Shown here: piece after piece, positions 1 through 64,000 of the stretch | How the letters are laid out: each line of letters opens with the position of its first letter | Numbering within the stretch: position 1 is the first letter of the stretch | Sequence record: MZ574432.2 | Reading direction: 5' to 3' (one strand) | DNA length: 64,000 nucleotides | Made by a program: the position numbers and the translations under genes | Notes under the pieces: model-generated | What the model was told of the DNA's origin: nothing | Seen by the model: only the letters and a program-made list of their open reading frames with translations | Database searches by the model: none

Positions 1-63
1 CTCAACCACGCCAAGAAGAACCGCACCCGCTACGGCAGCCGCAAGATCACCAAGCATACCTGA
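1..63 (+). CDS. 3' end of a gene truncated by the window edge
   Basis: Open frame LNHAKKNRTRYGSRKITKHT ending in TGA at 61-63, overlapping the next ATG (TGATG coupling). Confidence 0.6.
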   Translation, partial: LNHAKKNRTRYGSRKITKHT

Positions 64-503
64 TGAGCACCCTGGCCTACAAAGACGGCGTCCTGGCCGC
101 AGACACTCGCGTCACCGACGGAGGTGTCATTGTCGGCTCGGTGTCCAAAATCCGCCGTGTCGGACCGGTCCTGATCGCTGGCTGCGGGGACCTGCTGGAC
201 TTGGAACGTTTCCACGTCTGGGTGAAGGCGGGCCTGGAGGATGGCTTTGCAGTGGAAGACAGTGAGTGCTGGTTGATCGCACCGGGCCACCCGTTTCTGG
301 TCTTCGAGGCCACGGGCTTTCTGAGCCTGGAGGCGCCGTTTCATGCGGCGGGCTCGGGCGGCAAGTTCGCGCGCGGCGCCCTGTCGATGGGCGCAGATGC
401 GGTTGAGGCGATCCGATGCGCTCAGCAGCACGACACCCTAAGCGGTGGCCCCATCGACGTCCTCTACCTCGACGGCCGCCCCAGTCAACGGCTGGCCATC
501 TGA
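63..503 (+). CDS. HslV/proteasome-beta-like Ntn-hydrolase peptidase
   Basis: Starts MSTLAYKDGVLAADTR and contains AAGSGGKFARGAL and D..SGG, like threonine-nucleophile Ntn hydrolases; paralogue at 49971. Confidence 0.7.
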   Translation: MSTLAYKDGVLAADTRVTDGGVIVGSVSKIRRVGPVLIAGCGDLLDLERFHVWVKAGLEDGFAVEDSECWLIAPGHPFLVFEATGFLSLEAPFHAAGSGGKFARGALSMGADAVEAIRCAQQHDTLSGGPIDVLYLDGRPSQRLAI

Positions 504-622
504 CTTTGCGGCCTGTGGGCTGCGTTAACCATGTTTGTTTACCCTCTTCGCCGCGTTAACCTTAACAAAATCCCAGGTAGTACCCGGTATGGCCGGTACT
601 ACCGGCGGTAATACCGGAGAAA

Positions 623-1159
623 ATGCCCGTGCTTCGCTATCTGAGCGCCCTTTTCGACCACATCGTCCACTACAAGCTCGCCCCCGCCCACCTGAAGGTG
701 GAGAACCAGTACGCCCTGGAGCGCCTCAAGGCCGTCGACCGCGAGATCGCCGCTGGCCGCTATGAGGGCGCCGACCTCTATGGCTCGCGCTCCTGGACCT
801 TCTGGCGCCTGAGCCCCACCGAGCGGCTCAAGCGCGCCAACAAGGCCATCGAAGGCCGCTATGGCCGCTTCCACGCCGGCGTCAATCTGGCCGCCCCGAT
901 CACCCCGGCCCGCCCTGACGCGCGCGATCGCCGCGTCCTGGGTCACAACGCCGCCTATGACGCCGATCTGGTCCTGGGCTTTCACGATGCGCGTGAGGCC
1001 GTCGATGTCGCCCCCGCCCACATCGAGCGCTATCCACGCTACAGCGAACTGCCCGCGTCCCTGCCGGCCCACCTCGACAAGGACAGCTTCCTGGACTCCC
1101 ATCCAGCCGACACCGGCGGGGACCCGTTCGCCTTGGCCTCGGGGACCCTGGCCAAATAG
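623..1159 (+). CDS. hypothetical protein (178 aa)
   Basis: ORF with GGAG Shine-Dalgarno (SD) upstream and phage-like codon usage. Confidence 0.75.
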   Translation: MPVLRYLSALFDHIVHYKLAPAHLKVENQYALERLKAVDREIAAGRYEGADLYGSRSWTFWRLSPTERLKRANKAIEGRYGRFHAGVNLAAPITPARPDARDRRVLGHNAAYDADLVLGFHDAREAVDVAPAHIERYPRYSELPASLPAHLDKDSFLDSHPADTGGDPFALASGTLAK

Positions 1160-1219
1160 CGTCAGGGACCCTGGCCAAATCACGTCGGGGACCCTGGCCC
1201 AAACCGGTCAGGGACCCTG
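1141..1219. repeat. four ~23-bp-period direct repeats GGGACCCTGGCCAAA
   Basis: Copies begin near 1142, 1165, 1188 and 1210 (the last is degenerate). Confidence 0.85.
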
Positions 1220-1243
1220 CGACTTTTCGTTTCCAAGGCCGCC

Positions 1244-1381
1244 ATGAATTACCTGCCCATCCTCGCCTTCTGCGCCACCCTGATCGTCCTGACCCTGGTC
1301 TGCGCCTCCTTGCGCCTGTTCCGCGCCCAGGGCGATCTGCACACGCTCGCCCACGATCTGGCCGGCCTACCCCGGTCATAG
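1244..1381 (+). CDS. small membrane protein (45 aa)
   Basis: Manual translation MNYLPILAFCATLIVLTLVCASLRLFRAQG...; hydrophobic N-terminal half. Confidence 0.55.
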   Translation: MNYLPILAFCATLIVLTLVCASLRLFRAQGDLHTLAHDLAGLPRS

Positions 1382-1455
1382 TTCAGGGCAATCATGACAG
1401 GGTTTGATTTCATTGAGGAATTTCGGCCGCTGTCATCTTTCAGAGTGTTTCACGC

Positions 1456-1596
1456 ATGCCCCGCGCCCTCGAAATCCACCCATTTTGGGCGAAATCGCTC
1501 GATCTCCTGATCTGGACCATCGCCTGGATCATGCTGGCCAAGGACGAGGTGCTCGGACCACCCACCAAGAGGCCGTGGTTGTCAAGACCCGCCTGA
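1456..1596 (+). CDS. small putative membrane protein (46 aa)
   Basis: Manual translation MPRALEIHPFWAKSLDLLIWTIAWIMLAKDEVLGPP... Confidence 0.4.
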   Translation: MPRALEIHPFWAKSLDLLIWTIAWIMLAKDEVLGPPTKRPWLSRPA

Positions 1597-1987
1597 AATC
1601 GTGTCATAGATGGGCGGATTCGTGACAGAGTGGGCGAAAATAAACCCAAAAAGCCTACCAAGGCCCTGAAATCACAGCGAGAATCCTATTCTCCGCCGTT
1701 TCTGCGGCGATTGGGCCGCCTATTCGCCGCATGTCGCCCCCGATGGCGCCGTACCGCAGCGCTTGACACGCCATTCGCCGCCGATTAGACGAAAGGCTCG
1801 GGACCGGCGAGGGGATGTCCACCCTCTCGCGCAGGACCTGCCCTGGAGCTAGGCTTAAGCCGCCTTCTAGCCTCGCGCTCCAGGGGACCTCGTCGAGCGG
1901 CAGGCCCCCATGCAGAGCCGCTCGACCCTGACGCCCGCCCTGGCCGCCCCCCGCGCGCCTCGGCGGGCGTCTTGCATTTGGGACCTT

Positions 1988-2230
1988 AACTTGACGTCGG
2001 ATCATTTCCCCCAGGCGCCGGGCCGGCCGATGTCGACGATCCTCGACATTGACAGGTGTCACCGATCGTCGACTTGACGTCGGATCATTTCGCCCAGACT
2101 TGACGCAAGCGCATTTTGCCGGGCGACTTGACGCGAGCGCATTTTTCAAATTTGACGCGAACGCATTTCGAATTTGACGCGCAAGCATTTCGTTTCCAAA
2201 CTTGACTTGACGTCATTTCATTTCTTGACC
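1988..2230. repeat. iteron-like direct repeats (C/T)TTGACG...CATTT
   Basis: About seven copies, e.g. CTTGACGTCGGATCATTT (twice), CTTGACGCAAGCGCATTT, CTTGACGCGAGCGCATTT, TTTGACGCGAACGCATTT, TTTGACGCGCAAGCATTT. Confidence 0.75.
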
Positions 2231-2251
2231 TGACCGCGTTCCGATTCCCCT

Positions 2252-2527
2252 GGTTAACGAAGAAGGTTAACGGCCGGTTAACCATTGGGCCGTTAGGGTT
2301 AATTTTTAGGGTTAACACCCATGGTAAACAAACATGGTTAACGCGCCTTAAGGTTAACCGTTAGGGTTAATGCGCGTTAAGGTTAACGCCCTTAGGGTAA
2401 AGGGGCCGTTAGGGTTAACGCCCAGGCCCGCAGCGTTAAGGTTAACCCCGCCAGGGCGCGCGTTAGGGTTAATCCCGAGGCCCTGAGGCGTTAAGGTTAA
2501 CGAAAAGGGCCAAAAATTAGGGTTAAG
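2252..2527. promoter_or_regulatory. dense array of TTA(A/G)GGTTAA motifs (CtrA-like boxes and half-sites)
   Basis: More than 10 copies; includes TTAA-CGGCCGG-TTAA and TTAACCAT half-sites. Confidence 0.75.
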
Positions 2528-2842
2528 ACGCGGAAAATCGCCCAAAATCCACGATTTTGGGGTCAAAATGGCCATTTTTAGCGGTTTTTCGGCCGATTTT
2601 GGGCCTTCTAGCCCGTTTTTGGGTTAATTTCGGCGAGTCGCCCGGTTTTGGGTGTGCCCTGAGCGGCGGCGCGCGACCTGTCGTGATCCCAGGTCGCGCG
2701 CGGGTCAATGCAGGAGCCAGAGCAGGAACGCCAGCGTCAGCAGTGACCATCCGTTCAAAAGCTTCAGGCGCTCGCCTCCTTGGTTGCCGTGGCCGCTCGC
2801 CACGTTCAGACCCTAGCGCATAAGAAAAGTGTTGCCAAGCCC

Positions 2843-2882
2843 AACAATGCAGTTGACAGCATAATTCTGCTATGCGACAAAG
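2843..2882 (+). promoter_or_regulatory. early-type promoter motif TTGAC-N1-2-GCAT-N9-ATGCGAC (first copy)
   Basis: GTTGACAGCATAATTCTGCTATGCGACAA, followed by GAGGAG and a start codon. Confidence 0.75.
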
Positions 2883-2908
2883 GCTCATCGAAACGAGGAG
2901 CCGCCCAC

Positions 2909-3049
2909 ATGTGGGAAGTCAAGACCTTCAAGACCCGCCTCGCCAAGGAGGCCTGGATCGCCCGCAATGAGGCGCGTTACCAGATCGTCGAGATCGTGGT
3001 CGCCAACGCCTACGGCGTCGAATTCAAGCCCCTGCGACGCATCGGCTAG
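2909..3049 (+). CDS. early hypothetical protein (46 aa)
   Basis: MWEVKTFKTRLAKEAW...; GAGGAG SD. Confidence 0.75.
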   Translation: MWEVKTFKTRLAKEAWIARNEARYQIVEIVVANAYGVEFKPLRRIG

Positions 3050-3067
3050 ACACGAAAGGAAAGCCCC

Positions 3068-3259
3068 ATGATTCCGCCCGAGGTCCTCAACCCGCGCGAC
3101 TACTGGACCCCCATCGCCACGCGTCAGAAAGCCGAGGCCCTCGCCGAACGCTACGCGGTGGACGACTACGAGGCGCCCGGAACCTACACCGTCGAAGAAA
3201 AGGGCGCGGCCTTCGCCATCGCCTATTACGAAGACGGCGAATTCATCGCCTACGTCTAG
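3068..3259 (+). CDS. early hypothetical protein (63 aa)
   Basis: AAGGA SD; followed by a terminator. Confidence 0.75.
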   Translation: MIPPEVLNPRDYWTPIATRQKAEALAERYAVDDYEAPGTYTVEEKGAAFAIAYYEDGEFIAYV

Positions 3260-3265
3260 GCCAGA

Positions 3266-3446
3266 CCCGGCGCCCCCTCCCCAGGGCGCCGGGTTTTTCC
3301 TGGCGCCCAGCCGTTAAGGTTAACCCGGCGTTAAGGTTAACGCCCCATTAGGGTTAACGCCGCGTTAGGGTTAATCGGCCATTAACCCTCCAGGCGAAAA
3401 TAGTGCAAGAAAGCGGTTGACTGCATATCAGGCCTATGCGACAAGA
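3266..3446 (+). promoter_or_regulatory. cassette control element: terminator + four tandem CtrA-like boxes + early promoter
   Basis: CCCGGCGCCC..GGGCGCCGGG-T5 hairpin; TTAA-N7-TTA(A/G) four times at 17-bp period (3312-3386); GCAAGAAAGCGGTTGACTGCAT..TATGCGAC. Confidence 0.8.
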
Positions 3447-3472
3447 GGGCGTCCCCAACGAGGAGGCCTCTC

Positions 3473-4108
3473 ATGGCTCTGCCGGAACACCTTTTCATCG
3501 CCGATCACGGCGACCTCTACGATACCCGCGTCGAAGGCTGGAGCGCCAAGGCGCCCCTGCGCCGCGCCTATCGCGTCGCCCTGCCCAAAATCGAGAGCAT
3601 GGGCCACGTCAAGGCCGCGCTGCGCTATGGCGACACGACTGACCTGGGCGGCTATCCGCTCTACTTCGTCACGCGCGATGGCGCGGCGCTGTCGTTCGAG
3701 AGCGCCCGCAAGATGCTCTATCAGATCGCGCTCGACTTCCAAGCCGACGCCTCGACCGGCTGGCGCATCGCCGCCGTCCAGATCAACTATGAGGACGGCG
3801 ACTTGCGTTGCGATCATAGTGGCGAGCGCATCCCCTGCGCCTACAATGACCCCGAAGTCATGGCCTGGGCGAGCGGCTCCAACGTGTCGGGCTTCATGCC
3901 GGACAACGAGCCTTCCCATCATGCGACCTGGGAAGAGGCCCGCGACGCGCTCAAGCAAGACATCGAATTCGCGCGCGAGGCCTGCGAGGAGGGGAGCGAG
4001 GAGGACGGCCAATTCGCCCACGTCCTCGACGTCCTGGCCACGCTCCAAGAGGGCGCGGAATTCAACTACGGCGCCAACGGTTACCGTTGGTGGGTCGAAA
4101 AGCTCTAG
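3473..4108 (+). CDS. early hypothetical protein (211 aa)
   Basis: GAGGAGG SD; GGYPLYF and CDHSGERIPCAY motifs typical of conserved phage hypothetical proteins. Confidence 0.8.
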   Translation: MALPEHLFIADHGDLYDTRVEGWSAKAPLRRAYRVALPKIESMGHVKAALRYGDTTDLGGYPLYFVTRDGAALSFESARKMLYQIALDFQADASTGWRIAAVQINYEDGDLRCDHSGERIPCAYNDPEVMAWASGSNVSGFMPDNEPSHHATWEEARDALKQDIEFAREACEEGSEEDGQFAHVLDVLATLQEGAEFNYGANGYRWWVEKL

Positions 4109-4122
4109 CGAAAGGAACGCCC

Positions 4123-4269
4123 ATGTTCATCCTGATTGTCGGCAATCCCGTCGATGGCTACGCCTATTATGGTCCCTTCCATGACCATGACGATGCGACC
4201 AACTATGCCGAGAACACCGGCACGGAAGGAAACCCTTGGTGGGTCGCGCCGCTTGAAGAGGCCGAGTAA
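4123..4269 (+). CDS. early hypothetical protein (48 aa)
   Basis: MFILIVGNPVDGYAYYGPF; AAGGA SD. Confidence 0.75.
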   Translation: MFILIVGNPVDGYAYYGPFHDHDDATNYAENTGTEGNPWWVAPLEEAE

Positions 4270-4306
4270 CCCCGCGATCTAAACCCCCTTTAAGAGGAGA
4301 CCGCCC

Positions 4307-4609
4307 ATGGGCGCCGACTGTTTTGTGACCACCGCCAAGGGCAAGAACGCCAAGGAAGCGTTTCGCGACGCCGTGGACGAAGCCCAGTATAAATATGGCC
4401 ATGGTGGCTATACCGGAACCATCGCCGAAAAGCACGAATTCGCCATGGACAAGGGTTTCAAGCCCGACCCCGCGAGCGAAAAGACGGTGATCGAGCAAGC
4501 CCAAGACTACGCCTGGACCAAGGTCGAGGACGAAGACAAATATGGGCCTGCCGTGTGCCTGGACCTGGGCGAAGGTCAATTCCTGTTCTACGGCGTCGCC
4601 AAATGCTAG
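4307..4609 (+). CDS. early hypothetical protein (100 aa)
   Basis: GAGGAG SD; YGHGGYTGTIAEK motif. Confidence 0.8.
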   Translation: MGADCFVTTAKGKNAKEAFRDAVDEAQYKYGHGGYTGTIAEKHEFAMDKGFKPDPASEKTVIEQAQDYAWTKVEDEDKYGPAVCLDLGEGQFLFYGVAKC

Positions 4610-4614
4610 GCGAG

Positions 4615-4763
4615 TCCAGGCCTTCGCGGCCTGGGCTTTGCCCTCCCGCCGGCGTTAACCTTAACGCGGCATTAGGGTTAACGCCGGCCGCCCAGGCTGT
4701 TAACCACCTTGCGAAAATAGTGCAAGAAAGCTGTTGACTGCATCAAAGCCCCATGCGACAAGA
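4615..4763 (+). promoter_or_regulatory. cassette control element (terminator, CtrA-like palindrome, promoter)
   Basis: GTTAACCTTAAC-GCGGC-ATTAGGGTTAAC; GCAAGAAAGCTGTTGACTGCAT..CATGCGAC. Confidence 0.8.
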
Positions 4764-4787
4764 GGTCATCGAAACGGGAGACACCCC

Positions 4788-5339
4788 ATGACCGACAAGA
4801 CCACCGACCTGCTCTATCCGCAAACCCTGCTGGCCCAGAACCTGCCGGGTCGCCCCGGCATGCTGCCGGCCTGGATCGTGCTGCGCGACATGGGGCCGAA
4901 ATCCCATCACCGCTACGTCACCCATATGCGGCTCGAATATCCGGCCATTGACGAGGCCGGCCCGAAATACGGCTTTGACCATGGCCATTATTTCGCCGAC
5001 CTGCGCGAGGCGATCGAAGACTATAGCCAGCGCTGCGCCGATAAGGTCATGAGCGCCATGCGCCAAGCCTACGACGTACCGCGCGCGCCGGACAAGCCGC
5101 GCACCGTGACCCTGCCGCTGGGCGTGGTCCAGGCCGCCTATGGCCTGATCGACGGCAACACCTTCGACCTCAACGCCGCCACCGAGGACAAGGACTTGGT
5201 GAACGCCACCGAGGAGGCGCTTCGCGAGGCCCTGGGCTCCGATCGCTTTTTCCGCGATGTCGAAGCCGCCTCCAAGGCGCTCGCCGACGCCTACCGCGCC
5301 GCCAATCAACCGCCGGCCGAGGAGACCGCCCATGGCTGA
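4788..5339 (+). CDS. early hypothetical protein (183 aa)
   Basis: Start reassigned to MTDKTT after the conserved leader AACGGGAGACACCCC. Confidence 0.8.
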   Translation: MTDKTTDLLYPQTLLAQNLPGRPGMLPAWIVLRDMGPKSHHRYVTHMRLEYPAIDEAGPKYGFDHGHYFADLREAIEDYSQRCADKVMSAMRQAYDVPRAPDKPRTVTLPLGVVQAAYGLIDGNTFDLNAATEDKDLVNATEEALREALGSDRFFRDVEAASKALADAYRAANQPPAEETAHG

Positions 5340-5847
5340 TTATGAGGCCTATGTGGTCTTGGACAAGCGCCGTCGCCATGTGGCGACGGTGACGTTCAAA
5401 TTCACCGAAAGCCAAGTGACGGCCACCGTCGTCACGCCGTGGTCGGCGCCGGAGTCCCTGGCGCGCATCGCCAAGGTCAAGGGCTGGGTGATCGATCAAA
5501 ACCGGCTCATCGATCCTGCGACCGGCAAGGCCGTGGCCTATGTCTCCAAGGTCCAGGAGCAGACCGGCAAGGCCGGCGGCTACGGCTACGACAAGCGCGC
5601 CGCCTCGCTCGCCGGCCTCTATGTCGATGGCCACGAGATGGGCGACCATTCGTCCAGCCTCGGCGCCCCGAAAAAGCCCAAAGGCGCCGACCTCTACCCG
5701 GCCGACTTCACCCCGCCCAAGGGCTACCGGCTGGCCAACTACCAGAGCGCCACCGAGACCAAGGAAGCCGGCTATATGTCGTGTTTCCGCGAGCAAGGGC
5801 TGAACTACCTGACCGCCCTGGGCTACGACGTTATCCAGGCGCTCTAA
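5332..5847 (+). CDS. early hypothetical protein (171 aa)
   Basis: Start MADYEAY with GAGGAG SD; GKAGGYGYDK motif. Confidence 0.8.
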   Translation: MADYEAYVVLDKRRRHVATVTFKFTESQVTATVVTPWSAPESLARIAKVKGWVIDQNRLIDPATGKAVAYVSKVQEQTGKAGGYGYDKRAASLAGLYVDGHEMGDHSSSLGAPKKPKGADLYPADFTPPKGYRLANYQSATETKEAGYMSCFREQGLNYLTALGYDVIQAL

Positions 5848-5852
5848 GGCGA

Positions 5853-6016
5853 AGGCCCGCCACACCGGCGGGCTTTCTGCTGGCCCTAGGCGTTAACCTT
5901 AACCGGGCGTTAGGGTTAACGGGGCGTAAACAAACATGGTTAACGCGGCCCATGGTCAGCCCAGGCGAAAAGGTGCAAGAAAGCTGTTGACAGCATTTCG
6001 ACCCCATGCGACAAGG
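5853..6016 (+). promoter_or_regulatory. cassette control element (terminator, CtrA-like palindrome, promoter)
   Basis: GCCCGCC..GGCGGGC-TTT; GTTAACCTTAACCGGGCGTTAGGGTTAAC; ATGGTTAA half-site; promoter motif. Confidence 0.8.
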
Positions 6017-6062
6017 GGGCTCCAAACAACGCCAACGCCCCAAGCGGGCAGGGAGACACCCC

Positions 6063-6644
6063 ATGGCCCTGGTCACCGAATCCTTCGCCGTCGACATCGA
6101 CTGCACCCGCGCCCTGACCCCTGCCGAGCGGCGCGGTCTGGCCGCCGCCATCGCCCATCTGCTGGCCATCAACATCGATAAGGTCGAGCCCGAGCCGGGC
6201 GGCTACCTGACCGCCAATATCGGCCGCGTTCGCCCGGCCGGCATGACCGGCGAGGCCGGCCGCGAGGCGCGGATCAGGACCGAGGCCCTGACCAGCCTCG
6301 ACCATGACGCCCCGGTCGCCCTGACCCTGGAGTGTGGCGGCAGCGTCGATGTCATCGCCCGCTTCTACACCATGGCCGACGCCGAAACCTACCTCAACGA
6401 AAACCCGGAAATCGACCCGGTGTCGCTGAACCTGGGCTGCTACGGCATCGACGCCCCCTATGGCGTGGCCAGCGACGCCGACGCTGATAAGCTGCTCTAC
6501 GACCTGGGCTATCGCCTGCACGCCACGGCCGGCGGCTCCTGGACCTTCACCGACCCGAAGGGCTATCTCTGGGACGGCGGCGCCAAGCGTGAGGCCGTGG
6601 TCATGATCGCCCTGGCGCAAGCCGCCCAAATCGAGGAGGCGTAA
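6063..6644 (+). CDS. early hypothetical protein (193 aa)
   Basis: Start MALVTESF after GGGAGACACCCC. Confidence 0.8.
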   Translation: MALVTESFAVDIDCTRALTPAERRGLAAAIAHLLAINIDKVEPEPGGYLTANIGRVRPAGMTGEAGREARIRTEALTSLDHDAPVALTLECGGSVDVIARFYTMADAETYLNENPEIDPVSLNLGCYGIDAPYGVASDADADKLLYDLGYRLHATAGGSWTFTDPKGYLWDGGAKREAVVMIALAQAAQIEEA

Positions 6645-6649
6645 ACGCC

Positions 6650-7075
6650 ATGACCCGCTATTCGATCATGGTCGAGGTCCAGACCCTCGCCGACAGCGAA
6701 ACCCAGGCCCGCAAGGACGTTGAATTCGCCATCATTGAGGGCCGGTTCCCCGAGCACATGAATTGGATGGTTCGCCAGAGCGCCCCTTGCGCCGGCGAGA
6801 CCGTCCAGGCCGATGACACCCCCACCCGCTGGGCGACCTTTGTCGGTCAAGCCTGGGTCCAGGGCCACAGCATGGAGGTGGACGACGCGCGCGTGCGCTA
6901 CGGGATCACCGACGCCGAATTCAACGCCAATGGCGGCGATGAGCCCGCCGACTTCGACGCCCTGGCCCAAGCCGCCCGCGCCCCGCAATGGGTCAAGGAC
7001 TGGTCAGGCCCGTTCGACGTCTATATTTCCGACATCGAGGACGGGGAAGACCCCGAGGAAGTGCGCCAGCTATGA
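6650..7075 (+). CDS. early hypothetical protein (141 aa)
   Basis: GAGGAGG SD. Confidence 0.8.
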   Translation: MTRYSIMVEVQTLADSETQARKDVEFAIIEGRFPEHMNWMVRQSAPCAGETVQADDTPTRWATFVGQAWVQGHSMEVDDARVRYGITDAEFNANGGDEPADFDALAQAARAPQWVKDWSGPFDVYISDIEDGEDPEEVRQL

Positions 7076-7623
7076 AACGCCGCCACAGCCTTTATTTGCT
7101 GGTGATCAACACCGGCCCCCTGGTGATCCTCCAGGCGCCGGCCGATTTCCTGCGCTGGGACATCCACCGCGCCGCCATCCTGCGCATGATGCGCCGTGAC
7201 CATGGCGTCAAGGCCAAGGACGTTCACGCCATCGAAGGCCTCGCCGGCTCGCCCTACGGCGCCGACGATGACCGCGAGGCCCTGGGCAAGCTCAAGGAAA
7301 CCTTCGCGGGCCTGCGCCACGGCTTCGCCGCCTTCCACCTCTACACCTGGGACGGCAAGGACTATCAGCCCTTGCGCGAGCCCCTGACGCGCCCGCAAGG
7401 CCTTGTTCGCCTCCTAGGCCCCTATCCGCCGCCGAGCGGCGTCTATGGGCCGCACGCGCGCAAGACCGCCTCCCACGTCTATCAGGTCTTCAACGCCGAT
7501 GGCGTCAAGCTGGTGGGCGGCTCGTTCGGCCCCGATCCTGACGCGGCCCTGGCCTATGCCCGCGCCCAAGCCGCCGCCAAGGGCTACCCTGACCCGGCGG
7601 TCGAGATCGTCACCCCGAATTAA
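7072..7623 (+). CDS. early hypothetical protein (183 aa)
   Basis: ATGA overlap with the upstream stop; MKRRHSLYLL. Confidence 0.75.
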   Translation: MKRRHSLYLLVINTGPLVILQAPADFLRWDIHRAAILRMMRRDHGVKAKDVHAIEGLAGSPYGADDDREALGKLKETFAGLRHGFAAFHLYTWDGKDYQPLREPLTRPQGLVRLLGPYPPPSGVYGPHARKTASHVYQVFNADGVKLVGGSFGPDPDAALAYARAQAAAKGYPDPAVEIVTPN

Positions 7624-7666
7624 ATGCAAGAAAACTGTTGACAGCCTTTCGGGGCCATGCGAGAAC
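7624..7666 (+). promoter_or_regulatory. early promoter motif without a CtrA-like box
   Basis: GCAAGAAAACTGTTGACAGCCT..CATGCGAG. Confidence 0.7.
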
Positions 7667-7738
7667 AAGGCTCAAGACGAGACAAGAGACAGCCAAGAGG
7701 AGGACATCATGAAGTAGCGACAATCTGGAGCACACCTC

Positions 7739-8197
7739 ATGAATGTATTCGTCCGCGACGATCTTTTTCAAACCGATCTCGACGAGTGTGGTGACCCGCT
7801 TCTGGGTCGCGTCTTCTACGTCGTTGTCGAGGATCAGAACGGCGCCCGCATCGCCCACGATCGTTGTTTCTACGATCACCGGCGCGTCACCGATGAGGAT
7901 GGCTTCGCCTTCTGGCAAGCCCTCTCTTACGAAGACGTCGCCGCCGAGGAAGCCAAGGCGAAAGCCCTGGCCGCCAAGATCGAGAGCCATCTGGCGCGGG
8001 GCGGCGCCCTGGACCCCGAGCACTGGCGAGACATCGACCCGTGCTATGGCTCCAAGGCCTATGCCGATCTCGACCGGTTCGGCTACTTCCTGGCCAAGGA
8101 ACGGGCCGCCGACCGCGATCGAGGCGAGAACGTCCCTGACAGCCCTTGGGACGGCATCGCCGCCATGGTCGATGGCCCCAACTGGTTCGACCGCTGA
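7739..8197 (+). CDS. early hypothetical protein (152 aa)
   Basis: GGAG SD; DPCYGS.AY motif; preceded by an in-frame ATG-AAG-TAG mini-ORF. Confidence 0.8.
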   Translation: MNVFVRDDLFQTDLDECGDPLLGRVFYVVVEDQNGARIAHDRCFYDHRRVTDEDGFAFWQALSYEDVAAEEAKAKALAAKIESHLARGGALDPEHWRDIDPCYGSKAYADLDRFGYFLAKERAADRDRGENVPDSPWDGIAAMVDGPNWFDR

Positions 8198-8203
8198 TCT
8201 TAA

Positions 8204-8343
8204 GGCCTCGCCACCCGGCGGGGCCTTTTGACCACCGCCTGGGCGTTAACCTTAACCGCCCGTTAGGGTTAACCCCGTCGCGCCCGGCGTTAACCCTGTG
8301 GCGCAAGAAAGCTGTTGACAGCATATCAGCCCCATGCGACAAG
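8204..8343 (+). promoter_or_regulatory. cassette control element
   Basis: Hairpin + T4; GTTAACCTTAACCGCCCGTTAGGGTTAAC; promoter motif. Confidence 0.8.
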
Positions 8344-8370
8344 AGCCCATCACAACGAAGGAGGTCGCCC

Positions 8371-9048
8371 ATGGGCGCCGGCATTTCAAAGACCGCACTG
8401 AACGCCCGCGTTCGGCGCCGCCTGCAAAACTTCGCCCACGCCAACGGTGGGACCTACGCCAAATATCAGGCCCAAGGCGTCAAGGACGGCCTGCCCTGGA
8501 CCAAGGGCGTCAACGTACTTCGCGCCTCCAATGGCGAGACCTTTGGCCTTGACTGCATCGTCATCGGTCAGGGCGAGGCCGCCCGCCCCTACGGCTTTTC
8601 CGACCTCGATAGCGCGATCCTGGCCTATCGCCTGGACGAGGCCGAAACCGGCGCGGCGATCTTCGCGGGCCAGCGCGGCGATTACAAGCGCTTGATCGGC
8701 CGGCGTAGCCCGTTCATCCAGACCTGGGGCTTTGACTATTGCCTCGCCCTGGAGTTGGACGACGGCGGGTTTACGCTCTTTCGCCCGAACGGGACCATGC
8801 TTCCCTTCCGGGGCGAGGCCGCCGACAGTTGGGCGCGTGAGCTTTGGGTTCTGTTGCCCAAGGTCTACCGCCGCCACGACGAGCGCAAGCCGCTCTATCG
8901 CAGCGAGGCGATCGCCCAAGCCCAGGCCCTGGACCTGTGGGCCAGCCAGTTCGCCGACGAGGATTGGACCACCGCCGGGGATGACTGGCGCGGCAAGCCC
9001 GACCACTACAAAGGCCCCCGCAACCTGCCCCACGGCGACCCGCTCTAG
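8371..9048 (+). CDS. early hypothetical protein (225 aa)
   Basis: Start MGAGISK with AAGGAGG SD. Confidence 0.8.
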   Translation: MGAGISKTALNARVRRRLQNFAHANGGTYAKYQAQGVKDGLPWTKGVNVLRASNGETFGLDCIVIGQGEAARPYGFSDLDSAILAYRLDEAETGAAIFAGQRGDYKRLIGRRSPFIQTWGFDYCLALELDDGGFTLFRPNGTMLPFRGEAADSWARELWVLLPKVYRRHDERKPLYRSEAIAQAQALDLWASQFADEDWTTAGDDWRGKPDHYKGPRNLPHGDPL

Positions 9049-9097
9049 CCAGAGGATCACCCAGGCCCCGCGCCTGGGTTCGATCCTTGCCGCGTCC

Positions 9098-9177
9098 GTT
9101 AACCCTAACACGGCGTTAAGGTTGACAAAAATAAATGCAAGAAAGCTGTTGACAGCATCGAAGCCACATGCGACAAG
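9098..9177 (+). promoter_or_regulatory. cassette control element
   Basis: GTTAACCCTAACACGGCGTTAAGGTTGAC; promoter motif. Confidence 0.8.
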
Positions 9178-9202
9178 AGGTCATCGAAACGGGAGACACC
9201 CC

Positions 9203-9703
9203 ATGAACGACCAATATCCGCCCCTGACCGATGGCCAGCAAGCGGCCCTGGTCGCCTTCGCCGACCAGCATGGCGGCCTGGGCGAGGCCTGGAAGGAAGC
9301 CCTCGGCGACGCCTGGAGGACGTGCAGCGAGCCCGAGGCCCTCAAGGCCGACCTGCGAACCATCCGCAACACCTATGGCCCCTCCTGGCTCTATGATGAA
9401 TATGCCTGGGGCTGGCGCCCGACCCTGCCGGAGTGGGAGCGCGCCGGGCGCTGGACCGACACCCCGCCGCAGCCGACGCCGGGCAAGGCCCGCTGGAGCG
9501 CGTCGTTCGACCCGCCGGCCATCGGCGAGCGCGTCCGGGTGACCACCAACGGCCTGGGCTGGGCGAGGGTCACCGGCTACTTCGTCGAAGGCGACTGGCT
9601 GGGCGTGATCGTCAAGCTTGAAGCCCCGGCCGACTGGTATGTCAAGCAGAACGGCGGCAACGTCCCCGGCCACAGCTTCGGAACCGAAATCGCCCTGGAT
9701 TAA
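9203..9703 (+). CDS. early hypothetical protein (166 aa)
   Basis: Start MNDQYPPL after the conserved leader AACGGGAGACACCCC. Confidence 0.8.
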   Translation: MNDQYPPLTDGQQAALVAFADQHGGLGEAWKEALGDAWRTCSEPEALKADLRTIRNTYGPSWLYDEYAWGWRPTLPEWERAGRWTDTPPQPTPGKARWSASFDPPAIGERVRVTTNGLGWARVTGYFVEGDWLGVIVKLEAPADWYVKQNGGNVPGHSFGTEIALD

Positions 9704-9770
9704 CCATCTGGGACTAGCCTGGGCGGCCCTGGCTGGGAAACCAGCCGGGGCGCAAGGCCGCCGGCCGGCG

Positions 9771-9890
9771 TTAAGGTTAACCTCTCTCGCCCGGCAGTTA
9801 AGGTTAAACCCGCCGCCCAGGCCGTTAACCAAGGCGCCCAAGAAAGTGCAAGAAAGCTGTTGACAAGCATCTAGGCCACATGCGACAAGA
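9771..9890 (+). promoter_or_regulatory. cassette control element
   Basis: GTTAAGGTTAAC twice plus promoter motif. Confidence 0.75.
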
Positions 9891-9914
9891 GGGCATCACA
9901 ACGGGAGACACCCC

Positions 9915-10769
9915 ATGACCACCGCCCCGCGCCTGTTCGCCGATCTCGACGACCTCGCCAAGACCACCTATGTCGTCCGCATCGTCGACAACGGCGGCGA
10001 GAGCGCCGACCGTTACACGATCGTCACCGCCGACGGCGACTATTACGCCTACAGCGCCAACCCCGGCCATCCCCAAGGCGTGGGCCTGTCGGGCGAAGGC
10101 ATCGACCCCCAAGTGCTGGCCACCTGGGTTGAGCGCGGCGAGGCCGTGGACCTCACCCTAGGCGAGCTTCCCGAGGCCGCCGCAAGGTGCCTGCTGGGCT
10201 CGCTGAACCAGTCTTTCGAGGACTTCCTGAAAGCCGTCGAGGACGGCGCCCGCGACGCCGTGGCCCCGACTCGCGAAAAGGCCTCGATCCATGACGGCTC
10301 TTACGACTCGTTCGGCAAGGGCCTCTATCGGGTCGGTGAGGCCCTGGCCATCCGCCGCGACGGCGACGACGCGGGCGACGATCTAGGCCCCTACATGACC
10401 GCCGTCGAGGCGGTCAAGAACACCCTCCCCGATGAATACGCCTTCGCCGGCGAGGAATATCTGTCGCCCCGCGACATGACCTTGACCGAGCCGGTCGCCA
10501 AGCCGCTGGCCCTGGTCCACGCCCTGGAGGCCATTCGTGACTATGAATATCAGCGCGACAACCCCGGCTCGTTCTTCGACGGCCTCAACGAGGACGACAC
10601 TGACGCGGGCCTGGGGACCGATCGCCGTATCGCCTACCTCAACGCCGTGACCAGTGATGCGCGCATCGTGTCGCGGATCGGCGAGGCCGACGCCCTGGCC
10701 CTGGCCCATGAGTGCCTCGCCGAACTGTGGACCCTCGCCCAAGAGCGTTGGGAAGAGGCCAAGGCCTAA
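9915..10769 (+). CDS. early hypothetical protein (284 aa)
   Basis: Conserved leader; DNGGESADRYT motif. Confidence 0.85.
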   Translation: MTTAPRLFADLDDLAKTTYVVRIVDNGGESADRYTIVTADGDYYAYSANPGHPQGVGLSGEGIDPQVLATWVERGEAVDLTLGELPEAAARCLLGSLNQSFEDFLKAVEDGARDAVAPTREKASIHDGSYDSFGKGLYRVGEALAIRRDGDDAGDDLGPYMTAVEAVKNTLPDEYAFAGEEYLSPRDMTLTEPVAKPLALVHALEAIRDYEYQRDNPGSFFDGLNEDDTDAGLGTDRRIAYLNAVTSDARIVSRIGEADALALAHECLAELWTLAQERWEEAKA

Positions 10770-10782
10770 GACTCCTGCATCG

Positions 10783-10925
10783 CCCCGGCCTCATCGCCGG
10801 GGCGTCTTTTTGACCACCGCCTGGGGTTAACCCTAACGCGACGTTAAGGTTAACCCCGGCGGCCCAGGCCTTAACCATCTTTTCCCGCAAGAAAGCTGTT
10901 GACGGCATGGCATGGACATGCGATG
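10783..10925 (+). promoter_or_regulatory. cassette control element
   Basis: Hairpin + T5; GTTAACCCTAACGCGACGTTAAGGTTAAC; promoter motif. Confidence 0.8.
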
Positions 10926-10957
10926 TCACAGAAACACCGAACGGGAGACACCCCCTC

Positions 10958-11992
10958 ATGACCACCTATCGGACGACCACCCGCCCCGACCGCCTGACGC
11001 AGATGGCGTTTTTCTCGTTCGACGCCCTGCGCTCGGACTCGCCCTTCGCCGTCAAGCCCGCCTGTGGCAAGGCGCCGCGCGAGCGCGCCCTGGAGGACTT
11101 CGACCCGGCCGTGATGTTCACCATCAAGCCGCGCGATCGCGGCGACGGCTACACCGCCCATGCCAATTTCGGCGGCTCTGAGGTGTCGTGGATCAGCATC
11201 GCCGGCTATGGCCTCACCGAGGAGGCCGCCCGCGCTGATCTCCTCGCCCGGTTCATCGCCGATCGCAACGGCGAGGGCAAATATGGCCCTCATGAGCCGC
11301 TGCATGGCTATGCCTGGACCAGCCAACTGGCGCCGTACTGGGATTTGCTGGAGCGTGAGGCGGCCATTCGCCAGCCCTTCGCCCGCACTCTCTATCTGGG
11401 CAAGCTCAAGTCGGGCCGCCCCAATCCCAAGGGCTTTGACGTGTTCGTCGATGTCACATGGACCGGCGAGCGCCTGACGCTGTCGGGCGTCATTGGCCCC
11501 AAGGCTAACGGCAATTCCTGGGGCGGCTGTGGCCAGATCATCGACAGTCTGGAGCGCAAGGCCTTCCTCGAATTCGCCCCGTCCTGGCATTATGACAGCG
11601 CCCTGACGGGCCTTGTGCAGGCCTGGACGCGCTGGCATTTGAACGACCTTCGCGCCGGCTCGCCGGCTCAGGAAAAGCACCTGCGCCACTATCAGGCCAA
11701 GCTCAACATTGAGCAGGCCATGACCGCCGGCGCCCATCATCTGGACGCCACCCGCGCCGAACTGGCGCGCGTGGGCCTGGAGCCTGACCCCTACCACCGC
11801 CACGGCGTCGGCTCCAAGGCCTACAGCTACGGCAGCGGCTGGCTGAAAGAGGAGGTTCCAACCCACGTTCTGGACTTCCTGCGCAACCTACCCGCCCCAT
11901 CAAACAAAGCCCCTGGAGGTAATCGCATGGCCCTAAACACCGCCGGCCTCGTCGCCCGTCTGCGCGAGGTTCTCGCCGCCGCCCGTCCCTGA
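10958..11992 (+). CDS. early hypothetical protein (~344 aa; C-terminus probably affected by a frameshift)
   Basis: WHLNDL and YGSGWL motifs of a widespread phage family; reads into a second SD-preceded ATG at 11927. Confidence 0.75.
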   Translation: MTTYRTTTRPDRLTQMAFFSFDALRSDSPFAVKPACGKAPRERALEDFDPAVMFTIKPRDRGDGYTAHANFGGSEVSWISIAGYGLTEEAARADLLARFIADRNGEGKYGPHEPLHGYAWTSQLAPYWDLLEREAAIRQPFARTLYLGKLKSGRPNPKGFDVFVDVTWTGERLTLSGVIGPKANGNSWGGCGQIIDSLERKAFLEFAPSWHYDSALTGLVQAWTRWHLNDLRAGSPAQEKHLRHYQAKLNIEQAMTAGAHHLDATRAELARVGLEPDPYHRHGVGSKAYSYGSGWLKEEVPTHVLDFLRNLPAPSNKAPGGNRMALNTAGLVARLREVLAAARP

Positions 11993-12321
11993 CCGAATGG
12001 GCCAAGGGGCGCGGTCTACAGCATCAAAACGTGTCCGCCGTGGCGCGTGGCGACACCGTGCCGCAAACCTCGATCGCCACGGCCCTGGGCTTGCGCCGGG
12101 TGACCATCCAAGCCTATCTGGCGCCCAGTGAAGCCCTGCCCCTGCTTCCGCCGGGCTGGGAAGAGGTGCAGCCCGGATCGGCGACCCCGGTCGGCTGGAC
12201 CCCTCGCGACAAGGCCGCCCAACCCATCCCGCAAAGCGGTTCGGCCGATCGCGCCGCCCGCGCCCGCGCCATCCGCCTGGAGCGGCTGCGAAACGAAAAA
12301 GAAATGCGAGAAAGCCGTTGA
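11927..12321 (+). pseudogene. frameshifted XRE/Cro-like helix-turn-helix gene
   Basis: GGAGGT SD + MALNTAGLVARLREVLAAA, continuing in the -1 frame as SLTEWAKGRGLQHQNVSAVARGDTVPQTSIATALGLRRV. Confidence 0.55.
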
Positions 12322-12346
12322 CAGCATAACAAGGCCATGCGACAAA
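12305..12346 (+). promoter_or_regulatory. early promoter motif without a CtrA-like box
   Basis: GCGAGAAAGCCGTTGACAGCAT..CATGCGAC. Confidence 0.7.
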
Positions 12347-12371
12347 GCCTCATCAACTGAGGAGCGCCGCC

Positions 12372-12590
12372 ATGGCCTATGCTCAAGCCTTCGTCGTCAA
12401 CGCCTACATCAACGCTCATGTCGAGGAAATCGCCTATAGCGCCATGATGGAAGACCGCGCCGCCGAGGAACTCGACGGCCTGGACTTTGGCGACCGCTGT
12501 TACTACGGCGACCGCGCTTATACGGAACAAAGGATGCTGGAGCGCTACGCCCTGGCCGCCGCTGATCTTCACCCCATCCTCTACGCCTGA
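12372..12590 (+). CDS. early hypothetical protein (72 aa)
   Basis: GAGGAG SD. Confidence 0.75.
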   Translation: MAYAQAFVVNAYINAHVEEIAYSAMMEDRAAEELDGLDFGDRCYYGDRAYTEQRMLERYALAAADLHPILYA

Positions 12591-12604
12591 AAGGAGGGCG
12601 TTCC

Positions 12605-12997
12605 ATGGCTAAGAAAAAGCTTCCGACGCCAAACCCGTATCGCCGCTACAGCGTCGAGGGCCTGGACGCGGCGACGAAGGCCGCCCGCCGTCCTTCGCGC
12701 GCCTGCATCCGCCATCACGTGGAAGAGGCCGCCAAGCGCCGCGCCGACGCCCTGGCCGCCCTGGCCAGCAAGACCCGCGTTTCGCGCGCCTCGACGATGA
12801 GCCTCCAGATGTGGCAAGAGGCCGCCACCGTCTCGCTCCACATCCTGGCGCGCAAGGCCCTGGAATACCATCGCATGAGAGCGTTCGCCGTCTCCAGCGG
12901 CGGCGGCTCCTACGCCCCGAGCGGCTGGCCTCTCGACCGCCACGCCCGCGACCAATGGGCCGCCCTCAACCCTCAAGCTTTCAGCGAGGCCGCATGA
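12605..12997 (+). CDS. early basic hypothetical protein (130 aa)
   Basis: AAGGAGG SD. Confidence 0.75.
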   Translation: MAKKKLPTPNPYRRYSVEGLDAATKAARRPSRACIRHHVEEAAKRRADALAALASKTRVSRASTMSLQMWQEAATVSLHILARKALEYHRMRAFAVSSGGGSYAPSGWPLDRHARDQWAALNPQAFSEAA

Positions 12998-13206
12998 CCC
13001 TGACCTATCGCACCGACTACACGCCCGACGACGGCAAGACCATCGAGGTCAGCGACCCGATGACGCGTGAGCAGGCCATGCGGCAAGCCGCCTACCTGTC
13101 GCGCACCTACGGGACCGCCTACGCCATCGCCAGCGACGGCAAACGCGACACCGGCCAAAGGGTCTATCAAGACGGCCGGTTCGCCTACCAAGACGACAAG
13201 TTCTAA
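12994..13206 (+). CDS. early hypothetical protein (70 aa)
   Basis: ATGA overlap; MTLTYRTDY. Confidence 0.75.
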   Translation: MTLTYRTDYTPDDGKTIEVSDPMTREQAMRQAAYLSRTYGTAYAIASDGKRDTGQRVYQDGRFAYQDDKF

Positions 13207-13209
13207 GGA

Positions 13210-13351
13210 AGGGCCTGGAGCGATCCGGGCCTTTTCATCGCCGGCCGGCGTTAACCCTAACGCGGCGTTAAGGTTAACCCTGGGACGCGGGGCGTAAACC
13301 AAGGAAAATGCAAGAAAGCTGTTGACACGCATCGAAGGACCATGCGACAAA
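13210..13351 (+). promoter_or_regulatory. cassette control element
   Basis: AGGGCC..GGGCCTTTT terminator; GTTAACCCTAACGCGGCGTTAAGGTTAAC; promoter motif. Confidence 0.8.
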
Positions 13352-13376
13352 GGCTCACCAACAACGGAGAGCCCCG

Positions 13377-13934
13377 ATGCTCGACCACCCGCTGATCGTC
13401 ACCGCCCTGGCCAATCTTCGCGAAGGCCCCGGCATGACCAATTCCGCCGATCGTCAGACCAAGGTCACGAGTCATCAACTGACCACGGCGATCATGCTCA
13501 AGGCCGCCGACCAGATCGCCCAAGCCCTGGGCGACCTCACCCCGCCGCCCTGCCTGGGCTATTTCCTCGCCAACGAGTTTGATCGCCTGGGAGACACCTG
13601 GGGCGACTTCATGACCGCCTTCGACGAAGGTCAGGCCCTTGCGGATGCTGACGAGGTGCTGGCGTGGTATCGCCGCACCGTCCGCGACGATCCCGAGGGC
13701 TACGCCGAGCGCATGGACGGCGCCTTGCCCAACGCCGCCACCCGAGCCCAGATCGAATCCGACTACGCCGCCGCCAAGGCCGGCGGCCGGTTCATCGTGG
13801 TTCACGGCAAGACCGGCTCGCAGTACGGCGACCGCCTGTCGCAACGCTTCGCCACCTACGAGGCGGCCGAAGAAGCCTGCGCCCCCTACCGCAAGCCCGG
13901 AACCTGGGCTTATGTCGATGAGGCCGCCTCGTGA
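13377..13934 (+). CDS. early hypothetical protein (185 aa)
   Basis: GGAG SD. Confidence 0.8.
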
Positions 13935-14332
13935 CCAAGTTCGAGCGCCTGGACGGCTTCACGCAAGCCTTCATTTCGTCGATGGTGACGGGCAAGCCCT
14001 ACGGCTTCGCCGACCTGTCGCCCGACGCCCTGGCCCGCATCATCGCCGATTGCGAGGCCTTCCAATGCGGGCGCCTGGACAAGCCCGCCCGCATGGTCTT
14101 TGGCCGCACGCCGCCGGCCACCACCGCCGTCATGGCCGTGGTCCGGGGCTCCCTGTGCTGGCACGCCGGCCGGCACTTCTGGTTGTCGCGCCAAGGCCTG
14201 CCCGACGGCTTCGACCAGAGCGAGGCCTTCGCCGGGACCTGGGCGCCGCTGCTGCACAAGCTGGCCCTGACCTTCCCGCCCCTCACCGTTCACCAAGACG
14301 CCCAAGGCGTCGTCACCGTCTCGGAGGCCTGA
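13931..14332 (+). CDS. early hypothetical protein (133 aa), paralogue of 22365/23794
   Basis: Shares [26 protein letters not shown] with FTRQYI..MIEDCATFQ..AGHDFWLTRNG. Confidence 0.75.
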
Positions 14333-14334
14333 CC

Positions 14335-14970
14335 GTGGACCGCATCGAATCCGCCACCCGCGCCGTGGACACCTTCGTAGGCGCCACGTGCGCCCCCGCC
14401 TCCATGTTCGGGCATCTGCGAGACGACGACGCCCGCGACGGCGCGCTCTGCGAACTGCTGCGCAATCTGCGCCACTTCGCCGACACCTACGGCCTGGACT
14501 TCGCCGCCCTGGACGCCCGCGCCGGCCGGCTCTACGAGGGCGACACCGCCCAACTCGGGACCCTCGTTCTCGACGAGTCGGCCTGGAGCGCCTACGGCGA
14601 CACCCTGGACACGCGCCGCGCGGCGATCGCCGCCGCCCTGCTGGCCAAGGACCACGCCGAACCGTCCGCCAGCCGCGAGGAGGCCGAAACCGAGGCCATG
14701 ACCGATCACGCCGCCGTCGTCGGAACCGTGATCCGGGTAAACGACATCACCGGCTATTACGGCGAGACCGGGCAAGAGGACTTGCGCCCCCATGACGGCG
14801 CCCCGCCCTTCGCCGTCGTCGTCATGCCCTCGCCGCGCGATGATGTCATCTACTGGAATGACGAGCATCTGGACGCGCGATGGAACGTCGAGCCCGCGCC
14901 GGGCGAAACCCGCCTCTATGGCCTGCGCTCGCTCTGGGTCTTTGGCCGCTCTTTCGTCGTGGAGGGCTGA
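14335..14970 (+). CDS. early hypothetical protein (211 aa)
   Basis: GTG start after GGAGG. Confidence 0.75.
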   Translation: MDRIESATRAVDTFVGATCAPASMFGHLRDDDARDGALCELLRNLRHFADTYGLDFAALDARAGRLYEGDTAQLGTLVLDESAWSAYGDTLDTRRAAIAAALLAKDHAEPSASREEAETEAMTDHAAVVGTVIRVNDITGYYGETGQEDLRPHDGAPPFAVVVMPSPRDDVIYWNDEHLDARWNVEPAPGETRLYGLRSLWVFGRSFVVEG

Positions 14971-14972
14971 TC

Positions 14973-15116
14973 ATGACCAGCCTGCAACGCGCCGGCTACG
15001 AGGCCCAGCGCGCTGGCGTCAAGTGGTGGCACAACCCGCACCCGTCGGGCTCCCCCGCCGCCTATCAATGGGACGAGGGCCACACCTTCGCCCGCCGTTC
15101 GATCACCCCCGTCTAG
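14973..15116 (+). CDS. Rmf/CrpP-like small protein (47 aa), copy 1
   Basis: GYEAQRAG..NPHP..QWDEG pattern resembles the RMF GY.AG..G..CPY..W..GW pattern. Confidence 0.55.
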   Translation: MTSLQRAGYEAQRAGVKWWHNPHPSGSPAAYQWDEGHTFARRSITPV

Positions 15117-15128
15117 GAAAGGCCACCC

Positions 15129-15425
15129 ATGACCGAAGAACCGATTCGCCTGCGGGCCGAGCCCGCCAACATGACCACCGTCGCCGTGGGCGGGGTGCTG
15201 CTGTACTTCTCATATCTGACCCTGGTGGGCTTCCGCTGCCCGCGCCTGGGGACCGTCGTCAACCCCGAGGGCCGGGCCAAGTCCAAGACCACCGCCGCCC
15301 ACATGACCCACTTTGGCCTCAACGCGCCGGGAACGGGTCAATGCAGCACTGAAGAAGACTTTCAGACCCTGGCCATGGGCGCGGTCATGGGTTCGAGCGG
15401 CCCTGATCACCTGTTGCTCAACTAA
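15129..15425 (+). CDS. hypothetical protein (98 aa), copy 1
   Basis: ORF with SD. Confidence 0.75.
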   Translation: MTEEPIRLRAEPANMTTVAVGGVLLYFSYLTLVGFRCPRLGTVVNPEGRAKSKTTAAHMTHFGLNAPGTGQCSTEEDFQTLAMGAVMGSSGPDHLLLN

Positions 15426-15426
15426 C

Positions 15427-15570
15427 ATGACCAGCCTGCAACGCGCCGGCTACGAGGCCCAGCGCGCTGGCGTCAAGTGGTGGCACAACCCGCACCCGTC
15501 GGGCTCCCCCGCCGCCTATCAATGGGACGAGGGCCACACCTTCGCCCGCCGTTCGATCACCCCCGTCTAG
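15427..15570 (+). CDS. Rmf/CrpP-like small protein, copy 2
   Basis: Identical to 14973-15116. Confidence 0.55.
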   Translation: MTSLQRAGYEAQRAGVKWWHNPHPSGSPAAYQWDEGHTFARRSITPV

Positions 15571-15582
15571 GAAAGGCCACCC

Positions 15583-15879
15583 ATGACCGAAGAACCGATT
15601 CGCCTGCGGGCCGAGCCCGCCAACATGACCACCGTCGCCGTGGGCGGGGTGCTGCTGTACTTCTCATATCTGACCCTGGTGGGCTTCCGCTGCCCGCGCC
15701 TGGGGACCGTCGTCAACCCCGAGGGCCGGGCCAAGTCCAAGACCACCGCCGCCCACATGACCCACTTTGGCCTCAACGCGCCGGGAACGGGTCAATGCAG
15801 CACTGAAGAAGACTTTCAGACCCTGGCCATGGGCGCGGTCATGGGTTCGAGCGGCCCTGATCACCTGTTGCTCAACTAA
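15583..15879 (+). CDS. hypothetical protein (98 aa), copy 2
   Basis: Identical to 15129-15425. Confidence 0.75.
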   Translation: MTEEPIRLRAEPANMTTVAVGGVLLYFSYLTLVGFRCPRLGTVVNPEGRAKSKTTAAHMTHFGLNAPGTGQCSTEEDFQTLAMGAVMGSSGPDHLLLN

Positions 15880-16062
15880 AGACCGCTCCAAGGTCTTGGG
15901 CTGTCATCTTCCCGTTAGACTATGACAGCCCAGCCCCGCGAACACTTCCCAACACTCGAAAACACAACCCTGTGTAGAAAGCGATTCCAAGTAATGCGTT
16001 TGATCGAAGGCGGCGGCTTCCTGGCTTTGTGCTTCCTGCTGTGGCTGCTGCACTGAGAAAAC

Positions 16063-16105
16063 TGCAAGAAGGCTGTTGACAGCATCGAGAGCCCATGCGA
16101 CAAAG
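16063..16105 (+). promoter_or_regulatory. early promoter motif
   Basis: GCAAGAAGGCTGTTGACAGCAT..CATGCGAC. Confidence 0.75.
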
Positions 16106-16131
16106 GCCCATCGCAACCGGAGACCGCCGCG

Positions 16132-16398
16132 ATGGCCACCGACTACGACGATTACGGGCAAGACGCCTACGACAATTACGAAGGCTCTGTCATTGACGAG
16201 GCTTTCGAGCGCAACGCCGAAGACGCCTATGAGGACGACCTGGGCGCCGAAGACCCCGACCTCGAATTCCCCGACGAGGAGGACGACGAGGCCGACCTTC
16301 GCCGGGCCGAAGGGCTCATGCCCTGGGCCACCCCCGAGGGCGTGGAGCCGGGGCAGTTCCCCCGCCGCGCCTACGACGACGACGAAATCCCGTTCTAG
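16132..16398 (+). CDS. highly acidic protein ending in an SSB C-terminal-like motif (DDDEIPF)
   Basis: About one third Asp/Glu; C-terminus YDDDEIPF. Confidence 0.8.
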   Translation: MATDYDDYGQDAYDNYEGSVIDEAFERNAEDAYEDDLGAEDPDLEFPDEEDDEADLRRAEGLMPWATPEGVEPGQFPRRAYDDDEIPF

Positions 16399-16403
16399 CG
16401 GGG

Positions 16404-16572
16404 AGGGCCTGGAGCGATCCGGGCCTTTTTCGCGCCGGCCAGCGTTAACCTTAACGCGCGCTTAAGGTTAACCCCGCCCGGACCGTTTTTCGTTTTGGCT
16501 GTCGGGCGGGATTTCGTTTTGTCTGTCGAGTGCAAGAAAGCTGTTGACACGCATCGCAGCCCCATGCGACAA
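16404..16572 (+). promoter_or_regulatory. cassette control element
   Basis: Terminator with the same core as that at 13210 (GGGCCTGGAGCGATCCGGGCCTTTT); GTTAACCTTAACGCGCGCTTAAGGTTAAC; promoter motif. Confidence 0.8.
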
Positions 16573-16600
16573 AGGCTCATCACCAACGGAGGCCTTTTTC

Positions 16601-16900
16601 ATGGCCAGCTACGAGATCACCATTTCGGTTGACGTGTCGGTCGAGGACATCGAACTCCTTTACGCCGCCGCCCTGGCCCGCGCCAAGCAAGAGGGTCAAC
16701 CCGACGACAACGCCGTCGCCCTGCTGACCAATAGCGACCCGCTGGGCCGCCCTGACGTGCCGTCCTGCCTCATGATGCTGTTCGATCCGGGCGTGAGCCC
16801 TGACGGCACCTCGATCAACAACACCGCCGCCAAGCGCGCGGAGTACGACGAGGACGAGGACATGGACGCCTACGAGGAATCCCTGGAGGACGACAAGTGA
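16601..16900 (+). CDS. early hypothetical protein (99 aa, acidic tail)
   Basis: Start MASYEIT after GGAGG. Confidence 0.8.
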   Translation: MASYEITISVDVSVEDIELLYAAALARAKQEGQPDDNAVALLTNSDPLGRPDVPSCLMMLFDPGVSPDGTSINNTAAKRAEYDEDEDMDAYEESLEDDK

Positions 16901-17352
16901 GCTATTCCGGCCCCATCACCATCAGCCAAGGTCTGCGCTGGCGCCTCGATAGCTACGGCAACGGCGCGGCCTATGCGCTCTATGACCTGTCGGCCGGCGC
17001 CAGCGTCTGGATCGACGGCGACGACGCCACCACCTTCCGCGAGGCCCTCGACACGGTCGAAGCGCAACGCCCGCAAGACGAGCCTGACGAAATCCTGGGT
17101 CATCTCTGGGACGAGCACGACTATGGCGCCGCCGCCACGGTGCAGGTTGTCGTCGTGCGCCGGGTGATCCGTGAAGACACCGTCATCGCCTTGCGCCCTG
17201 GCGAGACCGAAGCGCAAGCCAAGGAACGGGCCATCTTCAATCAATCCTCCCTCAAGTGGGATACCTACGACTGCGAATATAGCGCCGACCCCGTCACCAC
17301 CGAGCCGGCGGCCGAATACGACTATCTGCGCCAACTGCCCGGCGCCATCTAA
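16897..17352 (+). CDS. early hypothetical protein (151 aa)
   Basis: GTGA overlap. Confidence 0.75.
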   Translation: MSYSGPITISQGLRWRLDSYGNGAAYALYDLSAGASVWIDGDDATTFREALDTVEAQRPQDEPDEILGHLWDEHDYGAAATVQVVVVRRVIREDTVIALRPGETEAQAKERAIFNQSSLKWDTYDCEYSADPVTTEPAAEYDYLRQLPGAI

Positions 17353-17399
17353 GGCCCTGGCCCGCCCTGACCCGGCGGGCCTTTCTTTCGCCGATCGCC

Positions 17400-17480
17400 G
17401 TTAACCCTAACCGCCCGTTAAGGTTAACGCCAAAGAAACTACAAGAAAGCTGTTGACACGCATAGCGGCCCTATGCGAGA
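17400..17480 (+). promoter_or_regulatory. cassette control element
   Basis: GTTAACCCTAACCGCCCGTTAAGGTTAAC; promoter motif. Confidence 0.8.
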
Positions 17481-17517
17481 ACGTCCCTGCCGCATCGGCG
17501 GCCTGGAGACCTATGCC

Positions 17518-18096
17518 ATGACCCGCGATTTCGTTCCGCACGTCATCACCGCCCGCACCATCGACGGCGCCTGCTATTTCATCGGCGGCCAGTCCTATGG
17601 CGATCACCTGGGCCACGCCCGCGTCATGACCAAGGATGACGCCGAACGCCGCGTCGGCGCCCTCCAGCGCCTGGAGCGCGCCAGCGCCGCGACCCGCCGC
17701 GCCAACGACCCCCATGAGGACGACTTTTCGGGCGTCTATGGCCTCGCCGTCGTGGCCACGACCTGGGAAGCCCTGGACAAGGCCGCCGAGGCGGTCAAGA
17801 CCTGGGAAGAGGCCGACCTTGCCGCCGAGGAGGCTCACGACGCCCTTTATGACGACTATGACCCGAACGAGGGCATGAGCGCCGAGGAGATCGCCGCCGA
17901 AAGCGCGTGGTGGCGCGAGCAGATGGCCAAGGACCAGCCTTTCGCCCCTGGCCAGTCGGTGACCATCACCGATGAGCTTCACCCCGACCACGGCGCCAGC
18001 GCCCGCGTCGTCGAAGCCGAGCAATCGGGCTATCTGGTGCTTGCCCTGGGCGAGCGCCTGACCTGGGGCTTGGCCAAGGGCGTGGCCGCCGCCTAA
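17518..18096 (+). CDS. early hypothetical protein (192 aa)
   Basis: Start MTRDFVP after GGAG. Confidence 0.75.
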   Translation: MTRDFVPHVITARTIDGACYFIGGQSYGDHLGHARVMTKDDAERRVGALQRLERASAATRRANDPHEDDFSGVYGLAVVATTWEALDKAAEAVKTWEEADLAAEEAHDALYDDYDPNEGMSAEEIAAESAWWREQMAKDQPFAPGQSVTITDELHPDHGASARVVEAEQSGYLVLALGERLTWGLAKGVAAA

Positions 18097-18098
18097 AG

Positions 18099-18128
18099 AA
18101 AAAGGCCCTGGCGAGCGCCGGGGCCTTT
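18099..18128. terminator. bidirectional intrinsic terminator
   Basis: AAAAAGGCCC..GGGCCTTT between convergent genes. Confidence 0.7.
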
Positions 18129-18167
18129 CGATCGTAAGCTGTGATTAACCCTAACGCCGCCTTAAGG

Positions 18168-18404
18168 TTAATCCTTGGCCGAGCGACGATGCGGGTTCGA
18201 GCGAAGCCATGTGTCGGCTTCGGTGCGGGTCGAGAACGGCGCCCCGCCAATGCCCGTGGTTCCGTCATCCCATTGGATCGTCCAGCCGACCTGAATGACT
18301 TCCCAGTCCTGGGAGACGCCGAACGGGATCGTAGCATGGATAGGGATACGGTTATGGGGCGGGCGCTTGAGTTGGCGCACCCGCGCCGGGATCACTTGCG
18401 GCAT
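18168..18404 (-). CDS. hypothetical protein (78 aa) inverted relative to the array
   Basis: AGGA SD on the minus strand; WEVIQVGWTIQWDDG composition looks like a real protein; own canonical promoter. Confidence 0.6.
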   Translation of the reverse strand: MPQVIPARVRQLKRPPHNRIPIHATIPFGVSQDWEVIQVGWTIQWDDGTTGIGGAPFSTRTEADTWLRSNPHRRSAKD

Positions 18405-18446
18405 TGGGATTTCCTGTAGGTCAAGCGGAGGCTTGGGCCATCGAGG

Positions 18447-18474
18447 AAAGTACCACGCCGCCGGCCCATGTCAA
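18447..18474 (-). promoter_or_regulatory. canonical sigma70-type promoter for the inverted gene
   Basis: Reverse complement reads TTGACA-N16-TACTTT with a TG extended -10. Confidence 0.6.
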
Positions 18475-18510
18475 GAACGGCGACACGGGTCAAGAAACGC
18501 GGCTCAAGGC

Positions 18511-18551
18511 ACAAGAAAGCTGTTGACACGCATCGCGCCGCCATGCGACAA
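18511..18551 (+). promoter_or_regulatory. early promoter motif
   Basis: ACAAGAAAGCTGTTGACACGCAT..CATGCGAC. Confidence 0.75.
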
Positions 18552-18578
18552 AGGCTCATCACAACAGGGACACCCGCC

Positions 18579-19022
18579 ATGAACCTCGAAGACTGGTTTT
18601 ACCCTTCCTCCGACATCTCCAACTCTGACCAGACCATCGACTCCCGCGACGTCATCAAGCGGGTCGATGAACTGCAAGCCGCTTTCGATGACGCCGAGAT
18701 CGATCCTGATCAGGTGCTCGCCGACGACGAGCTAGACCTGGGCAAGGACGCCGAGGAAATCCGCGACGCCGCCCAAGAGCTTAAGGCGCTCAAGGACTTC
18801 GCCGAGGAGGGCGAGAACTACGCCGCCGACTGGACGAGCGGCGAAACCCTGATCCGAGAAAGCTATTTCGTCGAGTACGCCGAGGAGCTTTGCAAGGACA
18901 TCGGCGTCCTGCCCGACAACATCCCCGGCTATCTGGCCATCGACTGGGAAAAGACCGCCAACAACATCAAGGCCGATTACTCCGAAATCGAGTTTGACGG
19001 CGTCACCTATCTGGTCCGCTAA
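18579..19022 (+). CDS. ArdA-like antirestriction (DNA-mimic) protein
   Basis: Acidic; C-terminal LIRESYF.EYAEEL..DIG..IDWEK..DYSEIEFDGVTY resembles phage ArdA-like proteins. Confidence 0.65.
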   Translation: MNLEDWFYPSSDISNSDQTIDSRDVIKRVDELQAAFDDAEIDPDQVLADDELDLGKDAEEIRDAAQELKALKDFAEEGENYAADWTSGETLIRESYFVEYAEELCKDIGVLPDNIPGYLAIDWEKTANNIKADYSEIEFDGVTYLVR

Positions 19023-19071
19023 GGCGAGCGGCCGGCGTCCCCTGGGCGCCGGCCTTTCCCTGGCCACGATC

Positions 19072-19308
19072 GGTTAATCTTAACGCCTGGGACCAGACGG
19101 TTAAGGTTAACGCAAGGCCGTGGCGAGGGAACGTCAAGGCCGCGAGCTAGGATTACTCGCGAATGGCTTAGCCGGCGTCCAGCCGGCGGCGCCTTCGACC
19201 ACCGCGAGGCGGCCTTGACCCTGACAGTCTCGCCCAAGCGCCGCGCCATGTCAACCGCTTTCTTATGTGCAAGAAACCTGTTGACAGCATGTCCGACCCA
19301 TGCGAGAA
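19072..19308 (+). promoter_or_regulatory. CtrA-like boxes (19072-19112) and early promoter (19268-19308)
   Basis: GGTTAATCTTAAC and GGTTAAGGTTAAC; promoter motif about 155 bp downstream. Confidence 0.7.
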
Positions 19309-19336
19309 AGCCTCATCATTCACTGGGAACGACCCC

Positions 19337-19996
19337 ATGCCCCGCACCGTCACCAAACAGGTCTACAAGTTCACCGAACTGAGCGACAAGGCCAAAGCCA
19401 AGGCCGTCGAGTGGTATCGCGAGCTTGAGATGCAAGAAACCGGCTGGTGGGATTACGTCTTTGAAGAGGCCGACCGCATCGCCGACGCCTTCGGGATCAC
19501 GCTCAATCGCAGCGAAGCCGGCAAGCCCATGTCCGGCCCCGACATCCTGTTCAGCGGCTTCTACAGCCAAGGCGACGGCGCCTGTTTCCAAGGCCGCTAC
19601 GCCAGCCCCCAAATCCCGGCCGTGGAGGGCTTCGCCGCCCTCGGGATCGAAGACGACAACCTCAAGGCCCTCGCCGTGCGCCTGGACGCTCTGAGCGCCA
19701 AGACCGGCGGACGCCTGACGACCGTGGTTCGCCACAGCGGCCACTACTATCACGAGTATTGCACAAACTTCGAAACCGAACTGACCGACCCTGAAGACGG
19801 TTCGGACTTCGACCCCTACGCCTATGACGTGGAGGATGAAAAGGAACTGGTCGACATCATGCGCCGGTTCATGAAGTGGATTTATCGTCAGCTTGAAGAG
19901 GCCGATGAGGCCCGCCTGTCTGACGAGACGATCACCGAAGCCCTCGCCGACTCCGACTACGAGTTTGAGGCCAGCGGCGCGCCGACCAGAGACTAG
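19337..19996 (+). CDS. conserved acidic phage protein (219 aa)
   Basis: VYKFTELSDKAKAKA and FSGFYSQGDGA motifs. Confidence 0.8.
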   Translation: MPRTVTKQVYKFTELSDKAKAKAVEWYRELEMQETGWWDYVFEEADRIADAFGITLNRSEAGKPMSGPDILFSGFYSQGDGACFQGRYASPQIPAVEGFAALGIEDDNLKALAVRLDALSAKTGGRLTTVVRHSGHYYHEYCTNFETELTDPEDGSDFDPYAYDVEDEKELVDIMRRFMKWIYRQLEEADEARLSDETITEALADSDYEFEASGAPTRD

Positions 19997-20036
19997 GCCA
20001 AGACGGCGCCCGGCCCTCCCGCCGGGCGCCGATCGT

Positions 20037-20161
20037 GGTTAACGCCGTGTCGGGTTTTTGTAACCTTAACGCCCTGTTAAGGTTAACGAAAAAGGCCCTT
20101 TCCGTTAACCACGAATAATGCGAGAAAGCTGTTGACACGCATCGCAGCCCCATGCGACAAA
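20037..20161 (+). promoter_or_regulatory. cassette control element
   Basis: TAACCTTAACGCCCTGTTAAGGTTAAC; promoter motif. Confidence 0.8.
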
Positions 20162-20186
20162 GGGCCATCGCAACGGGAGACACCCC

Positions 20187-20474
20187 ATGACGAAACAAGC
20201 CCCAAAGCGCCGCAAGCGCTACCCGCCCAAGAGCGACGCGGCCAAGGCCCGCGCCGCCGCCAAGAGCAAGGCGTTTTTCGCCCGCCACGCCCTCAAGGCC
20301 ACCGAGGCGGCTATCGCCGCCATGGCGGCGGGCGATCAAAAGGCTGTCCAACGCCACGCCAAGGACGCCCGGCGCCTCAATCGCTGGATGTGCCACAAGC
20401 GCGACATCGCCGCCGCCTTCAAGGCCGTGTTCGACATCCGCGCCGCCGCTCAAGCCCTGCGAGCCGCCGCATGA
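20187..20474 (+). CDS. basic early protein (95 aa)
   Basis: Conserved leader; rich in K/R/A. Confidence 0.75.
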   Translation: MTKQAPKRRKRYPPKSDAAKARAAAKSKAFFARHALKATEAAIAAMAAGDQKAVQRHAKDARRLNRWMCHKRDIAAAFKAVFDIRAAAQALRAAA

Positions 20475-20686
20475 TCCGCCGCCCCGCCCTCATGACCTGC
20501 ATCGCCGGCGCCGCCCTCATCCTGTCGGGCATGGCCGTTTCGGCCGCCAGCGCCCCGGAAAAGCGGGTTCTCGTTGGTCAATACTGCGACGGCGACCCCG
20601 TGCGCCTCTATGGCCTGGAGGACGGCGAGGAAGCCGCCCAAGCCTGCGCCATCGTCGAGGTCCACGCCCTGCCGAAAGGACTCTGA
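20471..20686 (+). CDS. small secreted/periplasmic protein (71 aa)
   Basis: Signal-peptide-like N-terminus ending in ASA; two Cys. Confidence 0.65.
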   Translation: MIRRPALMTCIAGAALILSGMAVSAASAPEKRVLVGQYCDGDPVRLYGLEDGEEAAQACAIVEVHALPKGL

Positions 20687-20688
20687 CC

Positions 20689-21147
20689 ATGCCCGGACAT
20701 CCCGCCTTCGATCTTGACGAGCGCGAAGCCGCCGCCGTCATTGCCGGCCTGCGCCTGCTGCAACGCATCGGCGTGCCGGTCGAGCTAGAAGACGTCGCCA
20801 CCAACGGCGGCGCCTTCGACGTGCTCGATGACACCGCCATCGACGCGCTCTGCGAGCGCATCAATCTGGACCTGACCACCACGCCGCCGCCCGTGCTGAT
20901 CGAGAGCCGCGAGGAGCCGGTTCGCGTCGAGGACCTCAAGGGCGGCATGATGTGCGACCTTGAGGGCGACATGTTCGCCGACAACGCCGGCCGTTACCCT
21001 GAGTTCGAGTTCGCCTATGCCGTCGTTGTCGAGGTGCAGGTCAACCCGAAGGGCGAGCCGCCTGGAACCGTGATCGTCGAGTTCGACAAGATCACCGTGG
21101 CCTTTCCCATCGGCCACACCCTGCCGACCATCAAGGACCCGCAATAA
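20689..21147 (+). CDS. early hypothetical protein (152 aa)
   Basis: AAGGA SD. Confidence 0.75.
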   Translation: MPGHPAFDLDEREAAAVIAGLRLLQRIGVPVELEDVATNGGAFDVLDDTAIDALCERINLDLTTTPPPVLIESREEPVRVEDLKGGMMCDLEGDMFADNAGRYPEFEFAYAVVVEVQVNPKGEPPGTVIVEFDKITVAFPIGHTLPTIKDPQ

Positions 21148-21149
21148 AA

Positions 21150-21190
21150 CGCAAGAAAGCTGTTGACAGCATAATCAGGCTATGCGAGAA
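21150..21190 (+). promoter_or_regulatory. early promoter motif without a CtrA-like box
   Basis: GCAAGAAAGCTGTTGACAGCAT..TATGCGAG. Confidence 0.75.
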
Positions 21191-21228
21191 AGGATCGTCA
21201 AAGGCGATCCCGCCTCGTGGAGACACCC

Positions 21229-21573
21229 ATGAAACTGGTCAAGTCCAACATCATCGACAACCACCGCATGACGGCGCTGCGCAACTGCATCACCGTCGCC
21301 ATCGAGCGCTTTCAAGAGCACGTCGATGAGATGAAGCCGGCCGCCGAGCAATACGAGGCCGCCGACGACGCGGGCAAGAAGGCCCTGGAAGCGGCCACGC
21401 CCATGGTTCACCCCCGCGTCTATCGCCAGCTTTCCGACCAGTTCGAGGGCCAGATCGAAGAAGCCCGCAAGCTGCTGGACTGGCTGGACGGCGACGCCTA
21501 CCAAGACGCCTCGGGCGAGTTCCCCGAAGGCACCGATTTCGTCGTCGTCGCCGGCCTCGTCCGCGACTACTGA
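21229..21573 (+). CDS. early hypothetical protein (114 aa)
   Basis: Start MKLVKSN after GGAGACACCC. Confidence 0.75.
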   Translation: MKLVKSNIIDNHRMTALRNCITVAIERFQEHVDEMKPAAEQYEAADDAGKKALEAATPMVHPRVYRQLSDQFEGQIEEARKLLDWLDGDAYQDASGEFPEGTDFVVVAGLVRDY

Positions 21574-21581
21574 CCAAGCCA

Positions 21582-21722
21582 AGGCCCGCCTCACCGGCGG
21601 GCCTTTTTCTCGCCAGCCCACGTTAACCTTAACGCCGCGTTAGGGTTAACGGCGGGCCGGTTTTCGTTAACCAAAGAAAATGCAAGAAACCTGTTGACTG
21701 ACATCTTGGTCCTATGCGACAA
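21582..21722 (+). promoter_or_regulatory. cassette control element
   Basis: GGCCCGCC..GGCGGGCC-T5; GTTAACCTTAACGCCGCGTTAGGGTTAAC; promoter motif. Confidence 0.8.
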
Positions 21723-21749
21723 AGGCTCATCACCAACGGGAACGCTCCC

Positions 21750-22148
21750 ATGACCCAAGACCTGACCACCGAAGAACGCAACGCCAAGCGCGCCGAAATG
21801 GCCGATCACTGGCGCGAGCAACTCAAGGTCGCCCAGGCTCGCCTTGACATGACCGTGCTGGTCGGCAAGGGCTTTATCTGCGCCCTGGAACGCGATCAAT
21901 CGATGGCGATCCGCGCCGATGGTCCCGACCGCTATCGCCTGTGGCCGGTGTCGGCGCACCTGACCCACCTCCTCCACTTCACCAAGCTTGACGCCATGCG
22001 GACCGCCGCCCATTGGAACGCGGGCCTCCCCGACGACAAGCAAGACCTGCGAGTGAGCGCCATCCACTACCGCGACGCGCTCAAAACCTTCGTGGAAGTG
22101 GCCAAGTCGCAAATCGCCTGGATCGAAGGCGGCTGCAAGGCGGCCTGA
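21750..22148 (+). CDS. early hypothetical protein (132 aa), copy 1
   Basis: Start MTQDLTTEE. Confidence 0.8.
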   Translation: MTQDLTTEERNAKRAEMADHWREQLKVAQARLDMTVLVGKGFICALERDQSMAIRADGPDRYRLWPVSAHLTHLLHFTKLDAMRTAAHWNAGLPDDKQDLRVSAIHYRDALKTFVEVAKSQIAWIEGGCKAA

Positions 22149-22177
22149 TCTTGACGCCCTCCGGCTCCGGCCGGAGG

Positions 22178-22336
22178 GTTAATTTTTGGCCAGCCTGCAT
22201 TAACCTTAACGCGCAACCGTTCTCAGGTTAACCTTAACGTGAAAACGGTTGCAGGTTAACCTTAACCCCGCCTGCCCAGGCCTTAACCAAACCACGTGAG
22301 AAAACTGTTGACTCGCATCTAGGCCCCATGCGACAA
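22178..22336 (+). promoter_or_regulatory. cassette control element with multiple TTAACCTTAAC motifs
   Basis: Three (A/G)TTAACCTTAAC copies plus promoter motif; repeated at 23607-23765. Confidence 0.75.
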
Positions 22337-22364
22337 GGTGACATCGACAACCGGAGGCCCTTCC

Positions 22365-23021
22365 ATGGCCAGCCCTGAAGACATCGCCACCGTCCAAGCC
22401 GCCGCCGTCTCTTTCGACCTGGAAGCGTGGGAAGCGGAAAAAGGCGAGTATGCCGAGGCTCATTGGCGGTATCTGAACCCCGCCTTTGAAATCGAGACCT
22501 ATTCGCACATGTTCAGCCAAGCCGAACGCGACGCCGCGCGCCGTCTCATCGAAGAATATGAGACCGCCCAGACCGATCATCAAGGCACCTATGTTGACGA
22601 AAGCGCCGCGCTCATCGCCAGCGCCGACGCCTTCACCCGCCAATATATCGCCAGCGCGGTTTGGACCGGCGTCGAGTTGCCCTATGGCGACGACCGCGCC
22701 GACAGCGGCGGCGCCTATGACCTCGAAGAGGATTCGATCATCCCCGCCACGCTGCGCGACATGATCGAAGATTGCGCCACCTTCCAACGCGACAACGCCG
22801 ACACCCTGGCCAAGGCCTATGAGTCGGACGTGTATATTCAAGGCGAGCGCTACAACGCCAGCAACGCGGGGCACGATTTTTGGCTGACCCGCAACGGCCA
22901 TGGCGCGGGCTTTTGGGATCGCGGCCTAGAAGAGGTCGGCGAGGCCCTGACCAAGGCCTGCAAGGCGTTCGGGGAATACTATCTCGCCATGAGCGACAAC
23001 GGCGAAATCTCCAAGATGTGA
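22365..23021 (+). CDS. conserved phage protein (218 aa), copy 1
   Basis: AGHDFWLTRNGHGAGFWDR motif. Confidence 0.8.
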   Translation: MASPEDIATVQAAAVSFDLEAWEAEKGEYAEAHWRYLNPAFEIETYSHMFSQAERDAARRLIEEYETAQTDHQGTYVDESAALIASADAFTRQYIASAVWTGVELPYGDDRADSGGAYDLEEDSIIPATLRDMIEDCATFQRDNADTLAKAYESDVYIQGERYNASNAGHDFWLTRNGHGAGFWDRGLEEVGEALTKACKAFGEYYLAMSDNGEISKM

Positions 23022-23178
23022 CGATCAAGGCCCGCGCTTGACGCGGGCCTTTTTCTGCCCCGTCCGGGTTAACCTTAACGCCGGGCGACTTTCCGTTAAC
23101 CGAAGAAAATGCAAGAAACCTGTTGACTCGCATCTTGGTCCTATGCGACAAAGGCTCATCACCAACGGGAACGCTCCC

Positions 23179-23577
23179 ATGACCCAAGACCTGACCACCG
23201 AAGAACGCAACGCCAAGCGCGCCGAAATGGCCGATCACTGGCGCGAGCAACTCAAGGTCGCCCAGGCTCGCCTTGACATGACCGTGCTGGTCGGCAAGGG
23301 CTTTATCTGCGCCCTGGAACGCGATCAATCGATGGCGATCCGCGCCGATGGTCCCGACCGCTATCGCCTGTGGCCGGTGTCGGCGCACCTGACCCACCTC
23401 CTCCACTTCACCAAGCTTGACGCCATGCGGACCGCCGCCCATTGGAACGCGGGCCTCCCCGACGACAAGCAAGACCTGCGAGTGAGCGCCATCCACTACC
23501 GCGACGCGCTCAAAACCTTCGTGGAAGTGGCCAAGTCGCAAATCGCCTGGATCGAAGGCGGCTGCAAGGCGGCCTGA
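23179..23577 (+). CDS. early hypothetical protein (132 aa), copy 2
   Basis: Identical to 21750-22148. Confidence 0.8.
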   Translation: MTQDLTTEERNAKRAEMADHWREQLKVAQARLDMTVLVGKGFICALERDQSMAIRADGPDRYRLWPVSAHLTHLLHFTKLDAMRTAAHWNAGLPDDKQDLRVSAIHYRDALKTFVEVAKSQIAWIEGGCKAA

Positions 23578-23793
23578 TCTTGACGCCCTCCGGCTCCGGC
23601 CGGAGGGTTAATTTTTGGCCAGCCTGCATTAACCTTAACGCGCAACCGTTCTCAGGTTAACCTTAACGTGAAAACGGTTGCAGGTTAACCTTAACCCCGC
23701 CTGCCCAGGCCTTAACCAAACCACGTGAGAAAACTGTTGACTCGCATCTAGGCCCCATGCGACAAGGTGACATCGACAACCGGAGGCCCTTCC

Positions 23794-24450
23794 ATGGCCA
23801 GCCCTGAAGACATCGCCACCGTCCAAGCCGCCGCCGTCTCTTTCGACCTGGAAGCGTGGGAAGCGGAAAAAGGCGAGTATGCCGAGGCTCATTGGCGGTA
23901 TCTGAACCCCGCCTTTGAAATCGAGACCTATTCGCACATGTTCAGCCAAGCCGAACGCGACGCCGCGCGCCGTCTCATCGAAGAATATGAGACCGCCCAG
24001 ACCGATCATCAAGGCACCTATGTTGACGAAAGCGCCGCGCTCATCGCCAGCGCCGACGCCTTCACCCGCCAATATATCGCCAGCGCGGTTTGGACCGGCG
24101 TCGAGTTGCCCTATGGCGACGACCGCGCCGACAGCGGCGGCGCCTATGACCTCGAAGAGGATTCGATCATCCCCGCCACGCTGCGCGACATGATCGAAGA
24201 TTGCGCCACCTTCCAACGCGACAACGCCGACACCCTGGCCAAGGCCTATGAGTCGGACGTGTATATTCAAGGCGAGCGCTACAACGCCAGCAACGCGGGG
24301 CACGATTTTTGGCTGACCCGCAACGGCCATGGCGCGGGCTTTTGGGATCGCGGCCTAGAAGAGGTCGGCGAGGCCCTGACCAAGGCCTGCAAGGCGTTCG
24401 GGGAATACTATCTCGCCATGAGCGACAACGGCGAAATCTCCAAGATGTGA
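23794..24450 (+). CDS. conserved phage protein (218 aa), copy 2
   Basis: Identical to 22365-23021. Confidence 0.8.
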   Translation: MASPEDIATVQAAAVSFDLEAWEAEKGEYAEAHWRYLNPAFEIETYSHMFSQAERDAARRLIEEYETAQTDHQGTYVDESAALIASADAFTRQYIASAVWTGVELPYGDDRADSGGAYDLEEDSIIPATLRDMIEDCATFQRDNADTLAKAYESDVYIQGERYNASNAGHDFWLTRNGHGAGFWDRGLEEVGEALTKACKAFGEYYLAMSDNGEISKM

Positions 24451-24454
24451 CGAT

Positions 24455-24579
24455 CAAGGCCCGCGCTTGACGCGGGCCTTTTTCTGCCCCGTCCGGGTTA
24501 ACCTTAACGCCGGGCGACTTTCCGTTAACCGAAGAAAATGCAAGAAACCTGTTGACTCGCATCTTCGTTATATGCGAAC
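24455..24579 (+). promoter_or_regulatory. cassette control element
   Basis: GGCCCGCG..CGCGGGCC-T5; GGTTAACCTTAAC; promoter variant TTGACTCGCAT..TATGCGAAC. Confidence 0.75.
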
Positions 24580-24610
24580 TTGACGACATCGGAAATCAAG
24601 GAACGCCGAC

Positions 24611-24985
24611 ATGGCTAAGACCGAAACCGTCGACCTCGCCCTGGTCATGCTCGATGAGAGCAAGGCCGCCAAGGGCGCCCCCCGCGCCTTCACGTTCGGC
24701 GAAGTCCGCGAGGCCTTCACCGACGCGCACGCCTTGACGTTGCTCCAAGCGCGCTTGCGCCAGATCAACGAAAACGAGTGCAACGGCTATCGCGACGAAA
24801 CCGCCGAACGCCTGGACGCTCGCCGCGAGGAGCGCGCTAAGGCCGCCGTCGTCGAGATCGCCAAGCGCTACGGCCTGACCTTCCATTTCAACGGCGATCC
24901 GCGCGGGTCGGCGCTGAAGCTGAAGACGCCTCACACCGGCCGTTATAACGGCTTTGGCGGCCGTGAGGATGGTTGGGCCGTCTAG
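24611..24985 (+). CDS. conserved phage protein (124 aa)
   Basis: ENECNG and NGDPRG motifs. Confidence 0.8.
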   Translation: MAKTETVDLALVMLDESKAAKGAPRAFTFGEVREAFTDAHALTLLQARLRQINENECNGYRDETAERLDARREERAKAAVVEIAKRYGLTFHFNGDPRGSALKLKTPHTGRYNGFGGREDGWAV

Positions 24986-25053
24986 GCCCAACTTGACGCC
25001 GCTCCACCCCCTGTAACGCGTCCCCTTCCACCCCTAGGCCTTGGAGACACACA

Positions 25054-25263
25054 ATGGCCCGCACTGCCGATCACACCACCGCCGACCGTACCCGCGCCCC
25101 TCGCGACCTCGCGCCGTGGGAACTCGACGCCGAACGCCGCCGCGCGCGCAAGGCTTCCAAGTCCTGGCGCGCCGAACGCAAGGGCGTGCGCTCGATGGGC
25201 GACTATGCCCAGGGCGACGACATGCGCACCCTCGCCGATGGGGCCGATTTCTACCCGAACTAG
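25054..25263 (+). CDS. early hypothetical protein (69 aa)
   Basis: GGAG SD. Confidence 0.7.
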   Translation: MARTADHTTADRTRAPRDLAPWELDAERRRARKASKSWRAERKGVRSMGDYAQGDDMRTLADGADFYPN

Positions 25264-25365
25264 GGCGCGCCCTGGCCAGCGAAAAAAAGTGCCGTCAACG
25301 CAAGAAAGGCGTTGACGGCATAATCGCTATATGCGACAAAGGCTCATCGGCAACGGAGACACGCC

Positions 25366-25560
25366 ATGACCTTCCACCACAACCTGATGAGCAAGCTGGA
25401 CGCGGCCCAAATGGCGGGCGAAATGACCTACGCCCAACACGCCGACATGCGCGCCACGCTGCGGGCCTCCAACATGCGCGGTCAAGTCTTCACCTCGATG
25501 GATGAACTGCGCAAGGCCTGCAAGGGCGCCGGTCGCGACTTCCAAGGCCGGTTCGCCTAA
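25366..25560 (+). CDS. gene A (64 aa), copy 1
   Basis: MTFHHNLMSK; GGAG SD. Confidence 0.8.
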   Translation: MTFHHNLMSKLDAAQMAGEMTYAQHADMRATLRASNMRGQVFTSMDELRKACKGAGRDFQGRFA

Positions 25561-25580
25561 GACCCCCTCCCCTGAGAGGC

Positions 25581-25766
25581 CCGCCCTAGAGGCGGGCTTT
25601 TTCTTGGCCGTTAGCCTCTCGTTAAGGTTAATCCCCAGGCCCTCTGGGGTTAACCTTAACGCGGCGTTAAGGTTAACCCCGGCGGCCCAGGCCTTAACCA
25701 TGGCAAGGAAAAAAGATCGCTTTCCTGCGAGAAAGCTGTTGACCGCATAAAGGCAATATGCGACAA
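25581..25766 (+). promoter_or_regulatory. terminator + CtrA-like boxes + promoter (recurs in each 885-bp unit)
   Basis: GCCCGCC..GGCGGGC-T5; perfect GGGGTTAACCTTAAC-GCGGC-GTTAAGGTTAACCCC palindrome; promoter motif. Confidence 0.85.
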
Positions 25767-25790
25767 AGGGTCATCAACGGAGCTAGTCCA

Positions 25791-25961
25791 ATGTCCTTCC
25801 GCCTCGCCCTTACCGAAGACGCCCGCTTCACCGCCGCCCGTGGCGCGGTCCGCACCGTCCGCGAGCAAGCCCGCCCGGCGCCGCACAAGGACATTGACGG
25901 CAAGGCCCTGCTGGCGCCCGCCTCGGCGCTGGACCGCATCCGCGCCGTTCTCGGGAACTGA
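25791..25961 (+). CDS. gene B (56 aa), copy 1
   Basis: Start MSFRLAL after GGAG. Confidence 0.7.
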   Translation: MSFRLALTEDARFTAARGAVRTVREQARPAPHKDIDGKALLAPASALDRIRAVLGN

Positions 25962-25964
25962 GTC

Positions 25965-26156
25965 ATGAAGGTCATCGCGCACTATGCCAACGGCCTGCAA
26001 CGGGTCATCCCCTGCGAGACCTCGCAAGAGGCTGTGGCCGCGATCAAGGCGGCTCTGACCTATGATCGCGCCGCCAAGTTCACGCTTGACAAGCGCCTTG
26101 CCTCGGCGATCCCGACCCGCGCCGCCTCCGAACGGGTTTGGCTGTTGAGCGCGTGA
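25965..26156 (+). CDS. gene C (63 aa), copy 1
   Basis: ORF directly after gene B. Confidence 0.7.
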   Translation: MKVIAHYANGLQRVIPCETSQEAVAAIKAALTYDRAAKFTLDKRLASAIPTRAASERVWLLSA

Positions 26157-26250
26157 GGGCGATCGAAAAAAGATCGCCTCACCGCAAAAAACCTGTTGAC
26201 TCGCATAAGGCCCCTATGCGATAAAAGGTCATCGGCAACGGAGACACGCC

Positions 26251-26445
26251 ATGACCTTCCACCACAACCTGATGAGCAAGCTGGACGCGGCCCAAATGGC
26301 GGGCGAAATGACCTACGCCCAACACGCCGACATGCGCGCCACGCTGCGGGCCTCCAACATGCGCGGTCAAGTCTTCACCTCGATGGATGAACTGCGCAAG
26401 GCCTGCAAGGGCGCCGGTCGCGACTTCCAAGGCCGGTTCGCCTAA
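26251..26445 (+). CDS. gene A, copy 2
   Basis: Identical translation. Confidence 0.8.
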   Translation: MTFHHNLMSKLDAAQMAGEMTYAQHADMRATLRASNMRGQVFTSMDELRKACKGAGRDFQGRFA

Positions 26446-26674
26446 GACCCCTCCCCTGAGAGGCCCGCCCTAGAGGCGGGCTTTTTCTTGGCCGTTAGCC
26501 TCTCGTTAAGGTTAATCCCCAGGCCCTCTGGGGTTAACCTTAACGCGGCGTTAAGGTTAACCCCGGCGGCCCAGGCCTTAACCATGGCAAGGAAAAAAGA
26601 TCGCTTTCCTGCGAGAAAGCTGTTGACCGCATAAAGGCAATATGCGACAAAGGGTCATCAACGGAGCTAGTCCA

Positions 26675-26845
26675 ATGTCCTTCCGCCTCGCCCTTACCGA
26701 AGACGCCCGCTTCACCGCCGCCCGTGGCGCGGTCCGCACCGTCCGCGAGCAAGCCCGCCCGGCGCCGCACAAGGACATTGACGGCAAGGCCCTGCTGGCG
26801 CCCGCCTCGGCGCTGGACCGCATCCGCGCCGTTCTCGGGAACTGA
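26675..26845 (+). CDS. gene B, copy 2
   Basis: Identical translation. Confidence 0.7.
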   Translation: MSFRLALTEDARFTAARGAVRTVREQARPAPHKDIDGKALLAPASALDRIRAVLGN

Positions 26846-26848
26846 GTC

Positions 26849-27040
26849 ATGAAGGTCATCGCGCACTATGCCAACGGCCTGCAACGGGTCATCCCCTGCG
26901 AGACCTCGCAAGAGGCTGTGGCCGCGATCAAGGCGGCTCTGACCTATGATCGCGCCGCCAAGTTCACGCTTGACAAGCGCCTTGCCTCGGCGATCCCGAC
27001 CCGCGCCGCCTCCGAACGGGTTTGGCTGTTGAGCGCGTGA
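26849..27040 (+). CDS. gene C, copy 2
   Basis: Identical translation. Confidence 0.7.
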   Translation: MKVIAHYANGLQRVIPCETSQEAVAAIKAALTYDRAAKFTLDKRLASAIPTRAASERVWLLSA

Positions 27041-27134
27041 GGGCGATCGAAAAAAGATCGCCTCACCGCAAAAAACCTGTTGACTCGCATAAGGCCCCTA
27101 TGCGATAAAAGGTCATCGGCAACGGAGACACGCC

Positions 27135-27329
27135 ATGACCTTCCACCACAACCTGATGAGCAAGCTGGACGCGGCCCAAATGGCGGGCGAAATGACCTAC
27201 GCCCAACACGCCGACATGCGCGCCACGCTGCGGGCCTCCAACATGCGCGGTCAAGTCTTCACCTCGATGGATGAACTGCGCAAGGCCTGCAAGGGCGCCG
27301 GTCGCGACTTCCAAGGCCGGTTCGCCTAA
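27135..27329 (+). CDS. gene A, copy 3
   Basis: Identical translation. Confidence 0.8.
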   Translation: MTFHHNLMSKLDAAQMAGEMTYAQHADMRATLRASNMRGQVFTSMDELRKACKGAGRDFQGRFA

Positions 27330-27559
27330 GACCCCCTCCCCTGAGAGGCCCGCCCTAGAGGCGGGCTTTTTCTTGGCCGTTAGCCTCTCGTTAAGGTTAA
27401 TCCCCAGGCCCTCTGGGGTTAACCTTAACGCGGCGTTAAGGTTAACCCCGGCGGCCCAGGCCTTAACCATGGCAAGGAAAAAAGATCGCTTTCCTGCGAG
27501 AAAGCTGTTGACCGCATAAAGGCAATATGCGACAAAGGGTCATCAACGGAGCTAGTCCA

Positions 27560-27730
27560 ATGTCCTTCCGCCTCGCCCTTACCGAAGACGCCCGCTTCAC
27601 CGCCGCCCGTGGCGCGGTCCGCACCGTCCGCGAGCAAGCCCGCCCGGCGCCGCACAAGGACATTGACGGCAAGGCCCTGCTGGCGCCCGCCTCGGCGCTG
27701 GACCGCATCCGCGCCGTTCTCGGGAACTGA
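27560..27730 (+). CDS. gene B, copy 3
   Basis: Identical translation. Confidence 0.7.
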   Translation: MSFRLALTEDARFTAARGAVRTVREQARPAPHKDIDGKALLAPASALDRIRAVLGN

Positions 27731-27733
27731 GTC

Positions 27734-27925
27734 ATGAAGGTCATCGCGCACTATGCCAACGGCCTGCAACGGGTCATCCCCTGCGAGACCTCGCAAGAGG
27801 CTGTGGCCGCGATCAAGGCGGCTCTGACCTATGATCGCGCCGCCAAGTTCACGCTTGACAAGCGCCTTGCCTCGGCGATCCCGACCCGCGCCGCCTCCGA
27901 ACGGGTTTGGCTGTTGAGCGCGTGA
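27734..27925 (+). CDS. gene C, copy 3
   Basis: Identical translation. Confidence 0.7.
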   Translation: MKVIAHYANGLQRVIPCETSQEAVAAIKAALTYDRAAKFTLDKRLASAIPTRAASERVWLLSA

Positions 27926-28019
27926 GGGCGATCGAAAAAAGATCGCCTCACCGCAAAAAACCTGTTGACTCGCATAAGGCCCCTATGCGATAAAAGGTCA
28001 TCGGCAACGGAGACACGCC

Positions 28020-28214
28020 ATGACCTTCCACCACAACCTGATGAGCAAGCTGGACGCGGCCCAAATGGCGGGCGAAATGACCTACGCCCAACACGCCGAC
28101 ATGCGCGCCACGCTGCGGGCCTCCAACATGCGCGGTCAAGTCTTCACCTCGATGGATGAACTGCGCAAGGCCTGCAAGGGCGCCGGTCGCGACTTCCAAG
28201 GCCGGTTCGCCTAA
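28020..28214 (+). CDS. gene A, copy 4
   Basis: Identical translation. Confidence 0.8.
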   Translation: MTFHHNLMSKLDAAQMAGEMTYAQHADMRATLRASNMRGQVFTSMDELRKACKGAGRDFQGRFA

Positions 28215-28444
28215 GACCCCCTCCCCTGAGAGGCCCGCCCTAGAGGCGGGCTTTTTCTTGGCCGTTAGCCTCTCGTTAAGGTTAATCCCCAGGCCCTCTG
28301 GGGTTAACCTTAACGCGGCGTTAAGGTTAACCCCGGCGGCCCAGGCCTTAACCATGGCAAGGAAAAAAGATCGCTTTCCTGCGAGAAAGCTGTTGACCGC
28401 ATAAAGGCAATATGCGACAAAGGGTCATCAACGGAGCTAGTCCA

Positions 28445-28615
28445 ATGTCCTTCCGCCTCGCCCTTACCGAAGACGCCCGCTTCACCGCCGCCCGTGGCGC
28501 GGTCCGCACCGTCCGCGAGCAAGCCCGCCCGGCGCCGCACAAGGACATTGACGGCAAGGCCCTGCTGGCGCCCGCCTCGGCGCTGGACCGCATCCGCGCC
28601 GTTCTCGGGAACTGA
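28445..28615 (+). CDS. gene B, copy 4
   Basis: Identical translation. Confidence 0.7.
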   Translation: MSFRLALTEDARFTAARGAVRTVREQARPAPHKDIDGKALLAPASALDRIRAVLGN

Positions 28616-28618
28616 GTC

Positions 28619-28810
28619 ATGAAGGTCATCGCGCACTATGCCAACGGCCTGCAACGGGTCATCCCCTGCGAGACCTCGCAAGAGGCTGTGGCCGCGATCA
28701 AGGCGGCTCTGACCTATGATCGCGCCGCCAAGTTCACGCTTGACAAGCGCCTTGCCTCGGCGATCCCGACCCGCGCCGCCTCCGAACGGGTTTGGCTGTT
28801 GAGCGCGTGA
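28619..28810 (+). CDS. gene C, copy 4
   Basis: Identical translation. Confidence 0.7.
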   Translation: MKVIAHYANGLQRVIPCETSQEAVAAIKAALTYDRAAKFTLDKRLASAIPTRAASERVWLLSA

Positions 28811-28904
28811 GGGCGATCGAAAAAAGATCGCCTCACCGCAAAAAACCTGTTGACTCGCATAAGGCCCCTATGCGATAAAAGGTCATCGGCAACGGAGACA
28901 CGCC

Positions 28905-29099
28905 ATGACCTTCCACCACAACCTGATGAGCAAGCTGGACGCGGCCCAAATGGCGGGCGAAATGACCTACGCCCAACACGCCGACATGCGCGCCACGCTG
29001 CGGGCCTCCAACATGCGCGGTCAAGTCTTCACCTCGATGGATGAACTGCGCAAGGCCTGCAAGGGCGCCGGTCGCGACTTCCAAGGCCGGTTCGCCTAA
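28905..29099 (+). CDS. gene A, copy 5
   Basis: Identical translation. Confidence 0.8.
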   Translation: MTFHHNLMSKLDAAQMAGEMTYAQHADMRATLRASNMRGQVFTSMDELRKACKGAGRDFQGRFA

Positions 29100-29329
29100 G
29101 ACCCCCTCCCCTGAGAGGCCCGCCCTAGAGGCGGGCTTTTTCTTGGCCGTTAGCCTCTCGTTAAGGTTAATCCCCAGGCCCTCTGGGGTTAACCTTAACG
29201 CGGCGTTAAGGTTAACCCCGGCGGCCCAGGCCTTAACCATGGCAAGGAAAAAAGATCGCTTTCCTGCGAGAAAGCTGTTGACCGCATAAAGGCAATATGC
29301 GACAAAGGGTCATCAACGGAGCTAGTCCA

Positions 29330-29500
29330 ATGTCCTTCCGCCTCGCCCTTACCGAAGACGCCCGCTTCACCGCCGCCCGTGGCGCGGTCCGCACCGTCCG
29401 CGAGCAAGCCCGCCCGGCGCCGCACAAGGACATTGACGGCAAGGCCCTGCTGGCGCCCGCCTCGGCGCTGGACCGCATCCGCGCCGTTCTCGGGAACTGA
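29330..29500 (+). CDS. gene B, copy 5
   Basis: Identical translation. Confidence 0.7.
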   Translation: MSFRLALTEDARFTAARGAVRTVREQARPAPHKDIDGKALLAPASALDRIRAVLGN

Positions 29501-29503
29501 GTC

Positions 29504-29695
29504 ATGAAGGTCATCGCGCACTATGCCAACGGCCTGCAACGGGTCATCCCCTGCGAGACCTCGCAAGAGGCTGTGGCCGCGATCAAGGCGGCTCTGACCT
29601 ATGATCGCGCCGCCAAGTTCACGCTTGACAAGCGCCTTGCCTCGGCGATCCCGACCCGCGCCGCCTCCGAACGGGTTTGGCTGTTGAGCGCGTGA
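29504..29695 (+). CDS. gene C, copy 5
   Basis: Identical translation. Confidence 0.7.
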   Translation: MKVIAHYANGLQRVIPCETSQEAVAAIKAALTYDRAAKFTLDKRLASAIPTRAASERVWLLSA

Positions 29696-29789
29696 GGGCG
29701 ATCGAAAAAAGATCGCCTCACCGCAAAAAACCTGTTGACTCGCATAAGGCCCCTATGCGATAAAAGGTCATCGGCAACGGAGACACGCC

Positions 29790-29984
29790 ATGACCTTCCA
29801 CCACACCATGATGAGCAAGCTGGACGCGGCGATGATGTCGGGCGAACTGACCTACGCGCAACACAGCGACATGCGCGCGGCCCTCCGCGCCGCCAACATG
29901 AGCGGCCAAGTCTTCACCTCGATGAACGAGCTTCGCGCCGCTTGCAAGGGCGCGGGTCGCGACTTCCAAGGCCGGTTCGCTTAA
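29790..29984 (+). CDS. gene A' (64 aa), diverged paralogue of gene A
   Basis: MTFHHTMMSKLDAAMMSGELT.. versus MTFHHNLMSKLDAAQMAGEMT.. Confidence 0.8.
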   Translation: MTFHHTMMSKLDAAMMSGELTYAQHSDMRAALRAANMSGQVFTSMNELRAACKGAGRDFQGRFA

Positions 29985-30008
29985 GAGCCGGCAACCTTAC
30001 TGACCAGA

Positions 30009-30034
30009 GCCCGCCCTTCGAGGCGGGCTTTTTC
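30009..30034 (+). terminator. intrinsic terminator ending the early array
   Basis: AGCCCGCC-CTTCGA-GGCGGGCT-TTTT. Confidence 0.8.
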
Positions 30035-30039
30035 GTGCG

Positions 30040-30540
30040 CGCCGCTAAGGGAGGCTCCAAGGCCGGCGCCCAGGCCGGTATGACCATAAGAAGGTTCCAA
30101 GAAAGTATGGCCCTACCCAAAGGGTCCAGGGACCCAAGGCCGGGGTTTGTTGCATTTCTGCAACAGGCCCCTCAGGCGCCTCTGAATCACATTGAAAAAT
30201 CCAGATACCAAAGGTCTCTGAAAATCGAAGGCCCTGTTTTTCCGGCCGGCGATCGCCTAAATCCAGGACCCCTGTCTCTAAAAATTTTATAAAAAATTCA
30301 AGCACTTGGAAAGGGGTCCCTGTTTTCCGGCAGGGTAAAAATAATTCTCAAGTACCACTTCTAAAAATTTTTTATAAAAATGCAGCTTTAGGTAAAGTAC
30401 CCCTATAAGTTGCATATCCGGCCATTTGCCGGACATTTGCCGGACATGTCCAGCGCGCACCAGTATCAATGAATTCAAAGGCTTAGGTGAAAAGCTGGAC
30501 ATTTGCCGGACATCATCCGGCCAAATCCGGCCAGAGCCCC
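30040..30540. other. AT-rich non-coding boundary with short repeats
   Basis: A/T tracts TCTAAAAATTTT..ATAAAAA twice, CCCTGTTTTCCGGC twice, GGACATTTGCC repeats. Confidence 0.65.
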
Positions 30541-30546
30541 ACAACC

Positions 30547-30879
30547 TTAGCGGATGACACCCGAGGTCATCAGGTCCTGGCAGGCGTCTTCGACCGGCGG
30601 CGCGGCGGTATAGGCCTGGGTGTGATCGCGCATCGACAGCGCCGGCAGGGCGTCCAGATAGAGGCGATTGAACCGCGCGGCCTTGAGCATGTAGTCCTGG
30701 GTGAGCGCCGCGCGCCCGACAGTGCCGGCTGGCGCCTCGCAGACCTTGAGCGCTGCGTCCATCCACTGGCGCTGGGCCAGATTGAGCGCCTCGATCTGGC
30801 GATTGTGACGATCCCACGGCGTGGCCAGTATCACGACCACGACGATGACGCCAAAGAGGATCACGGAAAGGCGCATCAT
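30547..30879 (-). CDS. membrane-anchored hypothetical protein (~110 aa)
   Basis: N-terminal hydrophobic helix; ATGA coupling. Confidence 0.7.
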   Translation of the reverse strand: MMRLSVILFGVIVVVVILATPWDRHNRQIEALNLAQRQWMDAALKVCEAPAGTVGRAALTQDYMLKAARFNRLYLDALPALSMRDHTQAYTAAPPVEDACQDLMTSGVIR

Positions 30880-31100
30880 CGGTGTCTCATCCAATCGAGC
30901 AGCGGCGGCAGGAAGCCGTCATAGAAGGCAAAGACCATCAGCACCAGGAACACCAGCCACAGCACGATCCCGGCGATGTCGGCCAGCAGGTTGGGCTCCT
31001 CGCCCATCGGCTCCCAGCCGGTGCCGTCGCACTCGCCCATCTGGCAGAGGATGCAGTCCTCGTGGTGGTGGTAGAGGACCTTGTCAGGCTTGGACGCCAT
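30876..31100 (-). CDS. small Cys-containing membrane protein (74 aa)
   Basis: CILC..CDG motif followed by a transmembrane helix. Confidence 0.7.
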   Translation of the reverse strand: MASKPDKVLYHHHEDCILCQMGECDGTGWEPMGEEPNLLADIAGIVLWLVFLVLMVFAFYDGFLPPLLDWMRHR

Positions 31101-31317
31101 CGTCGTCCTCGTCGTCGGGGTTTTCCTCGTCATAGACGCAGTCGGGGCAGGTCAGGTCGCCGTCCATGTTCACCCGCCAGCCATTGACCTCCAGTTCGGT
31201 CTTGGCCTCTTCCAGCGACAGGGTCAGCGGCCCGCCCGCGCGGAAGGCCTCCACCGGCTCGCTCTCGGTCTTGCACTTGTCGCACGACACGTCGACCATG
31301 GCTCGATCAAACCCCAT
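31084..31317 (-). CDS. small zinc-ribbon protein (77 aa)
   Basis: CDKC..CPDC. Confidence 0.65.
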   Translation of the reverse strand: MGFDRAMVDVSCDKCKTESEPVEAFRAGGPLTLSLEEAKTELEVNGWRVNMDGDLTCPDCVYDEENPDDEDDDGVQA

Positions 31318-31888
31318 GGGCCTCACTCCTCTCACTTTCGGCAAGGTGCGCCAGCACCGTCGGATACCGCTTGGCCATCTCGGCGGCGAACGACTTGGCG
31401 TCGATGCGCCCATCGGGCGTGGCGCGCCCGGCCGCCAGCTTGTCGAGCCGCTCGATCAGCGCGTAGGCGCTCGCCTCGCAGCCGTTATAGTAGGCTTCCA
31501 TCATCCCGATCAGCGAGTCCAACTCCGAGATCACCTCGTCGAGGACGCTGGCCTTGACCACCACCATGCGCTCGGCGCGGAACGCGGCTTCCTGCGCCTC
31601 GGCCTGCTTGCGCGCCCGGCGCTCCTCGTTGACGGCATGACACACCCGGTCGATCGCCTTGTCAAAGCCGGTGACCTCGGGATGCGACGAGCGCACGTGA
31701 TCGCGCAGCGGGGCAAACAGGCGATGGTAGTGATAGCCGTCGCGCTTCCAGGTCTTCTCGCAGAACGGGCAGAACATGCGCCCGCCGCCGGCCATGGCGC
31801 TGAGCGCGGTGATCGTGCCGGTCGCCATCGACGGCGGCGCCTTCAGCATCGCCTGGGCGTGGCGCTGGTAGTCGCAGGCCTCAAACAT
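31307..31888 (-). CDS. zinc-finger-containing hypothetical protein (193 aa)
   Basis: CPFC..H..H motif. Confidence 0.75.
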   Translation of the reverse strand: MFEACDYQRHAQAMLKAPPSMATGTITALSAMAGGGRMFCPFCEKTWKRDGYHYHRLFAPLRDHVRSSHPEVTGFDKAIDRVCHAVNEERRARKQAEAQEAAFRAERMVVVKASVLDEVISELDSLIGMMEAYYNGCEASAYALIERLDKLAAGRATPDGRIDAKSFAAEMAKRYPTVLAHLAESERSEAHGV

Positions 31889-32597
31889 CGCGGCGCTCCC
31901 AGGTGGCGATGACCTCGCGCACCAGGGCGTGCAGCACGTGGCGGCGATTGCGGTCCATGAAGAGGTATTGGCGTTCGGCCGCGTCCTGGGCCGGCATCGG
32001 GCCTAGCAAGAGGTTCTGGCGCGTGACGACGTCATTGCCGAACACGAAGTCGGACTTGGCCTCGGCCAGTTGCGCCTGGGCCGCCGCGACCTGGGTCGTC
32101 TCATCGGCGCCGGCCGTGGTCTTGAAGCCCACCGCGATCACGTCGGGACGGTGGTTCTTGATCTTGCCCAGGAGCTTGGTCGCCGGCGTCAGCCGCATGG
32201 TCTGCTCGCCGTGACGGCTTTTCAGGCGCTCGGCGTGAGACCCTGACGGCGTCGGCTGCCCATCCTCCAGGATCGTGCCGTTGTAGTCGCACAAGGCCAC
32301 GTTCATGATCACCACGGCGGTGGCCGGATCATCCAGGATCGCTTCGAGCCGGTAGTTGACGTCGCGGTTGGTGATCAGCGTGCTTCTGTGGTCGGCCATC
32401 TTGGTCAGGTGCAGCTTGACCTCCGGCTGCCCAGGCAGGATGAACCCCTCGACCGGGTGGCGCGTCTGGGGCAGGTAGAGATTGAAGAGAGCCGTCAGAT
32501 CACGCGCCGTTCCGCCAAACGCCCGCGCCGCCAGCGACAGGTGACTGCGCACGTCGCTGAAGGTGCCGCCGCCCAGGATGTGGATGTTGCCGCGCAT
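31881..32597 (-). CDS. CoaB-like phosphopantothenate-cysteine ligase (DFP C-terminal domain)
   Basis: ILGGGT..VR, NVALCDY, VGFKTT and FGNDV motifs match CoaB/PPCS. Confidence 0.75.
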   Translation of the reverse strand: MRGNIHILGGGTFSDVRSHLSLAARAFGGTARDLTALFNLYLPQTRHPVEGFILPGQPEVKLHLTKMADHRSTLITNRDVNYRLEAILDDPATAVVIMNVALCDYNGTILEDGQPTPSGSHAERLKSRHGEQTMRLTPATKLLGKIKNHRPDVIAVGFKTTAGADETTQVAAAQAQLAEAKSDFVFGNDVVTRQNLLLGPMPAQDAAERQYLFMDRNRRHVLHALVREVIATWERRDV

Positions 32598-32601
32598 GAT
32601 C

Positions 32602-32781
32602 TCAGACCCATTCCGCATAGAGGATGTTGCCGGGGCAGTCTGCCCCATCGCCGCCTTTGTGCCGGCGCGGGAACCGTTCGCTGCCATCGCCCACATGGCG
32701 GCCTTCACGCGGCAGCCGACCCGCCGACAGCTTGCCGCAGACGACGCACTTGAACCGCGTGGGCTGGCCGGCCTCAGTCAA
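32602..32781 (-). CDS. small zinc-finger protein (59 aa)
   Basis: Manual translation from TTG: MTEAGQPTRFKCVVCGK..RH..DCPG; fills the gap with a coupled start. Confidence 0.55.
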   Translation of the reverse strand: MTEAGQPTRFKCVVCGKLSAGRLPREGRHVGDGSERFPRRHKGGDGADCPGNILYAEWV

Positions 32782-33217
32782 GTCGATCCACGATGCTCAC
32801 GCCATGGAACATCGCCGTCGGATAGACCTTGGCCATGTACTGGCCGTGCAGGTCCTCCTCGATCTCCTCGGTCAGGACCTTGGCCACCTCCAGGTCGGCG
32901 CTGGCCTGCCGCCCGCGCAGCAGCGCGATCGTCACCCGGATCAGCGCGCGCAGCAGCAGAGCGTGACGATCTCTCGACCCGGCCGCGTCGAGCAGCAATT
33001 CCATGCCTTCCAGTCGCATGGCGGCGCGGTACGACGTCTCATAGTAGGGGCGCGAGCCCTCGGCTGGCGCGATCGTATCGAGCAGCATCACGAACGTCGA
33101 AGGCGTGGCGTTGTCGCTCGTCCCGAGCAAGAGCTTCCAGGCGCGCGCGACGCGGTCGATCAGGTCGACGACCGGCGCAAGGCGGATCGGATCATGACCT
33201 TCGATAGCATCGATCAT
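32774..33217 (-). CDS. hypothetical protein (147 aa)
   Basis: Coupled ORF in the operon. Confidence 0.75.
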   Translation of the reverse strand: MIDAIEGHDPIRLAPVVDLIDRVARAWKLLLGTSDNATPSTFVMLLDTIAPAEGSRPYYETSYRAAMRLEGMELLLDAAGSRDRHALLLRALIRVTIALLRGRQASADLEVAKVLTEEIEEDLHGQYMAKVYPTAMFHGVSIVDRLD

Positions 33218-33681
33218 GCCGCACCCGCCTTCTCGGTGCTCAGCGGCAGCACGACCTCACCACACGGGGCCTCGGCCGGCGCATCCACGGGTGGGAAGAC
33301 CGACAGGTCCACATAGGTCCAGGTCTTGATCCACCAGCACCAGCACAGGCGCCCGTGAGGCTTGGGACGGTCGCGGTTGGGCGCCACCTCATCGCTGAGC
33401 CCGTAGAGTTTCTTCAGTTCATGGCGGATGGCTCTGGCCAGCGTCTCGGGCGCGACGGCCTCGGCGGTCCAGGGCACGGCGACCAGATCGATGTCGCGCT
33501 CGCGGCTGCCATGCACCGCCAGGGCATAGCCCAGCTTCCGCGCCTCACGCCGCAGCGGGCGGATCAGGCGGCGCGCCAGGGCCTTGACCTTCTTGGGGTC
33601 GGCCGCGTCGGTGGAGTAGCCCCCATTGTGGACCTTGATCGGCTCGACCGACTTGTCGGGCGACTTCTTCTTCATGCTCAC
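33214..33681 (-). CDS. minimal nucleotidyltransferase-like protein
   Basis: VHGS..RDIDLVAVPW (GS + DxD) motif. Confidence 0.6.
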   Translation of the reverse strand: MSMKKKSPDKSVEPIKVHNGGYSTDAADPKKVKALARRLIRPLRREARKLGYALAVHGSRERDIDLVAVPWTAEAVAPETLARAIRHELKKLYGLSDEVAPNRDRPKPHGRLCWCWWIKTWTYVDLSVFPPVDAPAEAPCGEVVLPLSTEKAGAA

Positions 33682-34097
33682 TTCCAGGCATCCTTCGGCA
33701 GCAGCGGGCGCAGGATGCGGCTGATCGTCGAGGTGGCGGCATACAGCAGGTCCCGCACGCCGCTGGGATTGTTGTCGCCGGCAAAGCGGCTCTCACGCAC
33801 GACCTGATCGCTGTATTCGAGATTGCCCAGCGCGCGATGCAGGTCCTTGACCTGATAGGCCGGCAGCGTCACGGTCACCGCGCCGTCACGGGGCATGTCG
33901 CTGATCGCGTCGAAGACCCGGTCGACCCACTGGGCGAACCGCGCCGCCGTCTCAGCGTCCGTGAACGACACGGACTTGACGAACATGCGGTTGAGCAACG
34001 CCAAGTCCTCATTCTCCTCGATCAGCTTCGACAGGCGCACCAGATGCGTCACGGGCTCGATCTCGTCGATGGAGGCCCAGGTCGTGTACTCGGTCAT
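33678..34097 (-). CDS. hypothetical protein (139 aa)
   Basis: Coupled ORF. Confidence 0.75.
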   Translation of the reverse strand: MTEYTTWASIDEIEPVTHLVRLSKLIEENEDLALLNRMFVKSVSFTDAETAARFAQWVDRVFDAISDMPRDGAVTVTLPAYQVKDLHRALGNLEYSDQVVRESRFAGDNNPSGVRDLLYAATSTISRILRPLLPKDAWK

Positions 34098-34345
34098 CAG
34101 TAGCTCTGTTTTCTGTCCCGAGGCGTGAACTGCCCCGGATTGAGATCAGCGTTCGGCTCGCGCTTGATCGACAGCAGGCGCGAGCCGTCATCGGCCTCAT
34201 GCCAGTCGTCAAGATCGCCAGCGTCCAGCCGCGCGCGGGCCTCGGCCTCCGAGGTCGCCTCGACATACTGGATGATCTCGCGGCGCACGGCCACGCGGTA
34301 GGCGTACTGCTTGATCAGCTTGGGCGCCGGCTCAGTCCTGCTCAC
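34097..34345 (-). CDS. hypothetical protein (82 aa)
   Basis: Coupled ORF with GTG start. Confidence 0.7.
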   Translation of the reverse strand: MSRTEPAPKLIKQYAYRVAVRREIIQYVEATSEAEARARLDAGDLDDWHEADDGSRLLSIKREPNADLNPGQFTPRDRKQSY

Positions 34346-34719
34346 GTGTCCTGGTCCCCTGACTTGAGGCCATGCAGGCGGGTCATCAGGTTGGCCGCGA
34401 GCAGTTCCGGGAACAGCTTTGGATGATTCCAGCGGGTATCAGGCGGGAACAGCACCAGTTTCTCGCCGCTGAGATAGGTGAAGACCCGATCGACGATCTC
34501 GATCATCAGCGACTTCATCTCTTCGTCCGAGATGCGGCTAAGATCGTTCCAGGCGATCTCGCCATAGGGCGAGACCACCTTCACGTCGCTGTAATCGCCC
34601 GTCTTGGAGGACGGGAAGATACCGGCGTGGAGGTCTTCTAGCTGCGTGTTGCGCACGCAGTTGAGCACCAGCGACAGGACGTCGAGTTCATCGGCGTTCC
34701 AGCCGTCATAGAGGCCCAT
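34342..34719 (-). CDS. hypothetical protein (125 aa)
   Basis: Coupled ORF; SRISDEEMKSLM motif. Confidence 0.75.
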   Translation of the reverse strand: MGLYDGWNADELDVLSLVLNCVRNTQLEDLHAGIFPSSKTGDYSDVKVVSPYGEIAWNDLSRISDEEMKSLMIEIVDRVFTYLSGEKLVLFPPDTRWNHPKLFPELLAANLMTRLHGLKSGDQDT

Positions 34720-34964
34720 CAGTAGTCCCTCGGCGGATCATAGGCGCGCTGGTTGTGCATGATCACCGCCTCGTCCATGAACTCGTCGACGAGATCGGCG
34801 AACGCCTCGGCCGACTCCCTGGTCGGGAACGTCGTGGCCAGCGCCAGCCCGTGGCGGAAGCGCTCGGTCTCGATGGGCGTCAGCCGCACGTACCAGATCA
34901 GGCGTTGCAGAGCCGGATCGACGTCCGAATAGACCAGGGTCCAGTCGCTCTCACGATGTTGCAT
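34719..34964 (-). CDS. hypothetical protein (81 aa)
   Basis: Coupled ORF. Confidence 0.7.
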   Translation of the reverse strand: MQHRESDWTLVYSDVDPALQRLIWYVRLTPIETERFRHGLALATTFPTRESAEAFADLVDEFMDEAVIMHNQRAYDPPRDY

Positions 34965-35535
34965 TATAGACCTGCTTGAGCGTCCTGCGGCGGGGGAAGT
35001 GCGGGGTCAGGAACCAGCCGACCTCGTGATCGCCCGGCCGGGAGAACCCCGGAACGATGACGAAGCGGGCCTCGCCGCCGATCACGTCCCAGTCGCCCAC
35101 GTGCTCGGGCTTGACCCCGCGCCCAGGCACGATGCGCACCTGGGCCACGGCGCGGAAGAGGAGGTAGTGGCTGCGCGGCAGGGTGATGCGCAGGTCCGCC
35201 GGCCCCACCTCGGGATCGAACCCAAACAGCATGTCGACGCCAGGATAGTGCTGATCCAGCGTCTCGCCGCGCACCAGTTCCAGCACCACCGCGCCCAGGT
35301 CGTCGCGCCCGTCGGACAGCACGTACCAGTAGCTGGAGTAGATGTGCGGGATCGTCGGGTCGTCGAACACCTGGGCGATGACCATCACCCCGTCTTCGAG
35401 GATGGTGTTGATCTCGCCCAGCGTCGTCGTGCCGATGATGTCGCCCAGGGCGCCGACGTCATCGTCGCCGTGCGGGAACGTCAGCACGAGGTTGACTTCG
35501 TCCTCGGGATTGCCCTTCAGGTGTCGCATCACCAC
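34951..35535 (-). CDS. hypothetical protein (~194 aa)
   Basis: ORF in the operon. Confidence 0.75.
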   Translation of the reverse strand: MVMRHLKGNPEDEVNLVLTFPHGDDDVGALGDIIGTTTLGEINTILEDGVMVIAQVFDDPTIPHIYSSYWYVLSDGRDDLGAVVLELVRGETLDQHYPGVDMLFGFDPEVGPADLRITLPRSHYLLFRAVAQVRIVPGRGVKPEHVGDWDVIGGEARFVIVPGFSRPGDHEVGWFLTPHFPRRRTLKQVYNATS

Positions 35536-35795
35536 GCCTCGCCGTACCAGCCGCCATGATCCTCGTCGGCCGGCGGGCGATAGTCCAGCAGCAGCGTCAA
35601 TTCGTCATCGGCGTAGGGGTGGATGTACCAGTCGCCCCAGTAGTCCTCGCCCAGGTCATAGTCATGCCCTTCCCAGACTTCCAGCTTCCCCTCGGCGATC
35701 GCCGCATGGAAGTCGGCGGCCGGCAGCGTCACGCGCGTGTCGTCCAGGCCGATGTGGTCGGCAAAGCGCAGATGGGCTGTGATGGTCTCGGACAT
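35529..35795 (-). CDS. acidic hypothetical protein (88 aa)
   Basis: ORF in the operon. Confidence 0.7.
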   Translation of the reverse strand: MSETITAHLRFADHIGLDDTRVTLPAADFHAAIAEGKLEVWEGHDYDLGEDYWGDWYIHPYADDELTLLLDYRPPADEDHGGWYGEAW

Positions 35796-35804
35796 GGATG
35801 GCGC

Positions 35805-36137
35805 CTAGCGAGCGACGGGCGCGGCGATCACCGGCCGGCGGTGCGTCGGCGTCCAGCCTTCGGGCTTGGGCGCGCCGTAGTCCACCGAGCAGTCGCCGGT
35901 GAGTTCCTGGGTGCGGCCCGAGGTCTGGCTGGTGTAGTAGAAGCCATCGCTCTCGCCGTGCTTGGACACCTTGCCGGTGGAGAAGTCGTCGACCGTGATG
36001 TACCCGCCGCTGAAGCAGGTGATCCGCGCGGGCTTGCCGTAGTTGCTGAAGCTGTAGTCGGCTTCGGCTTGGGTGCAGGCCGACAGGGCCGCAAGGCTCA
36101 GCGCCGAGGCGCCGGCGATCAACAGGGTCTTGAGCAT
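35805..36137 (-). CDS. lipoprotein (110 aa)
   Basis: Signal peptide with lipobox LSA-C; GAGGA SD. Confidence 0.8.
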   Translation of the reverse strand: MLKTLLIAGASALSLAALSACTQAEADYSFSNYGKPARITCFSGGYITVDDFSTGKVSKHGESDGFYYTSQTSGRTQELTGDCSVDYGAPKPEGWTPTHRRPVIAAPVAR

Positions 36138-36149
36138 GGTGTCCTCGTG

Positions 36150-36198
36150 CTGTGATGTTGCATGACACCTACGGCGTCACCATGTCACTGTCAACAGC
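36150..36198 (-). promoter_or_regulatory. putative promoter for the lipoprotein operon
   Basis: Reverse complement GCTGTTGACAGTGACATGG.. upstream of the SD. Confidence 0.45.
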
Positions 36199-36199
36199 A

Positions 36200-36436
36200 T
36201 TATGGCGCCAGCACCAGCCCCGCTTCCATCCAGGCGTCATCGACCTCGCCGTTCACCGCCACCGGCTCGTTGAGATAGATGATCCGCACCACTGGATCGT
36301 CGACCAGTCGCCGCCGCCGGCCGTCAAAGGCCAAGCGCTGGAACGGCGAGGCGCCCTCGACGATCCGCGTCGTCCCGGCCGGCCATTCGGGATGGGTGAC
36401 GACGTCGCCGGTGTTAAGGGAATGGGGCTCAGCCAT
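36200..36436 (-). CDS. hypothetical protein (78 aa)
   Basis: ORF in the operon. Confidence 0.7.
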   Translation of the reverse strand: MAEPHSLNTGDVVTHPEWPAGTTRIVEGASPFQRLAFDGRRRRLVDDPVVRIIYLNEPVAVNGEVDDAWMEAGLVLAP

Positions 36437-36439
36437 GGG

Positions 36440-36736
36440 TCACCACATCGAGCGCTCGGGATCGAAGTCTCGCGTCAGCGCATGCACCGACATCGATTCC
36501 ACCACCGCGTCGTCCCAGCGGAACATGCCGATGACGTCCTTGAACACCTCGGTGATCTCGATGGTCCACACGCCGGCCGGCAGGTCATCCTCGTCCCTGG
36601 ACCGGAAGGTCAGGACATCGCCCTTGCGCAGGGTCAGCGCGTCGCCGCGCGTCCAGTTGTCGCTCCAGACCTTGTGGACCGTGTCCCCGTGGCCGATGTG
36701 GAACTGGATGTTGATCTGCTTGTCGCTCATGCGCAC
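36440..36736 (-). CDS. hypothetical protein (98 aa), ALTLRKG family
   Basis: Shares a motif with 36727, 37566 and 38199. Confidence 0.7.
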   Translation of the reverse strand: MRMSDKQINIQFHIGHGDTVHKVWSDNWTRGDALTLRKGDVLTFRSRDEDDLPAGVWTIEITEVFKDVIGMFRWDDAVVESMSVHALTRDFDPERSMW

Positions 36737-37023
36737 ATCTCGTCTTCGGGATCGTAGCCGATCAGCGTTGCGAACACCTCAAGGTGCCAGAGCGCGGCGG
36801 CGGCGGGGTGATCGAAATCGTCGGCGACCTTGATCACCGAGATCAGGTGGAGGAGATGGCGCCCGGCGGGCAAATTATCGACCCCGTGGACGAACACCTG
36901 CTTGAGGTAGTCGCCGCCTTTGAGCGACAGCGCCAGATCGGTCGGCCAGCGCCCGGAGATCACCGTGGCCACGGGATCGCCTTCACCATCGCGGATGATC
37001 AGCTTGACAGTACAGGTGCTCAC
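36727..37023 (-). CDS. hypothetical protein (98 aa), ALSLKGG family
   Basis: Coupled ORF. Confidence 0.7.
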   Translation of the reverse strand: MSTCTVKLIIRDGEGDPVATVISGRWPTDLALSLKGGDYLKQVFVHGVDNLPAGRHLLHLISVIKVADDFDHPAAAALWHLEVFATLIGYDPEDEMCA

Positions 37024-37295
37024 GGTCGGTTTCCTCTCAACTCTTCGCGCCGCGCCTGGGCGACAAGATCGCAGGCGGTCCCGTGGATTTGCTCCAGCAC
37101 CGCCAAACTGACCTGCGCCTCGGCGATACCATCTGTGATCCGGCTAATCTCCTCGAAGAAGCGAGGATCATCAGGGTTCAGCATCAACTCGCAGTAGCGC
37201 AGCGACAGGTTCTCGATGTGCTGGCGGATCGCCACCTTCTTGGAACCGATCGACGCGGCGACACGACTGCGCTCCGCCAGCGACACGCTAGTCAT
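37020..37295 (-). CDS. helical hypothetical protein (91 aa)
   Basis: Start MTSVSLAE. Confidence 0.7.
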   Translation of the reverse strand: MTSVSLAERSRVAASIGSKKVAIRQHIENLSLRYCELMLNPDDPRFFEEISRITDGIAEAQVSLAVLEQIHGTACDLVAQARREELRGNRP

Positions 37296-37566
37296 GCGGC
37301 GGCGCCCACAGATCGTTGTTGACCGCTTCGGCGCCGCGCAGCACCTCCCGCAGGAGCGCCTCATCCGAGATCGCCGAGCGCAGGTCCGCGCCCATGGTCG
37401 CCATGAGACAAGCGACCGCCATTGGCGAGCTACCCTTGGCCTTGAGCATGCGCAGACCGATCGCCTTGGACAGCGACTTCACCCGCCCCTCGGCGGCGCG
37501 AAGCTGCGAGCGCAAGGTCGCGACCAGTTCGGAGGCCTCGCGCTGCTCGTCGGTCATCTCGATCAT
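37288..37566 (-). CDS. hypothetical protein (92 aa)
   Basis: Coupled ORF. Confidence 0.7.
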   Translation of the reverse strand: MIEMTDEQREASELVATLRSQLRAAEGRVKSLSKAIGLRMLKAKGSSPMAVACLMATMGADLRSAISDEALLREVLRGAEAVNNDLWAPPHD

Positions 37567-37796
37567 CAGCCCTGCTTTCCCATCGGCGTCACGTCCGCGC
37601 GGATGTCGCTGACCACGATGCCGGCCGGCGCGCCGTGCTGCTCGACCGTCTCGATGTCGCGCACCACCTGACCGACCACCCAGAAGGCGCCGGCCTGCTT
37701 GAAGGTCGAGCCCTCCTCGATCGTCAGGGCCGCCTCCTGCTGGGTGTGGAACGACGCCACGCGCGTGCCTTCGTGCCAGAACTCAACCCGCGTCAT
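37566..37796 (-). CDS. hypothetical protein (76 aa)
   Basis: Start MTRVEFW. Confidence 0.7.
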   Translation of the reverse strand: MTRVEFWHEGTRVASFHTQQEAALTIEEGSTFKQAGAFWVVGQVVRDIETVEQHGAPAGIVVSDIRADVTPMGKQG

Positions 37797-38202
37797 GCGC
37801 CGCCTTTCGTTCAGCCCGCAGCCGCTCCATGGTCGAGGCGACAAGCTCGCGGTCGAGCCAGATCACCATGCCGAACTTGTCCAGGCCCCTGTCGAACGAG
37901 ATGGTGTTCTCCGTCTCGAACGACACGATCGTCGAGCCCCGCGAGGCGCTCCAGTCCAGGTCGCGCACGCAGGTGTCCAGCGGCTGGAAGCCGATCGCCG
38001 CATCGCCCACGGCGTTGAGCAGCGTCGTCATCGTGATCGGACCCTTCGGGGCCGGCACGACATCGTCGACGATCGACATCAGGAAGAGAGCTTCCTTGGC
38101 CTCGTCCATCGCGACCTGGAGCGTCGGGCTCCAGGCCTCGCCGGACTTGACGGCGCTGGCCAGCATCGCCAGGGCCGCGCCGATCTTGGCGCTGTGGCTC
38201 AT
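37783..38202 (-). CDS. hypothetical protein (139 aa)
   Basis: Coupled ORF. Confidence 0.75.
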   Translation of the reverse strand: MSHSAKIGAALAMLASAVKSGEAWSPTLQVAMDEAKEALFLMSIVDDVVPAPKGPITMTTLLNAVGDAAIGFQPLDTCVRDLDWSASRGSTIVSFETENTISFDRGLDKFGMVIWLDRELVASTMERLRAERKAAHDAG

Positions 38203-38534
38203 TCCGTAGGGTCTCCCGGCCGATGGGTGATCAGCACCTTGATGTCGACCGAACTGACGAAGCCTTCCCAGCCCTTTTGTCCATTCTTGGTTTCGAACGG
38301 CGTCGTGATGACGGTCTTAGCCAGATCGATGATGCGACCGACATAGCCGCCGGCCTCCAGCCGATGGCCATCAAAGTCCCCGCCCATGGCGTGGAAGCTG
38401 ATCTCCTCGCCGATGCGCAGCGACAGAGCATGGCCCTCAGGCATCGGCCCCAGGCTGTACTCGGTCGGCCACAGCTTCACACCCCTGGTCGGGTAGTGAA
38501 GCTCGGCAAAGACCATCATGGTGTCCTTGGCCAT
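38199..38534 (-). CDS. hypothetical protein (111 aa), ALSLRIG family
   Basis: Start MAKDTMM. Confidence 0.7.
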   Translation of the reverse strand: MAKDTMMVFAELHYPTRGVKLWPTEYSLGPMPEGHALSLRIGEEISFHAMGGDFDGHRLEAGGYVGRIIDLAKTVITTPFETKNGQKGWEGFVSSVDIKVLITHRPGDPTE

Positions 38535-38535
38535 G

Positions 38536-39291
38536 TCAGCCCCCGTTGGCGATCTGCGACGCCAGCTTGCCGTCGAAACGGCCGGCATGATGCGTCTTCA
38601 GGTACGCCATGATCTCGCCGATCTTGGCGTCGGCCTTGGCCGCCTTGAACGCAGCGATCACGCCACGCAGTTCGTCCTCGGTCAGCGGCGTCGGCGCGGC
38701 CGGCAGATAAGTGCCCAGGAGCGCGGCTTCCATCAGCGCCTTTTCGGCGCCGGCCTTGTCGCCGCGCTTCTCCAGGGCGATGGCCGAGGCCTGCGCGCCC
38801 TTGTAGAAGTTGCGCACGACCTCGATCACCTCCTCGTCGGTCGGGTCTTCCTTGGCCTTCTGGGCCAGATCATACAGCGCCTGCTCCAGACGACCCAGCG
38901 GCCAGCCCTCGGCTTCGGCCTGCTGCTCGGCGGCGGCGATCGCGCTGCCCTCCATGGCGGCGAACTCGTCGTTGACGACGTTGATGGCGTCAAGCACCAC
39001 CTGCTCGCCCCGGCCGGCATAGTCGGCCTGCACCTTTTCCAGGGCGGCGGCGCGCAGCGGCTTGAAGAAGGCGATCGTGTCCTTGCGGGCTTGTTCGAGT
39101 TGACCCAGCGGCCACTTCTCGACCTCGGCCTGCTTGCGGATGGGCTTGGCGCCCTCATTGTACTTGGTCGCCGCGACCGAGTTGGTCAGTTCCGAAAGCA
39201 GCAGCGACAGCAGCGTGGCCTCGGCCACCCGCGCGGGTTTTTCGGACTTGGCGCTGGCGAGGTCGGCGCGGATTACATTGATGAGGCTCAT
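38536..39291 (-). CDS. GatB/YqeY-domain protein with a large internal insertion
   Basis: MSL..IRADL..A N-terminus and TDEEVIEVV..E..LL..YLP..LTEDEL..IGEIM..L...GRFDGK C-terminus. Confidence 0.8.
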   Translation of the reverse strand: MSLINVIRADLASAKSEKPARVAEATLLSLLLSELTNSVAATKYNEGAKPIRKQAEVEKWPLGQLEQARKDTIAFFKPLRAAALEKVQADYAGRGEQVVLDAINVVNDEFAAMEGSAIAAAEQQAEAEGWPLGRLEQALYDLAQKAKEDPTDEEVIEVVRNFYKGAQASAIALEKRGDKAGAEKALMEAALLGTYLPAAPTPLTEDELRGVIAAFKAAKADAKIGEIMAYLKTHHAGRFDGKLASQIANGG

Positions 39292-39534
39292 GAAAACTCC
39301 CGATTGCGGGACGCAGTAGGCCCCAACTTAAAATAGAATACGCGCGCCGCCTTCATCATTCTCGGCGGCGCGCTGGCTCTGATCGGCCGGATTGGCTCCG
39401 GTGGGCGAAAGACTACTTCATGACCGCCTCCTGGGTGGCTCTGTAGCCGCGCCCTCGTCGTTATGGAGCGCAGCCTGGATCAAGATGACGGAACCTCTAC
39501 CGATCCGAGCAGGGTGTCAACAGAAAAATCGCGG

Positions 39535-39572
39535 TGACGTAATTCTTGACACGTGTCGTTAACCATGTCACA
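39535..39572 (+). promoter_or_regulatory. late/middle-type promoter motif with a CtrA half-site
   Basis: TGACGTAATTCTTGACACGTGTCGTTAACCATGTCA. Confidence 0.65.
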
Positions 39573-39706
39573 CCGGCCTCACGGTCGAGCCGCATCCCGC
39601 GACCCGATCGTTCTTTCGTCATCGGCCTTGGGCGGGGCCAGTAAAGCCGGATCAGCATGCCGGCCTGAATACCCCGCCTCTTTTTTCAGACCGCGAACCG
39701 ACCAAT

Positions 39707-41515
39707 ATGGCTGGCCAATCCGCCAACTCCGTCAATATCGAACGCGTCTCGCGCGCCGTGTCCAACACGACGAACGCGATCGTCCACCCGGAGTACCAGT
39801 ATTGGCTGCCCGACTGGGTCAAGCTACGCGACACCCTGGCTGGCCAGCGCGTCGTCAAGTCCAAGGGCGAGGCCTACCTGCCCCGGAACCTCGGCGCTGA
39901 AGCCCTGGAATACAAGGCCTATCTCGACGGCGCAATCTTCTTCAACATGGTCGATCAGACCCTGAACGGCATGACCGGTCAGGTCTTCCGGCGCGCGCCG
40001 GTGATCCGCAACCTGCCCGAAAAGCTCCAGGACAAGATCATCCACCTGGGCCAGGACGGCTCCAGCCATGTCGCCTTCACCAAGACCGTCGTGCGCGAAG
40101 TCTGCGCCATGGGCCGCTACGGCGTCCTTGTCGACGCGCCCAAGACCTCCGGCGACAGCTACGCCGTCGGCTACCGCGCCGAGGACATCCTGGACTGGAC
40201 CATCGAGAGCATCGGTGGCGTCCAGCGTCTGACCCGCGTGCTGCTGCGTGAATTCAAGCGCGTCCAATCGACCCTGACCGGCCGCGCCAAGGTGCGCAGC
40301 GGCGGCCAGACCTACCAGTACGAGACCGTCTACCGCGAACTGGTCCTGGAATTCGTCGACGGCCGCTGGACCTACTTCCAGAACATCTACGACAAGGGCG
40401 GCCCCCAGGGCGTGCCGACCGACATCATCCGTCCGGTCATCAACGGCAACCCGCTGACGGCGATCCCGTTCGTCTTCTTCGGCCCGACGGGCAACACGCC
40501 CGACTGCGAAAAGCCGCCGCTGATCGACATCGCCGAACTGAACCTGTCGCACTACGAAGACTATGCCGACTTCCAGCACGGCAAGAAGTACACCTCCCTG
40601 CCGATCTACGTCGTGCCGGGCGGCAGCGAAGGCGGCGCCGACGAGTACAAGATCGGTCCCAACACCATTTGGGAAGTGCCGATCAACTCCAAGCCCGAAA
40701 TCCTGGAGTACAAGGGTGACGGCCTGAAGACCCAGGCCAACGCCCTGTCGACCAAGGAGCGCCAGATCGCCGCGATCGGCGGCCGGCTGCTGCCGGGCAT
40801 GGGGCAGGGCATCTCGGAGTCGAGCGAGCAGGCGACCATGCGCGGCGCCTCCGAGCAGTCGATCCTGCTCAACGTCATCCTGTCCGTCCAGGACGGCATG
40901 TCGCTGGTCCTGCGCTACTGGGCCGCGTGGCGCGACGTGCCCATGGCCACCACCGCCCAGGTCCGCTACGTCATCAATTCCAACTTCCTGGTCGGTCACG
41001 TCGACGCCCGCGTGCTGCGCGCCCTACAGATGCTGTGGGAAGCCGGCCTCGTGCCGATCGAGGTGCTGTTCGACAACCTGCGCGACCTGGAGGTCCTGTC
41101 CGACGACTGGACCCTGGAGATGTTCATCGAGCGCATGCAGGACCCGACCGCCTTCGTCAACAACCCCGACGCCCAGGCCAAGACGCGCGGCTACGCCAGC
41201 CGCAAGCAGGAACTGGACGAGGCCGCCCGCAAGATCGAGCAAGGCCAGCAGGACCGCGCCCTGGACATCCAGGAAGAGAGCATCGACGGCCTGGACGACG
41301 GCGACGTGCTGCGCAAGCGCGAGGACCAGCAGATGGACTTCGAGCGCCAGCAGCACGAGGACCAGATGCAGTTCCAGTACGACAAGCTGGCCTCCGACGA
41401 GGCCCTGGCCAAGCAGAAACTGGCGACCCAGAAGGCGATCGCGGCCAAGGCCGCCCAACGCCCGGCCGTCCCGGCGCAACAACCCAGCCGGCCGCCGGCC
41501 GGTGGTCAAACCTAA
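39707..41515 (+). CDS. portal protein (DUF4055-type)
   Basis: 602 aa; HPEY..W..LRD..G..K..YLP N-terminus, IPFVF and PPLIDIAELNLSHY motifs; positioned upstream of the head genes. Confidence 0.85.
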   Translation: MAGQSANSVNIERVSRAVSNTTNAIVHPEYQYWLPDWVKLRDTLAGQRVVKSKGEAYLPRNLGAEALEYKAYLDGAIFFNMVDQTLNGMTGQVFRRAPVIRNLPEKLQDKIIHLGQDGSSHVAFTKTVVREVCAMGRYGVLVDAPKTSGDSYAVGYRAEDILDWTIESIGGVQRLTRVLLREFKRVQSTLTGRAKVRSGGQTYQYETVYRELVLEFVDGRWTYFQNIYDKGGPQGVPTDIIRPVINGNPLTAIPFVFFGPTGNTPDCEKPPLIDIAELNLSHYEDYADFQHGKKYTSLPIYVVPGGSEGGADEYKIGPNTIWEVPINSKPEILEYKGDGLKTQANALSTKERQIAAIGGRLLPGMGQGISESSEQATMRGASEQSILLNVILSVQDGMSLVLRYWAAWRDVPMATTAQVRYVINSNFLVGHVDARVLRALQMLWEAGLVPIEVLFDNLRDLEVLSDDWTLEMFIERMQDPTAFVNNPDAQAKTRGYASRKQELDEAARKIEQGQQDRALDIQEESIDGLDDGDVLRKREDQQMDFERQQHEDQMQFQYDKLASDEALAKQKLATQKAIAAKAAQRPAVPAQQPSRPPAGGQT

Positions 41516-41533
41516 GCTAGATCAGACAGTTCC

Positions 41534-41698
41534 ATGACTACCCCGCGTTACGAGTCCTACGAAGACTTCGTCCATGACCTGGACCAGTCCGGCCATCTCT
41601 CCGACGATCCCTTCGGGATCGATCTGGACATCGGGGCGCTCGACGACGCTGACCTCGAACTGCTGATCCCCACCGCCAAGAAGAAGAAGGCGACCTGA
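41534..41698 (+). CDS. small acidic protein (54 aa)
   Basis: Manual translation MTTPRYESYEDF.. Confidence 0.65.
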   Translation: MTTPRYESYEDFVHDLDQSGHLSDDPFGIDLDIGALDDADLELLIPTAKKKKAT

Positions 41699-41700
41699 TC

Positions 41701-41835
41701 ATGAGCACCACCACCGACGCCCTGGGCGCCAAGGCCGAGACCGCCATCGGCAAGGCCGCCGCCTGGGTCCAGGCCCACACCACCATGGTGCTGGTCTTCA
41801 TCCTCGGCTTCGCCGCCGGCGTCCTGTTCGTCTGA
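41701..41835 (+). CDS. small membrane protein (44 aa)
   Basis: C-terminal VLVFILGFAAGVLFV. Confidence 0.65.
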   Translation: MSTTTDALGAKAETAIGKAAAWVQAHTTMVLVFILGFAAGVLFV

Positions 41836-42010
41836 TCCCGACGCGGTCCCTGAAACGATAGGGGACCTCTGGCCGCGCCCTTTTGAAAAACGCCCGCGCG
41901 GGGGGCGAGCCTGAGACCCTCCACCGTCTCCAGCCCTGGCTGCTTTTGAAACCTGATCGGTCGCCAGGGCGCCGGCCAGACCAACAATCCCACCCGACGG
42001 GAACATTCCG

Positions 42011-42247
42011 ATGACCTTCCATTACGACGCGCTCGACGAGTGCGTGAACTCGTGCGCGCCGGCTCCGACGATCTCGGTGGTGCGCGGCCTCTTCATCGAC
42101 GACGGTGACAAGGCCCTGGGCAGCCCGCGCTTTGTCGCCTCCGAGGCTGGCCGCTTCATCGACATCACCACGCCGGCCTTCGAAGGCGTGCTGCATGAGG
42201 ACGAGGCCTATCCGCTGCTCAAGCAACTGACGGCGGTGCTCCTGTGA
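42011..42247 (+). CDS. hypothetical protein (78 aa)
   Basis: ORF. Confidence 0.7.
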   Translation: MTFHYDALDECVNSCAPAPTISVVRGLFIDDGDKALGSPRFVASEAGRFIDITTPAFEGVLHEDEAYPLLKQLTAVLL

Positions 42248-42453
42248 GCCCCTTCATCACCCTGACCCTGGCGGTTGAATACGACGACGTCGAGGTGACG
42301 CTGAACGCCATCATGGTCGAGGCCTTCTTCGCCAGCGCCAGCATCGCGGGCGTCACCGAGGTCCGCACCACGAGCGGCAAGGGCTACAACGTCCGTGAGA
42401 CCTACGAGGTCGTCAAGGAGCGCGTGGCCGCCGGCCTGCGCTGGGAGGCGTAA
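42244..42453 (+). CDS. FlbD/SwrD (PF06289)-like small protein 1
   Basis: FITLT..LN..VE..T.V....G..Y.V.E..E.V pattern. Confidence 0.55.
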   Translation: MSPFITLTLAVEYDDVEVTLNAIMVEAFFASASIAGVTEVRTTSGKGYNVRETYEVVKERVAAGLRWEA

Positions 42454-42459
42454 AGCCCC

Positions 42460-42717
42460 ATGTTCGTCAAGCTCACCCACGCCCATGGCAGCGAGGCCAC
42501 CGAGGACCTCTACGTCAACCCGCTCAACATCATCGCGATCCGAGCCGACGGCGCCAACGCCCGGCTCTACGCGACCGATGGCGGCCTTTATCCGGTCGCC
42601 GAGAGCGCCGGCGACGTGGCCGAGGTCTTCGCCCAGGCGCTCGACACCAACCGTGAAAGCAACGACGCCATGCAGACGCTGCTGTCGCTGTTCGTCCAGA
42701 GGAGCCCCGCGTCGTGA
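42460..42717 (+). CDS. FlbD/SwrD-like small protein 2
   Basis: MFVKLT..YVNP..I..I..G..Y.V.ES...V. Confidence 0.6.
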   Translation: MFVKLTHAHGSEATEDLYVNPLNIIAIRADGANARLYATDGGLYPVAESAGDVAEVFAQALDTNRESNDAMQTLLSLFVQRSPAS

Positions 42718-43052
42718 TCATCCTGCATCGCAAGCACCCGGTCGGCGGCGGCCAGTTCACCATCCAGCGCATCGCCATTCGACCGAGCGCCCTGGACTTG
42801 ATCATCGAGACCGCCCCCGACGCCCCGGCCACCATCGAAGTCAGCGGCGACCGCTATGACGTCGTCGAGACCTTCGAGCAGATCACCGGCCTGATCGGCT
42901 GCTGGAAGCACAGCGACATCCTGATCAGGGGTCACGCCCTGGCCAAGGGCGAATCGCTCCAGGACTTCCATCTGGCCGGCATCGAGTACGAGCCCGGCGC
43001 CGCTGAGAAGCACGAAGAGATGGTTCTGGTCTTGAACCCCTGGACCGAATGA
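42714..43052 (+). CDS. FlbD/SwrD-like small protein 3
   Basis: MIILHR..I.P..I.ET..TI.VSG..Y.V.ET.EQI. Confidence 0.55.
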   Translation: MIILHRKHPVGGGQFTIQRIAIRPSALDLIIETAPDAPATIEVSGDRYDVVETFEQITGLIGCWKHSDILIRGHALAKGESLQDFHLAGIEYEPGAAEKHEEMVLVLNPWTE

Positions 43053-43324
43053 TCGTCGTTCACTGCCATTTCGCGCCCAACGAGGCGATCTTCCTCCACC
43101 CCGAGCGGATCACCAAGTTGCACAAGCCCTCGACCACGCAACTGTGGGTCGAAGGCTATGAGTGCTGCCTTCAGATCAAGGAGACCCCCGAACAGGTCGC
43201 CAAGCTCTGCGCGGCCTGGGCCGATCGCTGGCGGTGGGAAGACTTCAACAACGCAACCGCCAACTACGCCGTCTTCGACAAGGAAGCCGGCGTGGTGGTC
43301 TTCAACTTCAGCGAAAGACCCTGA
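43049..43324 (+). CDS. FlbD/SwrD-like small protein 4
   Basis: IFLHPERI..T.L.V.G..I.ET.EQV. Confidence 0.5.
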   Translation: MIVVHCHFAPNEAIFLHPERITKLHKPSTTQLWVEGYECCLQIKETPEQVAKLCAAWADRWRWEDFNNATANYAVFDKEAGVVVFNFSERP

Positions 43325-43572
43325 TGAGCAAGCACACCGACAGCCTCATGGCTGACTGCCAGAAGCTGGTCGCCCTGACCGAGAAGATCACCGAGGCCTC
43401 CGACGGCCTGCGCGACCTGATCGTCCAGATTCCGAGGAGCCGCGAGGGCGCCCTGGCCCTGACCAAGCTCGACGAGTTGGACTACTGGGCCGGCCGCGCC
43501 ATGCGCGAAATCCTCGAACCGATCCTGGGCGAGCTTCAGGAAGCCGGCCTCGTCAAGATCACCGAAGCCTAA
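43324..43572 (+). CDS. Acb2/Tad1-like helical-hairpin protein (candidate anti-defence)
   Basis: SREGALALTKLDELDYWAGRAM motif. Confidence 0.55.
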   Translation: MSKHTDSLMADCQKLVALTEKITEASDGLRDLIVQIPRSREGALALTKLDELDYWAGRAMREILEPILGELQEAGLVKITEA

Positions 43573-43631
43573 CTGGCCACATTTGGCCAGTTAGCCCCGG
43601 TTCTCCCTCACATCTGGCCACATTTGGCCAC
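43570..43631. repeat. two copies of the palindrome CTGGCCA-CATT-TGGCCA(G/C)
   Basis: First copy has a 10-bp stem (43570-43593); second copy at 43614-43631. Confidence 0.8.
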
Positions 43632-43656
43632 TTAAGCCTAAGCCAAAGACCACGCT

Positions 43657-44481
43657 ATGACCCTCACCTACACCAAGGCGCTCGTCTGCGCCGCTGAGCA
43701 CGCGCTTGCCGAAGCCATGGCCACCAAGGCCATCTATCCCGGCAACGAGCACATGACCGCCGCCATGGGCGAGGAGTTTGGCGAGGTCTGTCAGGCCCTC
43801 CTCGACGCCAGCCGCGCCCCCAAGAGCGAGACCGCCCAGGCCAAGGTCTACGCCGAGGCCATGCAACTGGCCGCCATGGCCCTGCGCATCGCCATCGAAG
43901 GCAGCGCCGAATTCCCCTATGCCTTCAAGGACGACTACGCCGCCGCCTTCAAGCCGACGACGTCCAAGAAGTCCGCGCCGGCCGACAAGCCCAAGAAGGT
44001 CAAGGAGCAGGACAAGGCCCAGGCCGACGCCGAGGCCCTGAAGAAACTCTTCGACGAACTGCGCCGGTTCGAACAGGTCAAGAAGACCGAGCCCTGGGAA
44101 TATGACATCCGCTATGGCGCCGCACCAGCGCCCCGCGCCATGTGGGCCGGAGGTGGCTCGGGCACGCCGGGCGTCGGCCTGGGCGTCAGCAGCCAAGGCG
44201 CTGCGAGCGGAGGCCACTGCGTTGGTGGCGCGGGCGGAGCCTACAGCTACAACGGCGCCGCCGAAACCGACCGACTGGTCGCCGAGACCCTGGCCAAGGC
44301 TAAGGCAGCCGCCGCCGTCAGCAAGAAGATCGCCGCCAAGACCGACGGAGCCTTGACCGTCGACAAGGACCCCGCCCCGCCGACGGGTGACGACGCCCTG
44401 TCGGCCACGCTCGACATCATCGGCGGCCTTTTCGGCGCGATCGCCGACAACATCCCCGATCTGGACATCGACTTCTCGTGA
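43657..44481 (+). CDS. MazG-like nucleotide pyrophosphohydrolase domain + low-complexity C-terminus
   Basis: EEFGEV..EAMQLAAMALR motif. Confidence 0.65.
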   Translation: MTLTYTKALVCAAEHALAEAMATKAIYPGNEHMTAAMGEEFGEVCQALLDASRAPKSETAQAKVYAEAMQLAAMALRIAIEGSAEFPYAFKDDYAAAFKPTTSKKSAPADKPKKVKEQDKAQADAEALKKLFDELRRFEQVKKTEPWEYDIRYGAAPAPRAMWAGGGSGTPGVGLGVSSQGAASGGHCVGGAGGAYSYNGAAETDRLVAETLAKAKAAAAVSKKIAAKTDGALTVDKDPAPPTGDDALSATLDIIGGLFGAIADNIPDLDIDFS

Positions 44482-44654
44482 CCGAGCGCCCCACCATCCA
44501 AGTCCTGGCCATGCACGAGGACGAGCACGCCGTCTTCGTCCCCACGCCCGAGCAGGCCGCCGCGATCGCCAACGGCTCCTTGCGCATCGGCATCATCCGC
44601 TACGCGCCCAACCCCGACTATGTGCCGCCCGCCGGCCAGGACGCCGCCCCGTGA
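44478..44654 (+). CDS. hypothetical protein (58 aa)
   Basis: GTGA-coupled at both ends. Confidence 0.6.
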   Translation: MTERPTIQVLAMHEDEHAVFVPTPEQAAAIANGSLRIGIIRYAPNPDYVPPAGQDAAP

Positions 44655-45970
44655 TCTCCATCACCATCGACAAGATCGCCCAGGAGCTTTCCCTGGACGA
44701 GACCGCCTCGGTCCCCGCCCGCTTCCTGGCCAACGCCATCCTGCTGCGCGCGATCGAGGACGACGACCTGCGCGCCGAGCATGAAGCGCTCGAACGCGTC
44801 GTCGAGAGCCTGCGCGACAAGCTCGAAGACGCCGAGCGCAAGATCGATCGCGCTTTCGAAACCGGCCGCGACGCGGTCATGGTCACCACCCAGATCGAGC
44901 GCGCCAAGCAGCGCGAACTGCTCGACGAGATCGGCGACCTGAAAGCCAAGCTCGTCGTCGGCGATCCCGACCTGATCGCCAAGCTGCGTCGCGACATCCG
45001 CGACTACCAGACCCGCGAAACCCGCGCCGACACCAAGCTGGCCGAGTTCCGCGACAACAACATCGGCCTCTTGAAGGACCGCGAGGCGCTCGTCGAGGAA
45101 AACGACGCCCTGGTCGAGGAACTGAGGCTCGCCGACGAAGCGCGTGGCGCGGCCGAGGAACTGAGCCATGGTCTCTTGGCGCGCGCCCGCGCCGCCGAGG
45201 ACGCCCACGATGCGCTCCAGGAGGCGCTGAAGAAGGCGCAAGGCGAGATCGCCACCGCCAGGGTCCGCTACGACGACCTGCTCAAGTCCAGGGCCAACCT
45301 CCAGAGCCGCGTCGACAACGCCCTCCAGGCCCAGGAAGACGGCGAGCGCGAGCGCCGCATCATGCTGGCCAATCAGCGTGACATCGAAGCGCGCATGAAC
45401 CAGTACAAGCGCGTCGCCGAGAAGCTCGAACAGACCGCCGACGTGGCCTATGTCGACAAGCTGATCCGCGAGAACGAAAAGCTCACCGCGCGCGACCGCG
45501 AACTGTCCACGACCCTGTTCGACCGCGATCGCACCATCGCCGAACTCAAGGCCCGGCTCAACGAGCCCGAAAATCGCCCCGCCAAGGACCTGATCGACAC
45601 GATCAACGCCCAGGCCAAGCGAATGGGCGAGCTTGAGGCCAAGCTGGCCCGTGGCGATGGCTTCGAGGCCGCCAGCATCGAGCGCACCACCGCCGAGGTC
45701 CCCGTCCTGGTCGCCTGCGAGAGCGAAGTCGACCTCCTGAGCCTGCGCAACAGCTTCTGGCGCACCTCCCTGGCCGGCCATCTGGTCTTCCGCGTCATCG
45801 GCCACGACGAAGTGCCCGATCACCCGCTCGGCGGCATCATCGTCATGCCCGAGCAGGCCAAGCGCCTCAAGCGCGCCGCCGCCAAGGGCCAGGACCGCAA
45901 CGAATGGCTGGCCAAGGCCCAAGCCCAACTCGTCGACGGCGCCGTGCAAGTCACGATCGCCAAGAACTAG
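44651..45970 (+). CDS. long coiled-coil protein (439 aa)
   Basis: Heptad-rich in E/R/A/L; GTGA coupling. Confidence 0.8.
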   Translation: MISITIDKIAQELSLDETASVPARFLANAILLRAIEDDDLRAEHEALERVVESLRDKLEDAERKIDRAFETGRDAVMVTTQIERAKQRELLDEIGDLKAKLVVGDPDLIAKLRRDIRDYQTRETRADTKLAEFRDNNIGLLKDREALVEENDALVEELRLADEARGAAEELSHGLLARARAAEDAHDALQEALKKAQGEIATARVRYDDLLKSRANLQSRVDNALQAQEDGERERRIMLANQRDIEARMNQYKRVAEKLEQTADVAYVDKLIRENEKLTARDRELSTTLFDRDRTIAELKARLNEPENRPAKDLIDTINAQAKRMGELEAKLARGDGFEAASIERTTAEVPVLVACESEVDLLSLRNSFWRTSLAGHLVFRVIGHDEVPDHPLGGIIVMPEQAKRLKRAAAKGQDRNEWLAKAQAQLVDGAVQVTIAKN

Positions 45971-45985
45971 AAAAGAAAGACGCCG

Positions 45986-46186
45986 ATGACCTCTCCGACC
46001 CTCTCCCTGACCGTCTCGGGCGCCCGCAGCGCCGGCAAGACCGTCCTGATCCGCAAGATCGCCCAGTTCCTGCGCGAGCAGGGCTACACCGTCGACACCG
46101 AGCGCCTGCCGCGTGGGACCGACTACGCCTTCGACGGCGTCAAGGCCGACGGCCGCGCCGTCACCCTGTTCGAAGGCGGCCTCTGA
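45986..46186 (+). CDS. small protein with a P-loop-like motif (66 aa)
   Basis: GARSAGKT. Confidence 0.65.
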   Translation: MTSPTLSLTVSGARSAGKTVLIRKIAQFLREQGYTVDTERLPRGTDYAFDGVKADGRAVTLFEGGL

Positions 46187-46536
46187 TGGGACGCTATCGC
46201 AAGACCACGGTGATCGATGCGGTCCAGTACATCGCCGGCGAGACCCTGCCCGACGGCGTCCACGTTTCTCCCGACGGCGTGGCCTTCCTGATCACCCTCC
46301 AGGGCTCGACCATCGTCTATTCGGGCGACTGGGTCTGCACCGGGCCGGGCGATCAGCAGTGGGTGGTGCGCAAGGCCGTCTTCGCCGCCAACTACGAGCA
46401 AGTTCCCGACGAGCCGGCCGCCGGCGTCCCCATCGACGAGGTCCGCGACGACCTGCGTTACGCCGATCCGCTCGCCTGGGCGATCGCCAACCGTCCTGGC
46501 CTGATCATCGGCCGCGACCCCATTCCGCACGGCTGA
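46186..46536 (+). CDS. PGDYG-like domain protein (116 aa)
   Basis: Y.K...I.AVQ..GDWV..GPG..W.V....F...YE pattern. Confidence 0.65.
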   Translation: MGRYRKTTVIDAVQYIAGETLPDGVHVSPDGVAFLITLQGSTIVYSGDWVCTGPGDQQWVVRKAVFAANYEQVPDEPAAGVPIDEVRDDLRYADPLAWAIANRPGLIIGRDPIPHG

Positions 46537-46539
46537 TCC

Positions 46540-46932
46540 ATGACCCTTCCCGACCCGACCAATGTCGGCCAGATGCAGATCACCGCTGCCCTGGAAGGCT
46601 ATAACCCCAACGACCACTATCCGCCCAAGGGCACGCCCAACACCTGCCTGATCCTGGCCCTGACGTGCGACAACTTCACCGTCCTGGGACACACCGGCCG
46701 CTATCTGCATGCCATGATCAACTGCGCCGGCTTCAACGGCGAGGAACTGGGCCTGGAGAACGTCCCCGACGAGCCCGGCTACTGGGTCTGCGAGAACGGC
46801 GACGTCAACGCCGGCACCGACAGCTTCACCGGCGAGGGCTATGCGGAGATGTATGGCGATTGGCGTCGCGCCCGCCTGAGCGACTTTGCGCGCTTTGAGG
46901 TCGACATGCCGCTGGACCTCTCGGAGGCCTGA
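46540..46932 (+). CDS. hypothetical protein (130 aa)
   Basis: ORF in the operon. Confidence 0.75.
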   Translation: MTLPDPTNVGQMQITAALEGYNPNDHYPPKGTPNTCLILALTCDNFTVLGHTGRYLHAMINCAGFNGEELGLENVPDEPGYWVCENGDVNAGTDSFTGEGYAEMYGDWRRARLSDFARFEVDMPLDLSEA

Positions 46933-47201
46933 TGGGCTACGCCTACCGCTATCGCACCACCCGCGCGATCCCGCAACGCAAGCCCTCCTCGGCCAACTTC
47001 CATCGCTACAAGCCCCAGGCGAGCAAGCCGCCGGCCGCCAAGCTGAGCGTGACCAAACCTCCGATGCGGCCCAAGCGCCCCAGCCCCGTCATCGAAGGCG
47101 GCTTGAACCTGTCGCCGGTCTGGACCCGCATCGCCGAGATCGCCGGCTCCGCCCTGGGCGGCTGGCTGGGCGTCTGGGCCTATCACGCGGTGTTTGGATG
47201 A
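46932..47201 (+). CDS. basic protein with a C-terminal transmembrane helix (89 aa)
   Basis: Coupled ORF. Confidence 0.65.
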   Translation: MGYAYRYRTTRAIPQRKPSSANFHRYKPQASKPPAAKLSVTKPPMRPKRPSPVIEGGLNLSPVWTRIAEIAGSALGGWLGVWAYHAVFG

Positions 47202-47512
47202 GCAGCTATTCCGACTACGCCGCCTATCGCGAGAAGGAATTGCGGCTGGCCAAGCTGGTCGGCGGTGAAAGCGAACTGAGGCGCCTGCTCCAGGAGGGTC
47301 GCCGCATAGGCCCTGGCGCCATTCTTCGCCGCGATCCCTACACCCACAAATACCACTACGCCCATCCTGGCTCCTCGGTCCAGAAGCCGGCCAAGCCCCG
47401 AGGCCTGTCGGTCGCCAAGCCTCCCGCTCCCAAGCCACCCGCGCCCCAACCGCCGCCTCGGCGAACCTTTCTGCAATCACTACGGGAATTCCTCCTCTAT
47501 CTCTCCACCTAA
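47198..47512 (+). CDS. basic, Pro-rich protein (104 aa)
   Basis: ATGA coupling; followed by AAAGCCGCC-TTCG-GGCGGCTTTTT. Confidence 0.65.
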   Translation: MSSYSDYAAYREKELRLAKLVGGESELRRLLQEGRRIGPGAILRRDPYTHKYHYAHPGSSVQKPAKPRGLSVAKPPAPKPPAPQPPPRRTFLQSLREFLLYLST

Positions 47513-47537
47513 AGCCGCCTTCGGGCGGCTTTTTCGT
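47511..47537 (+). terminator. intrinsic terminator
   Basis: AAAGCCGCC-TTCG-GGCGGCTTTTT. Confidence 0.8.
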
Positions 47538-47617
47538 GACGCGTCCATTTTCTTGGTGCTGTTTTTCTTGACGCATGACGTGATCCATGACACGACATGG
47601 TTAATCACGAGGTTCAC

Positions 47618-48331
47618 ATGAACGCCCTCCTCTCCCAAGACGAAATCGACGGCCTCTTCGACGACGAACCGGCCGTCTACACCCTCACCGGCGTCACTCA
47701 CGTGCCGACCCTCAAGCCGGGCGTCTACCAGACCGGCTACGAGACCACCGCCAACATGAACTACGCCCCCGGCGTCTCCCAGACCGAGATCAGCACCCTG
47801 ACCGTGCCGGGCATCCACACCACCGCCCGCTATCTGAGCGCCACGGTCCCGACCGACGCGCTGCTGCATGGCGTCGGCGACACCATGGTCGGCGCGCCGA
47901 TCTTCTCGGACGTGTTCGTCATCGACGAGGCGGCGCCGCTGCTGTCGCGCGATCTGGTCGCCAGCCTGGGCCTGGAAGGCTACTATGGCGACATCGCTCC
48001 GCTGCAAGCCCCCGGCCCTGGCCGCGTGATCGATGGCGGCGACGTCACCTTCACCGTCAACACCTTCTCCTGGCCCAAGGCCGCGCCCCTGGCCGGCGAC
48101 CTGGACGATGAGGAGGAATTCTTCCTCGACGAAAGCCCCGACGGCTTTAGCTGGTGCCTGATCCCCGACGCCAAGCGCACCGCCTGGAACGCCTTCTGCG
48201 CCGGCTTCGAAGCCACTGCCTTCGACGATCCCGATGATCCGCCGTCGGCGCATCTGCCCGACTGGGTCAAGGTCATTGAAGGCCACCCGCGCTGGACCGT
48301 CTTCAAGCGCCCCCGCCAGAAGTTCTCGTAA
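47618..48331 (+). CDS. hypothetical protein with an N-terminal FliM-like motif (237 aa)
   Basis: GAGG SD; begins MNALLSQDEIDGLF. Confidence 0.75.
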   Translation: MNALLSQDEIDGLFDDEPAVYTLTGVTHVPTLKPGVYQTGYETTANMNYAPGVSQTEISTLTVPGIHTTARYLSATVPTDALLHGVGDTMVGAPIFSDVFVIDEAAPLLSRDLVASLGLEGYYGDIAPLQAPGPGRVIDGGDVTFTVNTFSWPKAAPLAGDLDDEEEFFLDESPDGFSWCLIPDAKRTAWNAFCAGFEATAFDDPDDPPSAHLPDWVKVIEGHPRWTVFKRPRQKFS

Positions 48332-48353
48332 CCCCCGCGTCCGAGTAGCCGAC

Positions 48354-48635
48354 ATGACCACGACCGCCAAGACCGTCGATCAGTTCGCCGCCAACGAGCG
48401 TGAAAAGATCGCCGACCAACTCAACCCCTTCGCCCGCGAGCGCTTCCTGGCCGGAAAGCTGCCGCTGGACGTCATCGAATACCGTGGCGAGGGCGTGCGC
48501 TCGATGGAACGCGCCATCGCCGCCAAGCGCCGCAACGGCCAGAGCGTCACCAAGGACGAACTGGAAGAACTGGCCTTCGTCAAGAAGTGGACGGCCGATC
48601 CGATCATCGTCATCCCCACCGATCTGGCGGCCTGA
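48354..48635 (+). CDS. hypothetical protein (93 aa)
   Basis: Start MTTTAKT. Confidence 0.7.
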   Translation: MTTTAKTVDQFAANEREKIADQLNPFARERFLAGKLPLDVIEYRGEGVRSMERAIAAKRRNGQSVTKDELEELAFVKKWTADPIIVIPTDLAA

Positions 48636-48853
48636 TGATCCCGTACGATCTTCGCCAGCAGCATGACGAGTGGGGCAACAGCCCCGCCCTGCTGTCGGCC
48701 GAGGATCGTGCGGCCCTCGACCTCGGCGCCTGGAAGCGGGCGGGTCATGAAACCCTCTGCCAGACCTGCGACCGCCCCTACTGGAAACACCCCGAGGTCA
48801 TCGGCGCCCTGTGGCTCCATCGCCTCTGCGACAACACCCTGGTGAAGCTATGA
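48635..48853 (+). CDS. small Cys/His protein (72 aa)
   Basis: CQTC..H..LC motif. Confidence 0.7.
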   Translation: MIPYDLRQQHDEWGNSPALLSAEDRAALDLGAWKRAGHETLCQTCDRPYWKHPEVIGALWLHRLCDNTLVKL

Positions 48854-49098
48854 GCAAGATCAACGGCCCCTTCTGGGCCATCACCTACAAGACCGAGAGC
48901 GGCGACGAGGGCTTCTACGGCGTCTTCAACGAGGAGCCGACCGACGAGCACTTCATGGCCATCGCCATGGAGGACTTTCCCGACGAGGTGATCGAGGAAG
49001 AGAACGACGAGGGCGAGACCATCCGCAGCCTCTACATCTACTTCCGCGCCCACGAGATCGAGAGCATCGTCGATCTGCCCGAACCGGTGGAGGTCTGA
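48850..49098 (+). CDS. acidic protein (82 aa)
   Basis: ATGA coupling. Confidence 0.7.
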   Translation: MSKINGPFWAITYKTESGDEGFYGVFNEEPTDEHFMAIAMEDFPDEVIEEENDEGETIRSLYIYFRAHEIESIVDLPEPVEV

Positions 49099-49100
49099 TC

Positions 49101-49406
49101 ATGGCCCTCATCCAAGCCTCCGAGGCCCTGCGACTGGTGGCCGGAACCACCGCCGACGAACTGCTCGAAAAGCTGAACGCCGAGATCACCAGCGCCGCCA
49201 AGGCCGGCCGCCGCGCGATCACCATCGGCCAGAGCTTGGTCCGCCAGACCCTGATCGACGATCACGTCAACGGCAAGAGCAAGCCCGGCGATCTGCTGGT
49301 GGTGATCGAAAACCGCCTCAACGCCGCCGGCTACACCCTGACCAAGAACAAGGGCTACTCCGATCCGCGCGAGTACCAGTCGCCCTACCTGTCCGTGACG
49401 TGGTGA
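49101..49406 (+). CDS. hypothetical protein (101 aa)
   Basis: GGAGG SD. Confidence 0.75.
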   Translation: MALIQASEALRLVAGTTADELLEKLNAEITSAAKAGRRAITIGQSLVRQTLIDDHVNGKSKPGDLLVVIENRLNAAGYTLTKNKGYSDPREYQSPYLSVTW

Positions 49407-49678
49407 GCATCATGCCCGAGCAAGCCATCATCTGTCTCGACGACGAGGCCCTCGACCAGGAGATCGCCGCCGCCGCCCAGGTGGAGACCTGCCCCTTCTG
49501 CTGCTCGACGCGCATCGAGGCGCCGATGGAAGGACACCCGTCCGGCTACGGCGCGATGATGCAGACCGGTCCGACCGTCTGCTTCGATTGCGAGGCCTAC
49601 GAGATGTCGCACTGGCGCGACTATCCCGAGGCCACGCCCGAGGAGAAGCAAAAGGGCTGGATCAGGGGCACGGTCTGA
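49400..49678 (+). CDS. zinc-ribbon protein (~92 aa)
   Basis: CPFC..CFDC. Confidence 0.7.
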   Translation: MVSIMPEQAIICLDDEALDQEIAAAAQVETCPFCCSTRIEAPMEGHPSGYGAMMQTGPTVCFDCEAYEMSHWRDYPEATPEEKQKGWIRGTV

Positions 49679-49950
49679 TGAGCGCGCCGCTGATGATCGA
49701 ATACAGCAACGCCCAGACGGGCTTGCGTGGCTTCATCTCGCCCGAGCATGTCATCCAGGCCTTCTGGAGCAACGGCCGGCGCTACATCGTCCTGGCCCAC
49801 GACAAGTCGGCCATGGAGATCGACCAAGCCCCTGACGTGATCGCCGCCCTACGGCGCGTCGCTCTGCGGGGGACGGGCGGGCAGCCTCAAGACTACGCGG
49901 TTCGTTGGGACGGCCGCGCTGGAAACATCCGGTTCGTCGGCCCTCAGTAG
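49678..49950 (+). CDS. hypothetical protein (90 aa)
   Basis: TGATG coupling. Confidence 0.7.
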   Translation: MSAPLMIEYSNAQTGLRGFISPEHVIQAFWSNGRRYIVLAHDKSAMEIDQAPDVIAALRRVALRGTGGQPQDYAVRWDGRAGNIRFVGPQ

Positions 49951-49970
49951 CTTTTTCGGAGTACCCTCGC

Positions 49971-50402
49971 GTGACCACCATCGTCTTCAAGGACGGCGTC
50001 GTCGCCGCTGACCGTCTCGTGACGGAACGCGGCGCCAGCCTTGGCTACAAGACCAAGATCGTCAAGAAAGGTGGGGCGATCGCGGCGGGCGCGGGCTCCT
50101 CTATCGTCTGCCGCCAGTTCACCGACTGGTTCCTGGCCGGCATGCGAGGCAACCCGCCGGCCATGCGCACCGATCCACAGCGCCCGGCCTCCGAGTGCGT
50201 CATCTATTTCGGCAAGGACCGCTTCGTCACCTTCGATGGTGACGGCGTCAGCGAAATCTTCGCCGACCACCACACCCTGGGCTCGGGGGCTCCGTTCGCG
50301 CGGGGCGCCCTGGCCGCCGGCGCTGATCCGCGTCGCGCCGTGGAGATCGCCATGCAGTTTGATCTCTACAGCGGCGGCGCGATCGACGTCCTTTCCCTCT
50401 GA
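49971..50402 (+). CDS. HslV/proteasome-beta-like Ntn-hydrolase peptidase
   Basis: GTG start giving (M)TTIVFKDGVVAAD; LGSGAPFARGAL; D.YSGG. Confidence 0.75.
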   Translation: MTTIVFKDGVVAADRLVTERGASLGYKTKIVKKGGAIAAGAGSSIVCRQFTDWFLAGMRGNPPAMRTDPQRPASECVIYFGKDRFVTFDGDGVSEIFADHHTLGSGAPFARGALAAGADPRRAVEIAMQFDLYSGGAIDVLSL

Positions 50403-50411
50403 GCCAAGCCC

Positions 50412-51200
50412 ATGTCCTCCTGCATCGTCTGCCGTCCCAAGCCCAAGGACGGAAAACCCGTCCCCAAGCTGAAGGCCTACAAGGTCCTGGAGGTCGACGA
50501 ACACACTGGTGGGATCGTCTTCGCCGCGCACCACGCCGTCGCCCGCCGGGCCGGCGCCAACGAATGGGGTGACGGCGAATGGGACTATGTCGAGTGCAGC
50601 CGCGCGCCGCAGTTCGACGCCATCGGTCCCGAGGGCATGAACGATCTGGTGCTGTGGCGCGATGGCTGGTGGTTTGAGTGCCACTGCGGCGCGCGGATCG
50701 ACGACAGCTTCCCCAAGCGGTCCAGCGACATGGTCTGGGACCCCGCAGAAGGGGACTTCGTCCAGCGCAAGCATCCGCTCAAGCGCCTCTACTGCGCGCC
50801 GGCCAGGGACGAGCCGGTCCTGCACAAGGGCTCGCTCTATTGCGACCCCTGGTGCGTGTTGACGCGCAAGGACTTCATGCTCCAGCGCGCCCAGGAAGCC
50901 CGTCTGGCCCTGACCATGGCGCGCCTGACGGGCAAGCTCGAAGGCTGCACCCACCTGTCGGGCCGCGCCTACCACGAGACCCTGTACGACGAGGACGAAG
51001 AGTTCATCGATCGCTATGGCCGCCCGCGCCGCCGGCGTCGGGAAGTCAAGGTCTACGAGGTCACGTTCAGATTTCCGGGGTCCAAGTTCAACGGCTCCTG
51101 GAAGCACACCGATCCGACCAAGGTCTATGTCAGCAAGACCGACATTGAGGCTTGGCACAAGTTCGAGGAGACGCGCCGTGCCGCGAGTTCAACTGGATGA
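50412..51200 (+). CDS. Cys-rich hypothetical protein (262 aa)
   Basis: WWFEC.CG and YCDPWC motifs. Confidence 0.75.
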   Translation: MSSCIVCRPKPKDGKPVPKLKAYKVLEVDEHTGGIVFAAHHAVARRAGANEWGDGEWDYVECSRAPQFDAIGPEGMNDLVLWRDGWWFECHCGARIDDSFPKRSSDMVWDPAEGDFVQRKHPLKRLYCAPARDEPVLHKGSLYCDPWCVLTRKDFMLQRAQEARLALTMARLTGKLEGCTHLSGRAYHETLYDEDEEFIDRYGRPRRRRREVKVYEVTFRFPGSKFNGSWKHTDPTKVYVSKTDIEAWHKFEETRRAASSTG

Positions 51201-51789
51201 CTATGACGACGAAGAAGACGACCTGAGCTACGGCGGCGCGGTCCGCCCGCTCAAGCCCAAGTTCTCCAAGATCAAGGACGGCTCCAAGCGCCGCAACTAC
51301 GAGAAGTACGTCAAGCGCGAATTCGAGATCAAGAACATCGCTCCGATCTGCATCGAGTGCGGCTCCCTGGCCAAGCTCACCAGTGGCGCGATCGCCTTCC
51401 CCCGCCGACCCGAGTTCCACCGCGAGCAGGCCTATCTCTGCGACTGCGGCGCACGGGTCCGCTGCCACCCCGGCACCACCATCGCCCAAGGCTTCCCGGC
51501 CAAGCACCGGGTCTCCGAGGCGCGCTGGAGCGCCCACAACGCCTTCGACGCCCTGTGGCGCGATGGTCCCTTCACCCGGTTCCTGAACGCCCGCTCTCGC
51601 GCCTATGCGTGGCTGGCCGAGGAACTGGAGATGGACATCGAAGACTGCCACTTCGGCATGTTCGATCTCAACACCTGCCGCCGGGCGACCACCCTGTGTG
51701 AGACCCTGGCCCGAACCGGAACCGTGTCATGGCCGATTGGCGCCGCACCCGCTACGTCGACGACATCCTCAAGCGCCTGGAGACCATGA
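51178..51789 (+). CDS. DUF3268-like zinc-finger protein
   Basis: CIECG..YLCDCGA.V.CHPGT..AH.AFD.LW..AY.WLA..CH.GMFD pattern; GTG start after GAGGAG. Confidence 0.75.
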   Translation: MPRVQLDDYDDEEDDLSYGGAVRPLKPKFSKIKDGSKRRNYEKYVKREFEIKNIAPICIECGSLAKLTSGAIAFPRRPEFHREQAYLCDCGARVRCHPGTTIAQGFPAKHRVSEARWSAHNAFDALWRDGPFTRFLNARSRAYAWLAEELEMDIEDCHFGMFDLNTCRRATTLCETLARTGTVSWPIGAAPATSTTSSSAWRP

Positions 51790-51929
51790 CCATCCGCGAG
51801 ATCGCCGAGGCGATCGACGATCTCGAAGTCAAGGTCGAGGACCTGGAGTCCGAGGTCGTCCGGCAGGCCAACGAGATCGACGACTACCACTACCAGACGT
51901 CGATGGGAGACAGCGATGCGTCGGACTGA
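51729..51929 (+). CDS. small coiled-coil protein (66 aa)
   Basis: ORF. Confidence 0.6.
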   Translation: MADWRRTRYVDDILKRLETMTIREIAEAIDDLEVKVEDLESEVVRQANEIDDYHYQTSMGDSDASD

Positions 51930-52242
51930 CCGCGAGATCAAACCCACCGACCTCTTCCCGTCGGCGTTCACCGGCGGCCTCAACCGCTACCTGCCGATCA
52001 GCATGGCCTCCTACGACTATGACGGGCCAGCGCCCGACGAAGCCGTGGTCAAGGTCGAGCGCGAGCAGCACTACAAGATCAAGGTCTGGATCGACGACCT
52101 CGTCGACAAGACCAACGATGTCATCTGGGTCCGATGCCTGGGTGATCAGGTCCTTCAGGACCATCCATGGCTTCTGCTGCGTTTCACCAACCACGCACAC
52201 CGAAGCAAATTCCTCAACGATTTCAAGGAGTACCTCTGTTGA
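51916..52242 (+). CDS. hypothetical protein (108 aa)
   Basis: GGGAG SD. Confidence 0.7.
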   Translation: MRRTDREIKPTDLFPSAFTGGLNRYLPISMASYDYDGPAPDEAVVKVEREQHYKIKVWIDDLVDKTNDVIWVRCLGDQVLQDHPWLLLRFTNHAHRSKFLNDFKEYLC

Positions 52243-52439
52243 GCAAGATCATCTCTTTCCAGGACGTGACCAACGAACTGGGCAACCGCATTTCGCTGAA
52301 GGTGCTGTTGAACGACGACGCCACCCTGACGATCGAGATCACCGGTCCCGACAGCCAGTCGACCAACACCCTGACGCCGACCGAGTTCAAGGCCCTGGCC
52401 GGCGTGCTGCGCACCGCCCTGCCCAGCATCACCTTCTAG
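52239..52439 (+). CDS. hypothetical protein (66 aa)
   Basis: TTG start after AAGGAG, TTGA overlap. Confidence 0.65.
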   Translation: MSKIISFQDVTNELGNRISLKVLLNDDATLTIEITGPDSQSTNTLTPTEFKALAGVLRTALPSITF

Positions 52440-52451
52440 GGCGCTCCAGCC

Positions 52452-52967
52452 ATGACGTCGCAGATCAGCACTGAACGGATCGCTCAGATCATGCGCGAGC
52501 AGACCCTGCGGCGTCTGGCCTTGGAAAACCCCTGCCGTCCGTGTGGCGCCCTTGGTCGTGTCAAGATCGACGACACCGAGGACGCCGACGGCTACTACGA
52601 GACCAAGGACTGCGAGCACTGCAAGGGCCGAGGCTGGTTCAAAAAGACGCTGGACGAGGTCATGGCCATGCGCTTTGGCCCCGAGTGGCCGACCCGCCTG
52701 ACCCTAGAGCAGAAGCTTCGGGCCTTGGAGAACCGCTTCTACAACCGAGCGACCTGGGAGCCCAAACCCGGCGATCTCTACACCACCAGCCGCGCCGATT
52801 TGGAGCTTTACGAGGTCGTCGATGTTGCCGACGGACATATTTGCACACGCTACCGGACGCAACCGGACGGGGCGATCTCGCGGTGGCCGGCGGAAGAGTT
52901 CCTCGCCGAGCACACCTTCGGACACGCAAGGACCCACGTACCCAATTGGGTCATCGCCTTTTCCTAG
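52452..52967 (+). CDS. zinc-finger-containing hypothetical protein (171 aa)
   Basis: DnaJ-like CxxCxxxG twice. Confidence 0.7.
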   Translation: MTSQISTERIAQIMREQTLRRLALENPCRPCGALGRVKIDDTEDADGYYETKDCEHCKGRGWFKKTLDEVMAMRFGPEWPTRLTLEQKLRALENRFYNRATWEPKPGDLYTTSRADLELYEVVDVADGHICTRYRTQPDGAISRWPAEEFLAEHTFGHARTHVPNWVIAFS

Positions 52968-53475
52968 GGGACAGCATCGCGTCTGGCCGGGCAAGTTTGC
53001 CCCGTTCGAGCGCGGCTGCTGCCGCTGGTGCGGCGCCACTATCCTGCGGGCCGACGGCACGGTCAACCGGCGCAAGCAGTTTTGCGATCGCCACTGCGTC
53101 AACGAGTTCCTGCTGCGGACCGATCCGCAGCGCTGGCGGCGCAACTGCTACAAGGAGTCGATGGGCATCTGCCATCGGTGCAGCGAGGTCTTCGACTATT
53201 ACGAGGACGACGGATGGGAGGCCGATCACATCGTGCCCCTCTACCACGCCCACCGGATCGGCGACTGGACCGCCTGGGACCCCGAGAACCTCCAGCTTCT
53301 CTGCATCCCCTGTCACAAGGACAAGACGCAGGAAGACTACGACACCTACGGCCGGCCCTGGCTGGACGAAAGCCCCGACGTGCTGCCCACCAGCGACCAG
53401 CCGCACCCGGATGATCTGCCTGACTTCGGCGAAGAAGACGAAATCGACTTCGACGCCGATGAAATCCCATTCTAA
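52822..53475 (+). CDS. HNH endonuclease (start uncertain) with an SSB-Ct-like tail
   Basis: C..C..ADHIVPL..ENLQLLC..CH..KT; ends DFDADEIPF. Confidence 0.8.
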   Translation: MLPTDIFAHATGRNRTGRSRGGRRKSSSPSTPSDTQGPTYPIGSSPFPRGQHRVWPGKFAPFERGCCRWCGATILRADGTVNRRKQFCDRHCVNEFLLRTDPQRWRRNCYKESMGICHRCSEVFDYYEDDGWEADHIVPLYHAHRIGDWTAWDPENLQLLCIPCHKDKTQEDYDTYGRPWLDESPDVLPTSDQPHPDDLPDFGEEDEIDFDADEIPF

Positions 53476-53491
53476 GACAAAGACTTAAGCT

Positions 53492-54376
53492 ATGATCATC
53501 GACCGCTTGCAAAAGGACGGCCTGATTGCGCCGCCCAAGTGGCTGCCGGCCAACACCCACTACCTGACCCAGATGGGCTCGATCGCCTATGCGGTCCACA
53601 CGCCCGAGAGCGACATCGACGTGGTGGGCTTCGCCATCCCGGCCAAGACCGAGGTCTTCCCGCATCTGGCCGGCCACATCGAAGGCTTCGGCGCGCCGCG
53701 CAACCCGTTCTCGTCCTGGGCGCAGCATCACGTCCAGCCGCCGGGCGGCCAGGAATACGACTTCACCGTCTACTCGATCATCAAGTTCTTCCAGCTTTGC
53801 CTGGAGAACAACCCCAACATGATCGACACCCTGTTCACCCCGCGCCGCTGCGTGCTGCACGCCTCCAACATCGGCAACTACGTGCTGGAGAACCGGCGCC
53901 TGTTCCTGCACAAGGGAAGCTGCCGCAAGTTCCGGGGCTATGCCTTCTCGCAACTGGCCAAGATCAGGTCCAAGACCGCCTCCCAGAACCCCAAGCGCCA
54001 AGCCTCGATCGACGCCCACGGCTACGACGTCAAGTTCGCCTATCACGTCGTGCGGCTGGCGCTCGAAGCCGAGCAAATCCTGACCGAGCACGACCTGAAC
54101 CTGGAGGCCAACGCCCCCATCCTGCGCGACATCCGCGCCGGCAACTGGTCGCTGGATCACCTGGAAAAGTGGTTCGAGGTCAAGGAGATCGCCCTGGAGG
54201 AACTGCTGGGCAAGTCCGACCTGCGCGCCACGCCCGACGAGGACGCCATCCGCACGGTCCTGCTCAACGCCCTGGAGATGCACTACGGCACCATCTCCCA
54301 GGCGATCGCGCGCGAGACCAATGTCGAGCGGGTCCTGAGCGAGATGCGGGCGGTCATCGACCGGCACGCCGCATGA
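53492..54376 (+). CDS. Pol-beta superfamily nucleotidyltransferase (PF10127/RlaP-like)
   Basis: GS.AY....ESDIDVVG, NPNMIDTLF and K.AYHVVRL motifs. Confidence 0.8.
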   Translation: MIIDRLQKDGLIAPPKWLPANTHYLTQMGSIAYAVHTPESDIDVVGFAIPAKTEVFPHLAGHIEGFGAPRNPFSSWAQHHVQPPGGQEYDFTVYSIIKFFQLCLENNPNMIDTLFTPRRCVLHASNIGNYVLENRRLFLHKGSCRKFRGYAFSQLAKIRSKTASQNPKRQASIDAHGYDVKFAYHVVRLALEAEQILTEHDLNLEANAPILRDIRAGNWSLDHLEKWFEVKEIALEELLGKSDLRATPDEDAIRTVLLNALEMHYGTISQAIARETNVERVLSEMRAVIDRHAA

Positions 54377-54954
54377 GCGCCATCCCCACCTCCAAGCGCG
54401 ACATCGTCGACGCCATCCTCGCGGACATCCCGGCCTGGATGGCGCCGGCCATGACCGCCCAGTTCGGTGACGACCCCGAGGATGGTCCGATCGTCGACCA
54501 CACCGCCCCGTCCAGCCTGCGCAAGCTGCTGGAGGAGACCGTGCCCTTCGCCGCCGTCGAGGAGAGCGAGTTCTGGTATCGGATCGGTGTCGTCCACGGC
54601 GTCCTGGCCCACGGCTCTGGCCGCTTTGACTGGCCGGCCGCCTTCGAGGAGGCCAAGCTGATCATGAAGGCGCGACGCGGCGACATCCCGCCCGAGCGTG
54701 TCCAGAACCGCACCTATACCCACCCCGACTGGTACACCGGCGACTGCCCCCACTTGGCGCCCTACCGCACGGCCGGCGGCTACGACGGCGCGGTCCTGCC
54801 GCGCTATCCGCTGCGCTACGGCAGCGCCGAGGTCGAGGTCTGCAACGCCTGTGAGGCCTACCGCCTCAACGTCCACAGCCCCAAGCAGTGGTGGAAGGGA
54901 CCGTACCTCGAAAAATACCGCCAAGCCATGCAGGACATAGAAGACGAATGTTAA
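54373..54954 (+). CDS. hypothetical protein (193 aa)
   Basis: ATGA coupling; C-terminal CPH..CNAC. Confidence 0.7.
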   Translation: MSAIPTSKRDIVDAILADIPAWMAPAMTAQFGDDPEDGPIVDHTAPSSLRKLLEETVPFAAVEESEFWYRIGVVHGVLAHGSGRFDWPAAFEEAKLIMKARRGDIPPERVQNRTYTHPDWYTGDCPHLAPYRTAGGYDGAVLPRYPLRYGSAEVEVCNACEAYRLNVHSPKQWWKGPYLEKYRQAMQDIEDEC

Positions 54955-55346
54955 GCGCCGCCGAATCCCGCATCGAAATCCTTGAAGAAGACCTGGAGCA
55001 GACCAAAGAAGCCCTGTCCATAACCAAGGTCTGGCTCACCGAGGACAAGCAGCGTTTCGCCGACCTGTCCAAGGACTTTGACCGGCTGGTCGAGCAGGAC
55101 GCCCTCAAGGCGGCCGAAATCCGCGATCAGGAAGCCCAGATCGAGGCCCTGACCGAGGCGCTGCAACAGGCCGAAGACGCCCGCGACAACTGGCAGGAAG
55201 CCTATCAGGACGTCGCCACGCGCCTGGAGGACATCGCCGACTATCTGCGTGAGCATCTGCCGATCGGGCACCTTCAGCGAAAGGCCAAGCAGATCAACGC
55301 CGTCCTGGCGCTGTTCGCCGCCGACGACCCCCTCACCGAAATCTAA
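54948..55346 (+). CDS. coiled-coil protein (132 aa)
   Basis: Start MLSAAESRI. Confidence 0.7.
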   Translation: MLSAAESRIEILEEDLEQTKEALSITKVWLTEDKQRFADLSKDFDRLVEQDALKAAEIRDQEAQIEALTEALQQAEDARDNWQEAYQDVATRLEDIADYLREHLPIGHLQRKAKQINAVLALFAADDPLTEI

Positions 55347-55363
55347 CCGACGAAAGACCTTCT

Positions 55364-55822
55364 ATGCCCATCCTTACCTACGGCTCGCTTCCCGAGGTTC
55401 CCGAAGCGCTCCGCTCGATCGCCAAGTCCTGCGCCTTCCCCGTCGGCGGCTATCAGGTCGAAGTCGTCCCCGCGCTGCGACTGGACGAATTCCGTGAGGC
55501 CAACATCGCCATCACCAAGGAAAATCACACCCTCAAGACCGAGAACGCCGCGCTCAAGCTGATCGACGAGGCCGCCGAGTCCGTCGCCGCCAAGCTGCGC
55601 GAGGTCCAGAACGCCTTTGAGATCGCCTGCGCCGAACGCGACACCTACAAGGCCGCCTGCAAGGAACACCAGGACACGGCCAACGAGGCCCTGAGCGAAG
55701 TGGCGCTGCTGGCCGAGTTCATCCGCGCGCGCATCGGCCTTCAGGGCCTGCGCCAGGAAGCCGCCGCCATCGACATGGTCCACGACATCGTCATCGACAT
55801 CACCGGCGAGGACGACCAGTGA
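55364..55822 (+). CDS. paralogue of the scaffold N-terminal domain (152 aa)
   Basis: MPI...L..VPEALRS.AK..V.VVP...L.EFR..NI..TK.N, shared with 56638. Confidence 0.7.
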   Translation: MPILTYGSLPEVPEALRSIAKSCAFPVGGYQVEVVPALRLDEFREANIAITKENHTLKTENAALKLIDEAAESVAAKLREVQNAFEIACAERDTYKAACKEHQDTANEALSEVALLAEFIRARIGLQGLRQEAAAIDMVHDIVIDITGEDDQ

Positions 55823-56223
55823 CTAGCATCCTCTACGCCACCAAGGCCGACGTTCCCGTCGAACTGAGCGCCTACGCCAAGCCCTACCGCGATGAGCAGC
55901 ATTTCGGCGCCGCCGTCATCACCACTGAGGGCTTGGCCGTCGAGGTGGTCGCCAAGGCCGAGTACGATGCGACCAAGGCCGCGCTCGATCTGCTGGACAG
56001 CGCCTATGGCGCCCTGGCGGCCGATCACAAGGCCCTCACCGCCGAGCGCGCCCGCCTGATCTACCAGAACGAGCAGATGAGCGCTGAGCATGCTCGCCTG
56101 ACGGCCCAGGCCGAGGAGCGCGCCCTGCTCAAGGCCTTCGTCCTCGACCACATCGCCGAGAGCGACATCGAAGATCGCATCCTCGACCTCAAGGCGGTCC
56201 GGGACGTCGTCTTCCGTCACTGA
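55819..56223 (+). CDS. distant scaffold-N-like coiled-coil protein (134 aa)
   Basis: DVPVELSAYAK..VEVV pattern. Confidence 0.65.
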   Translation: MTSILYATKADVPVELSAYAKPYRDEQHFGAAVITTEGLAVEVVAKAEYDATKAALDLLDSAYGALAADHKALTAERARLIYQNEQMSAEHARLTAQAEERALLKAFVLDHIAESDIEDRILDLKAVRDVVFRH

Positions 56224-56248
56224 TTTCGCTTAAAATACAAACGATTAG

Positions 56249-56283
56249 GCCCGCCATGACCGACATCATGGCGGGCCTTTTCT
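56249..56283 (+). terminator. intrinsic terminator
   Basis: GGCCCGCCATGA..TCATGGCGGGCC-TTTT. Confidence 0.8.
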
Positions 56284-56462
56284 GTCGTCATGGGCCTTGG
56301 GAGACACCAACGGCGGAGGACCTGCGGAGACACCCGGAGCCCTCCGCCGCTTCGCGTCCAGAGGCCGGCGGGGCCTGTGATCTGAACGCCCCCGAAGAGT
56401 GCCGAAAAACATTTCCGTCGTCAACTCAACAAAAAGCTTGACAGACGCGAGAAATGGCGCCG

Positions 56463-56500
56463 TGACGCAATTCTTGACATTAGGAATGTTTTCCTATACG
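56463..56500 (+). promoter_or_regulatory. late-type promoter motif upstream of the scaffold gene
   Basis: TGACGCAATTCTTGACA, matching 39535 and 62927. Confidence 0.6.
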
Positions 56501-56637
56501 TTGCGCCACATCCCGACAACCGGTGGTGGCTACCGAAAGCCACAGCCTACAAGTGTGTCTTAGCTCGACTGCACGAGACGGGTCGTCACGCGCGCTCCCC
56601 AGGGTGGGGAAGCCCAACCGAGAAAGTCTAAAGTTTC

Positions 56638-57456
56638 ATGCCCATCATTTCGTTCGAGGACCTGAACGCGGTCCCGGAAGCCCTTCGCTCCTTCGCCAAG
56701 ACCGAGGAAGCCACGGGTAAGGTTACCGTCAACGTCGTTCCCGAGGTCAAGCTGTCGGAGTTCCGTGACAAGAACATCGAACTGACCAAGAGCAACGAAG
56801 ACCTGAACGCCCGAGTCACCATGCTTGCTGGCATCGTCGGTGAAGACCCCGACAAGTTCAAGCAAGAGATCGAAGACATGCGCGCCGTGCGGCAGCGCGT
56901 CGCCGACGGTGAACTGCGTGAAGGCCGGCAGATCGAAGAAGCGATCGCCAAGCGGACCGAGGAGATGCGCAAGGGCTACACCGACCAACTCGCCTCCGAG
57001 AGCCGTGAAAAGGCCCTCTGGAAGCAGAAGTGGGAACAGGAGAACAACAAGTACAAGGAACAGATCGTCGTCGGCGCGATCAAGGATGCGTGTATGGACC
57101 CCGCCCTGGGCGTGGTCACGTCGGCCATCGGCGACATCACGCAGCGCGCCAAGTCGGTCTTCCGGGTTTCGGACGACGGTCGTCTGACGGCCTACAACGG
57201 CGAAGCGGTCATCTACGGCGGCGACGGCACCTCGTCGATCACGCCGAAGGACTGGGTCGTCAAGCTGAAGGACGAAGCCGACTACTTCTTCAAGGGCAGC
57301 CACGGTGGTGGCGCCGGCGGTGAAGGCGGGCGTAGCTCGTCGACCGACAAGAAGGTCGCCGGCAAGTACACGCCCGAGCAGTGGGCCAAGATGGACGCTC
57401 GCGCCCGTCTCGCCGCCGCCAACGGTCAAGACCCCAACGCCGCGTTGGGCTTCTAA
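56638..57456 (+). CDS. capsid scaffolding protein
   Basis: Coiled coil followed by YFFKGSHGGGAG; immediately upstream of the capsid gene. Confidence 0.75.
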   Translation: MPIISFEDLNAVPEALRSFAKTEEATGKVTVNVVPEVKLSEFRDKNIELTKSNEDLNARVTMLAGIVGEDPDKFKQEIEDMRAVRQRVADGELREGRQIEEAIAKRTEEMRKGYTDQLASESREKALWKQKWEQENNKYKEQIVVGAIKDACMDPALGVVTSAIGDITQRAKSVFRVSDDGRLTAYNGEAVIYGGDGTSSITPKDWVVKLKDEADYFFKGSHGGGAGGEGGRSSSTDKKVAGKYTPEQWAKMDARARLAAANGQDPNAALGF

Positions 57457-57655
57457 GAACTACCCGGTTGCAGGCCCGCGCGGTGATCCGCTGCGGGCCG
57501 CACCACCCACGAGTTTCGTACGCGGCTCTCACGACCTCAAGTCGGAGGGCTGTATGCGCAAAGAATACCCTCGGTGTCGCTGACGGCCGAGGGGCGATCC
57601 GAGGCGGGGGCCGTCTCTCAACTGTCAGTATTTTTCACCAAGAGGAGCTAGCCCA

Positions 57656-58591
57656 ATGGCTGCTTTGACCCTTCTGCAAGCCGCCGAAATGGCGAACGGC
57701 CGCGACGAAGTTAAGCGCGGCGCCATCATCGAACTGTTCGCGGAGCCCGATCTGCTGCGCGTCCTGCCGTTCATGAACGTGACCGGCTCGGCCTACTCGT
57801 ACATCCAAGAAGGCCAACTGCCCGGCGTCGCCTTCCGTGGTATCAACGAGTCGTACACGACCACGACCGGCGTCGTCAACCCCCAGACCGAACGCCTGCG
57901 CATCGCCGGCGGCGACCTGGACGTCGACAAGTCGCTGATCAAGACCCACGGCGCCGACGTTCGCGGCACCCAGGAAGCCATGAAGGTCAAGGCTCTGGCC
58001 CTGTACCTCGCTGGCAAGATCGTCAACGGCGACAGCGAAGCCGATCCGCGTGAGTTCGACGGCCTGCGCAAGCGCATCGTCGGCGACCAACTGATCGCGG
58101 CCGGCGCTTCGGCCGGTGGTGACGCCCTGAGCCTGACGGTGCTGGACACCGCCATCGACCAAGTCGACGGCGCGACCCACATCATCATGTCGAAGAAGAT
58201 GCGTAACCGTCTGAACGCGGCCTCGCGTCAGACCGGCGTCGCGGGCTTCATCACCTGGGACAAGAACGAGTTCGGCACCCGCATCGCGTTCTACAACGAC
58301 CTGCCGATCCTCGTCACCGACTACGACGACAAGAACCAGCAAGTCATCGCCTTCAACGAAGCCTGCCCTGGCGGCGGCGCTACGGTCGGCACCTCGATCT
58401 ACGTCGTGAACATCTCGGAAGCCGGCGTCGTCGGTCTCCAGAACGGCGTGATGGACGTCACCGACCTGGGCGAAGTCCAAGACAAGCCGGTGCTCCGCAC
58501 CCGCGTCGAGTGGCTGATCTCGCTCGCCGTCCTGAACGGCCGCGCTGCGGCCCGTATCTGGGGCATCAAGGACGCGGCGGTGGTGGCCTAA
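57656..58591 (+). CDS. major capsid protein (HK97-fold, phiCbK-like)
   Basis: 311 aa; GAGGAG SD; LPGVAFRGINE and GGDLDVDK motifs; highly biased codons; terminator downstream. Confidence 0.9.
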   Translation: MAALTLLQAAEMANGRDEVKRGAIIELFAEPDLLRVLPFMNVTGSAYSYIQEGQLPGVAFRGINESYTTTTGVVNPQTERLRIAGGDLDVDKSLIKTHGADVRGTQEAMKVKALALYLAGKIVNGDSEADPREFDGLRKRIVGDQLIAAGASAGGDALSLTVLDTAIDQVDGATHIIMSKKMRNRLNAASRQTGVAGFITWDKNEFGTRIAFYNDLPILVTDYDDKNQQVIAFNEACPGGGATVGTSIYVVNISEAGVVGLQNGVMDVTDLGEVQDKPVLRTRVEWLISLAVLNGRAAARIWGIKDAAVVA

Positions 58592-58626
58592 CGGTCACCC
58601 CCACCTACTCCTTCTAGGATTGTGAT

Positions 58627-58676
58627 GGGAGGGCTTCGGCCCTCCCTCCCACCGTCCACCTTCAACCTCTTTTTCT
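58627..58676 (+). terminator. hairpin after the major capsid gene
   Basis: GGGAGGGC-TTCG-GCCCTCCC, with a T-run about 25 nt downstream. Confidence 0.55.
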
Positions 58677-58691
58677 AGGGAAGCTCCTGAT

Positions 58692-59132
58692 ATGGAATCC
58701 GCCGTCCGTCACCAATACGACGCCCTGCTCGCGCTGCAAGCCATCGGCTCGGCCGCTGTCACCGCCACCGCCGTCGGCAGCAACAAGATCAGCCTGCAAC
58801 GCCTGACCGCCGGTCGCGGCGACCTCAATGGCCGCTACGGCCAAGGCGCCTTCGACGTGGTTGTCTACGTCTCGGCTCTCGACGCCACCTCGGGCAACGA
58901 GACCTACGAACTCCAGTTCGTGACCTACGACGCCGCTGGCGCCAACGAGACCGTCATCGAGAAGGCCACGATCACGTCGGCCCAGGTCGGTGAAGTCCTG
59001 GAATTCAAGTTCCAGCCGATCACCATCGCCAAGCTCGATGCCGACGCCGCCCAGTTCGGCGTCAAGATGGTTCTCGCCGGCACCACGCCGTCGGTCACCT
59101 ACTACGCCTTCGCCTCGCAGGACACCCACTAA
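58692..59132 (+). CDS. putative capsid decoration/minor head protein (146 aa)
   Basis: Beta-rich; directly after the major capsid gene. Confidence 0.65.
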   Translation: MESAVRHQYDALLALQAIGSAAVTATAVGSNKISLQRLTAGRGDLNGRYGQGAFDVVVYVSALDATSGNETYELQFVTYDAAGANETVIEKATITSAQVGEVLEFKFQPITIAKLDADAAQFGVKMVLAGTTPSVTYYAFASQDTH

Positions 59133-59250
59133 CACTGGGTCCCTGCCCGAGAGGGCATCGACGATCAAGAAGCCGCCAGCCAAAAACTGGCGGCTTTTTG
59201 CTGCCTGAACTCCGCCGCCCATAGCCTCCAAGCTATAGTGGCATCAGGCA

Positions 59251-59324
59251 TTTATGCTCTTTAGGACATAAATCTGGTTTATGCTCTTTAGGACATAAAT
59301 CTGGTTTATGCCCTTTCGGGCATA
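59251..59324. repeat. 27-bp tandem repeat of AT-rich hairpins (2.7 copies)
   Basis: TTTATGCTCTTTAGGACATAAATCTGG twice, then TTTATGCCCTTTCGGGCATA. Confidence 0.85.
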
Positions 59325-59373
59325 TCGTGACGCCGATCCTGTCATGTGACACGCATGCTATCTTAATGCAGCG

Positions 59374-59403
59374 TTTCTTGACATGCGTCGTTAACCATGT
59401 CAT
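59374..59403 (+). promoter_or_regulatory. late/middle-type promoter motif with a CtrA half-site
   Basis: TTCTTGACATGCGTCGTTAACCATGTCA, near-identical to 39543. Confidence 0.65.
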
Positions 59404-59483
59404 CAAGGACGCCTCTTCTCGCACGCCTTTGTGGCGTTGCGTCGGCCCGTTGGTGGCCCACCCTCCTCCACATTGAGAGCCCC

Positions 59484-59903
59484 ATGACGATCCCTTACGT
59501 TACCGTCTACACGCCGGACGGCGATGCCGAGACCCACAGCCGCCTGAACGCCGTCGATCTGGTCCGCAACAACGGCTATACCTACAAGCCCGGCCGCGCC
59601 TACACCCCGGTCGAGTCCGCGCCCTACGCCCAGCACGCCGCCCCCAACACGCCCGAGCCGGCTCATGCCGTCCTGGCCTCGGTCGGCAGCGGTTCGGCCA
59701 TCGGCGCGATGGACGCCGCCCCCGTCGCGTTCAACGCCCCGGCCGCCGCTGTCGCCACCCCGGCTCCGACCGAAATCTTCGACGCCGGCAAGGAAGCCGA
59801 AGCGCCGGTGATCGCCACCGAGAGCAAGCCGGCCGTGCGCCGTGGCCGTCCCTCGAAGGCCCAACTGGAAGCTGAAGCCGCCGCCGCCGCTGGCGACGAA
59901 TAA
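59484..59903 (+). CDS. putative virion protein (139 aa), Ala/Pro-rich
   Basis: Start MTIPYVTV. Confidence 0.7.
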   Translation: MTIPYVTVYTPDGDAETHSRLNAVDLVRNNGYTYKPGRAYTPVESAPYAQHAAPNTPEPAHAVLASVGSGSAIGAMDAAPVAFNAPAAAVATPAPTEIFDAGKEAEAPVIATESKPAVRRGRPSKAQLEAEAAAAAGDE

Positions 59904-60008
59904 TCCCTGGGCCTTGGCCGGAAGAGTACCCGGCTAGGCCGCGTTCCCAAGATCAAAGCCCGCCGACTACTCGGCGGGCTTTGTCGTATCTCAGCAGGAC
60001 AACCTTAA

Positions 60009-60299
60009 ATGGACACTCGCATCCTTCTGCTCGGCCCGACCGACAAGCAGACCCTGGTCGAAGGCGCGGCCAATACCTTCGAGGCCCAGCGCCCCTATTC
60101 GTCGGTGGTCATCCACAGCGATCGCAACCTCTATGTGCGCACCGGCGGCGGCGACGCCACCCCCGCTGATTTCTACTGGCTCAAGGACGCCTACCTGACC
60201 CTGGCGTCCGACGAGGGCATGGAAATCTCCGTGCTGGTGGCGGCCGACCAGGACAGCGGCGGCGTGGTGCGTTTCACTCAGGCAGGCGTGGCGGGCTAA
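60009..60299 (+). CDS. putative virion protein (96 aa)
   Basis: ORF in the structural block. Confidence 0.7.
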   Translation: MDTRILLLGPTDKQTLVEGAANTFEAQRPYSSVVIHSDRNLYVRTGGGDATPADFYWLKDAYLTLASDEGMEISVLVAADQDSGGVVRFTQAGVAG

Positions 60300-60306
60300 C
60301 CCACGG

Positions 60307-60702
60307 ATGCCATCGCTTTCCTACCCGGTCCACGCCAAGCTTTTCAACTGGATGAAGGGCGCAAGCTTCGGCGCTGCGCCCACCTCGCTCAAGGTCGGTC
60401 TTCTGACCGCTCCGCCCAATCCCGACGGCACCGGCATCGTTGAACCCGTCGGTGGCGGTTATGCCCGCCAGACCCTCGTCCTGGGCGCGATCGCCGTCGC
60501 CGACGGCATTTCCACCGCCAAGAACGACAACGCCGTGATCTTCGGCGCCGCCACCGTGCAGTGGCCGGCGGTCACCCACCTGGGTGTCTTCGGCAGTGAC
60601 GGCACGCTCCTCTTCTATGGCCCCCTGGCGGCCTCGCGCGTCTGCACGGTCGGCGACAGCATCGCCTTTGGCATCGGGGCGATCCAACTGCGTCTGCGGT
60701 GA
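60307..60702 (+). CDS. virion structural protein (tail-fibre-associated type), paralogue of 63144
   Basis: EP..GGYARQ..F...T..W..VTH.G.F..G.LLFYG motif. Confidence 0.75.
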   Translation: MPSLSYPVHAKLFNWMKGASFGAAPTSLKVGLLTAPPNPDGTGIVEPVGGGYARQTLVLGAIAVADGISTAKNDNAVIFGAATVQWPAVTHLGVFGSDGTLLFYGPLAASRVCTVGDSIAFGIGAIQLRLR

Positions 60703-61178
60703 CGGTCCTTTCCGTCAAATACACCGGCAACGGTGGCGCCATACCGGACCAGCCCCTGGCGCGTCCGGTATTGCTGCTTCAGGTCTCTGCCGACCTGATC
60801 ATGGACACCACCGGCTGGGCCGGCACGTCCTGGACCCTCGACAGCGGCGCTGTGCTGTTTTCGGATACCTCCGGGTCGGTCTGGGAACGCGCCGCTTACG
60901 GTGGCTGGGCCAGCCTCTACGCGGGCCTGCAACCCAACGACGCCTTCTGCGACGACGTCATCGCCGTCATTGATGATCCGGCCAGCGCCGTCGTCTTCGA
61001 GGTAGGCGCGATCGACGAATCGATCGAGCCGATCCTTGATCTCCCCAAGCTCCTGGCCATCACCGAGGCCCAGGTCGCAGAACTCGAAGCCGCGTTCCAA
61101 CGCGCCGGCATCGATCCCGACACCCCTGACGTCCCCGACGACGTCGACTTCGTCCTTATCTTCAACGCCGGTCTCTAG
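60699..61178 (+). CDS. putative virion protein (159 aa)
   Basis: GTGA coupling; ends like 61185 (FN.GL). Confidence 0.7.
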   Translation: MTVLSVKYTGNGGAIPDQPLARPVLLLQVSADLIMDTTGWAGTSWTLDSGAVLFSDTSGSVWERAAYGGWASLYAGLQPNDAFCDDVIAVIDDPASAVVFEVGAIDESIEPILDLPKLLAITEAQVAELEAAFQRAGIDPDTPDVPDDVDFVLIFNAGL

Positions 61179-61184
61179 GAACCC

Positions 61185-61691
61185 ATGGCAACTCTCGTCA
61201 CACGCATTTCCGATCTCGCCAGCCGCATCTCGGCCGAGATCAAAGCCCTTCGCACCCTGGTCAACGGCAACGCCGCCGATCTCTCGGCTCTGACGACCAC
61301 CGACAAGTCCAGCCTTGTCGCCGCCCTCAACGAACTGCGCACCTACACCGCCTCGGTCATCGACGACACCGCCACCTCGGCGGCGACGGCCAAGACGTGG
61401 TCGGCCAGCAAGATCACTGGCCAGATCAACGCCGCCGTCAGCGCCCTGGTCAATGGCTCGCCCGGCGCGCTCGACACGCTGAAGGAACTGGCCGACGCCC
61501 TGGGCAACGACCCCAACTTCGCCGCCACCCTGACCACGGCCCTGGGCAACCGCGTCCGTGTCGACGCGGCCCAGACCTTCACCGCCCCGCAGATGACCCA
61601 GGCGCGCGCCAACATCGACGCGGCCCAGGCCAGCGCCATCGGTGATCCCGACACCAACTTCGTCGCCGTCTTCAACACCGGCCTGACCTGA
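61185..61691 (+). CDS. fibre/head-filament-like virion protein (168 aa)
   Basis: ALDTLKELADALGNDPNFA motif typical of phage fibres. Confidence 0.75.
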   Translation: MATLVTRISDLASRISAEIKALRTLVNGNAADLSALTTTDKSSLVAALNELRTYTASVIDDTATSAATAKTWSASKITGQINAAVSALVNGSPGALDTLKELADALGNDPNFAATLTTALGNRVRVDAAQTFTAPQMTQARANIDAAQASAIGDPDTNFVAVFNTGLT

Positions 61692-61695
61692 TCCC

Positions 61696-62106
61696 ATGAC
61701 CCTGGCGGCCCGGATTAGCGCCCTCGCCGGCGCGGTCCGCGACAAGCTCAACTCCATGACCCCGCGTCTCCTGCCCGCTGGCGGGAGCGTGGGTCAGGTG
61801 CTGACCAAGACCGCAGGGACAGACTACGCCGCTGGGTGGGCAGGCCCCGCGCCCGCCACGCCAGCGACGGTCACCGTGCCCTTCCCGCCCCGCTACGAGT
61901 GGGAAGAAGCCGTGGCCAACACCAGCCTCACCGGAGCCGAGGTTCTGGCGGTCTGGCTGGCGCCTACGACGTCGAGCGACGAGAACGAAAGCGATATGCT
62001 CGATCTCGTCACCCTGACGGCCCAGGCCAGCGCCGGCGTCGTCACCTTCAAGCTCTCTTTTTCCGAACCCACGAGCGGCCCCATCAAGCTGCTCTACAAA
62101 TCCTGA
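61696..62106 (+). CDS. putative fibre-associated virion protein (136 aa)
   Basis: LPAGG..GQVL.K...TDY...W motif. Confidence 0.7.
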   Translation: MTLAARISALAGAVRDKLNSMTPRLLPAGGSVGQVLTKTAGTDYAAGWAGPAPATPATVTVPFPPRYEWEEAVANTSLTGAEVLAVWLAPTTSSDENESDMLDLVTLTAQASAGVVTFKLSFSEPTSGPIKLLYKS

Positions 62107-62109
62107 TCC

Positions 62110-62850
62110 ATGGCGCGCCTTTCCAAAGACCAGTCCGCTGGCACCCTGCATCCTCGCGAGAACTACGTCGCCAATGGCACGCTCGGCAGCGTCAACGCCG
62201 AGATCGTCCTGGAGACCCACGGCAATTCCACCGTCACCCTGGACCTGCGCGGCACCTTCAACCTGACCGTCGAGCTTCAAGGCTCGGTGGACCTGATCAA
62301 CTGGGTGGCCCTGCCCACCCTGCCGCTGATGGAAAACAGCGGCCTGTCGATGAACATCGCCGGCTCCACGCCCGGTAGCTGGATGGCGCGGTGCGCCGGC
62401 TTCCAGCGGCTGAAGGCCAAGGTGACCGGCTACACCTCGGGCGCGGCGACCGCGACCATGGTGGCGTCCACGGCCCCCTTCGGCCTGGGCGCGGAGCCCA
62501 CGACCCCCAACATCGTCACCGCCACGGGCTCGGCCGGCGCGGCGGTCACCCTGACCCTGCCGACCGCAGCGCCCCTGACCCACCACATCACCTTCATCTC
62601 GATCACGCGCTTTGCCGCCGTCGCGCTCACCGCCAACGGCGCGCCCTCGATCGTGACGACGACCAACCTTCCTGGCGGCTTGGCCTACAGCCTGCCGCGC
62701 GAGGCCGCCGCCCTGGGCTCGGCGTTCAGCATGCGCGAGGACTACTCCAACGCCTTGCGCGCCTCCGACGTTGGACCCACCACCATCGTCCTGCCGGCCA
62801 CGACCGGTGTCATCTGGCGTGTCACGGTCGGCTACTACAACGCCCCCTGA
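62110..62850 (+). CDS. putative virion protein (246 aa), Thr/Ala-rich beta protein
   Basis: Composition and position in the structural block. Confidence 0.7.
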   Translation: MARLSKDQSAGTLHPRENYVANGTLGSVNAEIVLETHGNSTVTLDLRGTFNLTVELQGSVDLINWVALPTLPLMENSGLSMNIAGSTPGSWMARCAGFQRLKAKVTGYTSGAATATMVASTAPFGLGAEPTTPNIVTATGSAGAAVTLTLPTAAPLTHHITFISITRFAAVALTANGAPSIVTTTNLPGGLAYSLPREAAALGSAFSMREDYSNALRASDVGPTTIVLPATTGVIWRVTVGYYNAP

Positions 62851-62926
62851 TCGCCACAGGCCTTCTAAACCGCTGCAAACCGTCAACGCCAAGGCCCTGG
62901 TCTCGGTGACGCGAACCCTTGCGCGA

Positions 62927-62972
62927 TGACGCAATCCTTGACACGCGGCACATCTTGTGGCACATGTCAAGA
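62927..62972 (+). promoter_or_regulatory. late-type promoter motif
   Basis: TGACGCAATCCTTGACA..TGTCAAG. Confidence 0.55.
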
Positions 62973-63005
62973 TCATTTTCCCCCCAAAAATTTGGAGAGC
63001 GCCCC

Positions 63006-63122
63006 ATGCGTCGTCCCATCGTGCTTCGCGACGGTTTCAGCGGCCTGGGTGACGGGGGCGGCGGCTGCATCGGCGATGGCGGCAGCGAAGGCCTCACCGG
63101 GGACGGCGGCACCCAGATTTAA
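63006..63122 (+). CDS. small Gly/Asp-rich peptide (38 aa)
   Basis: GGAG SD; MRRPIVLRDGFSGLGDGGGG.. Confidence 0.45.
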   Translation: MRRPIVLRDGFSGLGDGGGGCIGDGGSEGLTGDGGTQI

Positions 63123-63143
63123 CCTTAACCAGCGGACCTCCTC

Positions 63144-63515
63144 GTGCCGAATTTCACCTACCTCATTCATGACGAACTGGTCGATCGCCTCGCAGGCGCC
63201 AAGGCCGGCGTCCTGACGGGTGCGCCAAACCCGGACGGCACGGGCGTGTTCGAGCCCAGCGTCGCCGACGGCTACGCGCGCCAGGACTTCGTGTTCAACG
63301 TCACCAAGTCCCAGGGCGTCACCACCATCTCCAATAGCCAGCCCCTCGTCTTCGGCCCGGCGCTGAACCAATGGCTGGCGGTCACCTATTTTGGCCTGTT
63401 CGACGGCGTGTCGGGCGACCTGCTGCTCTATGGCCGCCTGCGCTCCACGCGCGTGGCCAATGCCGGCGACTCCCTCTCGTTCCAGGTGGATGCGATCAAC
63501 ATCGGACTGCGCTAG
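63144..63515 (+). CDS. virion structural protein, paralogue of 60307
   Basis: Same EP..GYARQ..W..VT.FG.FD..G.LL.YG pattern. Confidence 0.75.
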   Translation: MPNFTYLIHDELVDRLAGAKAGVLTGAPNPDGTGVFEPSVADGYARQDFVFNVTKSQGVTTISNSQPLVFGPALNQWLAVTYFGLFDGVSGDLLLYGRLRSTRVANAGDSLSFQVDAINIGLR

Positions 63516-63518
63516 TCC

Positions 63519-64000
63519 GTGGCCGTCGCGCAGCTTCAATCCAATGCCAAGCTGGAAGTTGTGGTCGACGCCAATCTGGCCGTCTTCCTCGACAATCCGG
63601 CTGATGGCGACAGCGAACTGCGCTGCAACACCTTCGACATGTGGTTGGAGGTGGGCGAGGACATCAACATCCGCCACGCCCAGCCGCTGGTGTTTGGCAC
63701 CCAGCCCGAGGACGAAGGTCCCACGGCCGGCGTCCTGGAAGCCTGCGATGTGGAGACCTTCTGCGGGCCTTGCGGCACGGGTGGGTCGACGGGCGGCGGC
63801 GGCGGCGAGTTCGACGGCACGGGCTTTGACATCGTCCTTGGTCCGGTCGCCCAGCAGGGTGATGGCTCCTGGGATGGCGCTGCGCCCCTGAACGACAGCA
63901 CGCCGGTTTCGGAGGCTATCGATCGCCTCAACGAAATCCTCGGCCGGCTGGTGCCCAGCGCGCCGCCGGAATTCCCCAACGGGACCCTGTCGGTGTCCAA
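63519..64000 (+). CDS. 5' part of a virion protein truncated by the window edge
   Basis: Manual translation from GTG is open to the end (..SEAIDRLNEILGRLVPSAPPEFPN..). Confidence 0.65.
   Translation, partial: MAVAQLQSNAKLEVVVDANLAVFLDNPADGDSELRCNTFDMWLEVGEDINIRHAQPLVFGTQPEDEGPTAGVLEACDVETFCGPCGTGGSTGGGGGEFDGTGFDIVLGPVAQQGDGSWDGAAPLNDSTPVSEAIDRLNEILGRLVPSAPPEFPNGTLSVS

Follow-up and report, generated by a model that had tools for sequence, protein, structure and literature searches.

Unequal crossing-over between dispersed direct repeats underlies the rrn, IS and REP duplications of bacteria and the 'genomic accordions' of poxviruses; at the join, the flanking repeats form a chimera, and the products are unstable and able to expand further. 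Several phage systems also resemble the locus described here. T4-type phages carry repeated promoter-early stem-loop (PeSL) cassettes (Arbiol et al. 2010, PMC2839356; Comeau et al. 2014, PMC4122927), and segmental amplification of dmd-tifA has been reported in T4 under toxIN selection (Srikant et al. 2022, PMC9391042). In phages of alphaproteobacteria that target pili or flagella, such as the phiCbK-like phages, the terminal repeats are rich in CtrA boxes, and rearrangements of these direct terminal repeats (DTRs) were followed by site gain and loss (PMC9437464). Our literature search found no paper describing the Caulobacter phage BL47 or its sister phages.

BL47 is a jumbo siphovirus with a 30-kb DTR. 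We analysed the first 64 kb of its genome (record MZ574432.2; 64,000 nt, hereafter the window) and compared it with six near-identical close relatives (RB23, C1, C2, J4, C3 and BL1), with two more distant relatives as outgroups (CcrSC and CcrBL9) and with two environmental contigs from Logan. The features given below lie on the plus strand unless stated otherwise. Inside the DTR, positions 21702-23136 match 23131-24565 base for base, over 1435 bp, with an offset of 1429 and no mismatch, so that the 1429-bp duplication announced in the preliminary description is exact. By sequence identity, the units 21702-23130 and 23131-24559 are identical strings of 1429 bp arranged head-to-tail with no spacer, and the first mismatches beyond the repeat are at 21700-21701 (GA versus CG) and at 23137 (G versus C). 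Judged on sequence grounds, a perfect repeat of this length cannot have originated by chance.

The duplicated block carries two genes. The first, gp043 (132 aa, 21750-22148, GC3 0.82), recurs at 23179-23577, where GenBank annotates it as gp045; the annotated start of gp045, a TTG at 23038, is probably over-extended through a terminator and a promoter. The second, gp044 (218 aa, 22365-23021), belongs by profile and sequence matches to PHROG 1915, a widespread uncharacterised domain, and its second copy is the open reading frame gp046 (23794-24450); the first gene downstream of the duplication is the open reading frame gp047 (24611-24985). Sequence searches of Pfam, PHROGs, PADLOC and the PDB returned no annotated match for gp043 or gp044. 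The AlphaFold model of gp044 (pLDDT 94.5) had no fold match in the PDB, and its matches in BFVD were uncharacterised proteins throughout. Open reading frames on the minus strand also span the junction; in view of a GC3 of about 0.6, as opposed to 0.76-0.83 for the plus-strand genes, they were not accepted as genes. Predicted intrinsic terminators, each a 10-bp GC hairpin followed by a U run, stand after gp042 (21581-21610, dG -21.2, z -3.4), gp043 (22156-22186, from the terminator scan) and gp044 (23027-23056, dG -22, z -4.4).

Three promoter-like cassettes frame the two units: the left one before gp043 (L, 21694-21726, of the form TTGACTGACAT-N9-ATGCGACAAAGG), the right one before gp047 (R, 24552-24584, from the motif scan) and, between the units, a middle one (M, 23123-23155). 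An inverted pair of GTTAACCTTAAC boxes, which resemble CtrA boxes, was found by motif count upstream of the left cassette (21622-21650, no strand assigned), and gp044 has an internal cassette of its own (22308-22340, also from the motif scan). A 26-bp block, AAGAAAATGCAAGAAACCTGTTGACT, which comprises an A-rich upstream element and the -35 sequence TTGACT, is common to L, M and R (21674-21699, 23103-23128 and 24532-24557). The strings of the left, middle and right cassettes read exactly as had been described. The six close relatives preserve both parental forms, ...TGACTGA-CATCTT-GGTTC... for L and ...TGACTCG-CATCTT-CGTTA... for R. In the alignment, the middle cassette of BL47 follows R through the CG and L from GGTCC onwards, with the shared CATCTT in between, and it thus joins the left part of R to the right part of L. 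The switch is therefore confined to CATCTT (23131-23136, delimited by the mismatches at 21700-21701 and 23137), within the promoter-like motif and beside the 26-bp identity, where the preliminary description had placed it. The novel joint accordingly falls inside shared homology, since CATCTT is preceded by the 26-bp identity and two mismatches, and these 26 + 6 identical bases are part of about 85 bp over which L and R are 82-86% identical.

Comparison with single-copy relatives, proposed earlier as a check, gave a consistent picture. The block is single in all eight sequenced relatives and in both environmental contigs, with the order gpA-gpB-gpC; the eight relatives have the same left and right cassettes on either side of it, and in the six close ones the unit is also 1429 bp long. 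Nineteen substitutions separate BL47 from these six, and 19/19 are present in both BL47 copies, which do not differ from each other at any position. The duplication is therefore younger than the split between BL47 and the six relatives and, on the evidence of these alignments, the doubling of the two genes is very recent.

L, M and R belong to a family with the pattern TTGAC-N1-3-CAT-N9-ATGCGACAAAGG, which lies some 30 nt ahead of a start codon. Its 33 occurrences (0.28 expected for the core pattern) are all on the plus strand and inside the DTR, between 2853 and 29759, with none in 30175-64000. Among the 22 distinct cassettes for which the scan picked an annotated start, 20 have a start codon (ATG in most) 28-35 nt after ATGCG, and strong predicted terminators lie just upstream of the cassettes. 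Their spacer holds a 4-6-bp inverted repeat, GCAT-N9-ATGC. TTGAC fits the -35 consensus of Caulobacter RpoD (TTGaCgS, followed by GCtANAWC; PMC8144410), and GCGACAAA, 14-15 nt further downstream, matches 5/7 defined positions of the second element. A scan for E. coli-type promoters found no promoter. From sequence and position, we infer that the cassettes are promoters. The reporter tests of DTR promoters in phiCbK (PMC9437464) were considered as support and set aside, since the cassette there is of a different type and the data are not transferable to BL47. The GTTAACCTTAAC motif occurs 54 times (0.02 expected), with 53 occurrences in the DTR, and TTAA-N7-TTAA sites occur 10 times (0.04 expected), all in the DTR.

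Two further tandem expansions are found in BL47 only. One is a duplication of 2 x 454 bp (14972-15879), whose junction has no homology and lies away from the promoter cassettes; tandem duplication in this phage can thus take place without homology. The other, detected by repeat analysis, is an array of 884/885-bp units (25283-30034, about 5.4 units), in which the internal units combine the promoter of the 'last' copy with the gene of the 'first'. This topology of right promoter and left gene matches that of the 1429-bp event, and the junction falls in a 38-bp identity, comprising leader and start codon, just downstream of a promoter cassette. Two of the three BL47-only junctions (1429 bp and 885 bp) are thus in or immediately after a cassette, the 454-bp duplication being the exception. 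Against RB23, the DTR differs by the three tandem expansions, and 33.4 kb of adjacent unique sequence align in one block at 99.84% identity. When the 253 pairs among 23 non-redundant cassettes were ranked by longest exact match, the two recombined pairs came third (38 bp) and joint fifth (26 bp); no other top-ranking pair is as closely spaced. The cassette at 16544 was considered as an older hybrid of those at 20132 and 21694, and rejected because the right half that it shares is the family consensus.

We consider it very probable that gp043-gp044 was duplicated by homology-dependent, out-of-register exchange between the L and R cassettes. The substrate would have been a two-gene early block in the DTR, each gene with its promoter-like cassette and terminator, and the partners the directly repeated cassettes 1429 bp apart, before gp043 and gp047. 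Pairing would have involved the approximately 85 bp of 82-86% identity including the 26-bp perfect block, which is close to the minimal homology for efficient recombination in E. coli (about 25 bp), and the change from R-type to L-type would have taken place within CATCTT, a 6-bp part of the promoter spacer. Possible routes are single-strand annealing, template switching and unequal crossing-over, the last between copies of the DTR or sister copies. The hybrid cassette would be the expected by-product of such an exchange, placing the second copy of gp043 behind upstream boxes and a -35 region of R type and behind a spacer, -10 region and leader of L type. The proposal that the promoter motif itself was the recombination site holds insofar as the crossover lies inside a promoter-like motif; the motif acted as a homology patch, not as a special recombination site. 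Likewise, the suggestion that such events create new promoter variants stands as regards sequence, M differing from L by two bases in the core and by the upstream box region, and is qualified by the putative nature of the promoter.

The same structure would result if the assembler, or manual finishing, had made the second copy and the phage were single copy like its relatives. We regard this as improbable. The junction is carried by a single record (an exact look-up of the junction-spanning open reading frame matched the GenBank entry alone), and that record is a revised version (.2). The region is rich in repeats, with three BL47-only tandem repeats that are perfect or near-perfect, as assembly error would also give; one 885-bp unit has a one-base homopolymer indel typical of long-read error, and short-read contigs of relatives end at these cassettes. 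Pattern scans of IMG/VR and JGI metagenome contigs found no match to L-, M- or R-type strings; no close relative is thus represented there, and their silence is uninformative. However, a cycle in a k-mer graph through the shared 26-mer predicts the L-type GA at the junction, where the R-type CG is present, and the switch occurs within a 6-bp identity, too short for an assembler to join. Moreover, the junction has the form of a reciprocal unequal exchange, which the 885-bp array shows independently, and assembly errors usually collapse repeats rather than expand them. We infer that the assembly is correct.

Less probable still is that a phage recombinase targets the palindromic core TCGCAT-N9-ATGCGA, the exchange at CATCTT then being enzymatic rather than driven by homology. 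The crossover interval does coincide with the boundary between the left arm and the spacer of an inverted repeat conserved in 33/33 cassettes. Yet the spacers of L and R are unlike (CTTGGTCCT versus CTTCGTTAT), a difference that would block exchange by a tyrosine recombinase, and CATCTT is not conserved among the other cassettes. Of the remaining BL47 junctions, one is in a leader and start codon and the other at a homology-free site, and no core sequence is common to the three (CATCTT, the 38-bp identity and the homology-free joint). In addition, Pfam, PHROGs and PADLOC searches of the genes in 20.7-25.0 kb and of the amplified small genes gave no match to a recombinase or to any annotated family. 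Finally, an ancient duplication kept in BL47 and deleted from all its relatives is compatible with the structure alone, since deletion by recombination between tandem copies would restore the exact single-copy L...R state, but we give it almost no credence, because the copies are identical and share all 19 sites at which the unit differs from the six relatives, CcrSC, CcrBL9 and the two environmental contigs are single copy, and continuous perfect gene conversion would be needed.

Exchange between cassettes by homology makes BL47 an unusually clean natural case of a jumbo phage whose genes were duplicated by way of short regulatory repeats, with both parental sites present in six sisters. The early-gene terminal repeat of Bertelyvirus is built of modular cassettes of terminator, box and putative promoter; like the PeSLs of T4-like phages, these cassettes serve as substrates for recombination. 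BL47, a harmless phage that grows on the laboratory host Caulobacter CB15/NA1000, could provide a simple system for rates of duplication and collapse and for CtrA-linked promoter variants. A further reading, in our view rather doubtful, regards the Bertelyvirus DTR as a PeSL-like 'accordion' and BL47 as caught in the middle of an adaptive increase in the dosage of three early loci (454 bp x2, 1429 bp x2 and 885 bp x5), which might, for instance, counter a host defence. If so, some 33 cassettes together with DTR-by-DTR recombination, which these phages are thought to use for circularisation or concatemerisation, would make register-shifted exchange frequent, and hybrid cassettes would rewire the CtrA-box input to the extra copies.

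In BL47 as in the PeSL phages, cassettes of about 50-100 bp with a sigma-70-type early promoter (putative in BL47), an upstream part rich in A/T, and elements of the stem-loop or terminator kind (predicted in BL47) are repeated in plastic regions of small ORFans, just before the Shine-Dalgarno sequence and start codon, and neighbouring cassettes recombine to give indels and one chimeric cassette. The sequences are nevertheless unrelated, the host of BL47 is an alphaproteobacterium, and its cassettes have a Caulobacter RpoD-type -35 and also carry GTTAACCTTAAC repeats. PeSL phages are T4-like myoviruses, whereas BL47 is a siphovirus with a 30-kb DTR, and it shows the duplication product where deletions, replacements and mini-circles were reported for PeSLs (PMC2839356, PMC4122927). 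As with dmd-tifA in T4, early genes have been amplified head-to-tail from short homologies flanking the locus, one copy of the homology is left between the repeats, and expression is set by promoter placement (with putative promoters in BL47). The T4 junctions, however, are microhomologies of 6-10 bp as opposed to a regulatory cassette with 26 + 6 bp, and the T4 amplification had a known selection and compensating deletions, whereas the BL47 genome exceeds those of its relatives by about 15 kb, and the 64 kb analysed give no sign of compensation. The DTRs of phiCbK-like phages and BL47 are alike in being crowded with small genes of unknown function, with intergenic boxes of the TTAA-N7-TTAA type, but the phiCbK study was concerned with regulation, not recombination (PMC9437464), and the cassette there, TAACC-TTTTG-TTAAC ... 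CTAGGGT, is unlike that of BL47. With classical unequal crossing-over, BL47 shares the chimeric join and, in the 885-bp array, the further expansion, although its repeats are far shorter than rrn or IS elements; the duplication is a textbook example of this known process and involves no new mechanism.

When the sequence was compared with itself at an offset of 1429 bases, a single uninterrupted run of identity extended from 21702 to 23136, ending at 23137 (G vs C), with a further 26-bp run upstream (21674-21699) followed by two mismatches at 21700-21701 (GA vs CG). The units 21702-23130 and 23131-24559 are the same string, and a repeat of this length cannot be a chance match. At the junction stands a hybrid promoter-like cassette, M (23123-23155, + strand), which is of the type of R, the cassette before gp047 (24552-24584), across its entire upstream region including CG, and of the type of L, the cassette before gp043 (21694-21726), from GGTCC on. 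The switch from R to L is limited to the six bases CATCTT (23131-23136), with R-type sequence upstream and L-type sequence downstream; such a joint is what an unequal exchange should leave when R on one DNA copy recombines with L on another. The two-gene duplication (gp043-gp044, 21702-24565) and the three promoter strings quoted in the preliminary description are all present and correct in every detail, and its crossover at CATCTT beside the 26-bp identity is borne out by the mismatches at 21700-21701 and 23137, which bound the switch to the hexamer.

The record of Caulobacter phage BL47, MZ574432.2 (a Bertelyvirus of the Dolichocephalovirinae, 326,794 bp, host C. vibrioides CB15), matches 21000-25500 at 100% and at the same coordinates by megablast. 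As its direct terminal repeat (DTR) is annotated in GenBank as bases 1-30174, identical at both ends, the duplication lies inside the DTR, amid small + strand genes of unknown function. Comparison with single-copy relatives, suggested at the outset as a check, found the block only once in all eight sequenced relatives: the six same-creek phages RB23, C1, C2, J4, C3 and BL1 (~98.7% identical in this region) and the more distant Bertelyviruses CcrSC and CcrBL9 (~77%), each with one set of a 399-nt, a 657-nt and a 375-nt gene in that order. Two environmental Logan contigs with gp044 homologues (88% and 64%) are also single-copy. The six close relatives retain both parental cassettes, L as ...AAACCTGTTGACTGA-CATCTT-GGTTC... 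and R as ...AAAGCTGTTGACTCG-CATCTT-CGTTA..., and in 6/6 the segment from CATCTT to CATCTT is exactly 1429 bp.

According to self-comparison and comparison with RB23, every large (>400 bp) length difference between these two phages in homologous DTR sequence is a tandem expansion in BL47. Besides the 1429-bp doublet (21702-24559), there is a perfect 2 x 454-bp doublet of two small genes (14972-15879), found only in BL47 and single-copy in seven relatives, whose joint has no shared bases and no cassette, which shows that illegitimate duplication happens too. An 884/885-bp array (25283-30034) of ~5.4 units with three small genes per unit, of which RB23 has 1.4 units, extends nearly to the DTR end at 30174. 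Its internal units are chimeric, joining the ancestral 'last'-copy promoter to the ancestral 'first'-copy leader and gene, with the crossover within a 38-bp identity spanning the leader and first codons, and its topology is that of the 1429-bp duplication. One array unit lacks a single base of a C run near 26448, perhaps through a homopolymer error in sequencing. Since the adjacent 33.4 kb of unique sequence aligns with RB23 as one block (99.84% identity, two small gaps), the DTR is a local hot spot of rearrangement. Divergence from RB23 is ~1% in the DTR (1-30174, 98.9-99.1% identity) against 0.16% in 30613-64000, reflecting either faster evolution of the DTR or a separate history. At the boundary of DTR and unique sequence, 445 bp of non-coding, AT-rich DNA (30168-30612, GC 0.49 vs 0.64) have no counterpart at the equivalent place in the RB23 record, and the RB23 left end has 701 bp without a match in the BL47 window; these differences could mark an origin or packaging region, or ends that were defined differently.

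The proposal that the promoter motif itself was the recombination site stands in the sense that the switch falls inside the cassette, as might also be expected if a site-specific enzyme acted there. Site-specific recombination is nevertheless unlikely, because the remaining cassettes of the non-redundant set do not conserve CATCTT and no core is common to the three BL47 junctions. Among the 253 pairs formed by 23 non-redundant cassettes, the recombined pairs rank third (38 bp) and joint fifth (26 bp) for longest exact match, and they are the nearest neighbours among the top-ranking pairs, at spacings of 885 and 1429 bp; the length of homology together with proximity explains the choice. With these caveats, the initial interpretation is supported. 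It is unlikely that the doublet was created during assembly: the junction is on record in the GenBank entry only, but had the assembly graph been mis-joined at the 26-mer that the cassettes share, the L-type GA would have come next, whereas the actual joint has the R-type CG, the switch lies within 6 bp of identity, a length no assembler uses, and the independent 885-bp array has a like recombinational form.

An old duplication subsequently lost in all relatives is effectively excluded by the 19 positions, at the same sites in 6/6 close relatives, that separate them from the BL47 unit, since both BL47 copies carry 19/19 changes and show no difference from each other, which makes the duplication in BL47 younger than its split from the sister phages. 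With one of the 19, G to C at 23119, found in M and R alike, the exact match of L and R grows from 17 to 26 bp; this change either predates the event, in which case it may have promoted the duplication, or would have spread later by conversion between copies.

A relaxed cassette pattern (TTGAC, 1-3 nt, CAT, 8-11 nt, ATGCG) has 33 matches, exclusively on the + strand and confined to 2853-29759 of the DTR, with none in the next 34 kb; a strict 26-nt pattern occurs at 16 sites against 0.28 expected. The consensus of the 23 non-redundant cassettes consists of an A-rich stretch, GCAAGAAAGCTG, TTGAC, n, GCAT, N9, ATGCGACAAAGG, nTCATC and a GGAG-type ribosome site, and, of 22 cassettes for which the annotated start was the one chosen by the scan, 20 have their start codon 28-35 nt past ATGCG. 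TTGAC fits the -35 of the Caulobacter RpoD consensus (TTGaCgS, with -10 GCtANAWC, as quoted in PMC8144410), and GCGACAAA, 14-15 nt beyond it, agrees with 5/7 defined positions of the -10. An E. coli-type promoter scan, which demands T at the final -10 position, gave no match. From its sequence we infer, on good grounds, that the cassette is a promoter. Just after each of gp042, gp043 and gp044 comes a GC-rich hairpin with a 10-bp stem and a run of U (dG -21 to -23.5 kcal/mol, z -2.7 to -4.4), making each its own terminator-to-terminator unit. All 33 cassettes have, between their -35 and putative -10 elements, an inverted repeat of 4-6 bp, (T)CGCAT-N9-ATGCG(A), which may be the operator of a dimeric regulator or a stem-loop in the style of the PeSL (promoter-early stem-loop) cassettes of T4-type phages; its arms are invariant and offer no covariation to assess. 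A short-read Logan contig (SRR27946880, positions 1-40) from an 88%-identical relative starts exactly within a cassette; repeated cassettes interrupt short-read assemblies.

As the preliminary description held, the event made a new promoter variant, M being R-type upstream and L-type downstream, with a possible effect on expression. The second gp043 is preceded by R-type sequence with one GTTAACCTTAAC box and CCGTTAACC in place of the inverted box pair of L, and the M core is a perfect inverted repeat (TCGCAT-N9-ATGCGA), as in the L cassettes of CcrSC and CcrBL9, where BL47 L has TGACAT; these are candidate sources of altered expression. GenBank gp045 (23038-23577, 179 aa) has a TTG start at 23038, so that its reading frame takes in the terminator of gp044, a box and the hybrid promoter; GC3 is 0.57 in this extension against 0.82 for the gene, and translation probably begins at the ATG at 23179, which corresponds to the start of gp043. 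Because the DTR is present twice, virion DNA holds four gp043-gp044 copies. The family and sequence searches run gave no match for gp043. The product of gp044 (22365-23021) belongs to PHROG 1915 and has a C-terminal domain found in >4800 database proteins, with a nearly invariant AGHDFWLTRNGHGAGFWD stretch and no Pfam family; AlphaFold predicts the protein with confidence (pLDDT 94.5) as mostly helical, and the model has no fold match in the PDB.

The two DTR copies per genome are thought to recombine, circularising or concatemerising the DNA (PMC12195562). With cassettes as direct repeats in a DTR present twice, R could pair out of register with L during this recombination, or during replication or repair by annealing or template switching, and if the paired molecules were then resolved where the homology ends on the right, the duplication and a chimeric cassette would result, the reciprocal product being a deletion or mini-circle. 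Later unequal exchange between full units could lead to array growth, as at the 885-bp locus, and the recombinase might be host RecA or a phage function.

Between terminator and promoter, GTTAACCTTAAC boxes occur at 54 sites (555-29216) against 0.02 expected, 53/54 in the DTR, often in inverted pairs 17 bp apart that form the CtrA-box-like TTAA-N7-TTAA. This density fits what has been published on phiCbK-like phages, CcrSC and CcrBL9 among them, whose DTRs are crowded with intergenic CtrA-binding sites (PMC9437464). The DTR of phiCbK (JX100813, 2300-10000) has another repeated cassette, TAACC-TTTTG-TTAAC ... CTAGGGT, before at least eight genes. The promoters assayed in phiCbK are of that cassette and the reporter data (PMC9437464) are thus not transferable to the BL47 motif; in this one part of the genome the two genera use distinct repeated promoter modules. 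Among known systems the nearest analogue is the PeSLs, repeated early-promoter and stem-loop modules of hyperplastic ORFan regions whose exchange leaves indels and one chimeric PeSL (PMC2839356; PMC4122927). At the level of sequence, BL47 likewise has a repeated promoter-like motif with an associated stem-loop/terminator, concentrated in a plastic region where indels are bounded by cassettes, and would work like a PeSL system; its cassettes, however, are unrelated in sequence, lie within the DTR and are accompanied by CtrA-like boxes, which makes them an analogue rather than a member. T4 also offers well-documented cases in which short flanking homologies gave rise to tandem amplification (PMC9391042). 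On a more ambitious but improbable reading, early genes would form a natural 'accordion' driven by selection for dosage; the BL47 duplication is a fresh and very clean case of a known process.

Follow-up and report, generated by a model that had tools for sequence, protein, structure and literature searches.

Recent tandem amplification of a three-gene unit in the terminal repeat of Caulobacter phage BL47

Genome features and structure of the array

The stretch of DNA analyzed here (the window, 64 kb) is the start of the genome of the giant Caulobacter phage BL47 (Bertelyvirus), record MZ574432.2, and window coordinates are identical to those of the record. According to the record annotation, positions 1..30174 of the plus strand form a direct terminal repeat (DTR) of 30,174 bp; its second copy, letter-identical to the left one in the record, is the right genome end, and the unique part is 266 kb long. 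No paper on BL47 or its array was found in the literature searched, outside of which one may exist.

Inside the DTR, a tandem array of five units extends over positions 25344..29767 (plus strand) with a spacing of 885/884/885/885/885 bp. Three genes, A-B-C, are repeated head to tail, and a diverged paralogue of A, here called A', closes the array. Counted from 25344, units 1, 3, 4 and 5 are mutually 100% identical, with no substitution in 4 x 885 bp. The sole inter-unit difference is a run of four instead of five C residues in unit 2 (26448..26451, plus strand), just past the stop codon of A, which reduces this unit to 884 bp. The array as described in the earlier note is correct to the base, spacing and identity included, and a chance origin is not an issue; the figure of five copies is taken from the deposited assembly. 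The array was not detected with Tandem Repeats Finder, which covers periods of up to 500 only.

Each unit consists of a promoter, gene A, a terminator, a cluster of candidate CtrA boxes, a second promoter and the genes B-C, all on the plus strand. Gene A (64 aa) lies at 25366..25560, with identical copies at 26251-26445, 27135-27329, 28020-28214 and 28905-29099, and is followed in every unit by an intrinsic terminator (25575..25603 in unit 1; -21.4 kcal/mol) composed of a G+C-rich hairpin and a U-run. Gene B (56 aa) is located at 25791..25961 (copies 26675-26845, 27560-27730, 28445-28615 and 29330-29500) and gene C (63 aa) at 25965..26156 (copies 26849-27040, 27734-27925, 28619-28810 and 29504-29695); the hairpin that follows gene C (26151-26185) has no U-run. 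The paralogue A' and its native promoter occupy 29735..29984 of the plus strand, with the CDS at 29790-29984 and a terminator at 30006-30034. The genes A and A' agree at 166/195 nt; their translations, compared residue by residue, agree at 53/64 aa, with 11 differences. No RNA family was matched in an Rfam search over 21-31 kb.

Promoters and hybrid junctions

The promoter cassettes were read directly from the sequence. The native cassette of A copy 1 (25312..25342, plus strand) comprises TTGACG at 25312-25317 and GCGACAAAGG at 25333-25342, and its -35 element lies within a hairpin with a 13-bp stem (25289-25321; -24.1 kcal/mol, z -7.8). The B-C operon is preceded in every unit by a cassette of the form TTGACC ... 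GCGACAAAGG (25739..25769, plus strand), which is kept across species. This cassette family is restricted to the terminal repeat, where every copy is on the plus strand and directed rightward. A scan for the sigma-70 consensus found no promoter because the cassettes follow a Caulobacter-type pattern and not TATAAT.

The promoters of A and A' differ at 18 positions between -59 and -23. Base comparison confirmed the earlier description, in which copy 1 of A has a promoter of its own and copies 2-5 have that of A': the sequence upstream of A copies 2-5 is the one found upstream of A' (TTGACT ... GCGATAAAAGG). The bases that distinguish the promoters end at -23 of the ATG and those that distinguish A from A' begin at +16. 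The switch lies in a block of 38 identical bp (25344..25381, plus strand; 29768-29805 in A') that covers the ribosome-binding site and the first five codons and is common to all six genes. Judged from these positions, the block is the interval of the putative founding crossover. A search of environmental contigs for it found none.

The junction of the A' promoter with the coding sequence of A lies at 26196..26266 (plus strand), and identical junctions start at 27080, 27965 and 28850. Every internal repeat boundary is therefore this same new hybrid junction, placed at pre-existing homology between A and A' (38 bp; ~85% overall). Each terminal repeat of BL47 contains four occurrences of a diagnostic hybrid 50-mer, which is absent from the sister phages J4, C2 and RB23; in these, both parental junctions were found.

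Comparison with sister phages

Six near-identical sister phages with a single copy come from the same creek as BL47. The single-copy arrangement A-B-C-A' was read directly in J4, C2 and RB23; for C1, OP620777 and OP620778 it was established by A/B/C copy counts. Once units 2-5 are removed, the BL47 sequence aligns colinearly with those of J4, C2 and RB23 (98.8-99.3% identity). The earlier proposal of an unequal crossover in an ancestral A-B-C-A' arrangement is borne out by this ancestral order, by the colinearity of the collapsed BL47 sequence and by the absence of the hybrid junction from these three sisters. Around the array in the repeat BL47 differs from its sisters by ~1%, while the copies differ from one another by no substitution; the amplification is thus recent, as had been supposed.

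The designation of A and A' as old paralogues holds within the BL47 species. It does not hold beyond it, as the A position in CcrSC and CcrBL9 is occupied by an unrelated gene; A' is the positional orthologue of CcrSC gp046 and CcrBL9 gp044.

The BL47 genome is ~14.5 kb longer than that of J4, and no deletion offsetting the growth of the array was found against J4. The unique part of BL47 exceeds that of J4 by 3.5 kb; a further array as the source of this extra DNA was ruled out by self-comparison. Among the sister phages the terminal repeat diverges more than any other part of the genome. The DTR of BL47 holds two more fresh tandem duplications, one of 454 bp (x2) without junction homology and one of 1429 bp (x2) with its junction inside a promoter cassette. 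Self-comparison of the 266-kb unique part found no tandem duplication of at least 150 bp. Three fresh duplications in the DTR and none in the unique part point to a cause that is at least partly region-wide.

Candidate CtrA boxes

A cluster of candidate CtrA boxes (25622..25701, plus strand) is intergenic, lying after the A terminator and before the B promoter at 25739. It contains seven TTAA half-sites, among them those of a canonical TTAA-N7-TTAA at 25656-25670 and of TTAACCAT at 25694-25701, and is repeated on the same strand at 26506-26585, 27391-27470, 28276-28355 and 29161-29240. The half-sites are conserved in CcrSC and CcrBL9. TTAA-N7-TTAA occurs 10 times in the window (0.04 expected), with all 10 in the first 30 kb and five in the array, so that each unit adds one such box, in agreement with the earlier note; TTAA itself is similarly placed, with 143 of the 157 occurrences in the window in the first 30 kb. 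Per repeat, BL47 has 10 full CtrA-type boxes versus five in J4, C2 and RB23. A gain in BL47 was considered for the T at 25656, without which the canonical box would be incomplete, but this base is ancestral, being present in CcrSC and CcrBL9; the full box was lost in J4, C2 and RB23 by a T-to-C change at this position. In phiCbK, CtrA binds and activates terminal-repeat promoters with CtrA boxes, and binding and regulation by CtrA were reported for gp005 and gp018 of phiCbK as well as for two further phages (PMC9437464).

Genes A, B and C and their products

Compared with their orthologues, B and C show an over-representation of substitutions at third codon positions. Together with the conservation of promoter, A terminator and TTAA half-sites in CcrSC and CcrBL9, this makes the genes look real. 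Among 5.8 billion proteins, no homologue of B or C was found beyond Bertelyvirus, and both are absent from the contigs that carry distant homologues of A. The A family is small, with the invariant residues H4, D12, G18, H25, R29, R33, M37 and G39. AlphaFold was run on A at alignment depths of 7 and 25, and both models show three helices (pLDDT ~70). The sole Foldseek match of these models in PDB and BFVD was the CcrPW homologue, and a profile search of A against PDB sequences gave chance-level matches only. Searches of A, A', B and C against PHROGs, PADLOC and NCBIfam yielded nothing meaningful and no defence family. Neither family, defence nor structural matches thus lend support to the suggested anti-defence role of A, B or C.

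Only distant homologues of A (P0016 and P0021) carry a CtrA-type Trans_reg_C domain N-terminal to the A-like domain. This fusion to a CtrA-type DNA-binding domain hints at a role of A in CtrA-linked regulation. Protein A itself was considered as an OmpR/PhoB (CtrA-type) winged-helix regulator, but it has no Trans_reg_C DNA-binding domain; neither the window nor, by tblastn, any Bertelyvirus genome contains an ORF of the CtrA-type winged-helix kind. Protein A could conceivably be a previously unrecognized small module of the CtrA circuit, joined in some related phages to a CtrA-type DNA-binding domain that lacks a receiver but free-standing in BL47, with host CtrA or the DNA of CtrA boxes as its possible target, so that the accordion would multiply a modulator along with its box cluster; this proposal is unlikely. 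If true, copy number would retune the coupling of the early programme and of lytic deferment to the host cell cycle, and BL47 would offer a natural case in which a regulatory circuit, not an anti-defence gene, is adjusted via copy number.

Origin of the array

The array is a real natural phage gene accordion and belongs to an already known kind. Its structure, junction, ancestry and recency are established by the comparisons given above, and an unequal crossover followed by expansion is well supported as its apparent history. The ancestor would have carried A-B-C-A' close to the inner edge of the DTR. An unequal homologous exchange of A with A', inside the 38-bp identical block, would have produced a second unit in which A is driven by the A' promoter, and later unequal exchanges among perfect 885-bp repeats would have led to five units. 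Each unit would be a complete expression module with a predicted promoter of the host-sigma type. With five units in each terminal repeat, a BL47 genome contains 10 copies of A, B and C versus two in the sisters; these copies are presumably expressed early by host RNA polymerase, raising both protein dosage and the load of CtrA sites. Taken as a whole, a recent, recombination-driven tandem amplification specific to BL47, its early-expression and dosage component included, is the probable explanation.

An assembly artefact, in which the true copy number is lower (e.g. two) or heterogeneous and was fixed at five by the assembler or the depositor, appears improbable. The copies are perfectly identical, the one difference among them affects the length of a homopolymer, as is typical of errors in long-read consensus sequences, and the letter-identical left and right repeats would also be expected if the depositor had copied one from the other. 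Against this, reads must exist that contain the hybrid junction, which is a new sequence, and such a clean reciprocal junction speaks for the duplication itself, at least, being real; moreover, assemblers usually collapse rather than expand identical repeats, the two other duplications in the record are equally clean, and the 14.5 kb excess over J4 fits the annotated repeats.

Selection for dosage, with A, B or C as a stoichiometric inhibitor of a host barrier for which five copies suffice early, may be entertained tentatively: the genes are small and lie in an early region with their own promoters in each unit, the amplification is confined to one lineage, and its anatomy resembles that of experimentally selected accordions as described in PMC9391042 and PMC13096335. 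However, A, B and C match neither defence-related nor other annotated families, the sole functional lead for A is transcription-factor biology and not defence, and the gene-specific argument is diluted by the other two duplications in the DTR, in view of which dosage selection as the driver, inferred in the earlier note, is unsupported. A process acting on the whole DTR is a serious rival, and the cause may lie at the level of the region or lineage and not in the value of A, B or C. On such an account the duplications would be neutral, or driven by size, in a terminal repeat that readily recombines and both generates and tolerates them; every base of this repeat counts twice in packaged DNA, two perfect copies soon expand, and it is incidental that A, B and C are the genes concerned. 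The account agrees with the position of 3/3 independent tandem duplications within the 30-kb repeat (probability ~0.001 under uniform placement, own calculation), with their three different kinds of junction and with the terminal repeat being the most diverged part among the sister phages. For smaller Caulobacter phages, the isolating laboratory has put forward the view that variation is greatest at the genome ends, where size perhaps outweighs sequence (PMC11053796). Yet no such duplication is present in the compared DTR stretches of J4, C2 and RB23 (C1, OP620777 and OP620778 were checked by A/B/C copy counts only), which fits poorly with a high neutral rate; the A-B-C unit alone has reached more than two copies, and BL47, with a unique part 3.5 kb above that of J4, has no compensating deletion. 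This account, too, is possible but doubtful as it stands. It is rather improbable that the DNA itself is the target, with the CtrA-box cluster as a cis-acting element or a sink that captures the host regulator CtrA, and with A, B and C as passengers. Such a role would suit a unit whose seven TTAA half-sites include those of a full CtrA box and of TTAACCAT, a phage that kept and then multiplied an ancestral full box lost from J4, C2 and RB23, and the binding and regulation by CtrA at such sites in phiCbK (PMC9437464). The CtrA sites in the array are, however, sequence-predicted; the A/A' homology and not the box cluster sets the unit boundaries, and purifying selection acts on A, B and C, which are hence not mere spacers.

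Significance and comparison with known systems

Phage gene accordions are known mainly from laboratory selections, and BL47 is a natural isolate. The six near-identical single-copy sisters make its recombination history legible base by base, and the laboratory host Caulobacter CB15/NA1000 provides a ready experimental system. BL47 can be used to ask whether the number of copies of early genes in the terminal repeat has adaptive value, at what rate the array expands or collapses, and why terminal repeats are hot spots of duplication. The array singles out three genes from the many orphan genes of the terminal repeat, and for one of them a lead comes from the link between CtrA-type transcription factors and the conserved A family.

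The pre-early (first-step-transfer) region of T5 is a long direct terminal repeat with small genes and host-type promoters that comes first in infection; the DTR of BL47 resembles it by analogy only. As in the phiCbK-like phages, in which lytic deferment has been described and sites are gained and lost via rearrangements, TTAA-N7-TTAA is concentrated in the terminal repeat, in intergenic positions upstream of promoters and beside small uncharacterized genes; the paper on these phages, whose analysis BL47 lies outside, describes no tandem amplification of a box cassette (PMC9437464). The poxvirus K3L accordion was obtained in the laboratory, with defined selection against PKR (Elde et al. 2012, cited in PMC9391042). 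As far as it is described there, it shares with BL47 the head-to-tail recombinational amplification of a small early segment with identical boundaries and recent, near-identical copies; in contrast to K3L, which has a known host target, BL47 is a natural isolate with a founding exchange between paralogues and an array doubled by the terminal repeat. The closest parallels in phages are tandem repeats of a short multi-gene segment formed by recombination in T4, where dmd-tifA was amplified against toxIN (PMC9391042), and in T6, where amplification is reportedly promoted by SegB (PMC13096335). The T4 junctions are microhomologies of 2-10 bp and headful packaging forces compensating deletions (PMC9391042), whereas BL47 appears to have used a 38-bp block in 85%-identical paralogues and has grown by ~14.5 kb with no compensating deletion.

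Genome setting

Caulobacter phage BL47 (genus Bertelyvirus, host C. vibrioides CB15; MZ574432.2) has a genome of 326,794 bp. By megablast the window corresponds to bases 1-64,000 of this record, so that positions in the two are the same. According to the record annotation, bases 1-30,174 form the left direct terminal repeat (DTR), and a second copy forms the right genome end; on direct comparison the two copies are letter-identical in the record. The array, five A-B-C units starting at 25344 and closed by the diverged paralogue A' (CDS 29790-29984), occupies the inner edge of the left DTR. Its twin in the right DTR ends 407 bp short of the genome's right physical end.

Relative to the near-identical phage J4, the DTR (1-30174) is more diverged than the adjoining unique DNA (30175-64000): identity is 99.5% over 1-15.4 kb and 98.8% over 15.4-23.1 kb, against 100.0% over 30.5-45 kb and 99.8% over 45-64 kb. 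An A+T-rich, gene-free stretch at 30175-30560 begins exactly at the annotated DTR end, where the direction of transcription also switches; it carries short direct repeats (an 11-bp unit ×2.7 at 30418-30447, and 45-47-bp pairs at 30277/30360 and 30408/30485) and is a candidate for a terminus, packaging site or origin region. The unique part of the BL47 record, which continues past the window (64,001-296,620), exceeds its J4 counterpart by 3,554 bp. Because no tandem or dispersed repeat of at least 150 bp explains the extra sequence, it must consist of unique insertions or deletions.

Structure of the array

Repeat analysis gave start-to-start spacings of 885, 884, 885, 885 and 885 bp, the number of units being the copy number of the deposited assembly. 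Counted from 25344, units 1, 3, 4 and 5 are identical across all 885 bases, and the sole difference in unit 2 is a run of four C instead of five right behind the stop of gene A. The first A is preceded by its own promoter cassette; copies 2-5 are preceded by a cassette that is found also before A'. The last base distinguishing the A and A' promoters is at -23 and the first coding difference at +16. Between them lies a 38-bp block, comprising the ribosome-binding site and codons 1-5, that is the same in all six genes. A and A' share 166 of 195 nucleotides and, counted directly on the translations, 53 of 64 residues. The unit lengths, the promoter swap in copies 2-5 and the 38-bp block had all been described in the earlier note, and that description is correct in every detail.

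Origin of the array

Six sister phages (J4, C2, RB23, C1, OP620777 and OP620778), five of which come from the same creek according to their records, share 99.7-100% identity with BL47 over the unique region adjoining the DTR. J4, C2 and RB23 carry A, B, C and A' singly and in that order. C1, OP620777 and OP620778 were compared by gene counts and have A, B and C at 4, 2 and 2 places per genome, versus 12, 10 and 10 in BL47. When units 2-5 are removed, BL47 aligns colinearly with J4, C2 and RB23 at 98.8-99.3% identity. Each BL47 DTR contains four occurrences of a 50-mer spanning the junction of the A' promoter with A; the 50-mer is absent from J4, C2 and RB23, each of which holds both parental junctions once.

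The array would have been founded by one unequal homologous exchange of A' with A within the 38-bp block, after which the resulting perfect repeats would have exchanged unequally to give further units. Efficient homologous recombination is usually said to need at least about 25 bp, and the block is longer than this. In the array part of the DTR about 1% of positions differ between BL47 and its sisters, and there are no substitutions among the BL47 copies, which makes the amplification much younger than the sister split; BL47-specific substitutions within the unit are found in all five copies. Unequal crossover between paralogues followed by expansion, all of it recent, is thus strongly supported. 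The ancestral A-B-C-A' arrangement proposed in the earlier note is borne out by the single-copy sisters and by the hybrid junction, which BL47 has and J4, C2 and RB23 lack, and the recent date proposed there by the lack of substitutions among the copies.

Age of the paralogue pair

CcrSC and CcrBL9, two more distant species, have the gene order X-B-C-A', where X encodes an unrelated 54-aa protein. A, A' and CcrBL9 gp044 lie at similar distances from one another (23-35 differences per 195 nt). This rough equidistance, together with X at the position of A, indicates that the A/A' pair is older than the seven sister phages and is not genus-wide. The description of A and A' as old paralogues therefore holds with respect to the seven sisters and does not extend to CcrSC and CcrBL9, from which A is missing.

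The annotated DTR boundary wanders within A-B-C-A' among records, being placed at the end of C in C2, inside C in CcrBL9 and after A' in J4, BL47 and CcrSC. A gene of the A family lies at or adjoining the inner boundary in CcrColossus (16559-16714), CcrBL9 (22392-22589), C2 and BL47 (29790-29984), and inside the annotated terminal repeat in CcrPW (17732-17887).

Unit contents and promoters

The elements of each unit come in this order: a promoter cassette (TTGAC-N2/3-CAT...ATGCGA-AAAGG); gene A, of 64 aa; a terminator made up of a G+C-rich hairpin and a U-run; seven TTAA half-sites clustered within 80 bp; an A-tract with another promoter cassette; B (56 aa) and C (63 aa), with 3 bases between the two genes; and a hairpin that lacks a U-run. 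Against the CcrSC and CcrBL9 orthologues, third-position substitutions in A, B and C are about twice those at first or second codon positions, and the promoter, terminator and TTAA sites of the unit are kept across these species. Judged from their sequences, A, B and C are genuine genes, and their signals are genuine too.

The strict cassette, TTGAC-N3-CAT-N6-12-ATGCGA, occurs 16 times in the window (9860-29760; 0 expected), always on the plus strand and always in the DTR. It fits the Caulobacter housekeeping promoter pattern, TTGaCgS-N10-14-GCtANAWC. With a housekeeping-type cassette confined to it, the DTR looks, at the level of sequence, like a block of host-transcribed early genes.

In strict cassettes AAAGG usually comes after ATGCGA, and an inverted repeat, GCAT...ATGC, lies between -35 and -10 and could be an operator; A-tract and TTAAC clusters are found upstream of most of them. 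At 25289-25321 a hairpin with a 13-bp stem (-24 kcal/mol, z -7.8) encloses the -35 of the native promoter of A; an A-run comes before it, and its minus strand reads as a terminator. Comparable elements of A-run plus hairpin are present upstream of the B promoter in each unit.

CtrA boxes

The full box TTAA-N7-TTAA occurs ten times in the window (0.04 expected), all ten in the DTR and five of them in the array, in agreement with the earlier note's remark that each unit adds CtrA-like boxes. The motif TTAACCAT is found 14 times (0.25 expected), 5 of them in the array, and 143 of the window's 157 TTAA occurrences lie in the DTR. In phiCbK-like phages CtrA sites are concentrated in the DTRs, such sites are bound by CtrA, and two phiCbK DTR promoters require CtrA for activity (Mascolo et al., PMC9437464). 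The unit's full box is ancestral, because CcrSC and CcrBL9 have it. Base 25656 is T in BL47, CcrSC and CcrBL9 and C in J4, C2 and RB23, where the T-to-C change abolishes the only canonical TTAA-N7-TTAA of the cassette. BL47 retained and then multiplied the full box, with 10 per DTR versus 5 in J4.

Of the 17 differences that separate BL47 from its sisters within 24.4-25.8 kb, 10 cluster in the 167-bp spacer between A and B. Another dense array of CtrA-type half-sites is formed by 28-bp units ×2.4 at 23629-23695 and 22200-22266, each unit with a TTAACCTTAAC pair, upstream of the promoter of the 'Pham177' gene.

Other duplications in the DTR

Two other recent tandem duplications are present in the BL47 DTR, both single in J4, C2 and RB23. 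At 14972-15879 a 454-bp unit with two small genes (144 and 297 nt) is present in two identical copies; the unit starts 1 base ahead of a start codon and ends at a stop codon, and its junction has zero homology. At 21635-24577 a 1429-bp unit with a 132-aa gene and the 'Pham177' gene is present twice, with 0 differences over 1344 bp. Its junction promoter (23123-23148) is hybrid, made from both flanking promoter cassettes, which have 26 shared bases, two mismatches and six more shared bases, the exchange falling in the 6-base window. Piecewise self-comparison of the whole BL47 genome gave no other direct repeats of at least 150 bp in the 266-kb unique part. All three duplication events thus fall in 10% of the non-redundant genome (p ~0.001 under uniform placement).

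Proteins A, B and C

A, B and C have no match in PHROGs, PADLOC or NCBIfam, and among 5.8 billion proteins searched homologues of B and C were found only in Bertelyvirus. The A family is small: it has seven close members, and a search of 1.84 billion representative proteins gave about 20 distant ones; its invariant residues are H4, D12, G18, H25, R29, R33, M37 and G39. A is predicted with modest confidence to form three helices, and searches of PDB and BFVD with the predicted model gave no informative structural neighbour.

In two distant homologues from phage-like metagenomic contigs, P0016 (whose contig encodes a DUF4055 portal-like gene) and P0021, the A-like domain is C-terminal to a receiver-less winged-helix domain of OmpR/PhoB type, listed as Pfam PF00486. 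The best NCBIfam match of this domain is the CtrA DNA-binding domain (E 5e-12, well short of the curated cut-off for full length). In an independent tblastn with P0021 the C-terminal part matches BL47 A and the N-terminal part matches 'CtrA' regulators from Roseobacter phages. On the Rosetta-stone principle, A may cooperate with a DNA-binding protein of the CtrA type. No such protein was detectable in the window ORFs or, by tblastn, in Bertelyvirus genomes, which makes host CtrA a candidate partner of A.

Fusion proteins of 169-173 aa, with a receiver-less winged helix of CtrA/OmpR type and an A-like C-terminal domain, are encoded on three metagenomic phage-like contigs (L013:1209-1718, L014:1374-1883 and L015:1124-1645). 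On L015 a canonical CtrA box lies some 240 bp upstream of the fusion gene, and a portal-like gene is found roughly 3 kb downstream of it.

Interpretation and comparison with known systems

Three options are considered for what drove the amplification. It may have been selected for the dosage of a protein that interacts with the host, it may be a neutral or size-driven side effect of a recombination-prone repeat, or the CtrA-binding DNA itself may have been its object. The location of all three duplication events in the DTR implies that this region is unusually duplication-prone, unusually tolerant or the place where selection acts. Since the amplification is found in no sister, and the DTR stretch read in J4, C2 and RB23 has no duplication of any kind, the lineage or history of BL47 would also be special. 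A tie between gene A and CtrA biology is a testable lead.

Among known systems, the poxvirus K3L accordion and the amplification of dmd-tifA in T4 come closest (PMC9391042). The BL47 array differs from both in being natural, in being founded on a paralogue pair, in its position in a terminal repeat, by which it is doubled, and in the co-amplification of predicted binding sites for a host regulator.

Follow-up and report, generated by a model that had tools for sequence, protein, structure and literature searches.

The Caulobacter jumbo phage BL47 carries a small gene, CcrBL47_gp097, annotated "hypothetical protein", whose product is most likely a sponge for a nucleotide signal of host immunity, a reading to which, judging from the sequence, we assign a probability of about 0.6. 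The protein can be placed with good support in the Acb2/Tad1 sponge superfamily, as a rare and divergent member that consists of the hairpin only, and the gene is likely to be a counter-defence gene of an already known kind. By analogy, the hairpin formed by the 82 residues of gp097 would associate into a homo-oligomer, with a hexamer assembled as a trimer of dimers as the expected form; the oligomer would sequester the host's nucleotide immune signal, and with the signal sequestered the effector would never be switched on. Among the ligands that may be considered, a cyclic trinucleotide, as used in type III CBASS or NucC-type signalling, would be the best-supported class.

The gene and its product

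The gene (protein accession UTU09383.1) lies on the + strand at positions 43324-43572 of the window, by which we mean the whole 64,000-nucleotide stretch that was analyzed, the first 64 kb of record MZ574432.2; the BL47 genome in this record measures 326.8 kb, and the host is C. vibrioides CB15. The reading frame, which coincides with the GenBank CDS, runs through 82 codons without an internal stop, its ATG overlaps the stop codon of gp096 by one base (TGATG), and its product is 100% identical in seven Bertelyvirus records (tblastn). A longer form from an upstream in-frame GTG is unsupported, since in CcrSC, CcrBL9, and two metagenomic contigs the orthologues all begin with M(T)SKH. Each phage carries a single copy. 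The features of the gene are as follows.

43324-43572, + strand: gp097 (P0001), divergent member of the Acb2/Tad1 hairpin family, with an open frame, a GenBank CDS, syntenic orthologues, a PF24729 match (20.1 bits), and an hhalign probability of 98.1%
43330-43425, + strand: predicted helix 1, residues 3-34, with the N-terminus M-S-K-H conserved in the clade and with neither Tyr nor Phe (AF2 pLDDT 91-98, orthologue alignment, composition)
43438-43503, + strand: family motif SREGALALTKLDELDYWAGRAM, residues 39-60, comprising the end of the loop and helix 2 up to its middle, with R40 and T47 invariant in 26 family members; the motif aligns to Acb2_43, T4 Vs.4, CbTad1, and CmTad1
43441-43464, + strand: codons R40 to T47 (R40, A43, L44, and T47), putative counterparts of the cyclic-trinucleotide pocket, by profile register and with roles taken from the literature (PMC10312549, 10.1101/2023.11.15.567273)
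43441-43542, + strand: predicted helix 2, residues 40-73, including the clade-specific C-terminal extension LEPILxELxxAG (AF2 model and alignments)

An earlier note on this DNA had described a helix-loop-helix bearing the family motif and had remarked that the GYR motif of Acb2 is missing. Both observations hold. AlphaFold2, run on a 26-sequence alignment, models gp097 with a mean pLDDT of 94 as two helices, residues 3-34 and 40-73, between which lies a loop of 5 residues, and the motif occupies exactly residues 39-60; by composition, the G-Y motif is absent, and the first aromatic residue of the protein is Y54. The modeled architecture is that of PF24729 proteins, namely, two long antiparallel helices, the second of which opens with R-x2-A-x-A-x-T-x-L (R40, A43, A45, T47, and L49). 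Through its N-terminus and C-terminal extension, the hairpin of the clade is about four turns longer than that of the minimal family members of 56-68 aa. The arcs taken up by strongly hydrophobic residues are wide on both helices, about 220 and 280 degrees, which would exceed what one hairpin interface buries and thus hints faintly at a higher-order assembly of gp097.

Homology to the Acb2/Tad1 hairpin family

The hairpin of gp097 is very probably homologous to the Acb2/Tad1 hairpin domain. The sole Pfam match of gp097 alone is PF24729 (Acb2_Tad1_hairpin), with 20.1 bits and an E value of 7e-4 over profile positions 11-55 of 58, a score which, like those of the CcrSC and CcrBL9 orthologues (21.7-22.1 bits), falls below the gathering cut-off of 27 bits. 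The best PHROG is phrog_1454 (E 4e-7); canonical FTYH-type PF24729 proteins from IMG/VR reach 71-75 bits on the Pfam profile and 88-101 bits on phrog_1454. P0003 and P0005, two of the four clade relatives described below, have PF24729 in the precomputed Pfam column. In an hhalign comparison, the gp097 clade was matched over residues 20-62 to 18 canonical members, none of which was drawn from the clade itself, with a probability of 98.1% and an E value of 7e-14. When the four-sequence clade profile (A2) was searched against all solved structures, the best eight matches were Acb2 or Tad1, ahead of any unrelated protein: Acb2_43 (9ptq) with an E value of 7.9e-5, T4 Vs.4 (7uq2) with 0.011, and six Tad1 sequences with about 0.06. 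In the ESM Atlas feature search, the top three hits were PF24729 clusters (score 0.89, with 193-209 of 256 features in common). Among the fold comparisons, only the one with BFVD, a library of predicted viral structures, showed an enrichment, in proteins that bear the name 'Acb2/Tad1 hairpin domain-containing' (30-39% identity).

The relationship to Acb2 and Tad1 that the earlier note had suggested is accordingly borne out as homology by PF24729, phrog_1454, hhalign, and the profile search of solved structures, and the R..A.A.T.L motif that it had named as common to the family is present in JBD67 Acb2, CbTad1, CmTad1, and gp097. The Foldseek check that it had proposed did not discriminate. Searched against the PDB as a monomer, gp097 matched Tad1 and Acb2_43 at E values of about 1.5-1.8 among unrelated hairpins, with no match at E<=0.001; VIA-align returned Z scores of 8-10 for dozens of unrelated helical hairpins and placed T4 Vs.4 at rank 34 (Z 8.2), and the ESM Atlas structure search returned hairpins of the HisKA/HAMP type. 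Since any two-helix hairpin matches equally well, the case for homology rests on sequence profiles and not on the fold.

The clade is rare, as HMMER, run exhaustively over 1.84 billion cluster representatives, yielded only four relatives at E<=0.001, among them P0004. A word-index search with the single gp097 sequence returned the self-match alone, and a scan of genome contigs gave one locus, on a Flavobacteriaceae MAG contig, and no prophage copy in Caulobacter. Public runs yielded no sign of gp097 expression: a 92%-identical piece of 151 nt from a gp097 orthologue was found in one DNA run, and a wastewater metatranscriptome contained a 207-nt contig that covers only part of the gene after gp097. 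Two further arrangements of the hairpin were seen. P0004, a metagenomic protein of 138 aa and no orthologue of gp097, has a tandem double hairpin with the motif copies …ASRELSLAFTKLDELSMW… and …ACRERSCALTKLDEAAMWAGR…, which amounts to a covalent 'dimer' of the unit, and in the IMG/VR relatives L003-L008, L012, L016, L018, and L019 the hairpin stands behind a Cys-rich N-terminal domain (weak DUF7685 match) and coiled coils.

Pocket residues and the candidate ligand

In the hexamers of Acb2 and Tad1, cyclic trinucleotides (cA3 and cAAG) are held on the three-fold axis (PMC10312549, 10.1101/2023.11.15.567273). The phosphates of cA3 are bound by R67/T74 in Acb2, R88/T95 in CmTad1, and R90/T97 in CbTad1, and mutants in these residues abolish or markedly reduce binding (PMC10312549, 10.1101/2023.11.15.567273); in PaMx33 Acb2, R67A abolishes cA3 binding and T74A lowers the affinity, while the binding of cGAMP is unaffected by either (PMC10312549). 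In CmTad1, R88 and T95 contact cA3 alongside C87, A91, and M92, and when Q98/E99/M102/W103/K106 are mutated, the hexamer is broken and cA3 is no longer bound (10.1101/2023.11.15.567273). According to HMM registers and alignment A4, R40/A43/L44/T47 of gp097 align with the cyclic-trinucleotide-binding residues of both Acb2 and Tad1, and two of the four, R40 and T47, do not vary among the 26 family members aligned. The counterparts in PaMx33 Acb2 are R67/A70/I71/T74, the R..A.A.T.L motif lying in the C-terminal hairpin of PaMx33 and JBD67 Acb2 and of T4 Vs.4 (8H2J, 7UQ2). With Tad1 (CbTad1 and CmTad1; 7UAV, 7UAW, and 8KBB-8KBH), the motif is shared through the two C-terminal helices: the cA3 contacts C87/R88/A91/M92/T95 of CmTad1 correspond to S39/R40/A43/L44/T47, its hexamer interface Q98/E99/M102/W103/K106 corresponds to D50/E51/Y54/W55/R58, and at all these positions gp097 is identical to CmTad1 or conservatively substituted. 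Beside the wide hydrophobic arcs, the conserved interface counterparts are an indirect hint at a higher-order assembly of gp097. The Arg/Thr pair R90/T97 at the trimer interface of CbTad1 corresponds to R40/T47, a match of sequence conservation alone. In Tad1, the pair has an additional part in hexamer formation (10.1101/2023.11.15.567273), and for this reason its conservation by itself is no proof of ligand binding.

The second pockets of both families are missing. Acb2 sensu stricto has a dinucleotide pocket formed by the Tyr of the N-terminal G-Y-[RK] motif (Y11) and by Lys26 (K26), neither of which was found in gp097 on alignment with JBD67 Acb2 and T4 Vs.4; the N-terminal segment itself is absent, the N-terminus of gp097 being about 10-25 residues shorter, and identity to these two proteins is 18-22%. 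The PHROG assignment also differs (phrog_1454/15810 for gp097, phrog_717 for Acb2 sensu stricto). Tad1 proteins, at 120-140 aa, have an N-terminal antiparallel beta-sheet domain, whereas gp097, with 82 aa and an all-helical AF2 model, has none, and the residues of the gcADPR/dinucleotide pocket are likewise absent, with N92, R109, and R113 of CbTad1 replaced by G42, A59, and I63 (register from the clade-profile HMM alignment; chain index equals paper number plus 1). Since both known second pockets are missing, the binding of a dinucleotide or of a cADPR-type molecule would need another pocket, possibly at the distal end of the hairpin, where the conserved N-terminus and the C-terminal extension meet. 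The putative trinucleotide pocket is thus the sole one whose residues are visibly conserved in gp097.

The closest known likeness is to the short hairpin 'Acb2' homologues (Acb2_25, Acb2_28, Acb2_22, and Acb2_43), small phage proteins which have the same hairpin and the R-x6-T / TKL[DE]E / W motif. By inspection, Acb2_25 (79 aa) resembles gp097 also in its WAG[KR] continuation and C-terminal helical extension. Acb2_43 (PDB 9PTQ, 76 aa), which heads the list of solved structures matched by the clade profile, forms its 3'cADPR pocket from N- and C-terminal beta-strands, whereas gp097 is predicted to be helical from residue 3. The gp097 clade differs from these homologues in having its own conserved N-terminus (MSKH) and its own C-terminal extension. 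Several such proteins without GY, e.g., numbers 28 (50 aa), 21 (70 aa), and 25 (79 aa) in Table S2 of Hadary et al., inhibit the 3'3'-cGAMP CBASS of E. albertii in vivo (10.1101/2025.08.24.671296), and loss of the GY motif is therefore compatible with a sponge. On the other hand, Acb2 no. 22 (60 aa), which closely resembles the protein of locus L009, showed no activity against defence wherever it was testable, and the panel included no cyclic-trinucleotide system (10.1101/2025.08.24.671296). In that study, which worked with a set of 4,204 sequences, the supplementary tables name neither Caulobacter nor accessions of the gp097 clade.

On the side of the host, the reference genome of C. vibrioides, used here as a control genome, has no match to SMODS (CD-NTase), so that a CBASS target of gp097 would have to be in other hosts; a SIR2_2 match is absent from it as well. 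The same genome has TIR_2 and ThsB_TIR (PF08937) matches above the cut-offs; in none of the other 13 of 14 control genomes does ThsB_TIR exceed its cut-off. These matches hint at a TIR-based signalling system in C. vibrioides that would do without the type I ThsA, and a TIR-derived signal is a live alternative as the ligand of gp097.

A bolder version of the sponge reading, which we regard as distinctly unlikely, is that the Bertelyvirus clade represents a stripped-down, lengthened hairpin sponge that has either (i) kept the trinucleotide pocket on the three-fold axis alone or (ii) formed a new pocket at the extended distal end, from MSKH and LEPILxELxxAG, for a signal new to the family; candidates for such a signal in Caulobacter would be a TIR-derived signal or a housekeeping messenger, e.g., c-di-GMP.

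Genomic setting and rival readings

The portal gene (39707-41515) is separated from the genes for the scaffold and the major head protein (56.6-58.6 kb) by 15 kb with about 35 small genes of unknown function, among which is gp097. In CcrSC, CcrBL9, and three phiCbK-like contigs from metagenomes, its orthologues occupy the same place after the DUF4055 portal, and no family member was found across the 208 kb of RBC57, a phiCbK-like phage with a portal of 47% identity. When BL47 is compared with CcrSC, identity is 48% for gp097 versus 88% for the portal. The Nei-Gojobori dN/dS is about 1 for BL47 against CcrSC, CcrBL9, or P0002, with synonymous sites compressed by GC3 bias and divergence, and for that reason we take the relative identity as the sign of fast evolution. 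In evolving fast and being confined to one lineage, gp097 follows a tendency of counter-defence genes. A place within the head module is no argument against a sponge, because acb2 of JBD67 is also found inside the head module, with the major head gene on one side and the head-tail adaptor gene on the other. The fixed post-portal position in six phages and contigs would also fit a conserved role internal to the phage.

Several observations concern the neighborhood of the gene. Over 42714-45970, gp095, gp096, gp097, gp098, and gp100 are 40-49% identical between BL47 and CcrSC, gp090-092 and gp099 are 69-77% identical, and gp093 and gp094 have no CcrSC counterpart; within the head module, 42714-45970 is thereby marked out as an accessory block that evolves fast. 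A MazG-like N-terminus, proposed by eye for gp098, was dropped, as neither Pfam nor solved structures supported it. Over and after the stop codon of gp097, at 43569-43594, there is a perfect 11-bp palindrome, CTAACTGGCCA-CATT-TGGCCAGTTAG, which as RNA would fold into a strong stem-loop that lacks a T-run (z -3.2 over a stretch of 86 nt). A second copy of TGGCCACATTTGGCCA follows at 43615-43630, 41 nt downstream of the first, and these are the only two copies in the window, versus 0.06 expected by chance. Both elements are conserved before the next gene in CcrSC, CcrBL9, and the P0002 contig and could be an operator/promoter element or a 3'-end hairpin. Also between the portal and scaffold genes, at 53492-54376 (+ strand), is a gene for a 294-aa RlaP / DNA polymerase beta-like nucleotidyltransferase (PF10127, E 2e-14; phrog_388, E 6e-45), which has the product name 'nucleotidyltransferase' in common with T4 nrdC.11. 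Immediately upstream of the portal, on the opposite strand (38536-39291, - strand), the C-terminal 110 residues of the encoded protein match phrog_1460 ('tRNA amidotransferase', E 3e-24).

These data can be read in ways other than an immune sponge. The protein may be homologous to the sponges and yet be none itself, its hairpin serving as an oligomerisation module in a phage-internal or host-protein-binding role, e.g., in head or portal assembly, with the second ligand pocket lost. We hold this to be fairly unlikely, though it is the main rival. It draws on the fixed place downstream of the DUF4055 portal in BL47, CcrSC, CcrBL9, and the three metagenomic contigs, on the absence of both known second pockets, on the contribution of the Tad1 R/T pair to hexamer formation, and on the fact that several of the short Acb2 homologues that were tested showed no detectable activity. 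Against it, the interval from portal to scaffold is a run of small, fast-evolving genes of unknown function and no tight structural cassette, and, because RBC57 does without a member, the family is not essential for that head type. Moreover, all characterised members of the Acb2/Tad1 hairpin superfamily are, to our knowledge, sponges.

Should gp097 be a sponge, its target might still be a housekeeping second messenger, in Caulobacter most obviously c-di-GMP, through which the phage would alter the cell cycle or motility of its flagellotropic host. The absence of SMODS from the host reference genome would, indirectly, suit such a target, and a study of this phage group reportedly links it to the control of the host cell cycle via CtrA sites. 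In addition, HgmTad2, a sponge of another family, binds c-di-GMP with high affinity (10.1101/2023.11.15.567273). However, no residue of gp097 points to c-di-GMP, and, with genes for TIR_2 and ThsB_TIR domains present in the host reference genome, an immune target may exist in the host. Furthermore, we know of no member of the Acb2/Tad1 hairpin family that targets a non-immune signal, and this target seems to us highly improbable. We give equally little credence to a generic coiled-coil hairpin whose likeness to Acb2 and Tad1 arose by chance. The sub-threshold Pfam score would be in keeping with it, as would the monomer fold searches, in which any helical hairpin is matched and T4 Vs.4 comes far down the ranking, but this reading is disfavoured by the hhalign E value, by the eight best solved-structure matches, all of them sponges, and by a 12-residue core motif that is nearly identical to that of the canonical members.

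To conclude, an immune-signal sponge is the reading of gp097 that we prefer. The Acb2/Tad1 family is large and already characterised, so that gp097 would add a member and no new mechanism; in a limited literature search, we found no earlier report of a counter-defence candidate of the Acb2/Tad1 type in Caulobacter phages. In this group of jumbo phages, almost every gene of the region is annotated "hypothetical", and for one of them the assignment gives a first lead to its function. With TIR-type genes and no CD-NTase in the reference genome of the host species, one may further ask on which signalling defence Caulobacter actually relies. Since the gp097 clade consists of the hairpin only, with both second pockets absent, it would offer a clean natural test of whether the Arg/Thr pocket alone is sufficient for cyclic trinucleotide binding and for the protection of the phage.
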